From Candidatus Helarchaeota archaeon (lineage in GTDB: Archaea; Asgardarchaeota; Lokiarchaeia; Helarchaeales; RDOG01), in the NCBI GenBank assembly GCA_019058315.1, contig JAHPZH010000003.1:524451-588450 (forward strand): a DNA stretch of 64,000 bases. The letters are read 5' to 3'. The notes below the pieces were generated by a model that saw nothing but the letters and a program-made list of their open reading frames with translations, was not told where the DNA came from and made no database searches. Below, piece by piece: positions 1-64,000 of the stretch (the stretch's first letter is position 1; each line of letters starts with the position of its first letter). The translations under genes were made by a program, and so were the position numbers.

Positions 1-15
1 AGAAGGCAATATAAT

Positions 16-951
16 TTGACTATTGATAGTAATTCTGTACTTTCAAAGATAGCATGCCCAGAGTGTGGAAATGATTCTAATATAGTTAATGACGATACTC
101 GTGGCGAAGTTATTTGTGGAAACTGTGGGATTGTAATAAGTGAAAAAATTATTGATCAAGGTCCTGAATGGAGAGCTTTTAATACATTAGAACGCGATAA
201 ACGTTCAAGAGTAGGATCTCCAATTTCTTATACTATACATGATAAAGGTCTTTCAACTATGATTGACTGGCATGATAAGGATATTTACGGTAAAAAACTG
301 CCTCCTAAAACCCGAGCACAAGTGTATCGGATGAGGAAGTGGCAAATTCGGACTCGAGTGCATAGCTCTATAGCTAGAAACTTAGCACAAGCTATGACAG
401 AATTAGATCGTTTATCATCACAATTAGACATTCCAAAAGGAGTTAAAGAGACATCAGCTGTTATGTATCGTAGAGCAATTGAAAGAAGACTTATTAGAGG
501 ACGTTCTATCGAAGCTATGATTGCAGCCGCAGTATATGCAGCATGTAGACTTAGAAAAGTTCCGAGAACCTTAGATGAACTTGTTAAATATACCCGAGTT
601 AATAAAAAAGATCTTGGACGTGCTTACCGATTAATGATTCAAAGATTGGGAGTTCAAATTCCTACCTCGAATGCGAAAGATTTCATATCTCGTTTTTGTG
701 CAGACCTTGAATTATCAGGACGTGTTCAAAAGAAAGCATGTGAGCTTATTGATCAAGCAAGTGCAAAGGCAATAACCGCAGGAAAAGACCCCACAGGGCT
801 TGCAGCCGCAGCAATTTATATAACAGGAATTCTTGAAGGTGAACGAAGAACCCAAAGACGCATAGCAGAAGTAGCCCATGTTACGGAAGTAACAATAAGA
901 AACCGATACAAAGAGTTAATCAAAAAATTAAGAATTTTTGTTGAAGTTTAA
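16..951 (+). CDS. tfb: Archaeal transcription initiation factor IIB (TFB)
   Basis: N-terminal Zn ribbon CPECG...CGNCG, B-reader motif IDQGPEWRAF, two cyclin repeats (GRSIEAMIAAAVY; GKDPTGLAAAAIY), C-terminal VTEVTIRNRYKEL; TTG start. Confidence 0.98.
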   Translation: MTIDSNSVLSKIACPECGNDSNIVNDDTRGEVICGNCGIVISEKIIDQGPEWRAFNTLERDKRSRVGSPISYTIHDKGLSTMIDWHDKDIYGKKLPPKTRAQVYRMRKWQIRTRVHSSIARNLAQAMTELDRLSSQLDIPKGVKETSAVMYRRAIERRLIRGRSIEAMIAAAVYAACRLRKVPRTLDELVKYTRVNKKDLGRAYRLMIQRLGVQIPTSNAKDFISRFCADLELSGRVQKKACELIDQASAKAITAGKDPTGLAAAAIYITGILEGERRTQRRIAEVAHVTEVTIRNRYKELIKKLRIFVEV

Positions 952-1000
952 TTCATTTATTTTTATTTTTGCTTTTTTTCCTTATATCTAAAATCATTTT

Positions 1001-1627
1001 CTAGTCAACACTATTTCTAATAGCTAATTTCCAATAGATGTAAAATATCGAACAGAACATCTCTTCCCACCTTGTTGTAGAAAACTCATCAAGAATATAA
1101 TTCTTAGGTTTGAAATGAATTGTTTTTCCATTAGTATATTGAAAATGAACTTCCTTCCATTCATGCTTAATACCTCTATAAAATTCAGTGACTTGGATAA
1201 ATGGCATATCCTCAATATAATCCCATGTGAAACCTTGAACTCCTCCAGTCCATAATTTGTAAACAACTCCGGATGGACCTACTGCAATAAACAGATTTTT
1301 CCTTAAATGTCTGTCAAGACTACCCAATATTAAAACAAATACGGCTAGTCCTAGAGGAATAAATGGAATCCATGTGGGCAGATAACTATTTGTGTTTGAG
1401 TTAATATTAATTATGGAGAACAGGCTTATTAGCCCTATTATAACTAAAAATACACCAAAAATTAGGAGCACATATCCACCAGTACCGACTTTGCCTGGAA
1501 AAACAAAAATTTGTTTTCTCTGAATGGCACCCTTTAAATCTTCTGGAGAATATAATTCTTTAGATTCATAATATCCCGATTTATAATCTTCGTAAGCTTT
1601 AAGAAGTATATTTAATTCCTCACTCAT
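1001..1627 (-). CDS. Hypothetical membrane protein (2 TM helices plus a soluble, possibly PH-like, C-terminal domain)
   Basis: Two hydrophobic segments followed by a beta-rich tail (IAVGPSGVVY...FTWDYIE); GAGGAA SD-like motif upstream. Confidence 0.7.
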   Translation of the reverse strand: MSEELNILLKAYEDYKSGYYESKELYSPEDLKGAIQRKQIFVFPGKVGTGGYVLLIFGVFLVIIGLISLFSIININSNTNSYLPTWIPFIPLGLAVFVLILGSLDRHLRKNLFIAVGPSGVVYKLWTGGVQGFTWDYIEDMPFIQVTEFYRGIKHEWKEVHFQYTNGKTIHFKPKNYILDEFSTTRWEEMFCSIFYIYWKLAIRNSVD

Positions 1628-1909
1628 GATTTATTTCCTCCTCTTATTTATGAACAATTTATCAAAATTTACTCATAACTTGTTATATGATTTTCTTAAT
1701 GTCTATATATAGTTTTATTTATGTAAATAATAAATCTCAGCTAATTATATTATGATAAGAAGGTAATTATACAAAGATAATCAGCAATAGGAGGGGTTTT
1801 AGAGGAGTTAGGATTATTTGAGCTTATCTTTAATTAAATTTTATGAACGAAACAAGTCATTACATAATTAGAATTAACAAATAAGCTAAACTGTACCCCT
1901 TTTTACATT

Positions 1910-2131
1910 TTATAAGAGATTTTTTCGTTTTATTATTAATATTATACCTGAAATAACCCAAAAAAAACCAAATATTAAAACTACAATAGTAGCAGTAACT
2001 ACATCAAAATTGAGGGGGGGATGAAGAAAAACCCAAAGATAACCCAAAATTATAATTATACCCAAAATTATGAGTCCTGTTCCAAAGATTATATATTTTG
2101 TTGGATCTTTTATCGCTGTATATCTTGACAA
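1910..2131 (-). CDS. Small 2-TM membrane protein
   Basis: 73 aa, two hydrophobic helices, basic C-terminus; GAGG upstream of the TTG start. Confidence 0.6.
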   Translation of the reverse strand: MSRYTAIKDPTKYIIFGTGLIILGIIIILGYLWVFLHPPLNFDVVTATIVVLIFGFFWVISGIILIIKRKNLL

Positions 2132-2188
2132 GCAGAAAAACCTCTTTTGTTATCTTATTAAATCTTTCTTATAATTATTATATTTATC

Positions 2189-3142
2189 TTATTTAATACT
2201 ATCTTTAATAAGATAATAGCAAAGCGCCCCAAATGCTTTATCCACATTATCCCCCGTTTTTGCAGATGTTTCAAGATACGGCAAATTTAATTTTTTAGCT
2301 AACTTAGCTGCTTTTTCAAAACTTACTTTTCTTTCTAAATCGATCTTATTACCGATAAGCATAATTAGGAATTTATGTTGTAGAGGCGCAGATTCCTTTA
2401 ATTCTTCAAGCCAATTTGAAATATTTTCGAAAGTTTGCGGTCGACTGACATCATAAACTATGACTGCAGAATCTGCACCTTCTAAATAAGTTTTGCGTAT
2501 ATTTTTAAACATTGTCTGACCTGATAAGTCCCAAATATTCAGAATCACAGAGATATTTTCTGAAAGTGTATATGTCTTTTTTTGAATCCCCACACCAATA
2601 GTAGATTTATAATCCTCATCAAATTTTTTCTCTATAAAACGTCTTAATATGCTAGTTTTTCCTACACTTTCAGTACCAAGAATTACTAGTTTAAAGAAAA
2701 AATCAGTTTTTTCCTTCATTTGAGGAAGTTGGAGATCAAGTGAAATATTTGGAACTTCATAATCGATTAATTGTTGGATTTTTTCAGCAACAATATAGGT
2801 CCAAGGGAGGATTTTGTCCGTATCCGAGCCAGGTCTAACTAATGTTATGAGAAAAGCTTTTTTTCCAGCTTGTGTAAAAATTAATTGTCCTTGTTCTGTG
2901 GTGACTATAGCTCCTAAATGACCACCTTCACCTGATAATTCTCTTTTAATCCGATTAGCAGCATTACTTAAAGCACCACTACAAGCAGCAATTGTGAGTT
3001 CTTCCTCCTCTTGAGTAATTGATGAAGCAATAATAAGCCCACTTTTATCCATAATAGCAGCTACTAAAATACTATGAATATTTAAATAATTATCTAAAAG
3101 AATGTTAAGCTTATTACCAAGTGTTTGTTGCACAAAATCCAC
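2189..3142 (-). CDS. Roadblock/LC7 domain - Rab-like small GTPase fusion (copy 1)
   Basis: N-terminal Roadblock pattern (AAIMDKSGLIIASS...IAACSGALSNAANRI); G1 GTESVGKTS, switch I YKSTIGV, G3 WDLSGQ, G4 GNKID, G5 ETSAK. Confidence 0.92.
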   Translation of the reverse strand: MDFVQQTLGNKLNILLDNYLNIHSILVAAIMDKSGLIIASSITQEEEELTIAACSGALSNAANRIKRELSGEGGHLGAIVTTEQGQLIFTQAGKKAFLITLVRPGSDTDKILPWTYIVAEKIQQLIDYEVPNISLDLQLPQMKEKTDFFFKLVILGTESVGKTSILRRFIEKKFDEDYKSTIGVGIQKKTYTLSENISVILNIWDLSGQTMFKNIRKTYLEGADSAVIVYDVSRPQTFENISNWLEELKESAPLQHKFLIMLIGNKIDLERKVSFEKAAKLAKKLNLPYLETSAKTGDNVDKAFGALCYYLIKDSIK

Positions 3143-3356
3143 TACTTATTATAAGAATAAATATTGAAGATAAATCAATAATACTTAATTTAAATATTTT
3201 TATAGTTGCCTTTAAGAAATCCTCAATTTAATTATTTAAAGCATTGAGAATCTCTTTAATTTTTATACAAAAATTTGAGAAAATCTCTAATTACTAATAA
3301 AATTAAAAAAAATACTTTTTATTAAAAGATTGAAAATTTAAAATTTTTTAAATTAC

Positions 3357-4289
3357 TTATCTAACACTATCTTTAATCAGGTGATAACAGAGTGCCCCAA
3401 ATGCTTTGTCAACATTATCTCCAGTTTTAGCCGATGTTTCAAGATATGGAATTTTTAGAGCTTTGGAAAAGTTTTTAGCCTCATCGAAACTCACCATTCT
3501 ATCCAAATCGATTTTGTTACCTATTAACATTACGATAAATCTACTTTGTGCTCTCATAGGTTCTTGAAGCTCATCAAGCCAGTGATTAATGTTTTCAAAC
3601 GATGCCGGTCTTGTTACATCATAAACAAGGACTGCAGATTGTGTTCCTTCTAGGTAGGTTTTCCGTATATTTCTGAACATTGCTTGACCCGCTAAATCCC
3701 AGATATTCAAAGTTACTGATACACTATCAGAAAGATCATAAGTTTTATTAAGTATCGAAACCCCAATAGTCGATTTATAATCTTGTTTAAACGATTTTTC
3801 AATAAATCTTCTTATTAAACTGGTCTTACCAACTGCTTCATCCCCGAGAACTACAAGTTTAAAGTTAAATTTTTGTGGATCCGTCATTTTTGGAAGTTCA
3901 AGGGACAGATCTAAATTCTCAAGGTCAATTAATTGTTGAATTTTTTCTGCAACAATATAGGTCCAAGGAAGGATTTTGTCCGTATCAGAGCCAGGTTTTG
4001 CCAAAGTAATGAGTACAGCTTGGTCTCCAGCACGAGTAAAAATAAATTCTCCTTGTTCTGAGGATACTATTGCACCTAAATGGTATCCTCCCGATAATTC
4101 ATCTTTAATTCTTTCTGCTGCTGTAGCTAATGCACCACCACAAGCAGCAATCGTCAGTTCCTCCTCCTCTTTAGTAATAGAAGAAGCCATCATTAACCCA
4201 TCATTGTCAACTATAGCTCCAGCTCTAATATTGGGTATTTTTAGGTAATTTTCTAATAACGTATTTAGTTTATCTCCGAGGGTTGTCAT
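3357..4289 (-). CDS. Roadblock/LC7 domain - Rab-like small GTPase fusion (copy 2); start revised to ATG 4289
   Basis: Close paralog of 2189..3142; GDEAVGKTS, YKSTIGV, WDLAGQ, GNKID, ETSAK; GGAGG just upstream of ATG 4289 (MTTLGDKLN), which aligns with the paralog start better than the ORF-track start 4337. Confidence 0.92.
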   Translation of the reverse strand: MTTLGDKLNTLLENYLKIPNIRAGAIVDNDGLMMASSITKEEEELTIAACGGALATAAERIKDELSGGYHLGAIVSSEQGEFIFTRAGDQAVLITLAKPGSDTDKILPWTYIVAEKIQQLIDLENLDLSLELPKMTDPQKFNFKLVVLGDEAVGKTSLIRRFIEKSFKQDYKSTIGVSILNKTYDLSDSVSVTLNIWDLAGQAMFRNIRKTYLEGTQSAVLVYDVTRPASFENINHWLDELQEPMRAQSRFIVMLIGNKIDLDRMVSFDEAKNFSKALKIPYLETSAKTGDNVDKAFGALCYHLIKDSVR

Positions 4290-4407
4290 TTCAATTTCCT
4301 CCAATTTTTCATTATTAAATTTAATATAAAAATACAAATATTAGTTTAATTTTTTAATTCATCCTCATATATTTTATATTAATAGATTATTGATAGGTTA
4401 GCTACCT

Positions 4408-5472
4408 CTAAATTACTCTCTTAATTCTTAGCAATTTTTTTTTCTGATATTTTTTAAGAATTTCATTTACTTTTATCAAAGGCAAATCAGATTTTTTACA
4501 AATATTTTCGATATTATTTGTTCCATCACATAAACGCAATACTTTTAAATCCAAAAAAGGTAATTTCTGCTTCCCAAGTTTTTTTACTAAGAAAGGTCTC
4601 CTTTGAGCATACTTTTTAGGTTTAGGTTTAATCTCTTTTTTAGTAATATCTTTTGGTGCTGTTTTTTTAGTAGACTTTTCAATCATTTTAAGTAATTCGG
4701 CTTTTTTAGTCGTAACGGAACTTGCTTCACCAGTATCAGGAATATCAACATGATTTATTTGGGTTGCCTCTTCTTCTGATTGAGAATATGCTTCAACCTC
4801 TGTTTGAAGCTCCATCATTTTTGTTAACTCTATCATTTCTTCGCACCATTTTGCCATATCGAATTCCTCTATAGCTTTGAATAAATTTATTGCTTCATTA
4901 AAATGACTTATTGCTTCTTTGTAATACCCTATAGAAAGTGCCCATTCAGCGTTTTCGATAGATTCTTCAATTTTAGCTTTTTTTAACTTTACTTCTGGAG
5001 AGTCAATCTCTTGAATTGCCTGATATTGTTCAGAAGCAAATGTAGCGTCAGAAGTTATAGACAAACCTTTTGCGGTATCTTGAACAATATTATCAATTGC
5101 TAATTCAAATGGTTTCAGTATTAAAACATCTTGGTTACTAAGAGCCTTATCGGCAAAACCTAATTTCACAAAGGAAGTTAAAATATTTCCAAGAAAAATT
5201 TTTGCATCTACCTCATTAAAACCCAAGTCCATTGAAACTGCAATTATAAAGTAATCTGAAATGCTGTAGAAAAATTTTTTGGAGCCCATGGTCACCGCTT
5301 TTACGTAATCCCCACCAGTCACTTCTGCAGAAAAATTAATTATTGCAGTAAGCAGACCACTGAATAAATTAGAGTCTATTTTTTGTGTTTTATCATAATT
5401 TTTATGAATTAAACAGACTCCACTATTCTTATCTATTATCCAAACGTCACCAATCAAAGAGAATAATTCCAT
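4408..5472 (-). CDS. Longin-like domain + TPR/MIT-like helical bundle + C-terminal winged helix (paralog 1)
   Basis: N-terminal VWIIDKNSGVCLIH...DSNLFSGLLTAIINFSAEV (Asgard-type longin); helical AEWALSIGYYKEAISHF; C-terminal DLKVLRLCDGTNNIENIC...VNEILKKYQKKKLL. True start may be TTG 5457. Confidence 0.8.
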   Translation of the reverse strand: MELFSLIGDVWIIDKNSGVCLIHKNYDKTQKIDSNLFSGLLTAIINFSAEVTGGDYVKAVTMGSKKFFYSISDYFIIAVSMDLGFNEVDAKIFLGNILTSFVKLGFADKALSNQDVLILKPFELAIDNIVQDTAKGLSITSDATFASEQYQAIQEIDSPEVKLKKAKIEESIENAEWALSIGYYKEAISHFNEAINLFKAIEEFDMAKWCEEMIELTKMMELQTEVEAYSQSEEEATQINHVDIPDTGEASSVTTKKAELLKMIEKSTKKTAPKDITKKEIKPKPKKYAQRRPFLVKKLGKQKLPFLDLKVLRLCDGTNNIENICKKSDLPLIKVNEILKKYQKKKLLRIKRVI

Positions 5473-5583
5473 TTATTTAGTTATTATAAATTTATTTTAT
5501 TACTGGAATTAATTCTTTTTGGTTTATTATCAAATTAATATTGTAATTCAGATAGGTTATTAACAATATTTTTTGTTAATATG

Positions 5584-6537
5584 CTAAATAGAAGTCTTTT
5601 TATATTCAATGAATTTATTTTTTTGGTACTTTTGCAGTATTTCTTTTACTTTTGTTAAAGATTTATTTGTCAGTTTACAAATTTGTTCAACAGTGCGAGT
5701 TCCATTACATAAACTAAGAATTTCATTATCAATAAAAGGCATTTTCTTTTTACCAAGTTTTTTAATTAATATTGGGGTTTTTTTTGTAATCTCATGTTTT
5801 TCATCAGGAATTGATTGCATTTCTTTTTTTTCTATTTTTGAAAAAGCTTCGATTTCTTCTTCCAACTCCACCATCTTGATTTGCTCAATCATTTCATTAC
5901 ACCAGTTTGCCATATCGAATTCCTCTAGCTCATTAAATAGAGTTATTGCAGTTTTAAAATGGGCAAGTGCATCTTTATAAAAACCTTTACTTAGTGAATG
6001 CTCTGCTTTTTCTATAACCTCTTCAATTTTTGTTTTCTTTAATTTTACATCTTGAGAGTCAATTTCTTGTGCTGCAGGATATTGATCAGACAGATTTTCT
6101 GCAACATTAGGAATTACAGCTAGACTTCTTTTAGTATTTTTAACGATTTTATTAATTGTTATTTCGAAGGGTTTCAATTGTTTAAGATCTTTTTCGGCGT
6201 CTTTAAGAGCTTTATCGGCATAACCTAACTTTATAAATGCGGTTAAAATATTTCCGAGGAAAATTTTTGCATCCACTTCATCATAGCTCGGATCCATTGA
6301 TACTGCAATTATAAAATGATCGGAAATGCTGTAAAAAAATTTTTTGGAGCCCATAGCTACCGCTTTTACATAATCACCCCCAGTAACTTCAGCAGAAAAA
6401 TTTATGATCGCAGTTAGTAGACCACTAAATAAATTAGAATCAATTCTTTGTAATTTATCATAATTCTTATGAATTAAGCAAAGTCCGCTACGTTTATCAA
6501 TAATCCAAACGTCACCAATCAAGAACAATAATCCCAT
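5584..6537 (-). CDS. Longin-like + TPR/MIT-like + winged helix (paralog 2)
   Basis: Longin domain nearly identical to paralog 1; same central helices and C-terminal LSLCNGTRTVEQIC motif. True start may be TTG 6522. Confidence 0.8.
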   Translation of the reverse strand: MGLLFLIGDVWIIDKRSGLCLIHKNYDKLQRIDSNLFSGLLTAIINFSAEVTGGDYVKAVAMGSKKFFYSISDHFIIAVSMDPSYDEVDAKIFLGNILTAFIKLGYADKALKDAEKDLKQLKPFEITINKIVKNTKRSLAVIPNVAENLSDQYPAAQEIDSQDVKLKKTKIEEVIEKAEHSLSKGFYKDALAHFKTAITLFNELEEFDMANWCNEMIEQIKMVELEEEIEAFSKIEKKEMQSIPDEKHEITKKTPILIKKLGKKKMPFIDNEILSLCNGTRTVEQICKLTNKSLTKVKEILQKYQKNKFIEYKKTSI

Positions 6538-6678
6538 TTAATATTTTTAATTAATCTATTTTATTATAAGAATAAAATTCTGATAAATATTTTATGATTA
6601 ATTGAAATTTGAATATAAAAAAGCGAAAATAGAAAATATTAATTTGTATAAATTTTAAATTTAGAAATTCGAATTTTT

Positions 6679-7782
6679 TTATTGAAAAGCTCGTTTCATT
6701 CCAATTAATTTCTTTTTATGATATTTTCGGAGAATTTCACTTACTTTTAATCTGTTTAGTTTAGTTTTTTTACAGATATCATCGACAGTGTGGTTGCCAT
6801 CACATAAAGGGATTACTTTTGAATCTAATAAAGGAAATTTCTTAGCTCCAGTTAGAGGTCTTAATAAATACGGAATCCTTCGAAATTGAACTGAAACATC
6901 TTTCTTTTTTTCTTGTTTAATAGGTTCTACGGGTTTAATTGGTTCTTCAGTTTTAATCGGTTCTTGATAATTAGTGGCTTCTTTAGTTTGAGTAGATTCA
7001 ATAGGTACTGGAGGTGCTTGAAATGGAACGGTAATTTCTTCTATTTTTTCGGGGCTTTTTTTCGTATCAAGTAAGACCGTTTCTCTTACTGGAAAAGGAG
7101 GTAATTTTGCAATGATTTGAGTTTCTTGAGTTTCAAATTGCTTAGCTTTTTCTATCATCTCCGTACACCATTCAGCCATATCATTCTCTCCAAGTTCTCT
7201 GAATAACTCTTCTGCAACGTGAAAGTATATTATAGCGTCCTTATATAGACTGTTTGCTAATGCCCACTCTGCATTCTCAATGGCTTCTTCAATTTTTTGT
7301 TTTTTCATACGAACTTCTGGTGTGTCTGTTTTTTCGGCAAGTTGATATTGTTCATTCAAGAGATCTCCGTAATCTTGCCTGATTGTTAAGATGTTGATTG
7401 CATCTTGAACAATTATATCAATTTGTTGTTCAAATGGTTGAAGTGCTAAGGTATCTTGAGTAGTAAGTGCAATTTCAGAATAACCCATTGTAATAAAAGA
7501 ATTTAAAATATGATCAAGGACTGGTTTTGCGTCAAGCTCATTGAATCGTTCTTCCATAGAAATAGCAATGATGAAATTAGTAGAAACTCTATAGAAAAAT
7601 TTGTTAGACCCCATAGCAACTGATTTTATGAAATCTCCACCTGTTATCTCTTCGGAGAAGTTGATTATGGCCGATAATAAGCCACTGAAGAGGTTGGCAT
7701 CCACCTTCTTCAATCTCCCATAGTTTCTATGTATTAGACACAAGCCTGTCTTTCTTCCTATTACCCAGATGTTTGAAATCAA
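6679..7782 (-). CDS. Longin-like + TPR/MIT-like + winged helix (paralog 3, Pro/Glu-rich linker)
   Basis: MISNIWVIGRKTGLCLIH...DANLFSGLLSAIINFSEEI; AEWALANSLYKDAIIYF; C-terminal IPYLL...DSKVIPLCDGNHTVDDIC. Confidence 0.8.
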   Translation of the reverse strand: MISNIWVIGRKTGLCLIHRNYGRLKKVDANLFSGLLSAIINFSEEITGGDFIKSVAMGSNKFFYRVSTNFIIAISMEERFNELDAKPVLDHILNSFITMGYSEIALTTQDTLALQPFEQQIDIIVQDAINILTIRQDYGDLLNEQYQLAEKTDTPEVRMKKQKIEEAIENAEWALANSLYKDAIIYFHVAEELFRELGENDMAEWCTEMIEKAKQFETQETQIIAKLPPFPVRETVLLDTKKSPEKIEEITVPFQAPPVPIESTQTKEATNYQEPIKTEEPIKPVEPIKQEKKKDVSVQFRRIPYLLRPLTGAKKFPLLDSKVIPLCDGNHTVDDICKKTKLNRLKVSEILRKYHKKKLIGMKRAFQ

Positions 7783-7828
7783 GAATTCAGCCCAATCCCA
7801 TTGAATAAAATATATAATATTATTTATT

Positions 7829-7860
7829 ATATTACTAAAATTAATGTTTTTCGGTTTGTT
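7829..7860 (-). promoter_or_regulatory. Putative BRE/TATA-like promoter conserved upstream of longin paralogs 3 and 1 (homologous copy at ~5498..5529)
   Basis: Minus strand AAACCGAAAAACATTAATTTTAGTAATA vs AAACCAAAAAGAATTAATTCCAGTAATA, at similar distances upstream of the two paralogs. Confidence 0.35.
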
Positions 7861-7982
7861 TTCTTATATTTTTATTATAACAATAATATAACAAAAAGCT
7901 CTCGAATCTCAAAATTGGTATAAAGGAAAAGAGAATAGAATTTAAATTTAATTAATCGAAAGATTAATTTGAGGTTTATTCG

Positions 7983-9122
7983 ATGGAAGATAGAATTTCG
8001 AAAATAAAAAAAGAAATGGAATTAAAAGAGATAAATTTAATAATCTTATTTAGTTCCAGAAATATCTATTATGTTTCTGACACTGCTCAATTTTCTATTT
8101 GTGTATTACCCTTAGACGGTGAACCATTCATTTTTATAAAACGCAATTTTCAACGTGGAAAAAAAGAGACCTGGATTAAAGATGTAATAAAACTCGAATC
8201 AACCAAGGGTGTAATTCAAGAGATAAAGGATAGAAAATTAGAAATAAAGGATTTAGGGTTAGAATTGAATTTTTTAAGAGCAAATCAATACATAAAATTA
8301 TCTAAATTGCTTCCAAATAGTCGATTTATTGATATTAATCAACTATTTTTAGAAATAAGAATGATTAAGGATAAGAGGGAAATAGAGCATATAAAAGCAG
8401 CAGCAAAGGCGGTGATGGGAGCACAAAAAGTTACACGTGAATTTATAAAACCTGGTGTTACTGAAATGGAAGTTGCTGCTGAAATAGCATATGAATTAAA
8501 AAAACATGGAAGTTGGACAACACAAAGTAATATGTATTGGGATTCTAATGGATTTTGTCTTGCTTCAGGGGAGAATCTATATTCGCCTGGTGATTTTCCA
8601 ATTTTATCAGGTGTAGGGGCTTCTAAGGCAACCCCAAGAAGCGCTTCGAATCGGATTTTGAAAAATGGGGACATTTTCGTACTTGATATTGGTTCGAATG
8701 TTGAAGGCTACCATGCAGATCATGCAAGAACCTATTACATCGGAAATCCAGATTCAAAATTCCGAAAAATTTATAATATTATTTTAGGAGCACTCAAGAA
8801 TGCATTTCAATTAATAAAGGAAGACAAAACCATTGCTGAAATATTCCAAGAGACAAAAGAACGCATGGGAGAATACAAGGAATTTTTTCAGGGGTTTAAT
8901 GGATACAGACAAGGACTCGGGCATGGTGTCGGTCTTCATTTAGATGAACCGCCATATATCATTGCTAGGAATACGAATAAACTCCAAGAAAATATGGTTA
9001 TTGCTCTCGAGCCAAAATTAATTATTCCAAATTGGGGAGCAGTTGATTTGGAAGACACTTTATTAATAAGAAAAAATAAAGACCCCGAATTATTAACCAC
9101 TTCCCCTTATTTGGAATTCTAA
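7983..9122 (+). CDS. Xaa-Pro aminopeptidase / M24 family metallopeptidase
   Basis: Creatinase-like N-domain; metal ligands LDIG...YHADHART, GHGVGLHLDEPP, ALEPK, LEDT. Confidence 0.92.
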   Translation: MEDRISKIKKEMELKEINLIILFSSRNIYYVSDTAQFSICVLPLDGEPFIFIKRNFQRGKKETWIKDVIKLESTKGVIQEIKDRKLEIKDLGLELNFLRANQYIKLSKLLPNSRFIDINQLFLEIRMIKDKREIEHIKAAAKAVMGAQKVTREFIKPGVTEMEVAAEIAYELKKHGSWTTQSNMYWDSNGFCLASGENLYSPGDFPILSGVGASKATPRSASNRILKNGDIFVLDIGSNVEGYHADHARTYYIGNPDSKFRKIYNIILGALKNAFQLIKEDKTIAEIFQETKERMGEYKEFFQGFNGYRQGLGHGVGLHLDEPPYIIARNTNKLQENMVIALEPKLIIPNWGAVDLEDTLLIRKNKDPELLTTSPYLEF

Positions 9123-9333
9123 TATTTAATTTGTCCTACTTAAAACTGAAAAAGCCAGACTAAATTTATGAACTTGTTGCTATTATTAACATATACTACT
9201 TATTTTTGAAAATAATCAATCAACGGAAAAAATAATAAAACTATGTTTTATTGTAAATTTAGTTAAATCTTCTTATGAAGAATTAATATAATAGAAAAAT
9301 AACAAAAATAACAAATTTAATGGAGCAAAAATT

Positions 9334-10770
9334 ATGGTAGGAATTAGATCATATGGGGCTTATCTACCAGCTTATAAACTTGAGCGAAAAGCTATTGGAA
9401 GAGCTTGGGATTTCCCAAAAGCGCCAGGCACGAAATCGATGGCTAATCTAGACGAAGATTCAATAACCATGGGTGTTGCAGCGGCTCTTAAATGCATGGG
9501 AGATATTGATCCTAAAGAATTAGATGGTATATTTTACGCTTCAACCACTCCACCATACGTTGAAAAACAAAATGCATCTACATTAGCTTCAGTGTTAGAT
9601 TGTAGATCAGATATCTTAACTGCTGATTTTTGTAATACATTAAAGGCAGGAACAACAGCTTTACGTTCAGCTTATGATGCAATATCAAATAAGAAAGCCA
9701 AAAATATATTGATTATAGTCTCAGATAGAAGAAACCCAGAACCGGTAAGTATGTGGGAATATCAAATGGCTGATGGGGCTGTAGCTTTATTAGTATCAGA
9801 AGATGATGGGCTTGCTAGAATTGAGGGATATCATTCTGTAAATTATGAGTTAATAGGACCTTGGAGAAAAGAAGGGCAAGACTATGTCCATAGTTTTGAA
9901 GTTAAAGTCGAAGTAAAAATTGCATATGTACAATCAATGACTGCTGCAATAAAGGGACTTATGGAGAAATTTGAACTTACGCCAGAGTCCATCGACAAAG
10001 CAGCATATTATTCACCAGAGCCCAGATATCATGGTGTAGTCGCTAAAAAACTGAAACTTCCGACTAAAGCTATAGTGGATTCAAATTTCTTAGAGATGGG
10101 AAATACTGGATCTCCATTATGTTTTCAATTATTAATCAGTGCATTTGAAAAAGCGAAACCAGATGGAAATATTATTCTCGCAGGATATGGTGATGGTGCA
10201 GATGCTTTTTACTTAGTAGCCACAGAAAAAGCTAAAGAAATGAAAAATGAGAAAGGTAAATTCCAAAAACTAATTAAAAATCAGATACTTATCGAAAATT
10301 ATAATAAATATTTAGAAAATAGATTATTAGTTAAAGGTCGGAATTTCTTTGTTCGTAGATCCAGTCCTGTGACTATGTGGAGAGATCAAAAATCGGTCTA
10401 CCAATTATATGGATTTAAATGCAATAAATGCGGAATGATCCAATATCCAATAATGAACGGTAACTGTATGAATTGTATGAGTGAAGATGTTACTCCTATG
10501 AAAATGAGTCATACAGGTAAAGTCTTTACCTTCAGTTTAGATCATTTAGTCGGTGGAGAATATAAACAAACTCCAGTTCCTAGGTGTGTTGTGGATTTAG
10601 ATGGTGGTGGTAGAATTTTGTTAGATATGACAGATTGTATACCACGTGATACGTATGTCGGTCAAGAAGTTGAATTAACATTTAGAAAATATTCTGAAGG
10701 TGGAGAATTTGATAATTATTATTGGAAATGTCGCCCCATAGAAAGAAAGAAGAAAAAGGAGGCGAGCTAA
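9334..10770 (+). CDS. HMG-CoA-synthase-like (thiolase-fold) domain fused to a DUF35 Zn-ribbon/OB-fold domain; probably non-catalytic thiolase partner
   Basis: MVGIRSYGAYLP, DEDSITMG, GNTGS, GYGDGADA; canonical ACKAG nucleophile reads NTLKAG; C-terminal CNKC...CMNC and OB-fold (GKVFTFS...GQEVELTFR...YYWKCRP). Confidence 0.88.
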   Translation: MVGIRSYGAYLPAYKLERKAIGRAWDFPKAPGTKSMANLDEDSITMGVAAALKCMGDIDPKELDGIFYASTTPPYVEKQNASTLASVLDCRSDILTADFCNTLKAGTTALRSAYDAISNKKAKNILIIVSDRRNPEPVSMWEYQMADGAVALLVSEDDGLARIEGYHSVNYELIGPWRKEGQDYVHSFEVKVEVKIAYVQSMTAAIKGLMEKFELTPESIDKAAYYSPEPRYHGVVAKKLKLPTKAIVDSNFLEMGNTGSPLCFQLLISAFEKAKPDGNIILAGYGDGADAFYLVATEKAKEMKNEKGKFQKLIKNQILIENYNKYLENRLLVKGRNFFVRRSSPVTMWRDQKSVYQLYGFKCNKCGMIQYPIMNGNCMNCMSEDVTPMKMSHTGKVFTFSLDHLVGGEYKQTPVPRCVVDLDGGGRILLDMTDCIPRDTYVGQEVELTFRKYSEGGEFDNYYWKCRPIERKKKKEAS

Positions 10771-11964
10771 TTGGGACATATTAGACATGGTAGTATAAGA
10801 GATAAAATTGCAATTATAGGTGTTGGTTGCACAAAATTTGGTGAATTATGGGATAAGAACCAATATGACTTGTTAAGGGAATCTACATATGCAGCTTTTA
10901 AAGATGCCGGAATTCAAGATCCAAATAAAGAAATCGATGCAATTTGGTGCGGCATACAATATTATTTTACTGGGCTTTCAGGTGGGACTGCTGCGGATGC
11001 TATGAAACTATATGGTAAACCAGTAACAAGAGTAGAGAATTTTTGTGCTTCTGGTATGGACGCATTTAGAAATGCTTGTTACGGAGTGGCATCAGGAGTT
11101 TGTGATATTAATCTCGCATGTGGTGTTGAAAAGTTGATGGATGAGGGAAGTGCAGGGCTTCCAGGCTTTCATGAGTTTGGTCATCCAGTATTACCTATGC
11201 CGTCAGCTCCAGCAATGTTTTGTTTTGCCGCATCTCGTTCTTTTGCAGAATATGGCTGGACAAAAGAAGATCTTGCCAGAGTTGCAGTAAAAAATCATAA
11301 AAATGGAGTTGCTCATCCTAAGGCTCACTTTAGACGCGCAATAACAATAGAAGATGCTTTAAATGCACCAATGATCGCTGAGCCACTTGGTCGTTTTGAT
11401 TGTTGTGCTATGAGTGATGGCAGTGCAGCTTTGATAGTCACGACGCCTGAAATAGCTGAAAGTTACGCCCATGCCAAAGATTATGTAGTGGTAAAAGCAA
11501 ATGCCATCTGCGTTGAAACCAACTTTCCGTGGTATAATCCGAATTATAGTTTTGTGGGTTTTCCATCAACACAAAAGGCTGCAAAATTAGCATATGAAGA
11601 AGCAGGTGTAAAAGACCCCAAAAAAGAAATATCATTAGCCGAAGTTCATGATTGTTTTACTATTACAGAATTAGTTAACTATCAAGATCTATTCTTCTGT
11701 GAACCTGGTGAAGCAGCACAATGGCTCAAAGATGGACATCCGGAAGTGGAAGGTGATTTGCCAGTCAATGCATCAGGAGGATTAAAATGTTTTGGACATC
11801 CCATTGGAGCAACGGGATGTAGAATGCTTCAAGAAGTAACTCGACAATTACAAGGTAGAGCAGAAGGTATGCAAGTCAAAGATCCAGAACTTGGTTTGGC
11901 ACATAATCTTGGTGGTGCCTTTACCGTAGCATCAGTTACAATTTTAGGAAAAGGGCCTCTATAA
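10771..11964 (+). CDS. Thiolase / acetyl-CoA C-acyltransferase (SCP-x/archaeal type)
   Basis: RVENFCASG (catalytic Cys), EVHDCFT, NASGGL, GHPIGATG, LAHNLGG; abuts the upstream gene. Confidence 0.95.
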   Translation: MGHIRHGSIRDKIAIIGVGCTKFGELWDKNQYDLLRESTYAAFKDAGIQDPNKEIDAIWCGIQYYFTGLSGGTAADAMKLYGKPVTRVENFCASGMDAFRNACYGVASGVCDINLACGVEKLMDEGSAGLPGFHEFGHPVLPMPSAPAMFCFAASRSFAEYGWTKEDLARVAVKNHKNGVAHPKAHFRRAITIEDALNAPMIAEPLGRFDCCAMSDGSAALIVTTPEIAESYAHAKDYVVVKANAICVETNFPWYNPNYSFVGFPSTQKAAKLAYEEAGVKDPKKEISLAEVHDCFTITELVNYQDLFFCEPGEAAQWLKDGHPEVEGDLPVNASGGLKCFGHPIGATGCRMLQEVTRQLQGRAEGMQVKDPELGLAHNLGGAFTVASVTILGKGPL

Positions 11965-11991
11965 TCCCCTTATTTTACTTTCCTTTATCCC

Positions 11992-12010
11992 TTTTTTTTA
12001 TTAAAAAAAA
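11992..12010. terminator. Putative bidirectional oligo-T terminator between convergent genes
   Basis: T8-ATT-A8 between the thiolase (+) and acyl-CoA ligase (-) stops. Confidence 0.45.
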
Positions 12011-12022
12011 TAATTATTGTTT

Positions 12023-13717
12023 TTATGATTCTTTTTTTTCTTCCCATTCTCTAAGTTTTCTTCGAAATACTTTGCCTACAGCAGTACGGGGAAGTCTATT
12101 AATGAATTCTACTTTTCTTGGCCATTTATAACCTGCCATACGTTCTTTTGCCCATTCAATGATTTCCTGTTCTGTGATTTTCCCATCACGATATTCTTTT
12201 CTAAGTACAATAAAAGCTTTTATTGTTTCACCAATGACAGGATCCGGAACACCAACCACTCCTACTTCTAGAACTGCTGGGTGTTCATATAATTTTTCTT
12301 CTACCTCTCTAGGCATAACTTTATATCCTTTGTATTTAACCATATCCTTTGTTCGACCTTCAATGTAGAAATAGCCGTCCTCAGCCATTCTTGCTAAGTC
12401 TCCAGTTCTTAACCATCCATCAGATGTAATAGTTTTTGCTGTAGCTTCCGGTTTCTTCCAATATCCTTTCATAATCTGTGGACCCCGAATTAACAACTCC
12501 CCTACTTGATCTAATGGTAATTCTTCTAATGTCGCTGGATCTACAATCTTGGCGTCAGTATCGATTATAGGGACACCAATACTTTCAGCTCTTATTTCGG
12601 GAAGCCATTCTGGTTGTGTATGAGTTATAGGGCTTGCCTCAGTCAACCCATAACCTTGTCCCATTTTTACTCCTGTTACTTCCTCCCATCTACGACTTAT
12701 TTCGGGGGGTAAAGCTGCTGAACCTGATCCCGAGCTTTCTAAGGAGCTTAGATCGCGTTTTGTAAAATCTGGGTGATTTACGAGCATTTGGAACATTACT
12801 GGCACTCCAACAAACCCTCTTAATTTGTATGTCTCAATTGTCTTAAGGATTTCTCCAGCATCAAACGAAGTATACATGATCATCATCGCTGCTGCTGAGA
12901 GTGATATTAATACAACAGTGAAACCGAAAGTATGACATATTGGTAAGACTGTTACACTAGTAATCTTTCCAATTTCTTCTACATATCGATTCTTTGCTAT
13001 CCCCATTGTACATAATGCATCTGCTATAAGATTATTGTGAGTTAACATAACTCCCTTCGGCAATCCGGTGGTTCCTCCCGTATATAAAAGAGCCGCTATG
13101 TCATTTAATGGATCAATTTCAACTTTTGGAGGTTTAGGTTCCTTGTCTTTAACAAAATCTTCAAAAAGTATTGCATCACCTTTTGGTTTTTGGGCACCTA
13201 ACAAAATTACATTTTCAATTTCAACTTTCTCCCTAGCTTTTTTAATTGTCCTATAGTTGTCACTATGACAAAAAACCGTGTTAATATTACCAGCATCTCT
13301 TACTATATGAGCTACATCGGATTCTTTTAGTAATGGATTTATTGGAGTAGCCGCTGCTCCACATTGAGTTATCCCAAAAATTGAAAATATAAATTCTGGA
13401 CGATTGGAAGTCATAATCGCAACTGAACTTCCTTTTTTAACACCTAAATCATTATAAAGACCATTTGAAATCTTATCTGCATATAAAAAGACATCTCGAT
13501 AGGTATATTTCTTATCAGTGGGAACAAAATAAATAGCTACATTATTTGGAAAATCCTCGGCGACTTGCCGAATATAATCATTTATTGAAATTGGATCATA
13601 CTTGATGGTTTTTGGTATATCAGCAGGTTTGTAGCTATTCCAGATTCTATTTGGTCTAACATAAGGGGATTCGTTTTTATAATCGTAAATAGGCTCCCAT
13701 TTTTTTTCTTCACTCAT
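12023..13717 (-). CDS. Long-chain fatty-acid--CoA ligase (AMP-binding family)
   Basis: YTGGTTGLPKG, QGYGLTEASP, GWLRTGDL, PRTAVGKVFRR. Confidence 0.95.
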   Translation of the reverse strand: MSEEKKWEPIYDYKNESPYVRPNRIWNSYKPADIPKTIKYDPISINDYIRQVAEDFPNNVAIYFVPTDKKYTYRDVFLYADKISNGLYNDLGVKKGSSVAIMTSNRPEFIFSIFGITQCGAAATPINPLLKESDVAHIVRDAGNINTVFCHSDNYRTIKKAREKVEIENVILLGAQKPKGDAILFEDFVKDKEPKPPKVEIDPLNDIAALLYTGGTTGLPKGVMLTHNNLIADALCTMGIAKNRYVEEIGKITSVTVLPICHTFGFTVVLISLSAAAMMIMYTSFDAGEILKTIETYKLRGFVGVPVMFQMLVNHPDFTKRDLSSLESSGSGSAALPPEISRRWEEVTGVKMGQGYGLTEASPITHTQPEWLPEIRAESIGVPIIDTDAKIVDPATLEELPLDQVGELLIRGPQIMKGYWKKPEATAKTITSDGWLRTGDLARMAEDGYFYIEGRTKDMVKYKGYKVMPREVEEKLYEHPAVLEVGVVGVPDPVIGETIKAFIVLRKEYRDGKITEQEIIEWAKERMAGYKWPRKVEFINRLPRTAVGKVFRRKLREWEEKKES

Positions 13718-13882
13718 AAAAATACCTCGACTTCTTTTAAATTATTTTAATATTATTTTTATTAATAAATCCACCATTTAATTTGATTTTTTCTTATAAA
13801 AAAGGTTTAAATAATGTCACTTCTTATCTAAGAAATACTAAAAAGAAAATACCTATTTCATAGATTAAAAGAGGGAATCTTA

Positions 13883-15571
13883 GTGAGTAAAAACATTTCG
13901 GAGGAATTTATCCTTAAACATGAAGATATAGTTAGATCAATTTCTGTATCTCCAGATAAAAAATATTTAATCAGTGGTTCTCAAGATAAAACAATTAGAG
14001 TCTGGGAGTTGGAAACTGGAAATCTCGTTCATAATCTTAAAGGTCATACTGGTTGGGTATTAACAGTCGCAGTCTCTCCAAATGGAGAATATATTGTTAG
14101 TGGATCGTCAGACAAAACAATCAAAATTTGGGATCTTGAAACTGGGTTGCTTATCCGCACACTTGAAGGGCATAATCTTTATGTATTCTCCGTTGCAGTT
14201 TCTGAAGAATATATCTTTAGTTCATCTTGGGATAAGACTATTAAAGTCTGGAGTTTAAAAACTGGAAAATTAATACACACAATTAAAGGTCATAAAGATT
14301 GTGTGTATACAATAATTTTATCTCCTGATAATAATTATTTATTGAGTGGATCTTGGGATGCAACAATTAAGATGTGGGAGATAGGCACATGGAAACACAT
14401 CTGTGATTTCACAGGTCACGAGAGTGCTATTTATTCGCTTGCAATAACATCTGATGGAAGATATATCTTTAGTGGATCGGGGGATAATACCATTAAGATG
14501 TGGGATTCTAAGAATAAATTAATTATTCGCACTTTTGAGGCACATACAGATCAAATATATGCTCTTGCGGTTCTACCAGATAATAAAATTATTACTGGTT
14601 CGGCAGATAAAAGCATTTGGATTTGGAATTATTTAAATGGTTGGGCACTCGGGAAACTTACAGGATACTCAGCAATTTATTCTCTTGCAGCTCCAGGGAA
14701 ATATATTATTTGTGCATTCGAAGATAAAACAATTAAAGTATGGAATACAGATAAATTTCAAGAAGGAATCTCAATTGAAGAATTGATTAAATCACATTTC
14801 AAATTCGGACGAAGTACAGGCTATGATCTATTTAGTAAAGGTGCTTATTATCAGAATGTAGGAGATTACGTAAAAGCAATTGATTACTTTAAAAGAGCTC
14901 TTGAATATGAAATGCAAAATAGCGAAGTTTGGAATAGATTAGGAATATGTTATAGTTCTATGGGCAAGATAAAAGAAGCTATAGATTCTTTTCAAAATGC
15001 AATAAAAATTAATTCCAATGATAGTTCAATATGGATCAATATGGGTATAGCATATAGTATAACGGATAATAATAAGGCCATCGAATGCTTTCAAGAAGCT
15101 GTTAAAATTAACCCATATAATAGATTGGGTTGGTATATTATGGGATTGACTTATTTCCTTTCGGGTTCCGCTTTAGAATCTATTGATCCATTTAAAAAAG
15201 TTATAGAAATTAACCCTAATGGACTTTTTCCGTGGTATCATATTGGACTTGCACTCGCTTTTGTAGAAAAATTTGAAAAAGCAATCGAATGGTTGCAAAA
15301 AGCTATTAAAAATGATTCTTCGAATTATAAAGCTTGGATACTAATGGGAATATGTTATACCGAGTTAAAGAAAAAAGATGAAGCTATGAATTGTTATGAA
15401 AAAGCTATTAATCTATTAGAAAGTCATCTGCAAGTATTTCCTTATGATAGTGATGCGAGAATTTTCTTAAATTGGGCAAGATATAAAACAAATGTTAGTA
15501 AATATAAGTCAGAAATGCTAAAAAAGGAGAAAGAGAAAGCTAGAGAGAATATAAAAAGTTATTACTCTTAA
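13883..15571 (+). CDS. WD40 beta-propeller + TPR repeat protein
   Basis: About 7 GH...SGSxDxTI(K/R)xW repeats followed by a TPR array (W/Y..LG..Y...G....AI..F..A..INP). Confidence 0.95.
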   Translation: MSKNISEEFILKHEDIVRSISVSPDKKYLISGSQDKTIRVWELETGNLVHNLKGHTGWVLTVAVSPNGEYIVSGSSDKTIKIWDLETGLLIRTLEGHNLYVFSVAVSEEYIFSSSWDKTIKVWSLKTGKLIHTIKGHKDCVYTIILSPDNNYLLSGSWDATIKMWEIGTWKHICDFTGHESAIYSLAITSDGRYIFSGSGDNTIKMWDSKNKLIIRTFEAHTDQIYALAVLPDNKIITGSADKSIWIWNYLNGWALGKLTGYSAIYSLAAPGKYIICAFEDKTIKVWNTDKFQEGISIEELIKSHFKFGRSTGYDLFSKGAYYQNVGDYVKAIDYFKRALEYEMQNSEVWNRLGICYSSMGKIKEAIDSFQNAIKINSNDSSIWINMGIAYSITDNNKAIECFQEAVKINPYNRLGWYIMGLTYFLSGSALESIDPFKKVIEINPNGLFPWYHIGLALAFVEKFEKAIEWLQKAIKNDSSNYKAWILMGICYTELKKKDEAMNCYEKAINLLESHLQVFPYDSDARIFLNWARYKTNVSKYKSEMLKKEKEKARENIKSYYS

Positions 15572-15597
15572 AAAAATATTAAAAAATCATTATTTTT

Positions 15598-17256
15598 TTA
15601 AATTTTCTCCTTATCTCTTAATTTTCTTCGAAGTATTTTTCCAACTGCACTTTTTGGGAAAGATCCTACAAATTCTACTTTTCTAGGATATTTGTAGGCG
15701 GCAAGTTCTTCACGTGACCAATCAATAATTTCTTTTTCAGTAATTTTTCCTTTGTATTCACTATTTAATCGGATAAATGCTTTAATAGTTTCACCTGCAA
15801 CGGGATCTGGAATCCCTACGACGGATACTTCTTCAATAGCAGGGTGTTCGTATAAAACTTCTTCTACTTCGCGTGGATAAACCGAATGTCCTTTATATTT
15901 AATAAGATCTTTCATTCTATCCAGAAGATAAATATATCCTTCTTCATCTAACTTACCATAATCTCCTGTTTTTAACCATATCATTCCACCAGCTTCAAAT
16001 AAGACTCCCTTTGTTTTTTCAGGTCTTTTATAATAACCCTTCATTACTTGCGGTCCACTTACAACAAGTTCTCCCTCTTTTCCAACAGGTAGAAAATTAT
16101 TATCTTCATCTATAATTCCAACATACGTATTTGGTATGGGAAATCCACAAGATCCTAGTTTTTTCTTTCCAAAAGGTGCATTTATACAAACAACAGGTGA
16201 TGCCTCTGTAAGCCCATACCCTTCTGCCATACGCCATCCTGTTATATTTTCCCATTTTTTTGCCAATTCTACAGGTAAAGCACCAGCACCAACATTTGCA
16301 AGTTGAAATTGTGACATATTAACTTTCTTTTCCTTGACTAGTGGATGATTCATAAGAGTTATAAACATTGTAGTAACACCTTGCATTCCTACGGCATCCT
16401 GATTAAATTTCTCCAATACTTCTTCTGGATTAAAAGTTGGAAATAAATAAGATTTAGCCCCAACTAATGAATTTAGCGCCAATTCGCAAGTTTGTCCATA
16501 AATATGATACCAAGGTAAGACACTGACCATTACTTGTCGTTCCCATTTATAAAATTCCTTTAAATGATTTACATATGGTACTAATTGATGCGCATTTGCA
16601 ACAACATTTCTATGTGTTAACATAGCACCTTTTGGATCTCCTGTTGTACCTCCTGTATATTGAATTATAGCAAGATCATCAGGATTTATATCTACTTTTG
16701 GTGGTTCCGGAGGATTGTTCATTATTGTATCAAAATGATAGATTCCATTTTCAGGATCTTCAGGTTTTTTTATTTCTTTACCCTCAACATTCACTAGAAT
16801 TATATTTTTAAGATTTGTTTCAGCTCTTATCTTTTTAACATGTCGGAAAAATCTATCTAATACTATTATTGTTGTAGCCCCACTATCATTTACTTGGTAT
16901 TTTACTTCCCGTCCAACAAAAAGTGGACTAATAGCTGTCAAATAAGCCCCAGTCGTAAGAATTCCAAAGTAACTGAAAATGAAATGAGGACAATTAGGAA
17001 GAAAAATAGCAACTATATCACCTTTCTTTATTCCTAATTTTGCAAGACCTGTAGCAACTCTTTTTGATAAATCAACTATCTGGTTAGCAGAAAATTCTCG
17101 TCCAAAATAGTCAATAACTATATTGTCACCGAATTTTTTTGCTGTATTTTCACCCATTTCGGGAATAGTCATGTCTGGAATTTCAACCCATTTGTCAAAA
17201 CCTGGTGGTGCATATTTCATCCAGTATTTGTCTTTAATTTCTTGAGGAATATCCAT
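15598..17256 (-). CDS. Long-chain fatty-acid--CoA ligase
   Basis: QYTGGTTGDPKG, EGYGLTEASP, WLKTGD, PKSAVGKILRR. Confidence 0.95.
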   Translation of the reverse strand: MDIPQEIKDKYWMKYAPPGFDKWVEIPDMTIPEMGENTAKKFGDNIVIDYFGREFSANQIVDLSKRVATGLAKLGIKKGDIVAIFLPNCPHFIFSYFGILTTGAYLTAISPLFVGREVKYQVNDSGATTIIVLDRFFRHVKKIRAETNLKNIILVNVEGKEIKKPEDPENGIYHFDTIMNNPPEPPKVDINPDDLAIIQYTGGTTGDPKGAMLTHRNVVANAHQLVPYVNHLKEFYKWERQVMVSVLPWYHIYGQTCELALNSLVGAKSYLFPTFNPEEVLEKFNQDAVGMQGVTTMFITLMNHPLVKEKKVNMSQFQLANVGAGALPVELAKKWENITGWRMAEGYGLTEASPVVCINAPFGKKKLGSCGFPIPNTYVGIIDEDNNFLPVGKEGELVVSGPQVMKGYYKRPEKTKGVLFEAGGMIWLKTGDYGKLDEEGYIYLLDRMKDLIKYKGHSVYPREVEEVLYEHPAIEEVSVVGIPDPVAGETIKAFIRLNSEYKGKITEKEIIDWSREELAAYKYPRKVEFVGSFPKSAVGKILRRKLRDKEKI

Positions 17257-17402
17257 TTAACTTCCACTTCCTTAAATTCAATTCTTTAGATTTTATTATT
17301 TTTAATTTATTTTTATTATTTTAAAAAAGGTTATTGTTATATAAGAAGAGAAAAAAATGCTCTTTATATTTTTTAATATTAATAGAGGGATATTACGTTT
17401 AT

Positions 17403-18608
17403 TTATAATGCTCTTAAAATCAAATCTGTAATATCGATAATTTCTAGCGATTCTTTATTCATTTCAGTAGCAGCAGCAGTTAAGTTATTCAAACAAAATG
17501 GACAAGCTGATGTAACTATTTTTGCATTTGTATCAATTGCTTCATCAATTCTAACTTTAGCAATTTCTAATGCTAATTCTGGAAAACTGCTTTTAACACC
17601 TCCACCTGCTCCACAGCACCAAGCATTTTCCCTATTTCTTTTCATTTCGATAAGCTGTAATCCAGGTATTAATTGAAGGATATTTCTAGGAGCATCATAT
17701 AAATTAGAAGAACGACCAAGATGGCAAGGATCGTGATATGTTACAATTTCATTAATTTCATTTTCAAATTTCAATTTTCCATTTTTTATTAGTTGTTCAA
17801 TGAATTCTGTGATGTGTAGAACTTCAAAAGGTAATTCCCCAACAAGATCAGGATAATCATTTTTTAGCGTTTTATAACACCCAGCACAGTGGGTTATTAT
17901 TAATTTCGCCCCGGAATTTTTTATAGCCTCAACATTTTTATATGCTAATTCTTTTGCTAAGGTTTTTTTACCAATCCTTAATGCTACACTACCACAGCAT
18001 TTTTCATTTTCACCAAGGATGCCGAATTCAACATTTGCTTTCTTTAATATTTTAATTACATTTTTTGTAATCCTTTGTGATCTGTAACTTTCTGTACATC
18101 CAATATAAAATATGATATCTGCTTTATTTGGGATTCTTTCACCTTTCAGCCAATTTAAACGATCACTATGTTTTTCCATATAGGGATTATTTTCTTCTTG
18201 ACACCAATCTAAAATTTCTTTATGTCTTGGTAAAATAAAACCATTCTCAACTAGATCTTCTCGAAATGCTTCCCAAACTGTCACATGATCTAACCAATAA
18301 GAGTTTGGTAGGTTAATACAAGGATCATAACTGTTATGGCAGATTGCTTTACAAGAACCACAAGTAGTACATTGGTAGAAACATTCTGCAATTTCCTCAG
18401 TTAATTCTAGGGTTCCCTCGAGGAGACCTTCCAGTACCCTAAACTTTCCTCTTGCGGTTGATGGTTCAAAACCAGCAGTATGTTCATAGATCGGACAGAC
18501 ACCGAACCTTCCTACTCCCGGGCGATGTCCAATTCTACAATCACCAACACCCATACATGAATGGATCATTTTTTCATATTTCTTTAAATTAGTCAATTTA
18601 ACCTTCAA
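17403..18608 (-). CDS. (Fe-S)-binding protein, GlcF/GlpC/HdrD-like with CCG domains
   Basis: CTTCGSCKAIC ferredoxin-type motif; EKCCGS, HCAGC, YHDPCHLGR, WCCGAGGG, SACPFC. Confidence 0.93.
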   Translation of the reverse strand: MKVKLTNLKKYEKMIHSCMGVGDCRIGHRPGVGRFGVCPIYEHTAGFEPSTARGKFRVLEGLLEGTLELTEEIAECFYQCTTCGSCKAICHNSYDPCINLPNSYWLDHVTVWEAFREDLVENGFILPRHKEILDWCQEENNPYMEKHSDRLNWLKGERIPNKADIIFYIGCTESYRSQRITKNVIKILKKANVEFGILGENEKCCGSVALRIGKKTLAKELAYKNVEAIKNSGAKLIITHCAGCYKTLKNDYPDLVGELPFEVLHITEFIEQLIKNGKLKFENEINEIVTYHDPCHLGRSSNLYDAPRNILQLIPGLQLIEMKRNRENAWCCGAGGGVKSSFPELALEIAKVRIDEAIDTNAKIVTSACPFCLNNLTAAATEMNKESLEIIDITDLILRAL

Positions 18609-20165
18609 ATTATCTCACTCACTATACATTCCTAAATTATATTTTCCCGGAGAAAGGATTCCTCGTGGATCTAAAGTTTGTTTAATATTTCTCAAAAAAT
18701 TAAGAAATTGTCCTGAAAATCCTCCTGTTCTTATTAAAGATCTTGAATATCTCAATCCAGTCATATATGGCATAACACCCAATTTAATAGCAGCATCCAT
18801 AAAGCTATCCCATAATTCTCCATTTAATTTTCTATATTCGGGTTTATTCCATACTATTAAACCTATAGGAAACGATATAGTTGTGTGGTCACATAAACTA
18901 ATCATTCCCCCAGTTGCAGGAAAGGCCTTAACAGCTTGTAGTTTTTCACTATTTTCAAGTGTCCATTTAGATAAACCCTTTGTTAATTCTGGGTAGTTAT
19001 GCATAGCTATTCTACATTCTGCTGATTGTCCGGTACTTTCTGGCCCTAATGCCCCCCATATATGATGTGAAACTTGCCAATATTCGTTTTTATCATTATC
19101 CCATTTAAATATCTTTTTTTGGGCATCAATAGACTCAACACCTTTTTCTGCTAATGAAATCTCTTCTATTATCTTTGAATTTTCTTCTATAATATTTTCA
19201 TTCTCGCCTATTAATTTGTATTCTAGCATAGACCTTCCTTTTGGGTTGATACTTTTCATATTTTCATCTATGGGAGGGAGATCAGGGAGAATTTTAATTA
19301 TAGAAGCCTGAACTAATGGGGAATCCATGAACTCGGCTCTAAAAATCCCTAAGTATCCTTTTTTACGACAATTAAATAAAATTTTAAGTGCTACTTCTGC
19401 GGACTTTCTTCTTAATGTAAAAGACATGTGAGATCGGAATTTAGGCTTTGAGTAAATTTTTAAAATTGCCTCAGTTTTAATTCCCATTATTCCATTATCA
19501 CCTAAAAAGATACCTAAAAGGTCAGATACGAACCCAAACCTATTAAACGGGTTTTTTACATATTTACATTCGCCAGAGCCAGTTTCTATAATATCACCAT
19601 TTTTATTTGGTAATACAACCTTTAATCCTATACAATTCTTCGTTACAGGCCCATATATTGCAATACCCTCTCCATAACTATTATTGCTCAATCCTCCTCC
19701 TACGACAGCTGACATTCCACTATTAGGCCCCACGTTTCCAGTGTAATACCCTTTTTCCATTAAGAAAGTATTTAATTCTGCCCAAGTTATTCCACATTGG
19801 ACTCTAACAGTTAGATGGTCTTCATCGAGATTCAATATTTTATTCATTCTTGTTGTATCGATCACAATACCTCCAGGTTTATACGGGATAGCTCCTTGCT
19901 GAAGTCCAGCACCTCCACCTCTTGGAATTATTGGAATTCTCTCACTATATGCAATCTTAACAATCTCAGAGATTTCCTCTGAATTTTCCGGGCGTACAAC
20001 AAAGTCTGGGAGATTATCTTCAATAACGGAATTCATAGATCTTGAATAACTCTTTCTAATGTAATCTGCGTTAGAAACATATTTACTACTGACAATATCT
20101 CTTAAGGAATTGAGAATATTCATGTTTATCTCCGATTTATAAAACATTTGGTTTGTTAAACATTT
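18578..20165. repeat. Tandem duplication, copy A (partner 20196..21783, offset 1618 bp)
   Basis: Direct nucleotide comparison: long identical tracts; the unit includes the FAD-oxidoreductase gene, its upstream region and the first codons of the Fe-S gene. Confidence 0.97.
18615..20123 (-). CDS. FAD-binding oxidoreductase, GlcD/VAO-type (copy A); start revised to ATG 20123
   Basis: PDFVVRPENSEEI, IIPRGGGAGL, GDNGIMGIKTEA, KQTLDPRGILSPGK; GGAG upstream of ATG 20123, which matches ATG 21741 of copy B. Confidence 0.92.
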   Translation of the reverse strand: MNILNSLRDIVSSKYVSNADYIRKSYSRSMNSVIEDNLPDFVVRPENSEEISEIVKIAYSERIPIIPRGGGAGLQQGAIPYKPGGIVIDTTRMNKILNLDEDHLTVRVQCGITWAELNTFLMEKGYYTGNVGPNSGMSAVVGGGLSNNSYGEGIAIYGPVTKNCIGLKVVLPNKNGDIIETGSGECKYVKNPFNRFGFVSDLLGIFLGDNGIMGIKTEAILKIYSKPKFRSHMSFTLRRKSAEVALKILFNCRKKGYLGIFRAEFMDSPLVQASIIKILPDLPPIDENMKSINPKGRSMLEYKLIGENENIIEENSKIIEEISLAEKGVESIDAQKKIFKWDNDKNEYWQVSHHIWGALGPESTGQSAECRIAMHNYPELTKGLSKWTLENSEKLQAVKAFPATGGMISLCDHTTISFPIGLIVWNKPEYRKLNGELWDSFMDAAIKLGVMPYMTGLRYSRSLIRTGGFSGQFLNFLRNIKQTLDPRGILSPGKYNLGMYSE

Positions 20166-20175
20166 AAAAATCTAT

Positions 20176-20226
20176 TTATAATCTTTTCCATTTTAATTTC
20201 CTTAAATTAGTCAATTTAACCTTCAT
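20176..20226 (-). pseudogene. Truncated remnant of the Fe-S gene start (MKVKLTNLRKLKWKRL*) at the duplication junction
   Basis: First 8 residues match the start of 17403..18608 at exactly the 1618-bp offset; the sequence diverges shortly after and stops. Confidence 0.85.
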
Positions 20227-21783
20227 ATTATCTTACTCACTATACATTCCTAAGTTATATTTTCCCGGAGAAAGGATTCCTCGTGGATCTAAAGATTGTT
20301 TAATAGTTCTCAAAAAATTAAGAAATTGTTCTGAAAATGCTCCTGTTCTTATTAAAGATCTTGAATATCTCAATCCAGTCATATATGGCATAACACCCAA
20401 TTTAATAGCAGCATCCATAAAGCTATCCCATAATTCTCCATTTAATTTTCTATATTCGGGTTTATTCCATACTATTAAACCTATAGGAAACGATATAGTT
20501 GTGTGGTCACATAAACTAATCATTCCCCCAGTTGCAGGAAAGGCCTTAACAGCTTGTAGTTTTTCACTATTTTCAAGTGTCCATTTAGATAAACCCTTTG
20601 TTAATTCTGGGTAGTTATGCATAGCTATTCTACATTCTGCTGATTGTCCGGTACTTTCTGGCCCTAATGCCCCCCATATATGATGTGAAACTTGCCAATA
20701 TTCGTTTTTATCATTATCCCATTTAAATATCTTTTTTTGGGCATCAATAGACTCAACACCTTTTTCTGCTAATGAAATCTCCTCTATTATCTTGTTATTT
20801 TCTTCTATAATATTTTCATTCTCGCCTATTAATATGTATTCTAGCATAGACCTTCCTTTTGGGTTTATAATTTTCAAATTCTCATCTAAGGGAGGGATGT
20901 CAGGGAGAATTTTAATCATGGAAGCCCGAACTAAAGAGGAATCTACGAAACCGGCTCTAAAAATCCCTAAGTATCCTTTTTTACGACAATTGAATAAAAT
21001 TTTAAGTGCTACTTCTGCGGACTTTCTTTTTAATGTAAAGGACATGTGAGCTTTGAATTTCGGCTTTGAGTAAATTTTTAAAATTGCCTCAGTTTTAATT
21101 CCCATTATTCCATTATCACCTAAAAAGATACCTAAAAGGTCAGATACGAACCCAAACCTATTAAACGGGTTTTTTACATATTTACATTCGCCAGAGCCAG
21201 TTTCTATAATATCACCATTTTTATTTGGTAATACAACCTTTAATCCTATACAATTCTTCGTTACAGGCCCATATATTGCAATACCCTCTCCATAACTATT
21301 ATTGCTCAATCCTCCTCCTACGACAGCTGACATTCCACTATTAGGCCCCACGTTTCCAGTGTAATACCCTTTTTCCATTAAGAAAGTATTTAATTCTGCC
21401 CAAGTTATTCCACATTGGACTCTAACAGTTAGATGGTCTTCATCGAGATTCAATATTTTATTCATTCTTGTTGTATCGATCACAATACCTCCAGGTTTAT
21501 ACGGGATAGCTCCTTGCTGAAGTCCAGCACCTCCACCTCTTGGAATTATTGGAATTCTCTCACTATATGCAATCTTAACAATCTCAGAGATTTCCTCTGA
21601 ATTTTCCGGGCGTACAACAAAGTCTGGGAGATTATCTTCAATAACGGAATTCATAGATCTTGAATAACTCTTTCTAATGTAATCTGCGTTAGAAACATAT
21701 TTACTACTGACAATATCTCTTAAGGAATTGAGAATATTCATATTCATCTCCTATTTATAAAAAATTTGATTTGTCAAACATTT
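20196..21783. repeat. Tandem duplication, copy B
   Basis: Near-identical to 18578..20165. Confidence 0.97.
20233..21747 (-). CDS. FAD-binding oxidoreductase, GlcD/VAO-type (copy B)
   Basis: Same motifs as copy A; about 18 aa differences, 14 of them in one patch. Confidence 0.92.
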   Translation of the reverse strand: MNMNILNSLRDIVSSKYVSNADYIRKSYSRSMNSVIEDNLPDFVVRPENSEEISEIVKIAYSERIPIIPRGGGAGLQQGAIPYKPGGIVIDTTRMNKILNLDEDHLTVRVQCGITWAELNTFLMEKGYYTGNVGPNSGMSAVVGGGLSNNSYGEGIAIYGPVTKNCIGLKVVLPNKNGDIIETGSGECKYVKNPFNRFGFVSDLLGIFLGDNGIMGIKTEAILKIYSKPKFKAHMSFTLKRKSAEVALKILFNCRKKGYLGIFRAGFVDSSLVRASMIKILPDIPPLDENLKIINPKGRSMLEYILIGENENIIEENNKIIEEISLAEKGVESIDAQKKIFKWDNDKNEYWQVSHHIWGALGPESTGQSAECRIAMHNYPELTKGLSKWTLENSEKLQAVKAFPATGGMISLCDHTTISFPIGLIVWNKPEYRKLNGELWDSFMDAAIKLGVMPYMTGLRYSRSLIRTGAFSEQFLNFLRTIKQSLDPRGILSPGKYNLGMYSE

Positions 21784-21949
21784 GATTTACTTAACGTTTA
21801 AAAATCTATGTCCAGTCCAAATGAATAGTTTTAACGTTATTCGAAATATTTTATAGTTTTGGCGATGTTATTACTATATTAATCGAAACGGGTTTAGAAA
21901 AAAACCAATAAAATTAATAAAAATTTAAATATACTAATGATTTTGTCAC

Positions 21950-22147
21950 TTATTTTTCTATTAGATCCATTCCGCATAAAGGACAGTGATATGGGGCAAA
22001 AGGTGGTGGATTAAATAATATCAACTTGCCTTCTTCCTCCATTTGTTTTCGTAAATCATTCAATGCCTTATCCGGTACTGCAGAATGACTAACTCCATAA
22101 ATCACGACTTCTTTTTTGCAATTTTGACAATATAACATATTATTCAT
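21950..22147 (-). CDS. Small Zn-ribbon-like protein
   Basis: CQNC and CPLC pairs in 65 aa; co-oriented 41 bp after the GNAT gene. Confidence 0.65.
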   Translation of the reverse strand: MNNMLYCQNCKKEVVIYGVSHSAVPDKALNDLRKQMEEEGKLILFNPPPFAPYHCPLCGMDLIEK

Positions 22148-22188
22148 CTTTAGTGTTTGTTTATTTAAAGTAATTTTCTCAGTTAAGG

Positions 22189-23316
22189 TTATCTATAATA
22201 GTCCAAAAAAAATTCATTATATTTTTTATGTCTATTAATTTCTTCCCCTTTTTCGGTTAGTGGTTTCATACATAAAATGTAAAAATTACGGTCACTTATG
22301 AATTTCAACTTTCTAAATACTTTCATTTCATGCTGACAGCTTGTTATATGCGTTGCGAAAACGCTAGGGACTAAATTTCTTATTTTGCGAAGAATACAAC
22401 TAATAAAATCGATTTTTTGTTCCATATCCATATCTTCATGAAATCCGGCACTTGTTAAAAGGGCAACTGGTAACGTTAATAATTCATCTTCTTCATATTT
22501 GGCCGTGACAATTTCAATTCGATTATTAATTACAGCTTTTATTTCATTTTTTTCTTCTAGAATCCAAGAATAAAAATTATGCGGATCACCAAATAATGAA
22601 TTTAATAAATAAGTATTCTTATGATGTTTTTCATACCTTTTTAGTTCGTAAATTGTCGAAAGTGGAACTCTTGATTGGTAAGAATTAATGAGATCTATAA
22701 TTTTGGGATAATCTTCTATTTGGGCATCTCGGACTTTACCTTCTATATTAAATTCTGGAATATGAGAATATAAAGAAGCGATTTTTACCAATACAGGATT
22801 TACTTTGAAATCTTCCCTTAAAGCTTGTAGTCCTTGTTCTTCCATTAATTTAAGCAGATGTTTGTTTTTGCTATAGCTTTTAAAATCAAAGTGTTCCTTT
22901 AATAATTTATCACCAAAACGCCCTTTTTCTGGAAATGCCATTAAAAAATCAATTTTTTCTTCGATTGCTTTTTCAATCAATTTATTTAACAAAGCTTTTG
23001 CTATACCCTGACGTCTATATTCGGGATCTACAGCACATAACCCAAGATTTAATGCCTCAAACCGCAATTCATTATCCAGCATTATAGATTCTTGGTGTCC
23101 AAATAGTGTGCCGATTAATTTTTCTCCTTTATAAGCTCCAAAAATGAAATTTTTGGATACTTCACTTAATACGACGTCAAAATAAAATTTCGCATATTTT
23201 TCGCTCCATGGCATAGCCCCAGCTTCGACATATTCCCAAAAATATGTTTTATTAAGAACTTCTGCAATTTTAATAATTGGAAATGGTTCGACAATCCTTT
23301 TTACTTCGAAATCCAT
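22189..23316 (-). CDS. Tandem-GNAT acyltransferase, N-myristoyltransferase-like
   Basis: GNAT motif A LCAVDPEYRRQGIAKALL; second GNAT lobe beginning VRDAQIEDYPKIIDLINSY; C-terminal FRKLKF. GNAT call is secure; NMT-likeness is by recalled pattern. Confidence 0.75.
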   Translation of the reverse strand: MDFEVKRIVEPFPIIKIAEVLNKTYFWEYVEAGAMPWSEKYAKFYFDVVLSEVSKNFIFGAYKGEKLIGTLFGHQESIMLDNELRFEALNLGLCAVDPEYRRQGIAKALLNKLIEKAIEEKIDFLMAFPEKGRFGDKLLKEHFDFKSYSKNKHLLKLMEEQGLQALREDFKVNPVLVKIASLYSHIPEFNIEGKVRDAQIEDYPKIIDLINSYQSRVPLSTIYELKRYEKHHKNTYLLNSLFGDPHNFYSWILEEKNEIKAVINNRIEIVTAKYEEDELLTLPVALLTSAGFHEDMDMEQKIDFISCILRKIRNLVPSVFATHITSCQHEMKVFRKLKFISDRNFYILCMKPLTEKGEEINRHKKYNEFFLDYYR

Positions 23317-23352
23317 TCTCGATTCACAAATATCTATTTTATAGGGAAATTA

Positions 23353-25386
23353 TTATAGATTTGGTTTACCATATTGGTCTCTAACCTTTGCCCTAAGAAC
23401 CTTCCCTACCGGTGATATAGGAAACTCTTCTGCAAAAACTACTGTCTTAGGTTTTTTATAACTTGCCATTTTCCCTCTACAGAACTCGATAATTTCTTCT
23501 TCGGTTATATCTTGATGTGGCTTAAGACCCTTTTTGGGAATAATAACAGCTCTTACAGCAGACCCCCACTCTTCGTCAGGAACTCCAATTACAACCACCT
23601 CGCTTATTTTAGGGTGTTGAATTAGAATTTCTTCTACCTCTAGAGGATAAATTTTTTCAGCACCACTAGTAATGCATTCTTTCAATCTCTCAACTAAAAA
23701 TAAATCACCATCCTTTCGGTATCCAAGATCTCCACCACGAAACCACCCATCTTTAAAAGCGGCTTTGGTTTTTTCCGGATTTTTATAGTATTCTTTCATA
23801 ATAGTGACACTTTTATACCATAGTTCACCGATTTCACCATCTTTTACATCTTCTCCAGTTTCAGGATCGACTATTCTCACTTCTAAGCCATCTATTTCAT
23901 GCCCGATTGATCTTTCAACAACTTGATCTGGGGTTGCATCAAGTCTTAATGAAATAATTGGAGACATTTCAGTCTGACCAAATCCATCAATAATTAAAGC
24001 ATTTGGAAGTAAATTTAGAAGAAGTTTTTTATATTTACCTCTAAATAAAGATCCCCCAGAAATTGCTACTTTTAATGAACTAAGATCAAATTTATTAATA
24101 TCGGGATATTCTAAAAGTCTTTTCCACATTGTTGGTACCATCATCAAAGATCTAATCCCTTGTTTTTCAACGAGTTCCAATATTTCTCTTATATCAAACT
24201 TTTTTGAAACAGGAAAAATCAATGGTTGACCAAAAAGTATCCAAGTAACTATACCGCTGACATATGCCGCAGAGTGGAAGAAGGGGGGCATATATAATGA
24301 TGGTGTTAGTATTTCAACCTTTCTACTTAGCATTGACTTTATTACTGCACTTCTTAATTCTTTATCACCTTCAAGCTTAATTCCTCCTGTTATTAGTCGC
24401 TTAATAGCAGGGAACAACATTTTAAGTCTTCCCACTCTGCTATATGCCAATGGAAATGTTTTAGCGGTTGAACGAATTTGTTTGCCAATTTCATAATAAA
24501 TTTTCAGGTCGGTCTTAAAATCAGGCATACCACTGAACATTTTAATTTTTTCTGTACCATCATCATCGGTTTTAGTAGTCATTGTTAATGGGGGAAGTTT
24601 TACACCTTTACTAGTTTCTGTTATCAGAAGCAAAGATTTACCTTTCAGAGTTTCGACATCTAAATCAACTAATGCTGCACCCATTCCCATAGAATCCATA
24701 ACTTCACCCATTTTACGTTGAAATGCATTTTTTGCGAATTTTTCTTCATGGAACTCTGAAATAGGGGGAAGAAAACTAGCTAGAAATGTGGTGGTCATTT
24801 CTAAATTAGAAATAAAGTTGTCATAAGTTAAAACTACACCTTTTGGACGACCTGTTGTTCCTCCTGTAAAACAGATTAGAGCCTCATCGAACTCTGAGAA
24901 TTTGCCTTTAACGTTTACTTTTCTTTTGCTTGATTTTTTAATTAATTCCTCATAATCAATCCAATTAGAGGGTAAATTATTACCATTACAAATAAATGCC
25001 TTAACCTTACTTAATTCTGATCTAATTTTTTCAATTTCCTCCAAATAATCTTGATCGATTATTAAAGCAACTGCATCACAATGATTTATAGCAAAACTGT
25101 ATTCTAAATGAGAATACATGTAATTTAAAGGAACTGCGACAGCACCGAAAGCTTGAATTGCTAAATGCGTCTCTAAAAATTCTGGTCCATTTCTAAAAAC
25201 AAAAGCTACTTTGTTATATTTTTTAACACCCAATTTTTTTAATGCATTCCCAAGCCGGTTTACTCTTTCTGCGAATTGTTTCCAAGTAATTTCTTGATCA
25301 CCACGAACTAATGCCACCCTATCTTTTGGATAATGACGGGCTTTTATATCAACATATTCTTTAAAAGGAGCTTTTCCCAAGTGCAT
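23353..25386 (-). CDS. Acyl-CoA ligase (AMP-binding) with a ~150-aa insertion resembling an SCP2 lipid-binding domain
   Basis: FTGGTTGRPKG, PPFFH, DGFGQTE, GWFRGGDLG, PISPVGKVLR; 677 aa vs 552-564 aa for the two other ligases; insert ends LITGGIKLEGDKEL. Confidence 0.9.
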   Translation of the reverse strand: MHLGKAPFKEYVDIKARHYPKDRVALVRGDQEITWKQFAERVNRLGNALKKLGVKKYNKVAFVFRNGPEFLETHLAIQAFGAVAVPLNYMYSHLEYSFAINHCDAVALIIDQDYLEEIEKIRSELSKVKAFICNGNNLPSNWIDYEELIKKSSKRKVNVKGKFSEFDEALICFTGGTTGRPKGVVLTYDNFISNLEMTTTFLASFLPPISEFHEEKFAKNAFQRKMGEVMDSMGMGAALVDLDVETLKGKSLLLITETSKGVKLPPLTMTTKTDDDGTEKIKMFSGMPDFKTDLKIYYEIGKQIRSTAKTFPLAYSRVGRLKMLFPAIKRLITGGIKLEGDKELRSAVIKSMLSRKVEILTPSLYMPPFFHSAAYVSGIVTWILFGQPLIFPVSKKFDIREILELVEKQGIRSLMMVPTMWKRLLEYPDINKFDLSSLKVAISGGSLFRGKYKKLLLNLLPNALIIDGFGQTEMSPIISLRLDATPDQVVERSIGHEIDGLEVRIVDPETGEDVKDGEIGELWYKSVTIMKEYYKNPEKTKAAFKDGWFRGGDLGYRKDGDLFLVERLKECITSGAEKIYPLEVEEILIQHPKISEVVVIGVPDEEWGSAVRAVIIPKKGLKPHQDITEEEIIEFCRGKMASYKKPKTVVFAEEFPISPVGKVLRAKVRDQYGKPNL

Positions 25387-25450
25387 ACCTCATTTATATA
25401 AATTTAATATTAATTATTGAAATACTGAGATTAAATAATTAGTTTTTAGG

Positions 25451-26116
25451 TTATTTTAATGCTTTGAAAATAGACTTTCCCATCTTAATAGCATCTTCAT
25501 CCAAAAACTTTATTTTACCCATCATATTTGCCATGAAATATATTTGAGCAGTTTTTTCTAATAACTCACAAGATAGAAATGCACGTCTCATGTTTTTTCC
25601 AAAACCTAATGAGCCGTGATTCCTAATAATTATCGCCAAGCTTGTTTTATTGATAACTTCACTGATGTGTTTTGCTAGCTCGGTTGATCCAGATCGATTA
25701 TACTCAGAGGTTATTACAATTGGATGACCTAGAAAAAAAACTTGATCATCGAGTATAGCAGGAAGAGAATCTTCGAGGACTAAGCCTATAGCTGTAGAAT
25801 AGACTGGATGATAATGAATGATAGCATTTACGTCTTTTCTAGCTTTGTAAATGGCCATATGTAAGTAAGTTTCAGATGAGGCAGTTAAATTACCTTCAAT
25901 TACCTCGAATTTTCCACTTTCGTCAGAAAAATCAATTACTAACATATCATCAATCATGTAATCTTCAATATCTTTTCCGCTGGGGGTTCCAATCATCTTG
26001 GTTCCTTTTTTTTCTGTCCTTAGTGTTAAATTTCCAGAAGAACCAAGCGTTAAACCTTTAGCAAGGAGTTTTTTTGCAGCTTCAAATACGATCTTTTTCT
26101 GTTCTTCATACAACAA
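25451..26116 (-). CDS. Class II aldolase/adducin family protein (FucA-like)
   Basis: GSSGNLT, TPSG, SSETYLH, HYHP, RNHG metal ligands. Confidence 0.92.
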   Translation of the reverse strand: MLYEEQKKIVFEAAKKLLAKGLTLGSSGNLTLRTEKKGTKMIGTPSGKDIEDYMIDDMLVIDFSDESGKFEVIEGNLTASSETYLHMAIYKARKDVNAIIHYHPVYSTAIGLVLEDSLPAILDDQVFFLGHPIVITSEYNRSGSTELAKHISEVINKTSLAIIIRNHGSLGFGKNMRRAFLSCELLEKTAQIYFMANMMGKIKFLDEDAIKMGKSIFKALK

Positions 26117-26142
26117 AATACACCCTTAAAATAAAGTACTAA

Positions 26143-27663
26143 TTATCTAATTTTAAGAAATTGATTATAGATTTTTTTCCATTTTTTGAATAATTTACGA
26201 TAGGTTTTAGTTAAAATTTTATCGGGTTTGACTGTTTTTTCTAAATGAACCATATTATTTACAGCTTCATCAAAATTTTTATAAATCCCAGCACCAATTG
26301 ATGCCAAAATTGCACTTCCTAATGCCGTTCCTTCCTTAATTTTGAATATTTTGATTGGATTTCCGAGAACATTGGTTAATATAGTTGCAAAAATATTACT
26401 TCTTGCCTGTCCTCCTGTAAGTGCAATATCTTCTTCACCAACTTTTAACCCTGAGATTTCTTCGACTTGTTCTGCATTAGCTTTAATAATATATGCCATA
26501 TTTTCTAATAGCCCTCTACAAATTTCAGCCTGAAATATTTCTGTTGAAATGATCGGTAATGGAATTAAAAATCCTCCATAGCCAATTTCTGCTAAATTTC
26601 CATAATTTGCAATGCTTCCCCCTAAATTCGCTAAAAAACCACCCGATCCTGGCGGAGCTTGCTCTGCTAATTTATCAATTTCGGGAAAATCTAGTTTAAA
26701 TATTTTTTTAAACCAGCGGAGGTTATGTCCAGTCTCTCCAGCGTCAGAGTCTATAACCCACATATTTGGAACTACATGGCAACCAGTCCAAATCCGATAA
26801 TTCATATCTATTTGTGCTTTATTTGTAACTATTTGAAAAGGAGTTGATGTTCCTGCTACAGCACAAGATTGTCCAGGTTTTATAGTTTTTGTTCCTAATA
26901 AGGCACATTGAGTGTCTGCACCACCTACGACCACTTTGATTTTTGCAGATATGCCCATTTGTTTTGCTATATCTGATTCAATTTCTTCAGCAATCAGACT
27001 TCCTGATTCTTTAAGATTGGGAGTGATTGTGTCTGGAATATCTAAAAGTTCCATCAATTCTTTTGACCATTTTCGACTATGAACATCCAAAAGCATGGAT
27101 TCACAAGCGTTTGATGGTTCCGAGACGTATTGCCCAGTCAGACGAAATAATATCCAATCATTTATCATTAGGAATTTATCTATTTTTTGATAAATTTCTG
27201 GTTTTTTATTTTTTATCCATGCCAATCTTGCAGGTACATAAATTATTGGAGGCATATGTCCTGTAATTTGTTGAATTTTTTCCTTATATTTTCCCTGCAT
27301 CTCCATGCCTTCCATAAATGCCCTAGCATCTACGTTTGGCATAGCATATAGCTCATTACCGTTCTTATCTAGAAAAACGCACCCATGGCGCATACTTGTT
27401 GATGATATAGCAACAATATCTTGATGGTTGATATTTGATTTCTTAATCGCTTGTTTGGTAAGATTGCATAAAATCTTCCAAAATATATCAGGATCGAAAT
27501 CTAGTTGGGGAACTTTATTATCACCAAAGGGTAACCAATTTTCATTATATTTCCATTCTTCAGAAGTATGTGAAATTAGTTCCCCAGTTATAGAAAAAAT
27601 TAAACAGCGTCCTGTACCTGTTCCAAAATCTAAAGTTAGTAGATATTCGGGCATTAAAACCAC
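26143..27663 (-). CDS. FGGY-family carbohydrate kinase (LsrK/xylulokinase-like)
   Basis: LDFGTGTGR, STSMRHG, GGADTQCA, TGGQARS, EGTALGSA. Confidence 0.92.
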   Translation of the reverse strand: MVLMPEYLLTLDFGTGTGRCLIFSITGELISHTSEEWKYNENWLPFGDNKVPQLDFDPDIFWKILCNLTKQAIKKSNINHQDIVAISSTSMRHGCVFLDKNGNELYAMPNVDARAFMEGMEMQGKYKEKIQQITGHMPPIIYVPARLAWIKNKKPEIYQKIDKFLMINDWILFRLTGQYVSEPSNACESMLLDVHSRKWSKELMELLDIPDTITPNLKESGSLIAEEIESDIAKQMGISAKIKVVVGGADTQCALLGTKTIKPGQSCAVAGTSTPFQIVTNKAQIDMNYRIWTGCHVVPNMWVIDSDAGETGHNLRWFKKIFKLDFPEIDKLAEQAPPGSGGFLANLGGSIANYGNLAEIGYGGFLIPLPIISTEIFQAEICRGLLENMAYIIKANAEQVEEISGLKVGEEDIALTGGQARSNIFATILTNVLGNPIKIFKIKEGTALGSAILASIGAGIYKNFDEAVNNMVHLEKTVKPDKILTKTYRKLFKKWKKIYNQFLKIR

Positions 27664-27690
27664 AAATTTTATAATCCGATAAGGATTTTT

Positions 27691-28677
27691 TTAGCTGATA
27701 TTCATTTTACGAACATTTTTAGGTATTTTACCATCCAAGAAATCTCTTATAGCTTCAAATACCATTTCTGAGTAATGTGTGACTACTTCAGCTGTTGCTC
27801 CTCCAATATGAGGTGTGGTAATTACATTATCAAGACCTTTAAATGGACTACCCCTACGACCAGTAGGCTCTATTTTATAAACATCAACAGCTGCTCCTGC
27901 AATTTTCCGATCTTTAAGTGCATTAACTAGTGCTTTTTCATCAGTTATTCTCGATCGGGCCACATTCAAAAAAAATGCTGTTGGTTTCATTAATGATATC
28001 ATATCAGCATTTATCAAACCTTTAGTCTCTTTGTTATATACTGCATGAATTGTTATAAAATCTGATTCTTTCATTAAAACAGCTAATTCAACTACTTTTG
28101 CTTCTACATCCTCCACTCTTTTAGGATTTACATAGGGATCATAAACTAAGATATTCATACCCATTGTTTTCAAAATCTTTGCTACTTTATAACCAATCGC
28201 TCCTAGACCTACTATACCTACAGTTTTACCTTCAAGTTCAATCCCTTTCGCAGTTACAACACCTTCTAGACCTTTCCATTCCCCATTTTGAACTATATTA
28301 TGGGCAAGTATTATATTTCTAGCTAAAGATATCATAAAACCAATTGTTAATTCTGCAACTGCGGTTGCATTTCGCCCAGGACAAGATGTCACCATTACAT
28401 TTGCTTTGTTTGCTGCTTCTACATCGATATTAACAGGATTACCCCGAACACAACAAATAAGTTGGAGCCCTTTAACAACTTCAAAGAAATCTTCACGTAA
28501 AACTTCCACTTCACAGATTAGAATATTAATATCTTCTTTTTCTATTTTCTCTAATAATTCATCTGAGCTATAAAGTTTGTCGTATTCAATCCAATCTTCA
28601 ACTTTAAATTCGCCAACAAGCTCTGCAATTTTTTTTTGGTAATTTGGATCTAATCTAACTGTTGAATAAGCTTTCAT
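27691..28677 (-). CDS. D-isomer-specific 2-hydroxyacid dehydrogenase (SerA-like)
   Basis: NATAVAE, GIVGLGAIG, LNVAR, DVYKIEP, TPHIGGAT. Confidence 0.93.
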   Translation of the reverse strand: MKAYSTVRLDPNYQKKIAELVGEFKVEDWIEYDKLYSSDELLEKIEKEDINILICEVEVLREDFFEVVKGLQLICCVRGNPVNIDVEAANKANVMVTSCPGRNATAVAELTIGFMISLARNIILAHNIVQNGEWKGLEGVVTAKGIELEGKTVGIVGLGAIGYKVAKILKTMGMNILVYDPYVNPKRVEDVEAKVVELAVLMKESDFITIHAVYNKETKGLINADMISLMKPTAFFLNVARSRITDEKALVNALKDRKIAGAAVDVYKIEPTGRRGSPFKGLDNVITTPHIGGATAEVVTHYSEMVFEAIRDFLDGKIPKNVRKMNIS

Positions 28678-28747
28678 TATGAGTTCCTCTAATTAATAAT
28701 ATTTGAAAAAGAAAAACTGAAAAATATTAGTTTTTTGATTTTATAAT

Positions 28748-29566
28748 TTATTGTTTTCTAGGCCAAAGCCATACAATGACACTGAAAACTAATGAAAGCA
28801 CAAATGGTATGTTAAGTAGGTTGAAATCTTGGGTAGATGAATAAGCAAATACTCCTATAATAGCTGCTATTATTGTATTGATTATTAAAATACCTCTTAC
28901 TGCATTTCTTGGTAAATCGAGGGGTTCACGGGGTTTTGTTTCTTCATGTTTTCTTAAAGAAAAATATGCAGAAATGGCAATGCTTCCCGCACCTTGGATT
29001 CCTTCAGTAATTATAAAATATCCGAATGTGTAATTAGGGAAATAGAACTTGATTAAACCTATATAAAAAGGCAAATATGCAGATAACATAACACAAATTA
29101 TTGCAACTACGGCCCGGGTATCTTCAAATTTTATTTCTGTTTCAAGTGGCCAAAGCCAAGCCATAATACTTATTATCGCTGATAAAATAAATGGTAAATT
29201 AAGCACATCTATATCCGGAAATCTTATATAGGATATAATACCAATAATCTGAGCGATTAAAGCGTTGATTAATAAAAATACCCTAACTGTGTGCCGAGGG
29301 AGATTGAGTGGTTCTCTAGTTTTTCGTACTTCTCGTCTTCTCAAGAAAAAATACATAGACACCCCCAGGGTTCCAAGACCTTTAATCCCCTCTATAATGA
29401 AATAATATAATGAACTTCCTTCATAAATATAAAGAAGAAAATATTGCAATGCATATGATTGTATTAAATTAATATAAAATGGTAGATACGCTGCTGCAAC
29501 AACAGCTATCATAGCAAAAATGGACCGTAAATCATCAAGTATTGCTCCCATAATAATCAACTCCAA
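28748..29566 (-). CDS. Multi-pass membrane protein with an internal tandem duplication
   Basis: Two halves, each with AYLPFY...EGI.G.G...YF.LR...REPL.LPR..VR...LN.PF.LS...WLWP. Confidence 0.85.
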   Translation of the reverse strand: MELIIMGAILDDLRSIFAMIAVVAAAYLPFYINLIQSYALQYFLLYIYEGSSLYYFIIEGIKGLGTLGVSMYFFLRRREVRKTREPLNLPRHTVRVFLLINALIAQIIGIISYIRFPDIDVLNLPFILSAIISIMAWLWPLETEIKFEDTRAVVAIICVMLSAYLPFYIGLIKFYFPNYTFGYFIITEGIQGAGSIAISAYFSLRKHEETKPREPLDLPRNAVRGILIINTIIAAIIGVFAYSSTQDFNLLNIPFVLSLVFSVIVWLWPRKQ

Positions 29567-29629
29567 ATGATATTTTCAGATTTATAATATTAATCTTTTT
29601 GCCATCATTTATAAAAAAAGAATTTAGCC

Positions 29630-30097
29630 TTATTCAGAACCTTCTAACGGTCCAGATGTTTCCTCTAATATAATAAATTTAAAAAAATAAAAAATAGTTG
29701 TAATTAAATAAAGAATAAAATTAGGAGGATCCTTTAGAAATTCAACTTTTAATATATCTCCAATTAGTTTTGTCTTCAAGATAAATTCTTTGTCGGGGCT
29801 TTCTAGATACAGCTTATGATTTTTGATTTTAATTTTTATTAATTTCCTTTTTGAAGGCCATTCCCGAACTTTATCATCAAGAAATTGATACATTTGGTCA
29901 TTAAATTCTAAAATTTCACCTTTTGCTGACTTTTTATTTTTGATTTTTATAACATTATTTTCATAAGTAAGCTTTGCACCAACAATTTCGCTTATATTAG
30001 GTTCACTGAACTTGAAAGTTCCTATATGCTGCTTGTTTTTTCGAATTTTAAGTATTCCATCAAATGGGATTATGCTTAATTCTGTTGGAATTTTAAT
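29630..30097 (-). CDS. Hypothetical protein; frame open 68 codons upstream of the ATG (29893), with a possible ATT start
   Basis: No in-frame stop between 29893 and 30097 (IKIPTELSIIPFDGILKIRK...); bounded by TGA at 30098-30100; fills the intergenic gap. Confidence 0.55.
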   Translation of the reverse strand: MKIPTELSIIPFDGILKIRKNKQHIGTFKFSEPNISEIVGAKLTYENNVIKIKNKKSAKGEILEFNDQMYQFLDDKVREWPSKRKLIKIKIKNHKLYLESPDKEFILKTKLIGDILKVEFLKDPPNFILYLITTIFYFFKFIILEETSGPLEGSE

Positions 30098-30128
30098 TCA
30101 ACATCCAGATTATTTAATATAAAAAAAA

Positions 30129-31781
30129 TTATGGAAGTGGAGGATCAATTGTGATATCTTTATTATAACTAACTTTATATCCATATTTTATTTTAAATTC
30201 TTGTTCTGGTGCTAATTTCAGCTCAAATGTAGCTACACTTAGTATAAACTTGTCAGGTATCGGTTTAAAATAATCATCTAAATGTTTTTCATCAGGTTCA
30301 ACAATAATATCGGGAGAACGGCTGTGTGGAATCCGGTCATTTATAGTTATTTCGCTCTCTTTCTTTCGATAATTATTGATTTTAATTTCATATCCATATT
30401 CATTCGTTAATTTTCCTTTAATTATCCCTTTTTTGCCAACTTCCCTTTTAACCAATTTTTTTTCCACTTTCATTTCATATGAACGTCGAGCACCTAGTTT
30501 GAATTCCTCACCTGGAGAAATCACTTTAATGTTAGTTTCGCCGATGAAATCCCCATCAACGTAGCATTTGCATTTACCAGGAAGTAATGTGCTTTCCCCA
30601 TTTTTAATTTTTTCTTGAGCAATTAGTTGCTGGTCCATACTGTTCCAGTAGAATAGTCTAGTTGAAGTTACATCAATTTCCTGAAGCAAAACTGGGTGTT
30701 TTGAACCATCTGCCTTAATATCCATTTTCTTTTTTATTTTGTAAATTTGCACACCAAATCCACTTTCAGAAAAAGCAGCTTGTTCTACCTTCATTTCAAC
30801 TTCTTTTTTCTTTTCTTCTATTTCCATGCCTTCATAATCCATCAATTCTTCTTCTGTTGCTTTCTCTAATTCCCTGACAGCCTCAGAGCGCTCTCTCCCC
30901 TTTTCCTTGTCCCTTCTGGGTGCGGGAGGATAATAAACTCTCTCTTGTATATACCAAGGTTGAGGTTCTATTATTCTAACAGGTTTAAAAGTTGCTGTTG
31001 ATACTTCTAAGTTGATATCAATCCAATCTTCTAATGTTTTATTCACGATTTCCGCTCTATAGTTGATTTTTGTTTCATTCTCACTTATTAGAACATCATA
31101 GCTTGGTGTCCAAAAGGCTCCACGAATCTGATATGTAACATTCAAATCAAAAGTTCCTGCACTTTCTGCTTCAATCGAAATCACAATATCATAATATTCT
31201 TCGACTTTTTGGGCTAAACCACCAAATTTTTGAATTTCCCTTCTCACTTTCTCAATTTCTAAATTCTTATTTTCAATTTTTTCAGCCAACTCAAACAATT
31301 TTTTCTGTGTGTTTGAAATTGTTTCATTAGAATAGGTTTGCATGTCTTTTAATCCTTGTAGGCTTGTCTCTCCCGCTGCAAAAAATTTCGGAAATTCAGC
31401 AGAGAATTTATTTAAAACGTTTGAAAAATTGTTTTTAACCCATTGAAAGTGTTGCAATTCTTCCTTTAATGAATTCAATTCTTTTTGAAGTTGTTTTAAT
31501 TTCTCTTGTAACTCATCAAGCTCTTTCTTACCCGTAACTTCTTTATATATATAATTAACCTCAACATCAATAAGGGTTGCCTTGATACCTTTTCCAGTTC
31601 CTTTCACTCGAACGCTATCACTATCTAAAAATTTCGAAATTGCACCAATTTTTATTATATTTACTCCGGGTTCTAGCGATATTTCGGCAATATTTTTACG
31701 TGTAACACGTGCCCCATCTAAAAAGATTACAGCATTTGATATTTTTGTGTCAATACCTTTAATTTCAGACATAATTTTCAC
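30129..31781 (-). CDS. DUF4140/DUF4139 (mucoidy inhibitor MuiA-like) protein, paralog 1
   Basis: AVIFLDGARVTR, coiled coil, AFWTPSYD, LLPGKCKCYVDGDFIG, DRIPHS. Confidence 0.9.
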   Translation of the reverse strand: MKIMSEIKGIDTKISNAVIFLDGARVTRKNIAEISLEPGVNIIKIGAISKFLDSDSVRVKGTGKGIKATLIDVEVNYIYKEVTGKKELDELQEKLKQLQKELNSLKEELQHFQWVKNNFSNVLNKFSAEFPKFFAAGETSLQGLKDMQTYSNETISNTQKKLFELAEKIENKNLEIEKVRREIQKFGGLAQKVEEYYDIVISIEAESAGTFDLNVTYQIRGAFWTPSYDVLISENETKINYRAEIVNKTLEDWIDINLEVSTATFKPVRIIEPQPWYIQERVYYPPAPRRDKEKGRERSEAVRELEKATEEELMDYEGMEIEEKKKEVEMKVEQAAFSESGFGVQIYKIKKKMDIKADGSKHPVLLQEIDVTSTRLFYWNSMDQQLIAQEKIKNGESTLLPGKCKCYVDGDFIGETNIKVISPGEEFKLGARRSYEMKVEKKLVKREVGKKGIIKGKLTNEYGYEIKINNYRKKESEITINDRIPHSRSPDIIVEPDEKHLDDYFKPIPDKFILSVATFELKLAPEQEFKIKYGYKVSYNKDITIDPPLP

Positions 31782-31808
31782 TTCAATTTTAGTTTACTAA
31801 TTTTATAT

Positions 31809-33479
31809 TTATGGAAGGGGTGGATCTACAACAATATCTTTCTTATAATTTACTTTATATTCATATTTAATCTTGAATTCTTCTTCTGGTTTCAATTTAA
31901 GCTCGTAGGTAGCGATACCTAATTGAAATTTAGTAGGAACTGGGAAAAAGAAATCATCTAAACGTTTTTCTTCTTTTTGCTCCGGATCAACATCAATTTC
32001 TACAGAACGGCTATGAGGAATTCTATCAATAATAGTTATATCACTTTCTTTTTTGCGATAATTATTGATTTTAATTTCATATCCATATTCATTAGTTAAT
32101 TTACCTTTCATTATACCTTTCTTTCCAACTTCCCTTTTAGTCAACTTTTTCTCTACTTTCATTTCATAGGAACGCCTAGCCCCTAATTTGAACTCTTCTC
32201 CAGGAGAGATTACTTTAATACTAGTTTCACCTACGAAATCACCATCGACGTAGCACTTACATTTGCCAGGTAATAGAGTGGAATCTCCATTTTTGATCTT
32301 TTCTTGTGCCACTAGTTGTTGATCTATTGAATTCCAATAGAATAGTCTAGTCGATGTCACTTCAATTTCTTGAAGTAAAACAGGATGTTTAGATCCATCT
32401 GCTTTAATATCCATCTTTTTAGCGATCTTGTAATGTTGTACTCCAAAACTATCTTCAGAAAATGCAGCTTGTTCTATTTTCATTTCAACGGGTTCCGGTT
32501 CTGGTTCGGCTAGCTCAGTAGTCAGATCATCCATTTTTGCTGGTTCTCTTTTCATTTTTTTACTAACTTTAGCCATTGCACGTCCAGTAGCTGGACCACC
32601 CGCATAATAGTCATAAGGTTGATATTCTTGGATATACCAAGGCGCAGGTTCTATAATTCTTACCGGTTTAAATGTTGCTGTGGAAATCTCCAAATCTATA
32701 TCTTCCCAATCTTCTAATGTTTTATTAACAACATCTGCTCGATAATTAATCATCGTTTCAGTTTCACTAATTAACACATCATAACTTGGCGTCCAAGAAG
32801 CACCTCGAATTTGATACATAATGTTTAATTGGAAAGCTCCCGCACTTTCTGCTTCTATAGTAACTAGAACATCGTAATATTCTTCAACTCTTTGAGCTTG
32901 ACCACCAAGTTTTTGAATTTCATAATTCACTTTATCAATTTCTATTGAATTTTTTTCAATTGTTTCATCCAATTCAGCCATTTTTCTTTGCATTTCCAAA
33001 ATATTTTCAGTTGAATATGTATGCATATCTTTTAGATTTTGTAGTTCTGACTCCCCTGCAGCGAAGAATTTCGGAAATTCTGCTGTGAAATTATTTACAA
33101 TATTCTTGAAATTCTCTTGATTAATGGATAGATGGTTTTTTTCTTCATTTAATGCTGTCCTATCTTTTTGAAGTTGCTTTAATTTATCTTGTAATTCATC
33201 TAACTCTTTTAATCCTGTTACTTCTTTATAAACATAGTTTACTTCAACGTCTACTAATGTTGCTGTTATACCTTTTCCGGATCCCCTTACACGGACACTA
33301 TCTTTTTCTAAAAATTTTGAAATTTGACCGACTTTTAGTATATTTATGCCTTTATCTATAGAAATCTCCTCGCTCATACGAGTAACTCTTGCACCATCAA
33401 GGAAAACGACAGCACCTATGATATCAGTCTTAATCTCTTGACTATCATCCTTTACTTGATTTTCTGCCATATTTTTCAC
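31809..33479 (-). CDS. DUF4140/DUF4139 (MuiA-like) protein, paralog 2
   Basis: Same motifs; close tandem paralog ending DPPLP. Confidence 0.9.
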   Translation of the reverse strand: MKNMAENQVKDDSQEIKTDIIGAVVFLDGARVTRMSEEISIDKGINILKVGQISKFLEKDSVRVRGSGKGITATLVDVEVNYVYKEVTGLKELDELQDKLKQLQKDRTALNEEKNHLSINQENFKNIVNNFTAEFPKFFAAGESELQNLKDMHTYSTENILEMQRKMAELDETIEKNSIEIDKVNYEIQKLGGQAQRVEEYYDVLVTIEAESAGAFQLNIMYQIRGASWTPSYDVLISETETMINYRADVVNKTLEDWEDIDLEISTATFKPVRIIEPAPWYIQEYQPYDYYAGGPATGRAMAKVSKKMKREPAKMDDLTTELAEPEPEPVEMKIEQAAFSEDSFGVQHYKIAKKMDIKADGSKHPVLLQEIEVTSTRLFYWNSIDQQLVAQEKIKNGDSTLLPGKCKCYVDGDFVGETSIKVISPGEEFKLGARRSYEMKVEKKLTKREVGKKGIMKGKLTNEYGYEIKINNYRKKESDITIIDRIPHSRSVEIDVDPEQKEEKRLDDFFFPVPTKFQLGIATYELKLKPEEEFKIKYEYKVNYKKDIVVDPPLP

Positions 33480-33612
33480 AATTAATAATTTTAATGAAAA
33501 TTTATTACCCTTTTAAAATAAATTTTCGTAATAAGGTAATTTAAAAATTGAATTTTTTAAAATAAAAAAAGATCATTTAGCTAAATCACACAATCTTTCA
33601 TGAGTTTTAATA

Positions 33613-34353
33613 ATGGAATTAAAATTACACATTAAAATAGCTTTTTTGATGATGTTATTCGGTGGAATCTTTTTTATAATTGCCTTTAATACTTTCTGGT
33701 CTGTGGCAGGGATATTAATATTGGCTGGAGGGTTCGGAATTTTTTTGATCTATTACGAAAAACCATGGATAGAGAAAAAATATCTAAAAAAGGGTTTAAT
33801 TTTTACATTATTTTTTGCTATCGTTTATGGAATTTTAGAATATGTCTTTTTCGATGCGACTTGGAATTATTGGTTTAAGATATCAGCTTGGTTTCCTAGT
33901 AAATATCTATATTGGGTATTTATGGCAGTATTAAATTTTTCTTTAGTCTTTGTTATATCTAGAAAGTCCATAGCTCTTGCTTTTTTATCAGTTCCTTTAT
34001 TTTCGGTTAATGAAGATTTATGGTACTGGATAACCAAATCAATCCATCACGGAATTTATGTATTTCCAGTTCCTAATTGGTTTGATCAAAGATTTCCAGT
34101 CTTTGGACTTGGAGAACCAATACCTTTTTTCCCTTTCTTTCCACGTTTCTACTTTATTTTATGGTCATTAATAGTTATATTATTAATTATCCAGTTTAAA
34201 GATTTAGAAAATAAAAATTTAATAATTTCTATATGTATTTTCTGCGTTTGCTCCTTTCTTTTGTTACTTTTAGTACCCCAATATTTTTCCAAAATGACAA
34301 GTGGACTATTTTATTTCTTTTATCATGTTCAGCACAAAATAATATTTTTATAA
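33613..34353 (+). CDS. Hypothetical multi-pass membrane protein
   Basis: About 7 hydrophobic helices; polar motif NEDLWYW. Confidence 0.8.
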   Translation: MELKLHIKIAFLMMLFGGIFFIIAFNTFWSVAGILILAGGFGIFLIYYEKPWIEKKYLKKGLIFTLFFAIVYGILEYVFFDATWNYWFKISAWFPSKYLYWVFMAVLNFSLVFVISRKSIALAFLSVPLFSVNEDLWYWITKSIHHGIYVFPVPNWFDQRFPVFGLGEPIPFFPFFPRFYFILWSLIVILLIIQFKDLENKNLIISICIFCVCSFLLLLLVPQYFSKMTSGLFYFFYHVQHKIIFL

Positions 34354-34602
34354 TATTTTTTGAAAAAAATTTAAAATTTTTAGATTAGCATTCGTCCTTT
34401 ATAAGATTTTCCCAATTTCATCAAATTTTAAAAATTTAAAATTTTATGAGGTATATAAAGGAGTAACTACTTTTAAATAGGACCTTGTCCTTTTAAGATA
34501 ACGATTAAAATTGAATTTCATGTCAATTTTGAAACAACTTGATAAAACTGCTTTTTTTTATTTTTCACTTAAATGTATAAAATATTTTATGTGATCTACT
34601 AG

Positions 34603-36147
34603 ATGAGACAAGTTCAAATCACTATACCAAATGAAAAGTTACGTGAGGTTCTTGATGCCCTATTAGAATATAATGTAAAGGGCATCCACACAATTTCTGG
34701 AGATACAGATAGTCTTATGATTTTCCGGATTCAGACCACAAGAGTTCCCGACGTTATAGAGAAACTAAATTCTATCGGAGTTGGGGTTGTAAGTGGTATT
34801 ATTGACATTTTAGAAGTTAAGGCTACTGTTCCTCCTTTGGAGTCTTTAACTGCAAAAGAAGAACAAAATATAAAATCAAAGGTTCCAGTTGAAGAATTAT
34901 ATCGAGAGTTAGTTTCCAATTCAGAATTGACATATAAATTTATAATGTTTTCACTTTTAGCAGCACTTTTAGCAGGATTTGGTTTAGTATATAATAATAG
35001 TGTAGTTATTATTGCTGCGATGGTCTTAGCCCCATTACTCGGTCCAATTTTAGCACTTTCATATGCTTTTGTTGTTAAAGATCGTAATTTGATAAAACTT
35101 GCTATGAAAGCTGAATGTATTGGTTTTATCATAGCTTTAACCTGTGGAATAATACTAGGTGTAATTTTTATAACAATTGTTCCCATGTTACGACCTTGGA
35201 TATTCCGACCATTTTTAGAAAGTAATTTATTTTCGCCATTACCATATGAATTATGGGTACCCAATGAAATTCTTGTTCGAGGAAAATGGGATTTTTTAAC
35301 TGTTAATATTGCTATTGCATTCATTATGGGAATTGCGGTTGGTTTTTCACTAACTGAGGGTATACAAGGTAATGTAGTTGGAATAGCAATTGGATCCTCA
35401 ATATTACCCCCCATTGTTAATGCAGGTATATGCTTTGCAATTTTTGAGTTTGGATTAGCTGTTGTTAGTTCAATAATTTTTCTGATCAACTTCTCAGTCA
35501 TTACTATAACGTCAATTGTCATTTTTGAAATAAAGAAAATACGCGCACCGATTAAAACTTACTTCCTTTGGCGTGGACCACGACTTCCTCAAGAAAAGGT
35601 TGAAGAAGAACCTCCAAGTGTCGTTTCCCGATTATTTGGGAGATTTAGGAGAAAACAACCAGTAGAAAAGAAAAAAGTGAAAAAGGTTCCCAGAAAAGAG
35701 AGAAAGAAAGATATAAAACCTACAAAAATAGAAGAACCAAAATTACATGAAGAAATTAAAACAGAAATTAAAGAAGTAGTTAAAGAAGCTATTAAAGAGG
35801 AGATTAAAAAAGATTCAGTAAAAGATGAAAAGGATAAAAAGAAGACCGAGAAATTGGAGAAAGATATGAAGAGAGAGATTCAGAAAGAAATTAAAAAAGC
35901 TGTAAAAGAAGCTATTAAAGAAGAAGTAAAAAAGAGTCCAGCAAAAGAAGAAAAAGAAGCACCAAAGTTAGAAAAAGATGAAATAAAGGAAGTTATCAAA
36001 GAAGCAATAAAAGAAGAAATTAAAAAGGATGCAGTCAAAGAAGAAAAAGAAGCTCCTAAATTGGAAAAAGAAGAGATTAAAGAAGTCATCAAAGAAGTTA
36101 TTAAGGAAGAAATTAAAAAAGACTCAAAAAAGGATAATAAAAAATAA
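34603..36147 (+). CDS. DUF389/TIGR00341-family membrane protein with a long Lys/Glu-rich repeat tail
   Basis: MRQVQITIP N-terminus, GLVYNNSVVIIAAMVLAPLLGP, VGIAIGSSILPP; C-terminal EIKEVIKEAIKEEIKK repeats. Confidence 0.9.
   Translation: MRQVQITIPNEKLREVLDALLEYNVKGIHTISGDTDSLMIFRIQTTRVPDVIEKLNSIGVGVVSGIIDILEVKATVPPLESLTAKEEQNIKSKVPVEELYRELVSNSELTYKFIMFSLLAALLAGFGLVYNNSVVIIAAMVLAPLLGPILALSYAFVVKDRNLIKLAMKAECIGFIIALTCGIILGVIFITIVPMLRPWIFRPFLESNLFSPLPYELWVPNEILVRGKWDFLTVNIAIAFIMGIAVGFSLTEGIQGNVVGIAIGSSILPPIVNAGICFAIFEFGLAVVSSIIFLINFSVITITSIVIFEIKKIRAPIKTYFLWRGPRLPQEKVEEEPPSVVSRLFGRFRRKQPVEKKKVKKVPRKERKKDIKPTKIEEPKLHEEIKTEIKEVVKEAIKEEIKKDSVKDEKDKKKTEKLEKDMKREIQKEIKKAVKEAIKEEVKKSPAKEEKEAPKLEKDEIKEVIKEAIKEEIKKDAVKEEKEAPKLEKEEIKEVIKEVIKEEIKKDSKKDNKK
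35750..36125 (+). repeat. Coding repeat: four copies of EIK(E/K)xxKExIKEE(I/V)KK, the last ones on a 31-aa (93-bp) period
   Basis: Visible in the translation of 34603..36147. Confidence 0.85.
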
Positions 36148-36296
36148 ATTGTTAATTTATTCAACTAATTAAAATATTTCAATATATTAAATGGAATTTA
36201 ATTTTAAATTTCTTTATTTGAAAATATTACTTCTAATTTTTGGAATTTTAAAAGTGGGATAATTTTATTAAACTTTTTTCAAAAAAAAAGAAGAGA

Positions 36297-37802
36297 TTAA
36301 AGTTTCCAACTATTGAATGTACCAACGTTATCGATGTAGGATACGCCAGGTCCTAAAGGACCTTGAATGGCTTGAACTGGTGCCGGATTATTCCAAGGAA
36401 CATGATTTTGACCAGCAGTAAATGCATTCATGAGTGTATTACCTTGAGTTCTTAATGATAACCAAAAATCATGAAAGAAAAAACTTCCTGCGAAATGAAA
36501 ATTAGTTGCCATGACCCAATACCAGGATAATCTATTCGGTGCTGAGGATCCAATTAAGATCCTATTTGGTGAAGAACTTAGAAATGGTTGTATAAAATTT
36601 CCTGCAAAACACATATCAGCCATTAAGATGAGCAGCTTACAGTTTATAGTATTTAAGAGATCATTCGTTAGTCTCTCAGTTACAAATCCTCCAGTATCGA
36701 AATGAAATGTTGCATTTCCTTTATCTATGGGTGTAGGGTCAAAGATATTACCCCCATGATCAATCATATAGATTAATACTTCATCCTTCGATTTAATTTT
36801 TGATGCGAAAGAACCAGGAATAGAGGCATTTAATTCCCTTATGAATCTTGATCTATTAACATCATTACCTACTACATCTATATAAGGAGCAGTATAGGTA
36901 TAATCATTAAGGAAAGGATTCCACACTCTTACATCGGTATCTCCAGCATTTATCATGAGAAATATATTTTCATCTTTCCAACTATTATTTCTAAGAGCCC
37001 AATAGGATTGAATTGCTTGTGCAGGAAAGCCATCTGTCTGTGTTTGATTAGCGCTTGAACCAGGGTTAGTGACATTTATGGTCAAATTCACCCTAAGAGT
37101 ATCAAAAAAAACCTCATTCATTCCTGGAACTGTTCCGGTTTCGCATCCAAAAACTAGTTTACAACCAGCGCCGGTTTGATTAGCATAAGATGGGCATTGA
37201 GAAAGTATTCTAGTATTTTGCCAAATACCTCCAGTGTTTATTTCGTATCCATCCCAAGTCCAACTACTAGGGTTTGGATCACTAACATTTGAAGTCCAAT
37301 TAAATCCGACATATACTTTAGAAGTTGGAGATGCAGAATTATTTTGTACCCAAATTGATAAACAATAGCCAAATTCTGGCCAACATATATCATTATCTAT
37401 CCAATTTTCCCATTGACCTTTATCGCCTATCATATCGGTCATAATATAAAGACAACCAGGGTCAATATCTGTATCATTCTTACCATTGAGAGTATCATAA
37501 TTAAAAGTGGGATTACCAGCAACGGTTACTTCATACCAATCAGGAGGACTTGGAGAAACATCAAGATCAGGATTAGGTGTAACACCAGGCGTTATATCCG
37601 ATTCATGAAAAGTGTGTGAGGAAGCAATAATTAATGCCCATTTTTCAGAAGCAGCAGTAGGACTTGGAACTAAAAGTATAACTCCGGGATTGATTGTCTC
37701 TGGTTTAAAGAGGCCTGGAATAAAGAAAAACCCGATAAAACCAGAAATTAGTAGAACTCCAGCTAGAACTCCGAAAGTTGCTTTTTTACTCATATTAATC
37801 AT
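36297..37802 (-). CDS. Membrane-anchored/secreted clan CD (C13 legumain/GPI8-like) cysteine peptidase with an inserted beta-rich domain
   Basis: N-terminal TM; KWALIIA strand; His-Gly IDHGG and Cys DMCFAG dyad; RILIGSSA; Asn/Trp/Gly-rich insert. Confidence 0.75.
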   Translation of the reverse strand: MINMSKKATFGVLAGVLLISGFIGFFFIPGLFKPETINPGVILLVPSPTAASEKWALIIASSHTFHESDITPGVTPNPDLDVSPSPPDWYEVTVAGNPTFNYDTLNGKNDTDIDPGCLYIMTDMIGDKGQWENWIDNDICWPEFGYCLSIWVQNNSASPTSKVYVGFNWTSNVSDPNPSSWTWDGYEINTGGIWQNTRILSQCPSYANQTGAGCKLVFGCETGTVPGMNEVFFDTLRVNLTINVTNPGSSANQTQTDGFPAQAIQSYWALRNNSWKDENIFLMINAGDTDVRVWNPFLNDYTYTAPYIDVVGNDVNRSRFIRELNASIPGSFASKIKSKDEVLIYMIDHGGNIFDPTPIDKGNATFHFDTGGFVTERLTNDLLNTINCKLLILMADMCFAGNFIQPFLSSSPNRILIGSSAPNRLSWYWVMATNFHFAGSFFFHDFWLSLRTQGNTLMNAFTAGQNHVPWNNPAPVQAIQGPLGPGVSYIDNVGTFNSWKL

Positions 37803-37911
37803 CCTTGATAATTATTAGTATTAATTTAATATTAATTTGATATAAATATCTTGAGAGTTCTAGAAAATATTGTATTATCTGAAATTGGCTAATATATCGT
37901 GCATTAAAGAT

Positions 37912-38646
37912 TTATATTTGGTGTAGTGCTGCAAAAAAAGAGTCAGTTTTTTCTAAAAATTTGTGTACATCTCTTATAACATGATATAAATCTTTATTCC
38001 AAATATTAATGCTAGTATTTGAGAGTAATAATTCAGTTTCAGTAGCAAAATCTGGTTTAATATCTGCTGACTGTATTATATCAGATCCCATTATATTTGA
38101 ATACATACATTCAAAACAAGTTCCAGTTAAAAGTTCAAATTGAGTTTCAAATTTTTGAAGAAATTGGTTAATCTTGGCGTTCCACTCAACAGCTATATTA
38201 TATTTTTTATATCTATTATAAATTTTAAAAGCTTCATAGAATATCTTATATTTTAGTTTTTCTAAAGAATTTTTTATTTTATCTTTCATATATATTCTAA
38301 ATTGCCTAAATGGATAAACATCATGGTCCCAATTAGTCAAATCATACTTATTTTTAAATTCTTGAAGAATATATTTCACTACTGAAGTTACTTCCTCCCC
38401 ATCATCCTCGAAATCCACAGAGATTACACCGATAAGAGGAGGTAAATGGACAAAATATAATCGATTATTAAGCATACCCATATCTGTAATTAGTTCCTTA
38501 TCGGATTTCATAAGCTCTCGAATAAAATTTAAAATTGCTGCAAAAAAACCTGAAGCTAAATCGGGATCTATTTTAAGACTCCCAACGGTAATGTCTACTA
38601 ATGATATTCCATCTTTTTCTAATAAATAGAGATTATGTACTACCAT
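37912..38646 (-). CDS. Longin-like domain protein with a helical C-terminal extension
   Basis: VHNLYLLEKDGISL...DPDLASGFFAAILNFIREL...ILQEFKNKY. Confidence 0.8.
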   Translation of the reverse strand: MVVHNLYLLEKDGISLVDITVGSLKIDPDLASGFFAAILNFIRELMKSDKELITDMGMLNNRLYFVHLPPLIGVISVDFEDDGEEVTSVVKYILQEFKNKYDLTNWDHDVYPFRQFRIYMKDKIKNSLEKLKYKIFYEAFKIYNRYKKYNIAVEWNAKINQFLQKFETQFELLTGTCFECMYSNIMGSDIIQSADIKPDFATETELLLSNTSINIWNKDLYHVIRDVHKFLEKTDSFFAALHQI

Positions 38647-38916
38647 TTTCTACACGCATTTACAAGATCGAAATAATAGAATCCTTTGTTTTTACCTCTT
38701 CACTTTTGTATATTAAAACCACTATTAAAGTTTTTTTGATTTGAATCGAAATCTCGGAATATTGTATTAGTTATGTCAAAATTAAAGAGAATAATTGCTA
38801 AAAATCCAATTTAAATGAAGATCTATGTTGAAATTCGCAAGTTTATATAGTTTATTTTGAGAAAATTTTGATAAAAATAATAAGAACTATTTTCAGATAA
38901 AGCGGTTATTAAAATT

Positions 38917-40395
38917 TTAAGAAAGTGTTTTGTAATAATCTATCATATTTTTAAACAGGTTTGGAATAATATTTTTTTGTAAATAACCCGACATTGCAAA
39001 CCTGTGACCACCATATTGCATATCTGCATTTAATTCATTTTTGGTCTTTTTATATACTTTTTTAGCATCAGCAAATTCCATATCTTGATCTATCATTTCC
39101 CAAATTTTTTCATGTGCTCGAACACTGACTTTATATTGTGTTTCGTCCATTTTACAAGAGGATAGCACTATCTCAAGATTTGGATTTTGTTTCATAATCA
39201 CTCCTGCAACTACACCAACTTCGTCATAAAAAATATAATCGGTAAAATCAATCAGAACAACTTTTCCATCACAAGCTGTTTTAATAGGCAAAATTCCGTT
39301 ATTATAAGCGTTTAATGCCTCAGCAACTTCTTGATCTCCTATTTTATGCATTTCTTCAATCTCATTTTGAACATCCATAGGCACTTTTTGATCATTTAAT
39401 AAAGTCAGTGCTAAATCCCAATGGCCCAGTCTACAACAGTAATTAATACGATGGAGAATTTCTCTGGGATCTAAACTGAATCTTCCGTCTGCTGTTTTAG
39501 TACAATCCCAACCCCGCAAAGCTTCTAAGTCATATGTTGGTTTAATGACTTCTTTTTTCAAGAATTTCTTTACATCAACTTTAGCGATTGAAATAATACG
39601 GTTTATAATAATATTCAATATTTTTTGTTTTTCTTCTTTATTTAGATCTATTATTCTTCTCCAATAATCGCCATCTTTGGGTTGGATTGTGGAATTTATA
39701 ATATCGCGACAAAAATGATAATCCGAAAATCCAGGAATCCCAGATCTATTGATAGTAATATATACGGGATAAAGTCCCCTACCGAATAATGAAATATCTG
39801 TGGTTACCTTTACAGCCCCGCTTGTTTTTGCCATTTTTAATATTACTTCATTTATTTTCCCAATTTTTTTTTGAAATTGAAAATCAGAAATTGCTCCTGA
39901 TATTGCATAGGCTAGAATAACTTTTCCGATATTTTTTTCCCAAAATGAATTATCAAATAAATGTCTAATTAATGAGAATGCAGTTGTTGATCCCGACGCA
40001 TCAATTTCGTCATCTAATCCAAATTCTATACAATTAAGTTGTCTCTCACCATACATACCCGATTTATTTGGGTGATGGTCTGTAATCAAAAAATCAGAAA
40101 CATGTTTTTCAAGAATAGGAGCAAATGCTGATCCTATATCACATGTAAGAACGTATTTTGGAGAATTCTCTATTAACAAAGAATTTAGTTGATCAAGATC
40201 CGGAGAAAGTAGAATATAGGGTATAATTTTATGAAAACCTAATTCTCTTAATCCTTGTAATAATACACTAGTTGCTGAAATTCCATCCCCATCTCGATGA
40301 CCAATAATCATAATTTTAGATTTTCTGTTCCATGAATTTAGTCTTTCTGAAAGATTTTTTGCTTTTTCGAAGAAAGAGGACATATATGTCATCAA
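38917..40395 (-). CDS. DHH-family phosphoesterase, archaeal RecJ/Cdc45-like
   Basis: HRDGDG, CDIGS, TDHHP, GAISD, C-terminal DHHA1 GGHRFAMSG. Confidence 0.9.
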   Translation of the reverse strand: MMTYMSSFFEKAKNLSERLNSWNRKSKIMIIGHRDGDGISATSVLLQGLRELGFHKIIPYILLSPDLDQLNSLLIENSPKYVLTCDIGSAFAPILEKHVSDFLITDHHPNKSGMYGERQLNCIEFGLDDEIDASGSTTAFSLIRHLFDNSFWEKNIGKVILAYAISGAISDFQFQKKIGKINEVILKMAKTSGAVKVTTDISLFGRGLYPVYITINRSGIPGFSDYHFCRDIINSTIQPKDGDYWRRIIDLNKEEKQKILNIIINRIISIAKVDVKKFLKKEVIKPTYDLEALRGWDCTKTADGRFSLDPREILHRINYCCRLGHWDLALTLLNDQKVPMDVQNEIEEMHKIGDQEVAEALNAYNNGILPIKTACDGKVVLIDFTDYIFYDEVGVVAGVIMKQNPNLEIVLSSCKMDETQYKVSVRAHEKIWEMIDQDMEFADAKKVYKKTKNELNADMQYGGHRFAMSGYLQKNIIPNLFKNMIDYYKTLS

Positions 40396-40533
40396 TTTTT
40401 TTATCTAGTATTTTGTAAGTAATATTTCTTGGAATAAAAATTTTCTCTAATAGCCTTTTCTATAGAGATACTTATAGACCTCTATTAAAATAATATAGGC
40501 TCAAGAAGAAAAGTGATAAAATGGTAAATAAGC

Positions 40534-40821
40534 TCAATCAATCATTTTTATAATAAGCTTTTCACAAGCAGGTTCACAAATTTTTCTAACACCGCGTTCC
40601 CCTGGTTCGTAATGGCTTATTATTAAACCGGCATTCTCGAGAATTTTTACCTGTGCACTTATATTTGCTTCAGTCTGGTTTAGTGATTCGGCAATTCGTG
40701 AAATATCCAATTTTTTATCGCTTTTTAGTAATTTCAAGATATTCAAACGGGTTTTTGATGCTAAAGCTTTAAAAATTGGACTGGCTTCGCCATTGCTAAT
40801 TTCAATTTCCGGTTTTGGCAT
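40534..40821 (-). CDS. ArsR-family winged HTH regulator; start revised to ATG 40821
   Basis: IFKALASKTRLNILKLL...ISRIAESLNQTEANISAQVKILENAGLI; the 31 codons upstream of M32 look non-coding. Confidence 0.88.
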   Translation of the reverse strand: MPKPEIEISNGEASPIFKALASKTRLNILKLLKSDKKLDISRIAESLNQTEANISAQVKILENAGLIISHYEPGERGVRKICEPACEKLIIKMID

Positions 40822-40861
40822 TATAATTTCCCAAAAATTTGCAAACTGTTTTTCGGTATAG

Positions 40862-40911
40862 AAATATTCGCATTTATTAGAAATATTTTTTGAAATAAAA
40901 ATATTCGCATT
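40862..40911. promoter_or_regulatory. Direct repeat AAATATTCGCATT x2 upstream of the ArsR gene; candidate operator
   Basis: Exact 13-mers at 40862-40874 and 40899-40911, with a partial copy (AGAAATATT) between them. Confidence 0.45.
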
Positions 40912-40916
40912 CATTT

Positions 40917-41522
40917 TTAAACTAGTTTTTTAAACTTAAGAAAACATATCCCTTCCGAAATATCACTTTCTAATTTTTTGAAATTAAATTCATTTAGGAT
41001 ACCTTCGTAAATCTTAGAAATACATTCAATGTATTCCTTATTTAACGTTTTTCCAAAAATTCGTAATTCTATTTCCTTTGGATTATTGAGATTTGGTATT
41101 TTATTTAATTTAACTTCAGTACCATGCCAAAATATATCCTTGCTTACAATCTCAATTTTATTTAGCTCTTCTTCTGGAAATCTTACTTTAGAATAACTGG
41201 CAATCCATTTACCATAATTAAAATAAAGCTCAAGGATTCTTTCTTTCCCTTCAGTTTTAAATGCCCAATTGTGAACTAAATTACCTAATTTTAAAGGTAT
41301 AAATATCATATTAACATCTCTAGCAATCATGAGATTTTCATAATTATTTATAACTTCAGAGCATTTTCCAAGTTTTTCTTCATGACAATAAATGGTTGCC
41401 TCTAAAGCTTCGTTAATTAAGGAAAATAAGGTTACACCCTCTTTTTTTGCGATATTAGCCAGTTTCTCAGCTAATTCTTTATTAATTGCAATAGTTTTTC
41501 TCTCTTGAGTAATGGAAATCAC
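40917..41522 (-). CDS. Ribbon-helix-helix + V4R/HNOB-like domain protein (paralog 1)
   Basis: RKTIAINKELAEKLANIAKKEGVTLFSLINEAL (RHH); FNYGKWIA...CISKIYEGIL...GICFL. Confidence 0.7.
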   Translation of the reverse strand: MISITQERKTIAINKELAEKLANIAKKEGVTLFSLINEALEATIYCHEEKLGKCSEVINNYENLMIARDVNMIFIPLKLGNLVHNWAFKTEGKERILELYFNYGKWIASYSKVRFPEEELNKIEIVSKDIFWHGTEVKLNKIPNLNNPKEIELRIFGKTLNKEYIECISKIYEGILNEFNFKKLESDISEGICFLKFKKLV

Positions 41523-41704
41523 CTCTCCTATTCTTTTAATAAGTAATTAAAAGATAGAGTATAGGATTGAAAGAATTTTTCCACCCACTATTAGTTACTT
41601 TTATTTTTATCCCTTAAAAACTTGAACTTTTTAATATTAAAAAGTAAAATAGTAAAAAACTAAAAAACAAAACTGTAAAAGATTAGAATTTTAAAAACTA
41701 GGAA

Positions 41705-42334
41705 TTATTCTATTTTTTTTAGGTTTAGGAGGCATATTCCTTGAGAAATTTCCTTTTTCGTCGTTTTATATTTGAATTCATGAAATATACCTTCGTAGGC
41801 ACTAACAATACACTCTAAATATTCAACTTCCAATTCTTGACCAAAAACCCGCAATTGAATTTCATCAGGATCTTCGTCATTTGGAATATATTTGATTTCA
41901 AACTCAGTATTAGTCCAATAGAGAGTTTTATTTACACTTTCAAAGATTTTTAATCGATTTTGTGGAAACCGAACTCTTGTATAATTAGCGATCCACTTGC
42001 CATATTGGTACCAGTTAGTTAGTAGTTCATCCCAGCCATCTGTTTGAAAAGCGAGTTTATTTACTAAATTTTCTAATTTTAGAGGAACGAGAATCATACC
42101 AATATCTTTTGCTAACATAAGATCTTGGTAATTTTTTATTAGATCAGATAATTTTCCAAGTTTAGTTTCATGAGCGAAAATTGCAGTTTCCAATATTTCA
42201 TTAATTAGCGAAAAAAGGGTCATGCCTTCTTTTTTAGCAATCTCCGCTAATTTTTCTGCATTTTCTTTATTAACTGCTATTGTTTTTCTCTCATGAGTCG
42301 TTCTGGTAGCCTCCGTTTTCCCTTCCACAAACAA
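41705..42334 (-). CDS. Ribbon-helix-helix + V4R/HNOB-like domain protein (paralog 2)
   Basis: Full-length paralog of 40917..41522. Confidence 0.7.
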   Translation of the reverse strand: MFVEGKTEATRTTHERKTIAVNKENAEKLAEIAKKEGMTLFSLINEILETAIFAHETKLGKLSDLIKNYQDLMLAKDIGMILVPLKLENLVNKLAFQTDGWDELLTNWYQYGKWIANYTRVRFPQNRLKIFESVNKTLYWTNTEFEIKYIPNDEDPDEIQLRVFGQELEVEYLECIVSAYEGIFHEFKYKTTKKEISQGICLLNLKKIE

Positions 42335-42604
42335 TTTTTTTATCTTATAAAAGAATTGATTTTAGTGTGTATATAAAAGAATATAAATTTATATATAAAA
42401 TTCGAGTTTTCAAAAAATTAAATATTTTAAATATTATGACTTTGAACTAAATAGAAAAAAAAATTAGGTGAATTTAGATAGTTAAACAATTTTTTAGTAG
42501 TAGTAAACTTGATGAATTTACTGTTTCAAATCATAAGGATCATTATTTAAGATTATTTAGATTAAATATATTTTTATATTATCTGAGATTTAAATGGTGG
42601 TATT

Positions 42605-43261
42605 TTGGGAACATATAACAGACATAATCAAATAATTTATCATTTAATAGTAGGATTGTGTAGTTTTTTAATAATTTTATCAAACTTTTTACCTTGGGAT
42701 ACTTATCTAACCATGAATTCACTTTTAATTTGGTATCTAAGCGGTATTTTTATTCCAATTGTAAAAACATTTTCTCCTTTAAATTGGGTCTGGAGTGATA
42801 TTGTTCCTTTTTTATCCTTTTTTCCTCTTTTTGGTGGATTATTGCTATTAATTGGATTAATTTTTTATTTATTAGAATATAAATATGGAAAAAGGCTTAT
42901 GGCGGGAGGAGCTATTATAGCTATTTTAATTTATGCACTATATATCCTACTTTTTTGGCTCATTCCTAAGATTATGGAAGCGGCGGGAGTTGGATATTTA
43001 ATATGGTTGGAAGAATATAGAATACCAAATGAATTTGGTGCTTATTTCTGTTTAATACCCGGAATTGCAGTGATTCCATTTCTTTTCTTAATAAAACTAC
43101 CAGAAATAAAAGAAGAGGAACCAATGGCTCTAAAAACACCAAAAATTGCAGTCCCATATAAAAAGACTAAACCAATTAAGGGTAAAAAATTCTGTTCAAA
43201 TTGCGGAGCTATAATAAAAGAAGATTCTGTTTTTTGTAATCAATGCGGAACGTATTTTTAG
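42605..43261 (+). CDS. Membrane protein with a C-terminal zinc ribbon
   Basis: About 4 TM helices; FCSNCG...FCNQCG. Confidence 0.85.
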   Translation: MGTYNRHNQIIYHLIVGLCSFLIILSNFLPWDTYLTMNSLLIWYLSGIFIPIVKTFSPLNWVWSDIVPFLSFFPLFGGLLLLIGLIFYLLEYKYGKRLMAGGAIIAILIYALYILLFWLIPKIMEAAGVGYLIWLEEYRIPNEFGAYFCLIPGIAVIPFLFLIKLPEIKEEEPMALKTPKIAVPYKKTKPIKGKKFCSNCGAIIKEDSVFCNQCGTYF

Positions 43262-43264
43262 AAT

Positions 43265-44212
43265 TCAGACTAATAAATTGTCCACTGCTAATTTTGTAGC
43301 AATTCTTCCAAATGCTTTGTTTACATTAGTCCCATCTTTCGCTGAAGTTAGCATGAAATTAAACCCCAGTGAATCTCCCAGTTTCTTAGCTTCCATCATC
43401 TTTACTTGTCTATCAGGAAGATCTATTTTGTTTCCTATTAATAAACATTTGATTTTCTGCTTTTTTAGATCTCCAAGTTCTGATTCAACATCCTTTACCC
43501 AATCTGTAATATTTTCGAATGTTTCTTTCCTTGAAACGTCAAAAACAAAAAGGATTGCTTGTGTACCCCTATAATAATTTTTCCTGACTTTTCGGAAATA
43601 TTTTTGTCCCGCAACATCAAAAATACTAAATTTTATTTCTACATTTTCAAATAAATTGTAAGATTTTGTCATTATATTGACGCCTATAGTAGATATATAA
43701 TCTGAATCAAATTTATGCTCTACAAATTGACGAACAAGACTGGTCTTTCCAACTGCTCCATCCCCAATCATGATTAATTTAAATGTAAATCGGGTTGGTT
43801 CTAATTTTTCTAATTCGGGTAATTCAACAGAAATATCACGTTTTTCCAGATCTAATATTTGAGCTGCTTTTTCAGCTACGATATATGAATATGGGAGAAT
43901 ATCCGATGATTCAGCATCCTCGGAAGCCAGGGTTACGAGTACGTTCTTTCCACACTGGGTAAATAGGAATAATCCTTGCTCAGTCTCTATTTGTGCTCCA
44001 TAATGTCCTGTAACGCTGAACTCTCTCTTGATCCGCTCGGAAGCCATGCCGAATGATGCAGAGACTGCACCTACTACGTCTTCGTCCATTGATTCATCCA
44101 TTTTACTACCAATAACGAGTCCTTCGGGGTCAATAATGGCTGCCGCGATTATTTCTTTACTATGAGACACATAATTTTTTAGCAACTCAGTAATTTTTTC
44201 TGGTGTACTCAT
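43265..44212 (-). CDS. Roadblock/LC7 - Rab-like small GTPase fusion (copy 3)
   Basis: AAAIIDPEGLVIGS Roadblock; GDGAVGKTS, YISTIGV, FDVAGQ, GNKID, LTSAK; shares ILP(Y/W)xYIVAEK with copies 1 and 2. Confidence 0.93.
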   Translation of the reverse strand: MSTPEKITELLKNYVSHSKEIIAAAIIDPEGLVIGSKMDESMDEDVVGAVSASFGMASERIKREFSVTGHYGAQIETEQGLFLFTQCGKNVLVTLASEDAESSDILPYSYIVAEKAAQILDLEKRDISVELPELEKLEPTRFTFKLIMIGDGAVGKTSLVRQFVEHKFDSDYISTIGVNIMTKSYNLFENVEIKFSIFDVAGQKYFRKVRKNYYRGTQAILFVFDVSRKETFENITDWVKDVESELGDLKKQKIKCLLIGNKIDLPDRQVKMMEAKKLGDSLGFNFMLTSAKDGTNVNKAFGRIATKLAVDNLLV

Positions 44213-44369
44213 TTTTGCAAACTCTCTTTTGCTAATTTTTATTTGTAGACATAATTATAATTTTTTTATTAAAAAAATTTCTTCTTTAATCGATATATAT
44301 ATTTAACACCAGAAAATATAATATATAAATTATTTTTCAAGAACAATTGACTTTTAGAGCGAAATTAAA

Positions 44370-45326
44370 ATGGAATCATTAAAAAATTCAATATTTCCTT
44401 CCAGAACATTACCTTATTTAGATATAGCTAGAACTTATCAAATTTCTACAAGATTCCTTAAGGAAGATGGAAATTATCAAGATTGGGTTAAAATAGGACC
44501 TCAAGAAACTTATGAATTCCCCGAGCTCAAAGGCCCCGCATGTATTAGAGTATTTTGGATAACTATATCCCCTTCTATGTATAATATTATGAAAGTAATG
44601 AGTTATAAAGATTTACGCATACTTCGACAAATAGCTATAAAAATTAGATATGACGGAGAATCAAAATCGTCAGTTAAGGTTCCGATTGGAAATTTTTTTG
44701 GTACTACTTTTGGTAAATATAAACATTATTGTTCAAAATACCTTGGAACAACAAGTGGTGGGTATCACAGTTTTTTTCCAATTCCATTTAGAAAATCTTG
44801 TAAATTTTTAGTAAAAAATTATTCCACTACCGAAACTATCAAATTATTCGGCCATATTGAATACCAAAAACTAACGTTTTTTCCAGATAATGTAGGATAC
44901 TTTCATGCAAAATTTGTTCAAAAACGTCCTAAAATAGGAGAGCCATTCGAAGTATTGTCTGTTGATGGAAAAGGAATATATGTAGGAACTAGTATGGGTA
45001 TGAGAGGAAGTAATTTAAATATACCATTGTTTTTCTTAGAAGGAAATATTGATATATGTGTAGATGGAGAGAAATGTTTCCATTATACAGGAACTGAGGA
45101 TTACTTTTTAAGTGGATGGTATTTTGTTACCGGCGAATTCCACGATGAATATCATGGATGCACCATAAAAAGTTGGAAAAAAGGAGGAATTGTATCTGCT
45201 TATAGGTTTCATGAACCACCAATAAGTTTTAATAAAAATTTTAAATTATTAGCACATCATGGTGAACGTGATGAGATAAGATCTAATTATCAGAGCGTCG
45301 CTTATTTTTATTTGGAGAGAAAATAA
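44370..45326 (+). CDS. DUF2961 / glycoside hydrolase family 172-like protein (no signal peptide)
   Basis: GPACIRVFWIT, VPIGNFFG, FPIPFRKS, YFHA, LEGN and YTGTEDYF (two candidate catalytic Glu), SAYRFH, YQSVAYFY. Confidence 0.85.
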   Translation: MESLKNSIFPSRTLPYLDIARTYQISTRFLKEDGNYQDWVKIGPQETYEFPELKGPACIRVFWITISPSMYNIMKVMSYKDLRILRQIAIKIRYDGESKSSVKVPIGNFFGTTFGKYKHYCSKYLGTTSGGYHSFFPIPFRKSCKFLVKNYSTTETIKLFGHIEYQKLTFFPDNVGYFHAKFVQKRPKIGEPFEVLSVDGKGIYVGTSMGMRGSNLNIPLFFLEGNIDICVDGEKCFHYTGTEDYFLSGWYFVTGEFHDEYHGCTIKSWKKGGIVSAYRFHEPPISFNKNFKLLAHHGERDEIRSNYQSVAYFYLERK

Positions 45327-45327
45327 T

Positions 45328-46545
45328 ATGAAAAGTATATATTTAGCACTAGGATCAGAAATAGATCCTGAAAAATATTTAATTTGTAAATTCTATTTCG
45401 AATCTCAACTATCGGATGAGGAAGCTGCCGAAAGTATTGCAGCAGAAAGCTCTATAGGTACTTGGACAGACGTCCAGACCATGAAAGAAGAAATTAAAAA
45501 TAGATTAGCTGCAAAAGTATTTAAACTTGAGAAAAATATCATGCATATCGCATATCCCCTTGAAATGTTTGAAATTTCAGTTCCGCAGCTTCTAGCTGAT
45601 ATTGCTGGAAACATTTTTGGCATTAAATTTGTTGATAATCTTCGTTTATTAGAAGTAAAATTTCCTTCAAAATATATTAAGTCGTTTAAAGGTCCTCGTT
45701 TTGGTATAGAAGGAGTTCGAAAACTGCTTAAAATCAAAGAAAGACCACTTGTTGGAACGATAATCAAACCAAAAATCGGTTTATCAGCAGATGAGCATGC
45801 ACGAGTTGCATATGAAGCATGGGTTGGTGGTTGTGATTTCGTAAAAGATGATGAGAATTTAACTAATCAAGGTTTTAATCCTTTTAAAGAACGAGTAGAG
45901 AAGACTTTAAAATCTTTGGATAAAGCTGAAACTAAAACGGGTGAAAAGAAAAATTATGCACCAAATATTTCTGCTCCTTACAGTGAAATGATTGAAAGAG
46001 CCCAATTTGTTAAAGATAATGGAGGAAAATGTATTATGATAGATATACTTACTTGTGGCTTTTCTGCTCTACAAAGCATTGGAGAAGAAAATTTTGGTAT
46101 GGTGATTCATGGTCATAGGACTATGCATGGAGCGATAACGAGAAATGAGAAACACGGAATTCATATGAATGTTTTAGCTCAATTATCTCGATTTTGTGGC
46201 ATAGATCAACTTCATATTGGGACAATTGTTGGTAAAATGTCAGGCGATAAAGAAGAAGTATTGAAAAATGTAGAAGCATGCATTTATAAATGTGGACTAA
46301 AATCTGCTTTTCCTGTTTGTTCTGGCGGACTGTATGCAGGTCATATACCGCCCCTCATGGAAATTCTAGGAAAAAATATAATAATACAAGCGGGAGGAGG
46401 AGTTCATGGTCATACTAAGGGAACATCGGCAGGAGCAACATCAATGAGACAAGCGGTAGATGCAGTAATGGATGGGATTCCAATTGAAGAATTTATTAAA
46501 ACTCATGAAGAATTAAGACTAGCCCTGAAGAAATGGAAGAGGTAA
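45328..46545 (+). CDS. rbcL: Ribulose-1,5-bisphosphate carboxylase, form III
   Basis: AESSIGTW, GNIFG, GTIIKPK, DFVKDDE, HGHR, QLHIGT..GKM, SGG, QAGGGVHGH: full catalytic set. Confidence 0.96.
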   Translation: MKSIYLALGSEIDPEKYLICKFYFESQLSDEEAAESIAAESSIGTWTDVQTMKEEIKNRLAAKVFKLEKNIMHIAYPLEMFEISVPQLLADIAGNIFGIKFVDNLRLLEVKFPSKYIKSFKGPRFGIEGVRKLLKIKERPLVGTIIKPKIGLSADEHARVAYEAWVGGCDFVKDDENLTNQGFNPFKERVEKTLKSLDKAETKTGEKKNYAPNISAPYSEMIERAQFVKDNGGKCIMIDILTCGFSALQSIGEENFGMVIHGHRTMHGAITRNEKHGIHMNVLAQLSRFCGIDQLHIGTIVGKMSGDKEEVLKNVEACIYKCGLKSAFPVCSGGLYAGHIPPLMEILGKNIIIQAGGGVHGHTKGTSAGATSMRQAVDAVMDGIPIEEFIKTHEELRLALKKWKR

Positions 46546-47987
46546 AACCTTTGTTATTTGGGGGAATTGATGTTGGAACAACAGGAGTAAAGGTAATAAT
46601 ATCTGATGATCAGGGAAATGTTATTTCTTCTATTTCACACGATTTTAAATTCCCTAAAGTTACACTTCCGGATGGTTATTCAGAACAAAATCCAAAAATT
46701 TGGTGGGATGAACTAAAATCAACCTTGAAATTAACTATAAGAGATTTAGAGGGGAAATTTTTATTTGCATCTGATATTAAAGCCATTTCTGTTGACTCTA
46801 CATCCGGAACGATTATTCCTATTGGTAGAAATTTTGAACCTCTCCACAATGCTCTAATGTATAATGATTCTAGAGCTGTTAAAGAAGCTAAACAAATCAA
46901 CGAAGTTAGTCGAGATTTTTATTTAAAATTTAAACCTTCTTTCGCTCTTTCTAAAATCCTCTGGTTTAGGGAAAATAAACCTAAAATATATTTAAACACT
47001 TATAAGTTTGTCCATGCAGCAGATTATCTAGTCGGTATGTTAACAGATAATTTTACAATTTCTGATAGTTCTAATAGTCTGAAGACGGGTTATGACATAA
47101 TTCAAAAACGATGGCCGCCTTTTCTTGAAGATTTAGAAATAGAAGTGGATAGATTACCAGAAATAGTCCAACCTGGTCAAAAAATTGGAGAGATTTCAAA
47201 GAAATGCGCAGAAGAAACAGGATTATCGACTGCAACGACTGTTGTTGCTGGAGTTACAGATAGTACAGCTGGTGTTATTGCATCAGGTGCAGTGAATCCA
47301 GGAGATATTTTTAATGTAATAGGAACAACTTTGGTGGAACGAGCAGTTACTAAGAAGTTAGTAATTGATAAGAAAGGTCGAATATATTGTCATCAATTAC
47401 CAACTGGAAATTTTCTTCCGGGTGGTGCAAGTAATGTAGGGGGAGAAGTTCTAAAAAAATATTTTCCAAATGATAATTTGAAAGTGATGGATAGGAAATC
47501 AACTGAATATAAGCCATCCAATTTAATTATATATCCTTTAGCTAGAAAAGGAGAACGATTACCTTTCATAAATCCGGCAGCAGAAAGTTTTGTTGTTGGA
47601 CAACCAAAGGATAAATATCACCTTTTTACAGGTTGTCTGGAAGCAGTGGCATATGTGGAAAGGTGGATACTCGAAATTCTTAAAGATTTAGGTGCAAAAC
47701 TTGGAACAACGGTATATTCAGCTGGTGGGGGGGCGTATTCTAATGAATGGTGTCAAATCAGAGCAGATGTATTAAATAGAATAATCAGAAGACCTATGAT
47801 TGTTGAAGCTGCAATGGGAACTGCAATATTAGCGTCCACATATACCTTTTATAAGGATTTAGGCAAAGCAACAAAAAATATGGTTCATTATAAAGATCAT
47901 TTTGAACCTATTCCAGAAATGAAGAAAAAATATGATATAATTTATGATAAATTTAGATCCGAATGCAATAAACGTAATTATACTTAA
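46533..47987 (+). CDS. FGGY-family pentulose kinase (D-ribulokinase-like)
   Basis: GIDVGTTG, VDSTSGT, LMYNDSRA, HAADY, SDSSNSLKTGYD, GVTDSTA, GGASNVGG, AGGG; overlaps rbcL by 13 nt. Confidence 0.88.
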   Translation: MEEVKPLLFGGIDVGTTGVKVIISDDQGNVISSISHDFKFPKVTLPDGYSEQNPKIWWDELKSTLKLTIRDLEGKFLFASDIKAISVDSTSGTIIPIGRNFEPLHNALMYNDSRAVKEAKQINEVSRDFYLKFKPSFALSKILWFRENKPKIYLNTYKFVHAADYLVGMLTDNFTISDSSNSLKTGYDIIQKRWPPFLEDLEIEVDRLPEIVQPGQKIGEISKKCAEETGLSTATTVVAGVTDSTAGVIASGAVNPGDIFNVIGTTLVERAVTKKLVIDKKGRIYCHQLPTGNFLPGGASNVGGEVLKKYFPNDNLKVMDRKSTEYKPSNLIIYPLARKGERLPFINPAAESFVVGQPKDKYHLFTGCLEAVAYVERWILEILKDLGAKLGTTVYSAGGGAYSNEWCQIRADVLNRIIRRPMIVEAAMGTAILASTYTFYKDLGKATKNMVHYKDHFEPIPEMKKKYDIIYDKFRSECNKRNYT

Positions 47988-48135
47988 AATAATTTATGAC
48001 ATCATTCTTTTAGAATCGCAATTTTAAGTAAATTTTAATTAATTCTCTATTTTTAAAGTCAATTTCCTCAAAGATAAGATATTTATATAATTTGTCAATC
48101 CGTAGTCTCATACTTCAATTCACATAATCCATCAT

Positions 48136-50502
48136 ATGGAGACATATAAGTTGCCCAAAAAATTAAAATTTTTAATTATTATAGGTTTAATATTGCCATT
48201 TTTTCTATTATTTTGTTCTAATGGACCAAATTTCTATAATATTCCATTTCCTATACAAACTAATACTGCACCTAGTTTAATTAGTATGAGTTTTGAAAGG
48301 GATAATTACACAGGTTCATATAATGGCAATGCTTCGCTAATGTATACCGATTGGGGATTTGATTGGTCAACTTGGGTGGTAGACAATTACAGTGAAAATT
48401 TAATTGACCCAAATATAACCATAAATAATTATGTATATGATGTAAATTATATTGATGTCTATGCTTATTGGCTTTTTAATGGCTTTAGCAGTCATATAAT
48501 TGAAGATAATTTAACAGCAGAATCAAATGTTACTAGTTCTATTTCATTCGCACAAGGGTTTACATCACCCGAATTATTATCAATTGATGAATTATCACTA
48601 TATTTAAATTATAGCTTACCAGGTAGTGAGTTATATAGGTTTGAAGTTACAATATATGATGAAAATTTACAGGATATAATTGATTATAATGAAACTTGGG
48701 ATAATAGACAAAATGTGGCTGAATGGTATACATTTGGATTTTCTAATAATATTTTAGAGGCTGGAAAGAATTATAGCATAGTCCTCACTATATGGTTTGA
48801 TTCAAGTCAAAATTATAATTCAACTAATTTTTGGAAGACTGCTAATCACAGTGTTTCAGCAGATCAAGGCATTTCAATGGTTCATGATGGAAATATTTGG
48901 ACCCAATTACCAAATGATAATGAAACAGATTTTCTTTGTCAATTTAGTTATGTACAATTAATTGATCCTGCAGAAGTGGATTTAAAATTTATTATAGAAG
49001 ATCAAGTTTGTATTCCAAACTATCGCAAAGGTTTATATTCTGTTGGATATGAAGCATTTTATTCCTATAATTTTGTTACTCCACCAGACCATACTATTAA
49101 TATTACAGCAATTGCGAATCAATCTGTTAATTTCGCTTATATAGATATTTATCCAAGATATGTACATTTGATAAATATAACAGGAACGTTCAATACTAGT
49201 GGAAACCAAATCAATTGGAACATTCAGTATCCATATAGAGATATTAGTCTAGATCAAACATTAGATTTCTTTATGTTTGAAAACGATTGGACCTTAGAGC
49301 ATTTCTATAACCCGAGTAATGGGGAATTTGAAGATTTATTTTTTGGATCTATTAAATTATGGAATGATACATATAATGGTATAATTGATATTTGGGGATT
49401 TCCTCTTGAACAAGACATATTTACGGGAATCTACCAGTCGTCTAACTATTTTAATAGATTTTCCACAAAGATGAAACTAGCAAATGGTAGTTATATAGGT
49501 GTTGCATCCTTTCAAATAGATCAGACAATTAGGCTTGAGGCCAAATTAGTAGATTCGAATAATCAACCATTATCAGGTGGAATAGGACACATCGAATTGA
49601 TTTCTCCATTAGGGACAGTGGTTTATAATGGTACTGGTTTAAATGCAAATAATGGCACCATAAACAGTTCTGACATTCTACTTTCAAATATAGGTTCAGG
49701 GGTTTATACTATTAACTTTTTTTGGACAAATGGAAGAAAAGTTGCATACTCTTCAACCCTTATTGAAATAAGAAAAGCACCCTCTCCTCCTATTTTTTTC
49801 CCCACTAGTGAAGATAACCCTGAAACGTTAATCCTAATCATAGCTCTAATAATTGCTGCAGTAGCAACCCCAGTAGCTCTAGTAGTTCGAAGACAACTTC
49901 AATTAAGAGATTGGGAAAAATCTTGTCGTTATTTATTTATTTTATCTAAAAATGGAGTAAGTATGTATAGCCATTCGTTTGGAATTGAATTTCAAGACCC
50001 TTTATTGATTTCTGGTATGATCTCTGCAATTAGCTCGTTTATAATAGAAGTTACAGGTAGCAAAAAACCCCTTAGAACTATCGATCAAGAGGATAAGAAA
50101 ATTCTATTATCTCATGGACAATATACAATTTCTGCACTAGTTGCAGACAAGTCTCTTTCTGTAATGTATAAACATTTAGAAACCTTCCATGTAGAATTTG
50201 AAAAGACATATAGATCTTTAATTAAGGATTGGAATGGCGATACCACTATTTTCAAAGGTACCGAAAAAATTATTGACAAATACTTCCCTATGGATATGGA
50301 AGAAAAGATAATACGTGGTGTGAAAAGGAAACTCATTGAGTTCACGGAAAGAGTTACTACTATCACTGATCCACTGGACGTAATCTCGATCTTCCGTGAA
50401 ATAACTGAATTTAGTTCGAAATATCAAGTAATCATTAATAAACATTATTTAAAACAGTATGGTGAATTGCTAAAAATCGCCGAGGAAAAAATACAAAGTT
50501 AA
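48136..50502 (+). CDS. Large cell-surface protein: N-terminal TM/signal, beta-rich extracellular region, TM, cytoplasmic longin-like domain
   Basis: Many N-x-S/T sequons; Pro-rich linker then TM LILIIALIIAAVATPVALVVRR; YLFILSKNGVSMY...DPLLISGMISAISSFIIEV. Confidence 0.85.
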   Translation: METYKLPKKLKFLIIIGLILPFFLLFCSNGPNFYNIPFPIQTNTAPSLISMSFERDNYTGSYNGNASLMYTDWGFDWSTWVVDNYSENLIDPNITINNYVYDVNYIDVYAYWLFNGFSSHIIEDNLTAESNVTSSISFAQGFTSPELLSIDELSLYLNYSLPGSELYRFEVTIYDENLQDIIDYNETWDNRQNVAEWYTFGFSNNILEAGKNYSIVLTIWFDSSQNYNSTNFWKTANHSVSADQGISMVHDGNIWTQLPNDNETDFLCQFSYVQLIDPAEVDLKFIIEDQVCIPNYRKGLYSVGYEAFYSYNFVTPPDHTINITAIANQSVNFAYIDIYPRYVHLINITGTFNTSGNQINWNIQYPYRDISLDQTLDFFMFENDWTLEHFYNPSNGEFEDLFFGSIKLWNDTYNGIIDIWGFPLEQDIFTGIYQSSNYFNRFSTKMKLANGSYIGVASFQIDQTIRLEAKLVDSNNQPLSGGIGHIELISPLGTVVYNGTGLNANNGTINSSDILLSNIGSGVYTINFFWTNGRKVAYSSTLIEIRKAPSPPIFFPTSEDNPETLILIIALIIAAVATPVALVVRRQLQLRDWEKSCRYLFILSKNGVSMYSHSFGIEFQDPLLISGMISAISSFIIEVTGSKKPLRTIDQEDKKILLSHGQYTISALVADKSLSVMYKHLETFHVEFEKTYRSLIKDWNGDTTIFKGTEKIIDKYFPMDMEEKIIRGVKRKLIEFTERVTTITDPLDVISIFREITEFSSKYQVIINKHYLKQYGELLKIAEEKIQS

Positions 50503-50675
50503 AAAGACTTAAATTTTATTTTTTTTCCTTTTTTCTCCATTTTAACTTATTTTTTTGAATATATTATATCTCAATTATATTCGTATTTTTGTAGGACGGC
50601 AATACTTATATTGTTAGTCTACATAATTATATCAGTATAAAAAAAATATGTAATTTGTATTTGTAAATTATTTAA

Positions 50676-51785
50676 GTGATATTTTTGAGTGTTAAGGAAG
50701 AGAAGCTCGGGGACCTACAAGTGGTGGAACCTATAAGTGAGAGAGGTTCTTTAGTTGAGGAGAAATTGTCGATAGATTCATCGAGAGTCAATTCATTAGA
50801 CACCATGCGGGGGTACTGCGTCTTAATGATGATTGCTTGGCATTATTATTTCTTCCTTAAAGTCGATTACCTAGAAACGAATTTTTTTATTTTTTGGATA
50901 ATGAATATTATTGTTTTACCTGGCAATCCAATGTTTGTAATCGTGATGGGCGCATCGTTAGTTTTATCCTTAGAGAGACGTAAACAAAAAGGTTATAACT
51001 CGCGAGATAATATTATTCATTTGATAAAGAGAGCAATACTTTTTTTTGTTGTTCATCATGTAATGGTTATTTCCTACCTTTTATATTTTGGGCCAGTGGT
51101 TTTTCAAGTTCGCGGATTATATCCAGGTTGGATTCCTGCTCTTGGAATTAATGCCATAATTTGTTTTTTCTTAATGTATTTACGAAAGATATATCGCTTT
51201 TTTGTTATAGTAGGGATAAACATTTCATCAATTATTAATCTAATACCATATATTGGTCTTGACTTCAATAGTCTATTTTATATGATATTCGGTACCATTT
51301 TAGGTGAGCTCATAGTGGAGGCTAGAAAAAAAGGTAATGTTTCTGCTTTTCAAAAAAGGATATTCATATTAGGGATAATTCTTTTTATATTGGGAATTCC
51401 ATGTGAATTATATATCAATAGCATATATGATCTATCTTTTCCCAATACTGATGTTTTGAATAAACCTTTTTTTGCAGTCTATTCAATAGGTATTTTCATA
51501 TTAACATTTGCAGTCTTATTTCGGATACAAGATTATAATAAAAATAAAAAGCGAATTTCACATCATTTAACACTTTTTAGTTCCTTGTCTCTAACTATAT
51601 TTTATTTTCATTATGCATTAGGAACAAACTTTTTTATGCCTTTCGGCTTTGGTAACTTTTTTTCTCTTTATTCATATGTATTATTTTTAATAGCTTTTTA
51701 TATAACCCTTTATTTAATCAGTGTACTCTGGTCCAGATCTAAAAATAAATATAGTTTAGAATGGTTTATTCGTAAATTTAGTTGA
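50676..51785 (+). CDS. DUF1624/HGSNAT-like membrane acyltransferase-family protein
   Basis: RVNSLDTMRG..V.MMI.WH, PMFVIVMGASL, SLTIFYFH, SLEWFIRK; about 10 TM helices. Confidence 0.8.
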   Translation: MIFLSVKEEKLGDLQVVEPISERGSLVEEKLSIDSSRVNSLDTMRGYCVLMMIAWHYYFFLKVDYLETNFFIFWIMNIIVLPGNPMFVIVMGASLVLSLERRKQKGYNSRDNIIHLIKRAILFFVVHHVMVISYLLYFGPVVFQVRGLYPGWIPALGINAIICFFLMYLRKIYRFFVIVGINISSIINLIPYIGLDFNSLFYMIFGTILGELIVEARKKGNVSAFQKRIFILGIILFILGIPCELYINSIYDLSFPNTDVLNKPFFAVYSIGIFILTFAVLFRIQDYNKNKKRISHHLTLFSSLSLTIFYFHYALGTNFFMPFGFGNFFSLYSYVLFLIAFYITLYLISVLWSRSKNKYSLEWFIRKFS

Positions 51786-51873
51786 ATTCTCTGATTTCTA
51801 AAAAATAATTTTTAAATAGAATTATAATCTGATATTTAACAAGATTTAATTGAATTTAAGAGTCGAACTTTAA

Positions 51874-52176
51874 ATGCCCACAAAAGATGAACTTAAACTC
51901 CAAAAAGAACGGATTAGATTAACTCAACAAGCAAAGAAAGTCTTTAATGTTCAAAAGGAAATCGAAAAATTAGAACATAGAATATTAAAATATCAAAACA
52001 AATTAGAAAAAGAGCAAAGGAAGGCACAAGACATCAAAGATAATATCTATATCTTGGAAGAAAAAATAAAATTACAACAAGATAGGATACTTACATCTGT
52101 TGAAGCTGAATCTATCCCGAAAAAGAGATTAAAAGGAAAAAAAGTTAAAAGGCTGCCTGCTCCAAAGGATGATTAA
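51874..52176 (+). CDS. Small coiled-coil protein
   Basis: 100 aa, heptad-like, K/E/Q-rich. Confidence 0.7.
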   Translation: MPTKDELKLQKERIRLTQQAKKVFNVQKEIEKLEHRILKYQNKLEKEQRKAQDIKDNIYILEEKIKLQQDRILTSVEAESIPKKRLKGKKVKRLPAPKDD

Positions 52177-52181
52177 ATTAT

Positions 52182-52595
52182 TTATTTAGGTTCTTGTCTT
52201 ATTTTTCTATCATATTCATAATTCCAATCTAAATACAAAACCATATCAATTATTTTTGTAAAATCTTTAAAAACATCAATTTCTGTTAAATGGATTTTAT
52301 TTTCATACATTTTTACAAATGTACGTTGCAATGCTTTTACTTTTCTTCGAATTTCCACTTCATCGTCTTCTGTATCAATTGCAATTGCTACTACAATTTC
52401 GTCTCCTACAAAATAAAGGATTTTGATATCACCCATAACAATTGAATCTATATGTCTTTGAGTAAGCTTTTTCGAAAATGATTCAATTGCTGAAACAAAA
52501 CCAGCAAATAAAGTCTTATCTACATGGATACTACTGTAATTACGATCTAACAAACATATACCATCAATATTTAAAATCCAAACATTATGAATCAT
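52182..52595 (-). CDS. Stand-alone longin-like domain protein
   Basis: MIHNVWILNIDGICLLDRNY...DKTLFAGFVSAIESFSKKL...FVKMY. Confidence 0.85.
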   Translation of the reverse strand: MIHNVWILNIDGICLLDRNYSSIHVDKTLFAGFVSAIESFSKKLTQRHIDSIVMGDIKILYFVGDEIVVAIAIDTEDDEVEIRRKVKALQRTFVKMYENKIHLTEIDVFKDFTKIIDMVLYLDWNYEYDRKIRQEPK

Positions 52596-52604
52596 GTTTT
52601 TTCC

Positions 52605-53180
52605 TCATTCTCCTGGAGTAAATTTATTTAATTTATCTTGTAAAATTATTGCTTTATTTTTAATAATGTCAAATGCCGAGCGGGTGAACATTGTTTCTAC
52701 GACCTCACCTGTCTTGGCAGATGTCTCAAAATAATGGACCTTATGTTGCTTTGCTAATTCTATGATTTCATCAGTTTCTACTGCCCTCATTTCAAATGCA
52801 TCCAAATCAATTTTATTCCCTACAATAACAAATGGGATTTTTGCCCCGACATATTCTTTAATATCATCAATCCACTCGTTCAAATCTGTAAAAGTGTTTT
52901 TTCTAGTTACATCGCAAACCATGATTGCCCCATCAGATCCCATGAGATATGTTGAGCGGATATCTCTCCATTTACTCTGACCACCTATGTCCCAAATGAG
53001 TAATTTAATTTCTAGATTCATTTTTGGAAAATTAATTTCTTTAATTAAAAAATCAGCACCAATAGTTCCCACATAATTGTCTTTAAAATAATCCTTCACA
53101 TACCTTAAAACTAAAGATGTTTTTCCGACTCCAGGTGATCCCAGTAAACAAACTTTGAAGGCTAATCTCATAGATCGCAC
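52605..53180 (-). CDS. Rab-like small GTPase
   Basis: GSPGVGKTS, YVGTIGADF, LLIWDIGGQ, GNKID, ETSAK; no C-terminal prenylation cysteines. Confidence 0.95.
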   Translation of the reverse strand: MRSMRLAFKVCLLGSPGVGKTSLVLRYVKDYFKDNYVGTIGADFLIKEINFPKMNLEIKLLIWDIGGQSKWRDIRSTYLMGSDGAIMVCDVTRKNTFTDLNEWIDDIKEYVGAKIPFVIVGNKIDLDAFEMRAVETDEIIELAKQHKVHYFETSAKTGEVVETMFTRSAFDIIKNKAIILQDKLNKFTPGE

Positions 53181-53185
53181 AGTTC

Positions 53186-53728
53186 TTAATCGATTTTATA
53201 AATTTCAGTGTCTTTTTTATCATTTTTTTGTTTCAAGATCTTTTGTTCTTCTTTAATTTCAACTTTAGGAGGCAATTTAAAATTTTTAAAATCCGAGGTT
53301 ATTGAAGTATTTTTTTCAATTTGTTTCTTCCAATCAATTCTTTTTTTAATCAAAGGGTGAGTATTTAACAGATTTTCAACAGGATCTATAATTGTTCTAT
53401 CTTGAAATTTATTATTTTCTTCATTTATTTTCTTAAGACCAAGTGGTTTATCCTTTTGTTCGGATTTTAAGGAAGCTATTTCTCCAACATTACGGACAAT
53501 TCCTTTATCCTCTGGAGGCGCAGTTTGAACTTTAGAAATGAGATTCTCCCTATCATCTAATTGAGTTTTCCATCTTAATTTTTTTTCTAATTCGGAAGTA
53601 GGATTAAAAAAATTCAATTCCAGACCGACTTTCGTATTAGGAGAGAGATGAGAAACTACATTTGATCCAGAACAATTATTACAAATACCGTTTAAAGTAA
53701 TACTTCCACATCTTTTACAAAAATTCAT
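53186..53728 (-). CDS. N-terminal Zn-ribbon protein with a low-complexity tail
   Basis: FCKRCG...ICNNC; two similar segments LEKKLRWKTQLD / IKKRIDWKKQIE. Confidence 0.7.
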   Translation of the reverse strand: MNFCKRCGSITLNGICNNCSGSNVVSHLSPNTKVGLELNFFNPTSELEKKLRWKTQLDDRENLISKVQTAPPEDKGIVRNVGEIASLKSEQKDKPLGLKKINEENNKFQDRTIIDPVENLLNTHPLIKKRIDWKKQIEKNTSITSDFKNFKLPPKVEIKEEQKILKQKNDKKDTEIYKID

Positions 53729-53899
53729 TATAATTCACTATCATTAATTTATTGAATATTTATGAAGTTAAATAAATAAAATAACGTTCAAAATTTTTAT
53801 ACAATAAATATAAAAATTATTTCTTTATATTTTTAGTTTCTCATTCTAAGTTTTAAATTAATTGGTTGTCAAATAACTAAAATTATATATGGATTAGAT

Positions 53900-55039
53900 T
53901 TGAAGGGTAAAAATATGAAACCTGGAACATATTTTGTATTAGGAAACGAAGCTTGTGCAGAAGGAGCAATTTATGCGGGGTGCAATTTTTTTGGAGGATA
54001 TCCAATTACACCCGCAACTGAAATTGCAGAATATTTATCGATACGATTACCACAAGTCAATGGGTTTTTTTTACAGCTTGAAGATGAAATAGCTGCAATT
54101 TGTTCTATTATTGGAGCCTCTTGGGCTGGAGCTAAAGCAATGACGGCAACATCTGGTCCTGGGTTCAGTCTCATGCAAGAAGCTATCTCTTATGCTTATC
54201 ATACCGAAACTCCAGTTGTAATTGTCGAAGTTTCTAGAAGTGGACCGTCAACTGGTCAAGCTACGTACCCTTCTCAACAAGATTTTTATCAAGTTCGATA
54301 TGGTGCACATGGAGACTATGAAGCAGTTGTTTTAACTCCTTGGTCAGTTCAAGAAGCATTTGATTTTACAATAAAATCGTTTAATCTTGCGGAAACATAT
54401 CGAGTGCCAGTAATTCTAATGATGGATGGGGCGATCGGACATAGTAGAGAAAAATTGACCATTCCTGATCCAGCATCCTTAACTATTGTGAATCGAAAGA
54501 TAAAAATGGGGCATTGTGAACCATTTAAAGCAATAGATGACACATTAGTTCCCCCAATGCCATTATTTGGAAACGGATGCAACCTTTTGGTAACGGGTTC
54601 AGCTCATGAACCCTCTGGATTAAGAAATTATAATCCAAAAATCCATTCCCAAACAGTTCAGCGTATTTCTAAAAAGATTACACAAGCAACTAATAAAATT
54701 TGTGAAATTGAATCTCAATTTATAGAAGATGCAGAATATGTTATTTTGTCTTACGGAGCTTCCGCTAGATCTGCTTACGGAGCAGTTCAAAAACTTAGAA
54801 GTAAATATAAAGTTGGGTTTATAAGATTAAAAACCTTGTGGCCATTTCCGGACGAACTGCTTGAAAAGGAACTTGCTGGAAAAATTAAGTCAATTTTTGT
54901 CCCTGAAATGAATATAGGAAAAGCAGTTCGAGAAATTCAAAGAATTAATAAAACAGCTAAAATAGTTTCAATAAGTAAACTTGGTGGTTTAATTCCTTCC
55001 ATAGAAGATATAATAAAAAAATTTAAGAAAGAGGTTTAA
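53900..55039 (+). CDS. korA: 2-oxoacid:ferredoxin oxidoreductase alpha subunit
   Basis: GNEACAEGA, GYPITPATE, EDEIAA, TATSGPGFSLMQE, RSGPSTG, LWPFP, PEMN. Confidence 0.93.
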   Translation: MKGKNMKPGTYFVLGNEACAEGAIYAGCNFFGGYPITPATEIAEYLSIRLPQVNGFFLQLEDEIAAICSIIGASWAGAKAMTATSGPGFSLMQEAISYAYHTETPVVIVEVSRSGPSTGQATYPSQQDFYQVRYGAHGDYEAVVLTPWSVQEAFDFTIKSFNLAETYRVPVILMMDGAIGHSREKLTIPDPASLTIVNRKIKMGHCEPFKAIDDTLVPPMPLFGNGCNLLVTGSAHEPSGLRNYNPKIHSQTVQRISKKITQATNKICEIESQFIEDAEYVILSYGASARSAYGAVQKLRSKYKVGFIRLKTLWPFPDELLEKELAGKIKSIFVPEMNIGKAVREIQRINKTAKIVSISKLGGLIPSIEDIIKKFKKEV

Positions 55040-55041
55040 AA

Positions 55042-55833
55042 ATGGATAATCCTTCATTAATCAAAAAATATATTCGATTTACAGAAACTACATTTTGTTC
55101 TGGATGTGGAAATGGAATAATATTGAATTGTTTTATTCGAGCAGTCGAAAATTTAAAATTAGATCCGAAAAGTATTCTTTGTGTTTCTGGAATTGGTTGT
55201 TCCTCTTGGATACCTAGCCCTTATTTAAAATTGGATACATTCCACACACTTCATGGAAGGGCTATTGCGTTTGCTACAGGTGCTAAAGTTTTTAATAAAG
55301 CTCTAAATGTTGTTGTATTTACGGGTGACGGAGATGGTGCTGGAATTGGTGGTAATCATCTAATTCATGCAGCTCGAAGAAACATAGATATGACTGTTCT
55401 CTTGGTAAACAATTCGATCTATGGAATGACAGGGGGACAGTACGCCCCAACTACACCCTATAATACCTATTCTTCTACTTCAGTTTATGGAAATCCAGAA
55501 GACCCATTTGATTTATGTAAACTTGTAGAAGCTGCTGGGGCTACCTATGTAGCAAGATGGATAACTAATTATCCAAGAAAACTTATAAAATCAATTGAAG
55601 AAGCACTTTCCCATAATGGTTTCTCTTTCATAGAAATACTAACGCAATGTCCTACTGAATTTGGACGAAAAAACAAATTGAATTCATCTGTTGAATATTT
55701 CAAATATTTAAAGGAAATTACTACTTTAAAAAAAGAAATGGGGAAGATTCCTCTCGGAATTTTTGTAAAAGAAAAAAGACCAGAATTTACACAGAAAATG
55801 GATTCATTAATTGAAAATTCAAAAAAAAGTTAA
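55042..55833 (+). CDS. korB: 2-oxoacid:ferredoxin oxidoreductase beta subunit (TPP-binding)
   Basis: FCSGCG, SGIGCS, HTLHGR, GDGD...IGGNH, NNSIYGMTGGQ, QCPT. Confidence 0.93.
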   Translation: MDNPSLIKKYIRFTETTFCSGCGNGIILNCFIRAVENLKLDPKSILCVSGIGCSSWIPSPYLKLDTFHTLHGRAIAFATGAKVFNKALNVVVFTGDGDGAGIGGNHLIHAARRNIDMTVLLVNNSIYGMTGGQYAPTTPYNTYSSTSVYGNPEDPFDLCKLVEAAGATYVARWITNYPRKLIKSIEEALSHNGFSFIEILTQCPTEFGRKNKLNSSVEYFKYLKEITTLKKEMGKIPLGIFVKEKRPEFTQKMDSLIENSKKS

Positions 55834-55972
55834 AATTACACTCAAATGCGGATAACAATGTTCTATCCTTGCAAACCCATTATTAACTTTCTCGGCAGAT
55901 TTTGAGTAAGTTATTTAAGTTCTAAAATAAATTTTTCACAGTTCGAGCAATAAATTTCGATAAATATATCCT

Positions 55973-57268
55973 TTATTTTAATAATACTATATAATGGTCG
56001 TCCAAATCTTTTAATTTTACAAAAATAGGTATACGTACGACCATTAGTATTGCTGATATTAGAAATATAATCCCAATCTTGAGATTACCAGTAAATGGCA
56101 ATAAACCCGCTACAATCATTCCCAAAAGCCTTCCTAGATTATTCATCGTAATAAATAATATAAATGAGGTTGCTGCAAAATCTTTTTCAGCTGAATTCAT
56201 TGCAATAGTTAGATAAAGAATAAAAGCAGCATTTGATATTAGTCCAACTATTATACCCGCGGTATAATAATATATAGGAACTAAATTGGGTGAAAAAAAA
56301 GTTAAAAGGTAAAGTATTAAATAATGTACGGCAAAAACTATAGCAAAATAAGTTATTGATTTAATAATCCCTCTTTTTACAAACAATTTTGTAGAAATTC
56401 CCCCCAAAATCGCAAAACAAACTGAAGGTACGAAATATAAAAGTTGGGTACTGATAGTTAAACCAGAAATTCGAAAGAAGGGGTCTAGAGTAAATTCGGT
56501 GAGTCCATTATCAATATTGAGAATAAAAAACATAATAATCAAAGTTGGGATATGTTTTGATCGAATATATTTTTTTAATTTATTCATTGAAAATCTGGAT
56601 TTAGCTTGATCATTTCCATTTTCGTCAAGAAATAATACAGGAACAATTAAACTTAAACAAATTATACCGGATAATAATAAACCAAATTTAAAATTTCCAC
56701 CAATAAAAATGTCAAATTGTAATTCTGGGGTTAGGTGTAACCCTAAATGAATAGTATTTACTTCAATTAAAAAAGAAATAGGAATTAATATAAAAATACC
56801 ACTCAAATTTGCAATGTAAAATGTAATATTTGCGTTCACTTTTTCTTTAATTTCCTCGAAAGTTTCAGTAACGAGAGCATCTATTGCCACATCCATAAAT
56901 GAAATTCCTAGTGATTGTAAAACCCATAAAATTAAAAACAGATGGAGAACTTCTATGGGGTCTGCAAAGCCTAATAAAGGTAAGGTTATTCCATTTAAAA
57001 TGAATCCAAAAATCATATATGGTTTTCTTCTGCCTTTTATAGCTTTGATCGGATAGTTGTCAGTTAAAACTGCGACTAAAGGTTTGAAAATAATCGGTAA
57101 TAAAGCTACACCAGCCAAAATTGCTATGGCGAGATCTGAAAGACCTTTATAATTTTTAAGATAAACTGGCAGGATAATAAATACTATAGAATATGTTATC
57201 CCTTCAACTAAGTAAATATTTGAATATAATGTATATTTATATCCTCGATTTTCAGTAATTTTTACCAT
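55973..57268 (-). CDS. MFS transporter (AmpG/BT1-like)
   Basis: 12 TM helices; FKPLVAVLTD, GRRKPY, DVAIDAL. Confidence 0.9.
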   Translation of the reverse strand: MVKITENRGYKYTLYSNIYLVEGITYSIVFIILPVYLKNYKGLSDLAIAILAGVALLPIIFKPLVAVLTDNYPIKAIKGRRKPYMIFGFILNGITLPLLGFADPIEVLHLFLILWVLQSLGISFMDVAIDALVTETFEEIKEKVNANITFYIANLSGIFILIPISFLIEVNTIHLGLHLTPELQFDIFIGGNFKFGLLLSGIICLSLIVPVLFLDENGNDQAKSRFSMNKLKKYIRSKHIPTLIIMFFILNIDNGLTEFTLDPFFRISGLTISTQLLYFVPSVCFAILGGISTKLFVKRGIIKSITYFAIVFAVHYLILYLLTFFSPNLVPIYYYTAGIIVGLISNAAFILYLTIAMNSAEKDFAATSFILFITMNNLGRLLGMIVAGLLPFTGNLKIGIIFLISAILMVVRIPIFVKLKDLDDHYIVLLK

Positions 57269-57395
57269 TTTTTTTTCCTTTTCTATTTTTTGTCCAAATA
57301 GTCGAAAAATATTTTATTGATTACAGATTTAAAATATAAATTTAATTGAAGAAAAAAAATTTAATTTAATGAAAAGATTTCTATCACCCTGGTAC

Positions 57396-57806
57396 CTATC
57401 CTATTTCTTTCTTTTCAGCAGATTGGCGAGTCAAGAGTAGAATCTTATTGTTATACAAAACAGAGATCCTGCTATCCATTTTCAGATCGAGTTCTTTACG
57501 AATATCCTTTATCAAGTATATTTTAGCTCTTTCATCGATTTTTAAATCAGCAACTTTAAAAGGATTTCCTATGGATTCTTCAATTTCGTTTAGAAGTTCA
57601 AGATTTTTACTCTTAGATAATTCATTATCCAATTCTTTTGTTAAATCAACTTGTCCGTTTAAAATCATGGATTTTCGTATTTTTTCTAAAAGTTGGTTCT
57701 GTCTTTTTAATTGCTTAATAATGTTGTTAAAAATTACCAATGAAATTGATTTATCCAAAATAACACCCTTTTTAGCGATCTTCGTCTCCTTTTCTAATAT
57801 TGACAT
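57396..57806 (-). CDS. AbrB/MraZ-like swapped-hairpin DNA-binding domain protein
   Basis: C-terminal LKIDERAKIYLIKDIRKELDLKMDSRISV; overlaps the upstream gene. Confidence 0.65.
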   Translation of the reverse strand: MSILEKETKIAKKGVILDKSISLVIFNNIIKQLKRQNQLLEKIRKSMILNGQVDLTKELDNELSKSKNLELLNEIEESIGNPFKVADLKIDERAKIYLIKDIRKELDLKMDSRISVLYNNKILLLTRQSAEKKEIG

Positions 57807-59067
57807 AAATTATGACTGTTGCTACACCGATACCGATGATAGTAAGCATGAATGGGTTGTTAGTTCGGTTTGCAGACCCCATTTCCAACCACAGAATCAG
57901 AGGTGTCGGGTCTGGGGGAGGTGTGACATTCACTGCTAATTTATGGAACCCAAGATATACAGTTCCGTTTTCATCTCCAGCGGCAAAGTATAGACCGTCA
58001 TCCGAAATTGCGACTGTGTTTATAGGTGTGGTCGCTGTATAATTCCACAAAACTTCATTATCGGAGGTATATGTGATGTTGTTAGCGTCATCTCCAGAAA
58101 TTATGTAACGAGCATTTCCAGAAATCTTTGCTGATTGGACAACTCCAGTATCGTAGTGCCACAGGTACGACCCGTAGCCATACACACGAGTTATATTATT
58201 GGTATTTCCAACAATTGTGTATATACCATAACCACCCGATGTGTCCACACAAGTTATCAATCCACCAGTATCGTAGCCCCACCAGTAATTACCAGGAGGT
58301 ATTGCCGTTAGGTCATAGGCATAAAGTATGCTACTACTGCTACTACCAGCAATTGCGAACATACCACTTTCCGCTATGGCTACAGAAGTAATTCCAACAG
58401 TATCATTATGGTCAATATACATTCCCCCACCCATACTTGTAAAGATGGTGAAATTATTATCATCGCCAGCTACAAAAGAAATACCAGTCGCTGACATTGC
58501 TACATCTCGCACACTTGAACCAGTTGAATAGTTCCACATGTAGTTTAAGATACCACCAACACTATTGAACAGTATGACTAGACCACCAAGGGTTCCAGCT
58601 ACGAAATAACCTCCATCGTTTGAAATTGCTACGGATGTAACATTTGTTCCAGTATCATAAGATCCTAAAAGTGTTCCATTACTGGCAAGTAGAGTTACAT
58701 TATCACCAGTATCTCCCGACACTATATATTGTCCATCTGAGGAGATTGCAACATCATTGACAATACCACCGCATGTATAGTTCCACAGATAACCATGACT
58801 GCTATTAAAGCAAGTAACGTTTTGATTTTGATCGCCTGAAACTATGTGGACTCCATCTGCGGACATATCCACCTTATTTATAGAGTCGCCTCTATAATCA
58901 GTCCACAATAAAGAGATATTCGCTGCCGAAATACCGATTTCGGGGTTGTTATGCTGTATCGAAGTACCCGATAACATATTTGTGTTCGATGTGGATATGA
59001 CACTTGCAAGGATCAACGAACCTATAAACAATTGAGAGCATATTAGAACAAATATCTTCTTTTTCAT
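57772..59067 (-). CDS. Secreted, C-terminally anchored WD40/PQQ-like beta-propeller protein
   Basis: Signal peptide; repeats LWNY.TG..V..VAIS.DG.Y.VAG; Pro-rich linker + TM + basic tail. Confidence 0.88.
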   Translation of the reverse strand: MKKKIFVLICSQLFIGSLILASVISTSNTNMLSGTSIQHNNPEIGISAANISLLWTDYRGDSINKVDMSADGVHIVSGDQNQNVTCFNSSHGYLWNYTCGGIVNDVAISSDGQYIVSGDTGDNVTLLASNGTLLGSYDTGTNVTSVAISNDGGYFVAGTLGGLVILFNSVGGILNYMWNYSTGSSVRDVAMSATGISFVAGDDNNFTIFTSMGGGMYIDHNDTVGITSVAIAESGMFAIAGSSSSSILYAYDLTAIPPGNYWWGYDTGGLITCVDTSGGYGIYTIVGNTNNITRVYGYGSYLWHYDTGVVQSAKISGNARYIISGDDANNITYTSDNEVLWNYTATTPINTVAISDDGLYFAAGDENGTVYLGFHKLAVNVTPPPDPTPLILWLEMGSANRTNNPFMLTIIGIGVATVIIYVNIRKGDEDR

Positions 59068-60371
59068 TTTCCTTTCCTCACGTCTTTAGTGGTTTTGACC
59101 GATTGTTTTATTTCAAAAATGTAACTTAGACCGTATATTAAAATGAAAACTGCAAGTGGAAGGAATCCAGCGATGTAGAGATAATCGTATAATGTTTCCG
59201 TTCTCAACCCTTGAAAGAATGTCATGTAATTACTGGTCACACTTGCTACCCAGCTCTCAAAGAAATAGGTTTGCGAAACACGTATTCCGATAGTCAAATC
59301 AACGATTTTGGCATCCACATACATATATGCAAATAAGAATGCCATGATTCCCCATTCTACCATTAAAGCCCCAGATATTCGGGTAATCTTGTTAAACCTA
59401 TTAGTATTTTTTGTAGTAAATGACTTAAAACCGTAAATCACTGATATTGCAGCAATCAACAAAGTAGCCACCGCTAATGCAATGTATGGCAGAATCAAGC
59501 GAGTATTGTAAATGAAACTACCTAATGGACCCATTGCAAACCCTTCGAGACTCCAATAATATTTATTATACAAGTAGTTTTTTTCCAAATAATGTCCCGT
59601 AAGTAGTAATGCCACTACAAAGGATAATATGACGGACATTATTGAAAATATTTTATTACCATTGTTTCTTTGTATAAATCCCCCCGATAGAACAACTAAT
59701 CCAATGCCCATTAGTCCATAAAGTGCGATATATTGAATATAGCTCGATAATATTCGGGGTGCGAAATTTTCTACAGCAACTAAGAAGATCATGGGGACAG
59801 AAAATAGTAAACTTCCTATAGTCCCTAAAAGTAGTTTATAATTTTTTTGTTTGGATAATTGTAATTCGCTTGTACTGGACGTTTGTGACGTTAATTCTGG
59901 TCTGTTTTTCGATAGTATTTGTATCAGTGAAAGTATTATTCCGATTGCCAATGTGGTTGTTAAGGAAATGATAAGGTCGGAAATTTGGACCTTGAAAAGT
60001 CCGAGAAAAAGGACGTCATTTACAGGTCTTGTAGCTACGTAGTCGATAATAAATAATAATATGTATAACTCGACTCCTCCGATGATTCTGTCCCAATTGA
60101 TATTAGTTACCTCCAATTTGAGATCCACTACATATAAAAAAATCCAATTGTTTGTTATTTGGCTAATCCTTAACACAGGTTCGAAAATGTAAATATAAGC
60201 CATTATAAATCCAATGATACCAGTTATTGTTAAACAGATACCTGTCATTCCTAAAATTTTCTTTATTTCTGAAGCTTTGCGCCTCTTGTACTCTTGAAAT
60301 CTGTCTTCTTGTATTTTCCCTATTTTTGTTTCTTCTAATTGTTTTTTTTCTGATATTAACATATCAATCAA
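59064..60371 (-). CDS. Hypothetical multi-pass membrane protein
   Basis: About 9-10 hydrophobic segments; ATGA overlap with the propeller gene. Confidence 0.8.
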   Translation of the reverse strand: MIDMLISEKKQLEETKIGKIQEDRFQEYKRRKASEIKKILGMTGICLTITGIIGFIMAYIYIFEPVLRISQITNNWIFLYVVDLKLEVTNINWDRIIGGVELYILLFIIDYVATRPVNDVLFLGLFKVQISDLIISLTTTLAIGIILSLIQILSKNRPELTSQTSSTSELQLSKQKNYKLLLGTIGSLLFSVPMIFLVAVENFAPRILSSYIQYIALYGLMGIGLVVLSGGFIQRNNGNKIFSIMSVILSFVVALLLTGHYLEKNYLYNKYYWSLEGFAMGPLGSFIYNTRLILPYIALAVATLLIAAISVIYGFKSFTTKNTNRFNKITRISGALMVEWGIMAFLFAYMYVDAKIVDLTIGIRVSQTYFFESWVASVTSNYMTFFQGLRTETLYDYLYIAGFLPLAVFILIYGLSYIFEIKQSVKTTKDVRKGK

Positions 60372-60787
60372 CCTTTTTTTTGGTTAACTTAGTAAAATCT
60401 AAAGTGTGGATCAATCATTTATAAAGGGAACATGAACAAGTATGCAGTCTAAAAATTGAGTTATCCATGTAAAAAAATGAATATAAGACAAGTATGGATT
60501 AACTTTTTAATGTCGATTTTTTACCCGCTATAAAAATGAATAATATTCAATTTGAAAAAAGATTGGAGATTTTTGTCGATTTTTTTTCACAATTGTTTAA
60601 ATATGACTATTAGCGTCCTTTTACCCTATGTATTTAGAATTAGCCACCATTGAAAATTTTTTATTAAAATAATTGCAGTTCAATCCAAATTTATATTTTA
60701 TTTTTTATTTTCTACCACATTCACAAGTTAAGAGTAAAGGAGACCTATTATGTGGAAGATCATATTTTACCCCTATCAATTAACGTT

Positions 60788-61615
60788 TCACGAAGCTAGA
60801 AGATTTTCCAATCCTTTCTTTCTAATTTCCCTTGGTGAAGGAACAGATAATTTTATTTTGAGTTTTGTGAAGAGTTTATTGATTTGCATAGAGTGAAATC
60901 CATCCTTTAATTTTTGATACTTCTTTTCGCTATAATGGTCGTGTTTACGCAGATAACTAAACAAATCCACTATTTGGAATTTCTTGTATTGTTTTTGATA
61001 AGTTAGGGTGAAATTTTCCCATAAAATTAATTTCTTTTTTTCGATTCTTTCAAATTCTTTTTTCACCAATTCAAGGAAATAATACCATTTGAGAGCGGCA
61101 ACGTAATTATCTTCTAGTAACGCATAGACGAATTTATAATAATTTGGTAATTTCATCTGAGTAGACGAATAATCAGGAATGTGTGAAAAGACAGTGGAGC
61201 TGGGGCAGCGTTTATCGCCAGTTACGGGGGGAAGCACTCCTTGTGGGTTTAATATTATGGGATAGGATCTACAAGTTAAGGGGCGTTGCTTATAAATTAT
61301 ACATTTGTCTGAAATATAAAATGGGCAATCATCACAAACTAGAATATATGTTACGGTAAAAATTGCTTTGAATTTTTTACTAAAATACCCCAGAAGCGGA
61401 AAAAACCTTATTTTTATAGAATGTTTTTTGGCAAGTTTAATAATATCCTCTCGTTCTAAAGCATTTACCATTAAACCTCGATCATGGACGGGATACTTGA
61501 CTGCTGAGGAATCTGCGTTAACCATGGGTGCTGGGAGGGGCAGATGAATGTTTTTTTTACTAATATCTTTACAGCACTTACCACAATGAGAACAGGAAAA
61601 TGGTTTTATAGTCAA
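60788..61615 (-). CDS. YkgJ-family (CxxCxxCC) cysteine-cluster protein
   Basis: FSCSHCGKCC, CPFY..DKCIIYKQRPLTCRSYP, RCP. Confidence 0.9.
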   Translation of the reverse strand: MTIKPFSCSHCGKCCKDISKKNIHLPLPAPMVNADSSAVKYPVHDRGLMVNALEREDIIKLAKKHSIKIRFFPLLGYFSKKFKAIFTVTYILVCDDCPFYISDKCIIYKQRPLTCRSYPIILNPQGVLPPVTGDKRCPSSTVFSHIPDYSSTQMKLPNYYKFVYALLEDNYVAALKWYYFLELVKKEFERIEKKKLILWENFTLTYQKQYKKFQIVDLFSYLRKHDHYSEKKYQKLKDGFHSMQINKLFTKLKIKLSVPSPREIRKKGLENLLAS

Positions 61616-61724
61616 TTAATTTTCCTCACTGGTTAAGATTTTTAATTCTTCCTCGAATTATTTTCTTATTTAATCTATTTCATTAATTCAATCATGAATT
61701 AAATCTTTTGTTGTTATTAAAATT

Positions 61725-61886
61725 TTATTTAATTTTAACAACTTCTGGCAACACTTTATATGTTAATCCGCACGAACACTTGAATGTATTACTATGATTC
61801 GTGCCGTATTGCTTGGAAACTCTACCACATGGACACGTTAATACCAGACTGTAATCAAAATAAAAGTATTCGATTTTATATGTCAT
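61725..61886 (-). CDS. Small Cys-rich (Zn-binding) protein; start revised to ATG 61886
   Basis: LTCPCG...FKCSCG in 53 aa; the longer ORF-track start runs through a hairpin region. Confidence 0.5.
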   Translation of the reverse strand: MTYKIEYFYFDYSLVLTCPCGRVSKQYGTNHSNTFKCSCGLTYKVLPEVVKIK

Positions 61887-61954
61887 AAGGGAATGATTTT
61901 CGTTAAATTTAAAAAATTTTAAAGACCGAATGAAAAATGAAAATCCTCTTAGGT

Positions 61955-62025
61955 GAACCTTACCCCCTCTCCAAGAAGGGTTTAAGCAATACAAGGGGGT
62001 TATTACTTAAGAAGGGGCAAGGTTC
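61955..62025 (-). ncRNA. Candidate structured RNA / cis-regulatory element (nested stems)
   Basis: Minus strand: GAACCUUGCCCCUUC pairs with GAGGGGGUAAGGUUC, enclosing hairpin UUAAGUAAUA-9nt-UAUUGCUUAA; all mismatches are G.U wobbles on the minus strand only. Confidence 0.45.
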
Positions 62026-62159
62026 TTTGATATGGTCTTAAAATTACATAATATTCTTTTAATGAAATAAATTAAGGGGGGTCAATTTTGTGCGAAGTTA
62101 TAAAATTAAATAAATATAAAATTAAAAAACGTTGATCTTCACCCTCATTATTCAATTAT

Positions 62160-63020
62160 TTAGGGTATTGAATCTAATATAGCAATTCCTATTCTTGTAG
62201 TTATTGTTTTTCCAACAAATCTCTTAAAAAAATCAATCATCTTTTTTCCAGACAATTCTTTTTTAATATATTCATTAAACTTCTCTCTCGTCCAACCAAT
62301 TTCCTTTAAAAATTGAAAGTAGAAATCTAGAGAATTAAGGAACTTCATGTAATTCGATTTTTCAAAGTAATTTTCCCAGTATTCAATAAGACCTGATGTT
62401 ATTTCCGCTTTATTTTCAATAATAAATTTATGAAGTCGAGTTTCAATTCCAAGTTTGGAAAATAATTTCTTTATGAATTCACCTTCATTTTCTATTGGGA
62501 GACCTAAATGCTTTAAGCTTGTTAAATATTCATTATAATGATTAGAAAAACTTTTAAAATCGGGAATTCTTTCATATTTACTTTTTTCTATTGTTATTAT
62601 GATAAATCTTCCATAGGTCTTTTTTACTCGGACCATCTCTTTTAACGCGTCTAGTGGTCGTTCTATAAAATCCAGCAACCCAAATGATGTTATTACATCA
62701 AATTCGTTATCTTGAAATTGGATATTAAAGACATCCCCATATTGTAAATGAATATGTTCGGGTTTGCCCCAATGTTCTTGACCATATTTTATGAGATTTT
62801 GATCAATATCTATTCCGTAGATCTGGTTGTTTTCCCCATATATTTGGTAAATTAGCCTAGGGACTGTTCCAATCCCACATGCTACGTCCAATATTTTTTC
62901 TGACCTTTTTAAATTCGATACTTTCTTAAAAATATTCTTAAATCCTTGATTATCTATTATATCTCTCCTACCCATCTCGGTTAATTCTATAAAATTCCAA
63001 TTTATTTTCAGAACTGTCAT
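62160..63020 (-). CDS. Class I SAM-dependent methyltransferase
   Basis: ILDVACGIG, GIDID, GDVFNIQFQDNEFDVI, ALKEMVRV. Confidence 0.92.
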   Translation of the reverse strand: MTVLKINWNFIELTEMGRRDIIDNQGFKNIFKKVSNLKRSEKILDVACGIGTVPRLIYQIYGENNQIYGIDIDQNLIKYGQEHWGKPEHIHLQYGDVFNIQFQDNEFDVITSFGLLDFIERPLDALKEMVRVKKTYGRFIIITIEKSKYERIPDFKSFSNHYNEYLTSLKHLGLPIENEGEFIKKLFSKLGIETRLHKFIIENKAEITSGLIEYWENYFEKSNYMKFLNSLDFYFQFLKEIGWTREKFNEYIKKELSGKKMIDFFKRFVGKTITTRIGIAILDSIP

Positions 63021-63244
63021 CTCCCTACTGGTTCAAGTTCTATGTGAATTTCTCCTTTTTCGTAATTAATTCAGGCAACTCTTTTTTTTAATGAACATAA
63101 TATAAATTAGACTCTACAATCTAATATATCTTTTAACCATTCTAACTGTTCTCGGTTATTTACCCCTTTCAAAGAAAGAATAGATATTAGATCTTTCTCT
63201 TCAGGCTGTAAGTCATTTTTTTTGATATTTTTCATTCCATTCAT
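63017..63244 (-). pseudogene. Small ORF interrupted by two in-frame stops (TAA, TGA)
   Basis: GAGGTG upstream; MNGMKN...LDCRV*FILCSLKKRVA*INYEKGEIHIELEPVGR*; the final TGA overlaps the methyltransferase ATG (ATGA). Confidence 0.5.
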
Positions 63245-63265
63245 TCTATTCAACACCTCGTTTCT

Positions 63266-63388
63266 TTAATAGGAATCATGTTTGCGGGGTCTGATCCACA
63301 AGACACACACAATAAATATAGGAGGCTATGCGAACAAGATGATAATAATAATGAGGATAACAGACCTTTCCGCCCATAATTTTCCCAT
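63266..63388 (-). pseudogene. Small membrane-peptide ORF interrupted by TAG
   Basis: MGKLWAERSVILIIIIILFA*PPIFIVCVLWIRPRKHDSY*. Confidence 0.35.
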
Positions 63389-63535
63389 TTTATTGATCTT
63401 TATTGATTTTAACATATTTTTTAATAAAAAAAGAATGTAAATTAGAGTATTCTATATTCATCTTTGAAGCTCCACGTAATGCCAAGCAATTTGCAATCCT
63501 TGAAAGGCGAATTTTTTCAAATTCATCCATTCATA

Positions 63536-64000
63536 TCACCTCGGTTTTCTACCTGTAACACAGAATATTTGAAAATAATCAAATCTATCCTCTTTTTGTA
63601 AGAAATTAAACCATATCTCCCTATCTTGGTTAAATTTATCTAAACCTCCGAATATTTTATCTGCAATTGGTTCTATTTGTTGGTACATCAATGTCCAATA
63701 TTCAATTTCTTGTTGTGTTGCTGGACCTTTGCTTATGAAATTATCTATATGGACTTGAATATTCACTAATCCCAATTTAGAAAGTCTACTGTATAGCTCT
63801 CGGCCCATATGAATGTTACTTGGTTGGTTATTTTGAAGAATTTCAAGGTGATTTTTCAACTCTTTATTTAAAGGATAAATATTTGACATAAACCCATCGG
63901 AGGAAATAATTGCAATTAGACCTCCCGGTCTCGTTACTCTGAGCATCTCTTTCAATACTTTTTGTGGTCTAGGCACAGACATTAACAAATTTCTAGCAAA
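63536..64000 (-). CDS. SAM-dependent methyltransferase, C-terminal part (5' end outside the window)
   Basis: LMSVPRPQKVLKEMLRVTRPGG; HMGRELYSRLSKLGL; frame open to the window edge. Confidence 0.8.
   Translation of the reverse strand, partial: FARNLLMSVPRPQKVLKEMLRVTRPGGLIAIISSDGFMSNIYPLNKELKNHLEILQNNQPSNIHMGRELYSRLSKLGLVNIQVHIDNFISKGPATQQEIEYWTLMYQQIEPIADKIFGGLDKFNQDREIWFNFLQKEDRFDYFQIFCVTGRKPR

Follow-up and report, generated by a model that had tools for sequence, protein, structure and literature searches.

What kind of system is encoded where two Roadblock-fused small GTPase genes lie next to three genes for longin proteins in a Candidatus Helarchaeota genome? We examined such a cluster in a 64,000-nucleotide stretch of DNA (JAHPZH010000003.1:524451-588450 of assembly GCA_019058315.1; hereafter, the window). 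A preliminary description had interpreted the five genes as an archaeal relative of Rag/GATOR1. The resemblance holds for the winged helix of the longin proteins (here L1, L2, and L3), which is NPRL2-like, but not for their longin domain, which is not of the GAP type, or for the GTPases, which are Rab-like rather than Rag-like. We lean toward a different reading, in which the cluster is a 3 + 2 tandem expansion of a two-gene L/GTPase module and L is a candidate regulator or adaptor of the GTPases.

Gene layout and the Roadblock-GTPases

The claim of five co-oriented genes is correct: all five open reading frames (ORFs) were found at the reported positions (2189–7782), on the minus strand. The features of the region are as follows.

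2189–3142, minus strand: GTPase G-A, Roadblock domain (about 2846–3103) and Rab-like G domain (about 2222–2692)
3357–4289, minus strand: GTPase G-B, Roadblock and Rab-like G domains, 310 amino acids
4408–5472, minus strand: L1, longin, acidic three-helix bundle, long basic linker, and basic winged helix, 354 amino acids
5584–6537, minus strand: L2, L1-type architecture with the shortest linker, 317 amino acids; longin at about 6118–6537, three-helix bundle at about 5818–6054, and winged helix at about 5587–5784
6679–7782, minus strand: L3, the most divergent L paralog, 367 amino acids, TTG start
7783–7982, no strand assigned: divergent intergenic region between L3 and an M24 peptidase gene, with a promoter-like element seen in alignments

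The G-B ORF spans 3357–4337, but the ATG at 4289, which gives the 310-amino-acid length of orthologs, is most likely the true start.

The promoter-like element at 7783–7982 is A/T-rich and consists of an AAACC-A-rich block followed by a TATA-like block. It recurs upstream of L1 (5473–5583) and L2 (6538–6678), and it is also conserved in a related locus (L003, see below). Inspection of the alignments revealed no clear dyad in the repeated element, and a scan for terminator and operator features, which used only bacterial consensus sequences, found none. Because the gaps between genes measure 111–223 bp and the promoter-like element is repeated, we describe the locus as a cluster and not as a tight operon; co-transcription of the five genes is not implied.

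Both GTPases combine an N-terminal Roadblock domain with a C-terminal G domain. Specifically, Pfam Robl_LC7 (cut-off of 23 bits) and Ras match G-A with 36.1 and 163.9 bits, and G-B with 33.4 and 167 bits, respectively. Motifs G1–G5 are intact in both proteins (GxxxxGKT, T, DxxGQ, NKxD, and SAK). The Gtr1_RagA model scores 20–25 bits on G-A and G-B, compared to 164–167 bits for Ras, in agreement with the earlier view that the G domain is Rab-like; the N-terminal Roadblock likewise fits the reversed order relative to Rags noted there. The nearest solved structure of the G domain is a Thorarchaeota Rab (7ezb; E-value = 6e-35), followed by Rab4, Rab6, Rab7, and Rab1. The C-terminus of G-A has no prenylation motif. 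More than 1000 relatives are found in the database, most of them labelled as Asgard.

Linkage and duplication history

The linkage of L and GTPase genes is retained in the four related assemblies whose contigs are long enough to show it, while the flanking genes differ. At loci L001 and L002, one L gene is followed by one Roadblock-GTPase gene, and the upstream neighbours differ; locus L003 carries three L genes (one of them split) and two GTPase genes, like the window. The conservation of linkage is partial: the GTPases of the linked assemblies are 70–85 per cent identical, whereas no L neighbour is present around distant GTPase orthologs of about 50 per cent identity (P0164, P0166, and P0174). 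Full-length relatives of L were found in only two of the 151 genomes sampled from the class.

G-A and G-B are 69 per cent identical. In the tree, G-B is the conservative copy and clusters with the single-copy orthologs of relatives, and G-A is the faster-evolving copy. Among the L proteins, which are paralogous (65 and 47 per cent identity to the first), the clade of L3 splits off below that of the relatives' single copies. L and GTPase genes were both amplified within the same locus, and both sets of paralogs arose by lineage-specific tandem duplication. Relatives carry a single longin gene and a single GTPase gene, so the two GTPases are lineage-specific duplicates, and an ancient heterodimer in the style of Rags is not implied.

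An association of L-type longins with GTPases extends beyond the cluster. Of the 42 other loci with an L-type longin in the genome, 8 are fused to, or lie within 300 bp of, a Ras-like G domain, compared to a mean of 1.27 and at most 6 across 2000 random ORF sets. A second example in the window, at 52182–53180, pairs a longin of 137 amino acids, 30 per cent identical to L2 (E-value = 4e-16), with a stand-alone Rab-like GTPase only 9 bp away. Distant paralogs with longin and MIT domains do not adjoin GTPases.

Domains of the L proteins

No Pfam or NCBIfam model matches L1–L3 above its cut-off. In AlphaFold2 models, a longin domain with beta-beta-alpha-beta-beta-beta-alpha-alpha topology (residues 7–139) is followed by a three-helix bundle (residues 162–240) and a beta-alpha-alpha-alpha-beta winged helix (residues 253–314), directly past which the polypeptide stops. 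Together with the Pfam matches of the GTPases, these models bear out the domain assignments of the preliminary description.

Among known longins, that of L comes closest to the GEF-type and SNARE groups, and not to the GAP type. In fold searches, its best matches are the VAMP7-type longin 2dmw (Z = 14.4), Fuzzy (Z = 14.3), and Sec22 (Z = 14.0), with Trs23 and Mon1 at Z = 12.9 and MglB chains at Z = 10.4–10.6 for the longin core. Profile searches recover TRAPP Bet5 (E-value = 4.1e-5), VAMP7 (1e-3), and MON1 (0.016), as well as Pfam Fuz_longin_1 (best E-value = 3.6e-7), and sequence comparison yields no match of the L longin to NPRL2, FLCN, or SMCR8. Bet5 and Mon1 are Rab-GEF longins. GAP longins are marked by two catalytic features, a GP motif ahead of strand 2 and an arginine finger (PMC12290439, PMC8534245). 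In the family alignment, residues 1–140 of L contain no invariant Arg (the only conserved basic positions are K/R15 and K66), and the complete GP motif is absent, with a near-invariant G18 before strand 2 followed by L, V, I, or S. The expectation of an NPRL2/3-type GAP longin was thus not borne out.

The three-helix bundle had been described as MIT-like, and its fold resembles that of MIT domains. The bundle superposes on the MIT domain of Sulfolobus Vps4 (2w2u_B; Z = 9.2, rmsd of 1.3 Å over 63 residues) and on MIT domains overall with Z = 9.2–9.4, although Z values this high are common among helical bundles. Pfam MIT (PF04212) does not match L1–L3 at E-value ≤ 1, and hhalign aligns the bundle only weakly to the genome's own MIT domains (68 per cent probability over 27 columns). 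A 609-amino-acid paralog in the same genome does match Pfam MIT above the cut-off.

The winged helix carries the consensus quoted earlier (P-x-L ... LC[DN]G ... I..IC ... V.EIL), and its likeness to NPRL2 was recovered by structure and by profile. In an all-against-all structural search of 48,161 chains, the best winged-helix match is Npr2 (8adl_S; Z = 9.1, rmsd of 1.6 Å over 64 residues), followed by NPRL2 (8fw5_B; Z = 9.0, rmsd of 1.5 Å over 63 residues), and the next-ranked winged helices have Z = 8.0 and 7.9. Foldseek and the ESM Atlas likewise place NPRL2/Npr2 high, and an Atlas cluster whose members all have Pfam NPR2 superposes with an rmsd of 1.5 Å over 66 residues. A profile of the 57-sequence family reaches residues 168–224 of human NPRL2 with a marginal E-value of 0.012 and yeast Npr2 with an E-value of 0.097; both matches span the P-x-[LVF] strand and the L..[CI]DG...I..I motif.

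HTH_NPRL3 (PF24064) matches 22 of the 57 family members at E-value ≤ 0.01, but HTH_47 (29/57) and TrmB (22/57) match as often, and 5 of the 14 unrelated control genomes also give weak HTH_NPRL3 matches. On L1–L3, HTH_NPRL3 scores 14.7–16.9 bits, below its cut-off of 27.2 (for L3, E-value = 0.029). NPR2 (PF06218) and NPR3 do not match L1–L3 at E-value ≤ 1, and NPR2 has no match in the whole genome at E-value ≤ 10. Lys and Arg account for 17–19 of the 66 residues of the winged helix, which is very basic (pI of 10–10.4), and its homologs in other architectures score above the Pfam cut-offs of TrmB or MarR_2. Structurally, it is closest to winged helices that bind proteins (NPRL2/Npr2 and RPC39), with DNA-binding MarR-type chains lower in the ranking.

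Candidate function and known systems

Could the L proteins be NPRL2/NPRL3 homologs that pair through their longins and serve as the GAP of a Roadblock-GTPase heterodimer, making the cluster a relative of Rag/GATOR1? We regard this as unlikely. GATOR1 chains are collinear with L across the longin and the winged helix, the latter with NPRL2/Npr2 as its best structural match, a marginal profile match, and HTH_NPRL3 hits, and several L and two GTPase paralogs are at hand to form heterodimers. The longin, however, lacks an invariant Arg and the complete GP motif and is closer to Bet5, Mon1/Fuzzy, and SNAREs, HTH_47 and TrmB match the family as often as HTH_NPRL3, no Pfam NPR2 match was obtained genome-wide, and L has no counterpart of the C-terminal domain of NPRL2. 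In addition, the G domains are Rab-like and preceded by Roadblock, and the 1 + 1 single-copy state of relatives opposes an obligate heterodimer of paralogs.

A DNA-binding output of L is conceivable, since the winged helix is basic and has relatives that match TrmB or MarR. L would then be a transcription regulator wired to the GTPases, its winged helix binding DNA (for example, the conserved element repeated upstream of the L genes) while the longin senses the nucleotide state of the GTPase. We give this possibility as little credence as a GAP role, as the nearest structures bind protein, the scan with bacterial consensus sequences found no operator features, and the upstream repeat, with no clear dyad, resembles an ordinary A/T-rich archaeal promoter copied by duplication. 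Less probable still is that the L and GTPase genes are functionally uncoupled neighbours by descent, co-duplicated as passengers of one segmental amplification. Their linkage is indeed confined to close assemblies, each gene has its own promoter-like spacer, and distant longin and MIT paralogs are unlinked to GTPases; yet the L-GTPase pair endures although both flanks differ, the copy numbers (three versus two) and the trees point to separate duplications and not to one block, and L-type longins are enriched beside GTPase genes throughout the genome.

Dimeric longin and Roadblock domains are established platforms for GTPases (PMC10933270, PMC12290439). Under the module reading that we favour, one gene encodes a Roadblock-fused Rab-like small GTPase, and the other encodes L, with its longin, acidic MIT/TPR-like bundle, and very basic NPRL2-type winged helix. 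Homo- or heterodimers of L, formed via the longin domains, would dock the neighbouring GTPases and either regulate the nucleotide state of these GTPases or read it out. Because the longin is Bet5/Mon1-like, an exchange-factor-type platform or an effector seems more likely than an arginine-finger GAP. Recruitment of further partners or of a surface would fall to the helical and winged-helix domains.

NPRL2 and NPRL3 of GATOR1/SEACIT share with L the order of longin, then winged helix, but the NPRL2 winged helix (about residues 168–237) directly follows the longin, whereas L has a three-helix bundle inserted between the two; NPRL2 has a C-terminal domain that pairs with NPRL3, which L proteins lack; and the GTPase beside L is Rab-like with an N-terminal Roadblock, not a Rag. 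GATOR1 also includes DEPDC5, and no large DEPDC5-like gene lies within the cluster. Rag/Gtr proteins, unlike G-A and G-B, have a Gtr1/RagA-type G domain with a C-terminal Roadblock; Rags form an obligate heterodimer of two old paralogs. The L longin is near those of the TRAPP core (Bet5/Trs23), Mon1-Ccz1, Fuzzy-Inturned, and BLOC-3 by fold (Z = 12.4–14.3) and by sequence. Longin Rab GEFs have Rab clients, and the neighbouring G domains here are Rab-like, but TRAPP/Mon1-type GEFs are tri-longin or multi-subunit, whereas L has a single longin joined to MIT-like and winged-helix domains. The bundle superposes on MIT domains of Vps4-type ATPases, whose Pfam model L1–L3 do not match. The bacterial MglA/MglB system, encoded in one operon, likewise links a Ras-like small GTPase genetically to a regulator of Roadblock/longin fold, but the GTPases described here are Rab-like with a catalytic Gln in DxxGQ, they carry Roadblock within the same polypeptide, and their partner is a multidomain longin protein.

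Roadblock-GTPase fusions and NPRL2-like proteins of Asgard archaea have already been published (PMC10933270; Liu et al., bioRxiv 10.1101/2020.10.19.343400). Tran et al. (2024, PMC10933270) report Roadblock or longin fusions for 26 of the 74 small GTPases of strain MK-D1, the Roadblock-GTPase order among them. G-A and G-B share with such fusions the N-terminal Roadblock, the small GTPase domain, and intact G1–G5 motifs, and their top solved match is itself an Asgard Rab; here, they are paired and co-amplified with a longin, helical, and winged-helix gene. The cluster therefore represents a variant of a described Asgard theme, in which a switch and its candidate regulator come as a matched set ready for testing.

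The five genes and their GTPase products

The cassette consists of five ORFs that fill window positions 2189-7782, all on the minus strand, with a local G+C content of 28-32 per cent. Two genes (G-A and G-B) encode fusions of a Roadblock domain to a Rab-like GTPase, and three paralogous genes (L1, L2 and L3) encode proteins with a longin domain, a three-helix bundle and a winged helix.

Genes of the cassette (window positions)
2189-3142, minus strand: G-A, Roadblock-Rab-like GTPase fusion, downstream pair
3357-4289, minus strand: G-B, Roadblock-Rab-like GTPase fusion, downstream pair
4408-5472, minus strand: L1, longin/winged-helix protein, upstream trio
5584-6537, minus strand: L2, longin/winged-helix protein, upstream trio
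6679-7782, minus strand: L3, longin/winged-helix protein, upstream trio

The source genome (5.8 Mb in 12 contigs) is 94 per cent complete, and the nearest database relatives carry the labels of Helarchaeota, Promethearchaeota or Hodarchaeota MAGs, which identifies its owner as an Asgard archaeon. For G-B, a start at the ATG at position 4289 is favoured, because its orthologs are 310 aa long.

G-A and G-B are 69 per cent identical, and in Pfam searches each combines an N-terminal Robl_LC7 domain (33-36 bits) with a C-terminal Ras domain (164-167 bits). The GxxxxGKT, DxxGQ, NKxD and SAK motifs and the switch-I Thr are intact in both. Their best solved relative is a Thorarchaeota Rab (7ezb; E = 6e-35), followed by the eukaryotic Rab4, Rab6, Rab7 and Rab1, and the Pfam Gtr1_RagA model gives them merely 20-25 bits. 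Lipid anchoring of the two GTPases was considered and rejected, as C-terminal CAAX, CC and CXC motifs are absent and position 2 is not a Gly. L2 and L3 are paralogs of L1 (65 and 47 per cent identity to L1, respectively), and none of the three L proteins matches a Pfam or NCBIfam model above its cut-off.

Domain anatomy of the L proteins and the NPRL2-type winged helix

When the whole L2 model was searched with Foldseek, the best 50 matches were to generic longin and Roadblock domains and included no NPRL2 or NPRL3 chain; domain-level models were needed. In the AlphaFold2 model of L2 (pLDDT 72; 86 for residues 155-317 modeled separately), residues 7-139 adopt the beta-beta-alpha-beta-beta-beta-alpha-alpha topology of a longin domain, residues 162-240 form a three-helix bundle, and residues 253-314 form a beta-alpha-alpha-alpha-beta winged helix. 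The linker preceding the winged helix is disordered and highly variable in length among the L proteins. The pI is 4.3-4.7 for the helical domain, which is acidic, and 10-10.4 for the strongly basic winged helix.

In an all-against-all structural search, the L longin domain is closest to the longin of VAMP7 type (Z = 14.4), Fuzzy (14.3) and Sec22 (14.0), followed by Trs23 and Mon1 (both 12.9) and BLOC-3 (12.4), with MglB and archaeal Roadblocks at about 10.5. A 34-sequence longin profile searched against all PDB sequences matched TRAPP Bet5 (E = 4.1e-5), VAMP7 (1e-3), MON1 (0.016) and Sec22b (0.03), and, up to E = 10, no chain of NPRL2, NPRL3, FLCN or SMCR8; in Pfam, the family Fuz_longin_1 is matched by two of these 34 sequences (best E = 3.6e-7). 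For longin domains of GAP type, an arginine finger and, ahead of strand 2, a GP motif have been reported (PMC12290439). These motifs are not reproduced in the L alignments, where a nearly invariant G18 is followed by L, V, I or S and an invariant Arg is absent.

The bundle superposes on the MIT domain of Sulfolobus Vps4 (2w2u_B; Z = 9.2, rmsd 1.3 Å over 63 residues) and matches that of calpain-7 (Z = 9.4), values that are commonplace among helical bundles. The Pfam MIT model does not match L1-L3 even at E <= 1, and aligning the bundle's profile to those of MIT domains from the same genome gives a probability of only 68 per cent, over 27 columns. 'MIT/TPR-like' is therefore a fair description of the bundle rather than a proven assignment.

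A 609-aa paralog elsewhere in the genome, on contig 2 (C2:166943-168772; locus L009:6944-8773, minus strand), combines an L-type longin domain and the first helical bundle with, downstream of the region shared with the L proteins, an MIT domain that passes the Pfam cut-off (30.4 bits) and then more MIT-like repeats. Its neighbours are genes for a Macro-domain protein and an FAD-oxidoreductase, and no GTPase gene lies beside it.

The winged helix of the L proteins has the consensus P-x-L ... LC[DN]G ... I..IC ... V.EIL, and these L tails belong to an abundant Asgard winged-helix family, here called 'LCDG'. The C-terminal L2 model (rows covering its residues 98-161) was compared with 48,161 representative chains. 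The best match was yeast Npr2 (8adl_S residues 242-308; Z = 9.1, rmsd 1.6 Å over 64 residues) and the second best human NPRL2 (8fw5_B residues 172-237; Z = 9.0, rmsd 1.5 Å over 63), with the next winged helices at Z = 8.0 and 7.9. Foldseek ranked Npr2 and NPRL2 chains 3rd to 8th for the C-terminal domain model, at non-significant E-values of 0.06-0.2. The ESM Atlas gave a matching cluster with Pfam NPR2 in all members (rmsd 1.5 Å over 66 residues), and a search of it by features returned only unnamed archaeal clusters.

At the sequence level, a 57-member profile of the winged helix only (A7) placed human NPRL2 joint top among all PDB sequences (E = 0.012, residues 168-224), with yeast Npr2 at E = 0.097. 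This search also confirms the chain identities of the structural matches, and the NPRL2 alignment, starting from the P-x-[LVF] strand, extends over the family-defining L..[CI]DG...I..I motif. The NPRL2 match was seen only with this larger profile; the helix-containing C-terminal profile (A3) matched no NPRL2 chain and only Rickettsia PKMT2 (5doo, E = 8.5e-5). When the 57 members were searched singly against Pfam (E <= 0.01), 29 matched HTH_47, 22 matched TrmB, and 22 matched HTH_NPRL3 (best E = 1.3e-6), a model that also gives weak matches in 5 of 14 unrelated control genomes. The NPR2 family model found nothing in the whole genome.

The likeness to the NPRL2 winged helix, noted in the preliminary description, is borne out by structure and, marginally, by the sequence profile. 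That description had set against its own reading a winged helix matching generic HTH or PqqD profiles only; the domain is not of that kind, although it passes no curated threshold. We read it as a member of a large Asgard family inside the winged-helix clan; homology of that family to the post-longin winged helix in NPRL2 is plausible rather than demonstrable. The NPRL2 domain anchors GATOR1, and the cassette provides a concrete, testable connection of the Asgard family to it, based on structure and marginal sequence similarity.

The PKMT2 match falls in the regulatory region (377-486) and runs through an L..LDG..I..I motif, and the winged helix of the methyltransferase Rv2067c (8hkr) is a structural match at Z = 7.9; the two may reflect a wider relationship of this winged-helix type. 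A widespread Asgard family of about 210 aa (P0044, P0031, P0040, P0054, P0058, P0074 and others; alignment A8) joins an N-terminal alpha/beta domain of about 110 aa to an LCDG winged helix (hhalign probability 99.5%). In several of its members the top or sole Pfam match is HTH_NPRL3 (P0044, 26.8 bits against a cut-off of 27.2), and in hhalign comparisons the N-terminal domain resembles neither the longin domain of the L proteins nor the Roadblock domain of the GTPases.

Linkage, duplication and genomic context

Close relatives of L2 numbered only nine in a word-indexed search. An exhaustive profile search retrieved 347 proteins, most with a longin domain or a winged helix alone in other architectures, and some of their winged helices exceed the Pfam TrmB or MarR cut-offs. 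In a sample of 151 genomes from the class, full-length relatives (E <= 1e-30) are limited to the window's own genome and a single other one from the same family, and searches of genome and metagenome contigs with the L alignment gave no confirmed further relative.

The linkage of L and GTPase genes, whose conservation the preliminary description had left to be checked, holds wherever contigs are long enough. Two loci (L001 and L002) have a single L gene and, after it, a single Roadblock-GTPase gene, with a TFIIB gene downstream and different upstream neighbours (an M24 peptidase vs a DHH protein). A third (L003) has, like the window, an M24 peptidase gene, L genes in three copies, of which one is split into 302 + 146 aa, and a pair of GTPase genes. 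Around GTPase orthologs of about 50 per cent identity, however, the L neighbour is absent, with the TFIIB neighbour kept at one of them. In quick maximum-likelihood trees, G-B lies on a short branch among single-copy GTPases, with G-A as a duplicate that evolves faster; L1 and L2 pair as recent copies, and the L3 clade falls below the single-copy clade (SH-aLRT 88) when the root is set by distant paralogs. Given these trees and the single-copy relatives, a 1 + 1 module was expanded to the 3 + 2 state within this lineage, through more than one duplication event.

The intergenic gaps of 111-223 bp, together with an A/T-rich promoter-like element that recurs before the L genes and is kept in L003, suggest that the cassette genes are on separate promoters. 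A promoter/terminator scan with a bacterial-type consensus, uninformative here, found no terminators and 30 sites where 34.7 were expected.

Synteny with L001, a Helarchaeota-like metagenome contig, extends past the cassette over window positions 7983-15571, where the M24 peptidase gene (7983-9122) adjoins the cassette and the ORFs at 9334-15571 resemble L001 genes by size alone. In L001:1-9808, the L gene is accompanied, in order, by genes for an M24 peptidase, an ACP_syn_III-like protein, a thiolase and two AMP-binding ligases. Further along L001 is a double-GNAT gene. In the window, an annotated GNAT gene (22189-23316, minus strand) encodes a 375-aa protein whose Pfam matches are all to generic GNAT acetyltransferase models (Acetyltransf_1, 41.9 bits), with none to the NMT family at E <= 0.001.

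HMMs of the L longin and G domains (E <= 1e-3) found 99 Ras-like G-domain ORFs and 49 L-type longin ORFs, the latter in 43 loci, among all ORFs of the genome; 20 ORFs carry a GTPase-type Roadblock domain at the same threshold. This complement of signalling hardware is very large. Of the 42 longin loci outside the cassette, 8 are fused to a G domain or have one within 300 bp, compared to 1.27 ± 1.09 for random ORF sets (maximum 6 in 2000 draws), which lends a longin-GTPase connection independent support.

The window holds one example of a longin-GTPase connection outside the cassette, the pair at 52182-53180. It belongs to a tight minus-strand unit at 52182-53728, which looks like a small, unfused version of the GTPase and longin theme.

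Three genes separated by 5 and 9 bp (window positions)
52182-52595, minus strand: longin-only protein, 137 aa, 30 per cent identical to L2 (E = 4e-16), 9 bp from the GTPase gene
52605-53180, minus strand: stand-alone Rab-like GTPase, 191 aa, Ras 153.8 bits, 38 per cent identical to the G-A G domain
53186-53728, minus strand: 180-aa protein without any family match and without similarity to the L profile

Also in the window, a 244-aa protein without a Pfam match (37912-38646, minus strand), encoded between C13-peptidase-like and DHH-family genes, weakly matches the profile of the L longin domain (E = 2e-6 with the longin HMM built here; 8.8e-4 in the genome search).

Possible roles and comparison with known systems

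The best-supported reading, somewhat probable in our view, is that the L proteins act on the Roadblock-Rab-like GTPases encoded beside them, as longin-domain regulators or adaptors. They would bind these GTPases, and the acidic bundle and the basic NPRL2-type winged helix would bring in further partners. A complex prediction for G-A with full-length L2, run without controls, scored 0.00 and speaks neither for nor against binding. That the L and GTPase genes are neighbours with no function in common appears the least probable reading.

The preliminary description had proposed an archaeal analogue or relative of Rag/GATOR1. With an NPRL2-like winged helix on one side, and low Gtr1_RagA scores and a longin profile silent on NPRL2 and NPRL3 on the other, we regard a true GATOR1/Rag relative as unlikely. 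Improbable, too, is a GTPase-wired DNA-binding regulator, a reading sustained by how basic the winged helix is and by TrmB/MarR-like domains among its relatives. More speculatively, and in our view doubtfully, the LCDG family could be the evolutionary source of the post-longin winged helix of NPRL2/Npr2, and the L and GTPase pair a surviving prokaryotic regulator/GTPase module from the lineage in which GATOR1-type complexes arose; if so, L longin dimers would directly control the adjacent GTPases, and the winged helix would dock a third component.

Asgard archaea encode dozens of small GTPases and longin or Roadblock proteins, very few of which, to our knowledge, have assigned partners. The cassette supplies candidates already matched by their genetic linkage, three longin proteins with two GTPases, for direct expression and assay.

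As a theme this has precedents, since published work already includes Roadblock-GTPase fusions, NPRL2-like proteins of Asgard archaea and neighbourhoods of GTPase and longin genes. Roadblock-GTPase fusions, some in the RB-GTPase order, have been described in strain MK-D1 (PMC10933270), and a conserved operon of Roadblock, Rab-like GTPase and DENN genes has been reported (Liu et al., bioRxiv 10.1101/2020.10.19.343400). The L family is confined to a few related genomes, and particular to the cassette are the combination of a GEF-type longin, an inserted three-helix bundle and an NPRL2-type winged helix, the pairing of such proteins with Roadblock-fused Rab-like GTPases, and the tandem 3 + 2 expansion.

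What the first reader, a model, noticed from the sequence alone, without database searches (positions are those of the whole stretch)
44370..47987. GH172 glycosidase - form III Rubisco - ribulokinase-like kinase operon: candidate new sugar-fed route to RuBP
Seen: three genes are tightly coupled (1-nt gap, 13-nt overlap). The Rubisco keeps all catalytic motifs (KPK, KDDE, HR, H, K, SGG, GGG). The DUF2961 protein has no signal peptide and keeps two acidic motifs (LEGN, GTEDY). No AMP phosphorylase, ribose-1,5-bisphosphate isomerase or phosphoribulokinase is in the window. Known: archaeal form III Rubisco is normally fed by nucleoside salvage (AMP phosphorylase + R15P isomerase) or by PRK. Characterised GH172 enzymes act on alpha-D-arabinofuranosyl/fructofuranosyl linkages. 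The kinase motifs (D-x-TS-x-T, LMYND, SD-xx-N-x-LK-x-GYD) recall the cyanobacterial/plant D-ribulose kinase subgroup of FGGY kinases, which phosphorylate C5. Inference: furanoside-derived D-arabinose/D-ribulose is funnelled to RuBP and carboxylated. The kinase might make Ru5P, or make RuBP directly from ribulose-1-phosphate, bypassing PRK.
Basis: partly seen in the sequence, partly recalled or inferred. Interest (0 to 1): 0.88.

Follow-up and report, generated by a model that had tools for sequence, protein, structure and literature searches.

The report
Glycosidase-Rubisco-sugar kinase operon in Asgard
In one small clade of Asgard archaea the only true Rubisco gene sits in a tight three-gene operon between a cytoplasmic furanosidase and a ribulose-type sugar kinase, so Rubisco probably burns free five-carbon sugars there, most likely through known steps rather than a new reaction.

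Summary
Window 44370-47987 encodes a GH172/DUF2961 protein, a form III Rubisco with every catalytic residue, and an FGGY kinase. The gaps are a 1-nt gap and a 13-nt overlap.

The kinase's nearest solved relatives are the D-ribulose-stimulated SePSK/AtXK-1 kinases. All seven database orthologues of the GH172 and kinase (at least 69% identity) that lie on long enough contigs flank a Rubisco, although their outer neighbours differ.

The arrangement is confined to this narrow clade. In 45 of 57 other Lokiarchaeia genomes Rubisco lies within 400 bp of a ribose-1,5-bisphosphate isomerase, and none has GH172 or this kinase nearby.

The window's genome still encodes the canonical AMP phosphorylase and R15P isomerase elsewhere. 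It also has RpiA, PRPP synthetase and a FucI-family isomerase. No PRK, transaldolase or convincing transketolase was found.

Best reading (about 0.5): a D-arabinofuranoside/pentulose module, with a published bacterial precedent, has been welded to Rubisco. Rubisco is the only evident exit from the pentose-phosphate pool. The direct "kinase makes RuBP" idea is not excluded but has no support (about 0.1).

Earlier scan notes describe GH172+FucI+pentulokinase loci in bacteria, none with Rubisco. I class this as a new variant of a known kind, of moderate interest.

The parts
44213..44369 (.). A/T-rich 157-nt intergenic region shared with the divergent Roadblock-Ras GTPase gene. It is the likely promoter region of the operon.
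   Evidence: Sequence read. It is the only sizeable non-coding gap before the three genes. No promoter program for archaea was run.
44370..45326 (+). GH172 (DUF2961) double-jelly-roll glycosidase, 318 aa. It has no signal peptide and is the shortest of five paralogues in the genome.
   Evidence: Pfam PF11175 at 2.5e-55. PDB hits 4KQ7, 7V1V and 8IC8. E224/E243 catalytic pair and F221, D244, W250, F160 in the -1 subsite. Orthologues at 69-89% identity occur only in triad loci.
45328..46545 (+). Form III Rubisco large subunit, 405 aa. It is the only form III copy in the genome.
   Evidence: TIGR03326 at 516 bits, above the 497 cut-off. P. horikoshii and T. kodakarensis Rubisco at 4e-114 and 2e-106, with all catalytic residues. 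The second family member in the genome is an MtnW-like form IV protein.
46533..47987 (+). FGGY carbohydrate kinase of the SePSK/AtXK-1 (D-ribulose-binding) subgroup, 484 aa.
   Evidence: Pfam FGGY_N and FGGY_C. Below every NCBIfam equivalog cut-off; the best is XylB at 223 bits against 380. PDB 5HTN at 1e-50. D13, T16 and D243 match SePSK D8, T11 and D221.

Best explanation
This is a lineage-specific catabolic operon of a narrow Lokiarchaeia-class (Helarchaeales-like) Asgard clade.

Proposed mechanism:
1. A cytoplasmic retaining GH172 furanosidase releases a furanose, most likely D-arabinose, from imported small glycosides.
2. A FucI-family isomerase encoded elsewhere converts it to D-ribulose.
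3. The SePSK-type FGGY kinase phosphorylates the pentulose at C5 to ribulose 5-phosphate.
4. The genome shows no PRK, no transaldolase and no convincing transketolase. The pentose phosphate therefore leaves the pool through the known archaeal pentose bisphosphate route: RpiA, PRPP synthetase, a phosphoribosyltransferase, AMP/NMP phosphorylase and R15P isomerase, all encoded elsewhere.
5. The operon's Rubisco splits RuBP plus CO2 into two 3-phosphoglycerate.

Shown here: gene identities, catalytic residues, operon structure, its conservation, and the presence or absence of the other pathway genes.

Inferred: the substrates of the GH172, the kinase and the isomerase, co-transcription, and the flux from Ru5P to RuBP.
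For: (1) Tight coupling is kept in 8 lineages. GH172-Rubisco junctions run from a 4-nt overlap to a 1-nt gap where the gene calls are reliable, and Rubisco-kinase junctions from a 13-nt overlap to a 14-nt gap. The outer neighbours differ: radical SAM, a 785-aa membrane protein, a second FGGY, or a Macro-domain gene.

(2) In a 5.8-billion-protein library, identity falls from at least 69% straight to 50% for the kinase and 44% for the GH172. All 7 orthologues of each that lie on contigs long enough are in such a locus.

(3) The kinase is nearest to SePSK, whose ATPase is stimulated by D-ribulose and whose catalytic Asp221 contacts O4/O5 of bound D-ribulose. The catalytic residues are conserved.

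(4) The GH172 keeps its catalytic pair and the -1 subsite of an alpha-D-Araf/Fruf-ase.

(5) There is a published precedent. The Microbacterium D-arabinan locus has intracellular GH172 plus isomerase plus kinase, giving D-arabinose to Ru5P (PMC10509167).

(6) A FucI-family isomerase was found in G000 and in none of 60 relatives. An 87% orthologue with the same neighbour lies in the metagenome that holds triad contigs L054 and L056.

(7) In a 94%-complete genome, PRK, transaldolase and real transketolase were not found. RpiA, PRPP synthetase, an AMP phosphorylase homologue (4GA4 at 1e-105) and an R15P isomerase homologue (3A11 at 7e-57, with the THCHS and GADS motifs kept) are present.

Against: - The clade is narrow (Rubisco 81-93% identical), so conservation may partly reflect shared descent.
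- The isomerase, any transporter and all steps between Ru5P and RuBP are outside the operon.
- The route through PRPP and NMP is long and costly in ATP.
- Rubisco already has a complete canonical supply line, so the sugar link is not required.
- Bacterial homologues of the kinase (about 50% identity) have no GH172 or Rubisco neighbours.
- The same-order homologue in G006 is followed by a class II aldolase/epimerase-family gene. That hints at a different sugar or a ketose-1-phosphate product in that family.
- In L083 the full GH172 is inverted, so co-transcription of all three genes is not obligatory.
- The FucI-family protein scores far below the L-fucose isomerase cut-off (131 bits against 775), so its substrate is unknown.
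Confidence: 0.5

Rival explanations
1. There is no metabolic link. GH172 plus kinase form an ordinary sugar-salvage module whose product, Ru5P, goes to R5P for nucleotide synthesis. Rubisco works only in AMP/NMP salvage. The order persists because the clade is young, or because the genes merely share a promoter.
For: The arrangement is absent from 57 other Lokiarchaeia Rubisco loci and from the same-family genome G001. The canonical AMP phosphorylase and R15P isomerase are intact elsewhere. The upstream Roadblock-Ras gene is also syntenic in five of the seven other loci (L052-L056), which shows general residual synteny. In L083 the GH172 is inverted.
Against: Both outer borders have been rearranged repeatedly while the Rubisco-kinase pair is never split, and the junctions stay at 14 nt or less. 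The GH172 and kinase subfamilies are known only from this locus. In this family the usual isomerase partner of Rubisco has been displaced. Without transketolase or transaldolase, Ru5P made in excess has no other evident exit.
Confidence: 0.28
2. A new RuBP-forming step that bypasses PRK and perhaps the isomerase. Three versions are possible:
- The FGGY kinase phosphorylates C5 of a pentose or pentulose 1-phosphate, either ribulose 1-phosphate to RuBP or ribose 1-phosphate to R15P.
- The kinase and the neighbouring RhaB-like FGGY kinase together convert D-ribulose to RuBP by C5 plus C1 phosphorylation.
- The GH172 acts as a retaining phosphorylase that yields an alpha-furanose 1-phosphate.
For: No PRK was found. 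The kinase start overlaps the end of the Rubisco gene. A rhamnulokinase-like FGGY (a C1-kinase type, 490 bits against a 528 cut-off) plus a HAD phosphatase lie next to the triad in L054, L055 and L084, near it in L083, and directly after Rubisco in G001. No RhaA was found in the genome. PMC9700705 notes that unidentified R1P kinases may hide among archaeal sugar kinases. An MtnA-type isomerase is present.
Against: To my knowledge no FGGY kinase is known to take a phosphorylated sugar. The substrate-site motifs match a free-D-ribulose binder. The RhaB-like kinase occurs in 20 of 61 relatives, away from Rubisco, and in the window's genome it lies 70 kb from the triad. The canonical supply genes are retained.
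Confidence: 0.12
3. Salvage or repair role. The kinase re-phosphorylates D-ribulose that arises when phosphatases act on Ru5P or RuBP, which keeps the Rubisco substrate pool intact. The GH172 is an unrelated passenger.
For: The SePSK/AtXK-1 family has no assigned physiological role and was characterised in a cyanobacterium and a plant; that these are Rubisco-bearing organisms is background knowledge. A HAD phosphatase is a recurrent neighbour in this family.
Against: It does not explain the strict co-occurrence with a dedicated GH172 subfamily or the lineage-specific FucI-family isomerase. The closest homologues of the kinase come from bacterial phyla in which no Rubisco lay within the 7 kb examined on each side.
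Confidence: 0.06

Closest known systems
Archaeal pentose bisphosphate (AMP/nucleoside) pathway of Thermococcus kodakarensis: AMP phosphorylase, R15P isomerase, form III Rubisco
   Same: Same Rubisco form with all catalytic residues. Homologues of AMP phosphorylase and R15P isomerase are in the genome. [quoted passage not shown]
   Different: Here Rubisco is not next to the isomerase, as it is in 45 of 57 Lokiarchaeia relatives. It lies between a glycosidase and a free-sugar kinase, which implies an entry from free sugars rather than from nucleotides.
D-arabinan utilisation locus of Microbacterium arabinogalactanolyticum (intracellular GH172 ExoMA1 + isomerase + kinase; PMC10509167)
   Same: A cytoplasmic GH172 without signal peptide is clustered with a sugar kinase. 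The proposed flow is D-arabinose to D-ribulose to Ru5P.
   Different: No endo-arabinanase or ABC transporter was recognised among the annotated neighbours, and DUF4185 was not found in the genome, although that search's control rang nowhere. The isomerase lies elsewhere. Whether the kinase subfamily is the same was not tested. Rubisco is inserted between the two genes.
SePSK (Synechococcus elongatus PCC 7942) and AtXK-1 (Arabidopsis), ribulokinase-like FGGY kinases (PDB 5HTN, 5HTR; PMC4880283)
   Same: Best structural-database relatives. Catalytic Asp/Thr/Asp and the sugar-site motifs are conserved.
   Different: The match is only 176 bits over about 425 residues. The nearest sequence relatives (about 50% identity) are uncharacterised bacterial proteins. 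The physiological role of SePSK itself is unknown.
Reductive hexulose-phosphate pathway of methanogens (archaeal PRK + form III Rubisco; PMC5241800)
   Same: A form III Rubisco fed from ribulose 5-phosphate.
   Different: No PRK (PF00485) was found in the genome.
Non-carboxylating pentose bisphosphate pathway of haloarchaea (R1P kinase, R15P isomerase, RuBP 5-phosphatase, Ru1P aldolase; PMC9700705)
   Same: A HAD phosphatase and class II aldolases are present in the genome. The neighbouring HAD has a weak hit to the RuBP 5-phosphatase model (51.6 bits against a 330 cut-off).
   Different: All scores are far below the cut-offs, and Rubisco is present and intact.

Membership tests
Form III Rubisco (TIGR03326) | Score over the curated equivalog cut-off | tested here: met
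   516 bits against 497.45
Form III Rubisco (TIGR03326) | Complete set of carboxylase active-site residues (spinach K175, K177, K201, D203, E204, H294, R295, H298, H327, K334, S379, G380/381, G403/404; N-domain E60, T65, W66, N123) | tested here: met
   K147, K149, K173, D175, E176, H263, R264, H267, H296, K303, S332, G333/334, G356-358, E40, T45, W46, N95. The mapping to spinach numbering rests on my own knowledge.
Form III Rubisco (TIGR03326) | RuBP carboxylase activity | not testable with these tools
   Needs an enzyme assay.
Glycoside hydrolase family 172 (DUF2961) | Full DUF2961/GH172 double-jelly-roll domain | tested here: met
   PF11175 at 188 bits covering profile positions 1-234 of 235. 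Orthologues carry GH172_1st, GH172_dom and GH172_2nd.
Glycoside hydrolase family 172 (DUF2961) | Catalytic acid/base and nucleophile glutamates about 20 residues apart, plus the -1 subsite (alphaFFase1 W267, E270, E291, D292, W298, Y187') | tested here: met
   F221, E224, E243, D244, W250, F160. The Y187F mutant of alphaFFase1 keeps 90% activity.
Glycoside hydrolase family 172 (DUF2961) | Trimer-based oligomer that completes the active site between protomers | not tested
   No complex prediction was run.
Glycoside hydrolase family 172 (DUF2961) | Hydrolysis of alpha-D-arabinofuranosyl or alpha-D-fructofuranosyl linkages | not testable with these tools
   Needs an enzyme assay.
FGGY kinases, SePSK/AtXK-1 ribulokinase-like subgroup | FGGY_N and FGGY_C domains with the catalytic residues (SePSK D8, T11, D221) | tested here: met
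   Pfam at 1e-37 and 1.6e-18. D13, T16 and D243 are conserved.
FGGY kinases, SePSK/AtXK-1 ribulokinase-like subgroup | Closer to SePSK/AtXK-1 than to other characterised FGGY kinases | tested here: met
   5HTN at 176 bits and 5HTR at 168 bits, against XylB 2ITM at 103 bits.
FGGY kinases, SePSK/AtXK-1 ribulokinase-like subgroup | D-ribulose-dependent kinase activity | not testable with these tools
   Needs an assay. Even SePSK is known only from D-ribulose-stimulated ATP hydrolysis.
Xylulokinase XylB / L-ribulokinase / FGGY pentulose kinase equivalogs (TIGR01312, TIGR01234, TIGR01315) | Score over the curated cut-off | tested here: not met
   223 bits against 380, 97 against 583, and 89 against 409.
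Pentose bisphosphate pathway (genome level) | AMP/NMP phosphorylase present | tested here: met
   L047:7220-8473. TIGR02645 scores 470 bits, above its 435 cut-off. TIGR03327 scores 504 bits, below 535, because the N-terminal 84 positions are missing. Best PDB hit is Tk AMPpase 4GA4 at 1e-105.
Pentose bisphosphate pathway (genome level) | Ribose-1,5-bisphosphate isomerase present | tested here: inconclusive
   L048:6877-7815 scores 267 bits, below the 314 cut-off of TIGR00511. Even so, the best PDB hits are the Tk and Pyrococcus R15P isomerases (7e-57), the THCHS and GADS motifs are kept, and its orthologues sit next to Rubisco in 45 of 57 relatives.
PRK-dependent routes (CBB cycle, methanogen RHP pathway) | Phosphoribulokinase (PF00485) present | tested here: not met
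   No match in the genome, which is 94% complete. The control rang in 11 of 14 genomes.
D-arabinofuranoside utilisation locus (GH172 + isomerase + kinase) | Aldose-ketose isomerase in the same cluster | tested here: not met
   The only FucI-family gene is on another contig (C2:246735-248228).

The most novel reading that the evidence does not exclude
The operon encodes a PRK-independent way of making Rubisco's substrate from a free or glycoside-derived pentose. An FGGY kinase would phosphorylate a pentose or pentulose 1-phosphate at C5. Alternatively the SePSK-type and RhaB-type FGGY kinases would act in series on D-ribulose, giving RuBP or R15P directly. The GH172 might even act as a retaining phosphorylase. 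This would be a third, unrecognised supply line for form III Rubisco.
Probability: 0.1. Interest if true: 0.85.

Novelty: new variant of a known kind. Interest (0 to 1): 0.55.

Why it matters
What feeds form III Rubisco in non-autotrophic archaea is usually answered with "nucleotides". This locus is genomic evidence that in one Asgard clade the same enzyme has been wired to free-sugar catabolism. A dedicated cytoplasmic furanosidase and a pentulokinase have taken the place that the R15P isomerase gene holds in most relatives.

It offers a concrete, clonable three-gene system for three tests:
- whether Rubisco serves as the general exit for pentoses in organisms without transketolase and transaldolase;
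- what the enigmatic SePSK/AtXK-1 kinase family really does;
- what a cytoplasmic archaeal GH172 cleaves.

If the kinase turned out to make a bisphosphate directly, it would add a new route to RuBP.

Tried and rejected
- **Expression data.** No RNA holder is listed for the stretch. Only sediment-metagenome DNA runs hold it.
- **Neighbourhoods of bacterial kinase homologues.** P0017, P0033 and P0081 have no GH172 or Rubisco nearby.
- **Neighbourhoods of the nearest GH172 paralogues (41-44% identity).** They lie in tandem GH172 arrays with a GH2 gene or in unrelated contexts, without Rubisco.
- **A GH172 paralogue 2.4 kb from an e2b2 gene on C3.** It looked like a GH172-isomerase link. Its neighbours are a sulfatase, an HGSNAT-like acyltransferase and a carboxylesterase, so I dropped it as a glycan-degradation context.
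- **The RhaB-like kinase as a Rubisco partner.** It is widespread in relatives, away from Rubisco, and it lies 70 kb from the triad in the window's genome. It is kept only as part of the low-probability novel case.
- **Origin of the kinase.** The tree gives a solid triad clade but an unresolved backbone, so no donor can be named.
- **DUF4185 endo-arabinanase.** No match, but the control rang nowhere, so this is uninformative.
- **Not run.** No structure or complex prediction was run, because no binding claim is made.


Full report
**Observation**

The three ORFs are at the stated coordinates on the + strand.
- GH172/DUF2961, 44370-45326: Pfam 2.5e-55.
- Rubisco, 45328-46545: both Rubisco domains. 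The NCBIfam type III equivalog scores 516 bits against a cut-off of 497.
- FGGY kinase, 46533-47987: both FGGY domains. The best NCBIfam model is XylB at 223 bits, far below its 380 cut-off.

The junctions were read directly. The GH172 stop is followed by one base and then the Rubisco ATG, with GGAGAG 8 nt upstream. The kinase ATG lies 13 nt inside the end of the Rubisco gene.

Aligned to the P. horikoshii and T. kodakarensis enzymes (4e-114 and 2e-106), the Rubisco keeps every active-site residue.

The GH172 aligns with the three solved family members. The published -1 subsite of alphaFFase1 is W267, E270 (acid/base), E291 (nucleophile), D292, W298 and Y187' (PMC8605356). It maps to F221, E224, E243, D244, W250 and F160. 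The Y187F mutant of alphaFFase1 is active, so the Phe is a tolerated replacement.

The kinase's best solved relatives are SePSK (5HTN, 1e-50) and AtXK-1 (5HTR, 3e-48), well ahead of E. coli XylB (1e-28). The ATPase of SePSK is stimulated by D-ribulose, and its catalytic Asp221 contacts O4/O5 of bound D-ribulose (PMC4880283). The equivalents D13, T16 and D243 are present.

**How far the arrangement is conserved**

Searches of a 5.8-billion-protein library found seven orthologues of the kinase (69-88% identity) and seven of the GH172 (69-89%). Identity then drops sharply to 50% and 44% respectively.

Every orthologue on a contig of sufficient length lies in the same arrangement with a Rubisco between them: L052, L053, L054, L055/L056 and L084. 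Junctions there are 14 nt or less.

In L083 the Rubisco-kinase pair is intact with the same 13-nt overlap. The full GH172 is inverted, and a 69-aa GH172 C-terminal remnant sits just upstream of Rubisco.

The outer neighbours differ between loci: a radical-SAM gene, a 785-aa membrane protein, a second FGGY kinase plus a HAD phosphatase, or a Macro-domain gene. Rearrangements have therefore reached both borders without splitting the core.

The Rubiscos of these loci are 81-93% identical to the window's. They form one clade (support 88/85), sister (90/87) to the Rubisco of the same-family genome G001.

**What relatives do instead**

None of 57 other Lokiarchaeia Rubisco loci has a GH172 or this kinase nearby. 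G001 has no orthologue of either gene anywhere (best hits 41% and 33%).

In 45 of the 57 loci the gene within 400 bp of Rubisco is the orthologue (45-52% identity) of the window genome's R15P isomerase. It is either convergent with a 14-33 nt gap or co-directional just upstream. The co-directional form occurs in all four same-order genomes examined. Three more loci have the isomerase within 1.5 kb.

In the window's family this classical pairing is broken. The isomerase stands alone on another contig, and the upstream slot is occupied by the GH172.

In G001 the Rubisco is followed by a rhamnulokinase-like FGGY kinase, split over three frames, and then a HAD hydrolase. The same pair is adjacent to the triad in L054, L055 and L084 and near it in L083. 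In the window's genome it lies 70 kb away. That kinase occurs in 20 of 61 relatives, away from Rubisco. Its proximity in this family is therefore weak evidence of function.

**Rest of the pathway in this genome (5.8 Mb, 12 contigs, 94% complete)**

Present elsewhere in the genome:
- An AMP phosphorylase homologue. It passes TIGR02645 and its best PDB hit is T. kodakarensis AMPpase at 1e-105. It lacks the N-terminal ~84 residues.
- An R15P isomerase homologue. Its best PDB hits are the T. kodakarensis and Pyrococcus isomerases at 7e-57, and it keeps the THCHS and GADS motifs.
- A clear MtnA, and a form IV MtnW-like Rubisco-like protein.
- RpiA and PRPP synthetase.

Not found:
- PRK.
- Transaldolase.
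- Transketolase, beyond a 21.7-bit fragment.
- L-rhamnose isomerase.

A FucI-family isomerase is present. It scores 131 bits, far below the L-fucose isomerase cut-off of 775. It was found in none of the 60 relatives. An 87%-identical copy with the same methyltransferase neighbour lies in the metagenome that also holds triad contigs L054 and L056. Otherwise this isomerase family is about 70% identical across Bathyarchaeia and several bacterial phyla.

**Interpretation**

The GH172-plus-kinase logic has a published precedent. The D-arabinan locus of Microbacterium arabinogalactanolyticum holds an intracellular GH172 without signal sequence together with an isomerase and a kinase. The proposed flow there is D-arabinose to D-ribulose 5-phosphate (PMC10509167). 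Earlier notes of this scan describe similar GH172+FucI+pentulokinase loci in bacteria, none with Rubisco.

[quoted passage not shown] It adds that most Lokiarchaeota carry these genes (PMC9700705).

Putting these together, the most economical reading is that a furanoside/pentulose salvage module has been fused to the organism's only form III Rubisco. Rubisco is the only evident exit from the pentose-phosphate pool. The intermediate steps (RpiA, PRPP synthetase, phosphoribosyltransferase, NMP phosphorylase, R15P isomerase) are known enzymes encoded elsewhere. I put this at about 0.5.

It is an inference. Substrates, co-transcription and flux are untested. The clade is narrow. The isomerase and any transporter lie outside the operon.

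**Rivals**

- No metabolic link (0.28): residual synteny or a shared promoter only.
- A direct new RuBP- or R15P-forming kinase step, possibly with the RhaB-like kinase or a phosphorolytic GH172 (0.12). It is attractive because PRK is missing and unidentified R1P kinases are expected in archaea. Nothing computed here supports it, and the canonical supply genes are retained.
- A salvage/repair role for the kinase (0.06).

One observation cuts against a simple D-ribulose-5-kinase reading. The 46%-identical homologue in the same-order genome G006 is followed by a class II aldolase/epimerase-family gene. The substrate or regiochemistry may therefore differ within this kinase family.

**Verdict**

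The finding is a new variant of known systems: the pentose bisphosphate pathway with a GH172/pentulokinase entry. It is of moderate interest and is readily testable by enzyme assays.

Noticed in passing
L016-L042 and L091-L118 (relatives' Rubisco loci): In 45 of 57 Lokiarchaeia genomes the R15P isomerase gene lies within 400 bp of the form III Rubisco gene. It is either convergent (14-33 nt gap) or co-directional just upstream. This is a strong conserved pairing that the window's family has lost.
   Followed up: yes
window 25451-28677 (- strand): A second sugar module: a class II aldolase (fuculose-1-P or ribulose-1-P aldolase-like, below cut-offs), an LsrK/XylB-like FGGY kinase, and a D-2-hydroxyacid dehydrogenase. 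Upstream are an acyl-CoA ligase and two GlcD-like FAD oxidases (18615-21747).
   Followed up: partly
window 43265-44212 (- strand): A Roadblock/LC7 domain fused to a Ras/Rab-like GTPase, divergent from the operon. The same gene is the upstream neighbour in L052, L053, L055 and L056, and on the other strand in L054.
   Followed up: partly
L083:581-1911: In the lineage whose kinase is closest to the window's (88%), the full GH172 is inverted and only 71% identical. A 69-aa GH172 C-terminal fragment remains directly upstream of Rubisco. This suggests replacement or inversion of the original copy.
   Followed up: partly
L014:2722-4179 (G001): The rhamnulokinase-like FGGY gene that follows Rubisco in the same-family genome is spread over three reading frames. 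It is either a pseudogene or an assembly error.
   Followed up: no
L047:7220-8473 (G000:C11:375225-376469): The AMP phosphorylase homologue is 417 aa and lacks the N-terminal ~84-residue domain of the T. kodakarensis enzyme. In that respect it resembles the truncated crystal construct 4GA4.
   Followed up: partly
L054:5079-5708: A Macro-domain (ADP-ribose-binding type) gene sits directly upstream of the GH172 and co-directional with it in one triad lineage. It could hint at a ribofuranosyl (ADP-ribose-derived) substrate.
   Followed up: no
L062:6886-12793: Another Asgard contig carries three GH172 genes in tandem followed by a GH2 gene. The window's genome has five GH172 paralogues, so the family is expanded in this group.
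   Followed up: partly
window 48136-50502: A 788-aa protein with no Pfam match, an N-terminal hydrophobic segment and one later transmembrane segment lies downstream of the kinase. A 785-aa counterpart follows the triad in L053.
   Followed up: no
window 30129-33479 (- strand): Two adjacent paralogues of the MuiA family (TIGR02231, about 250 bits each).
   Followed up: no
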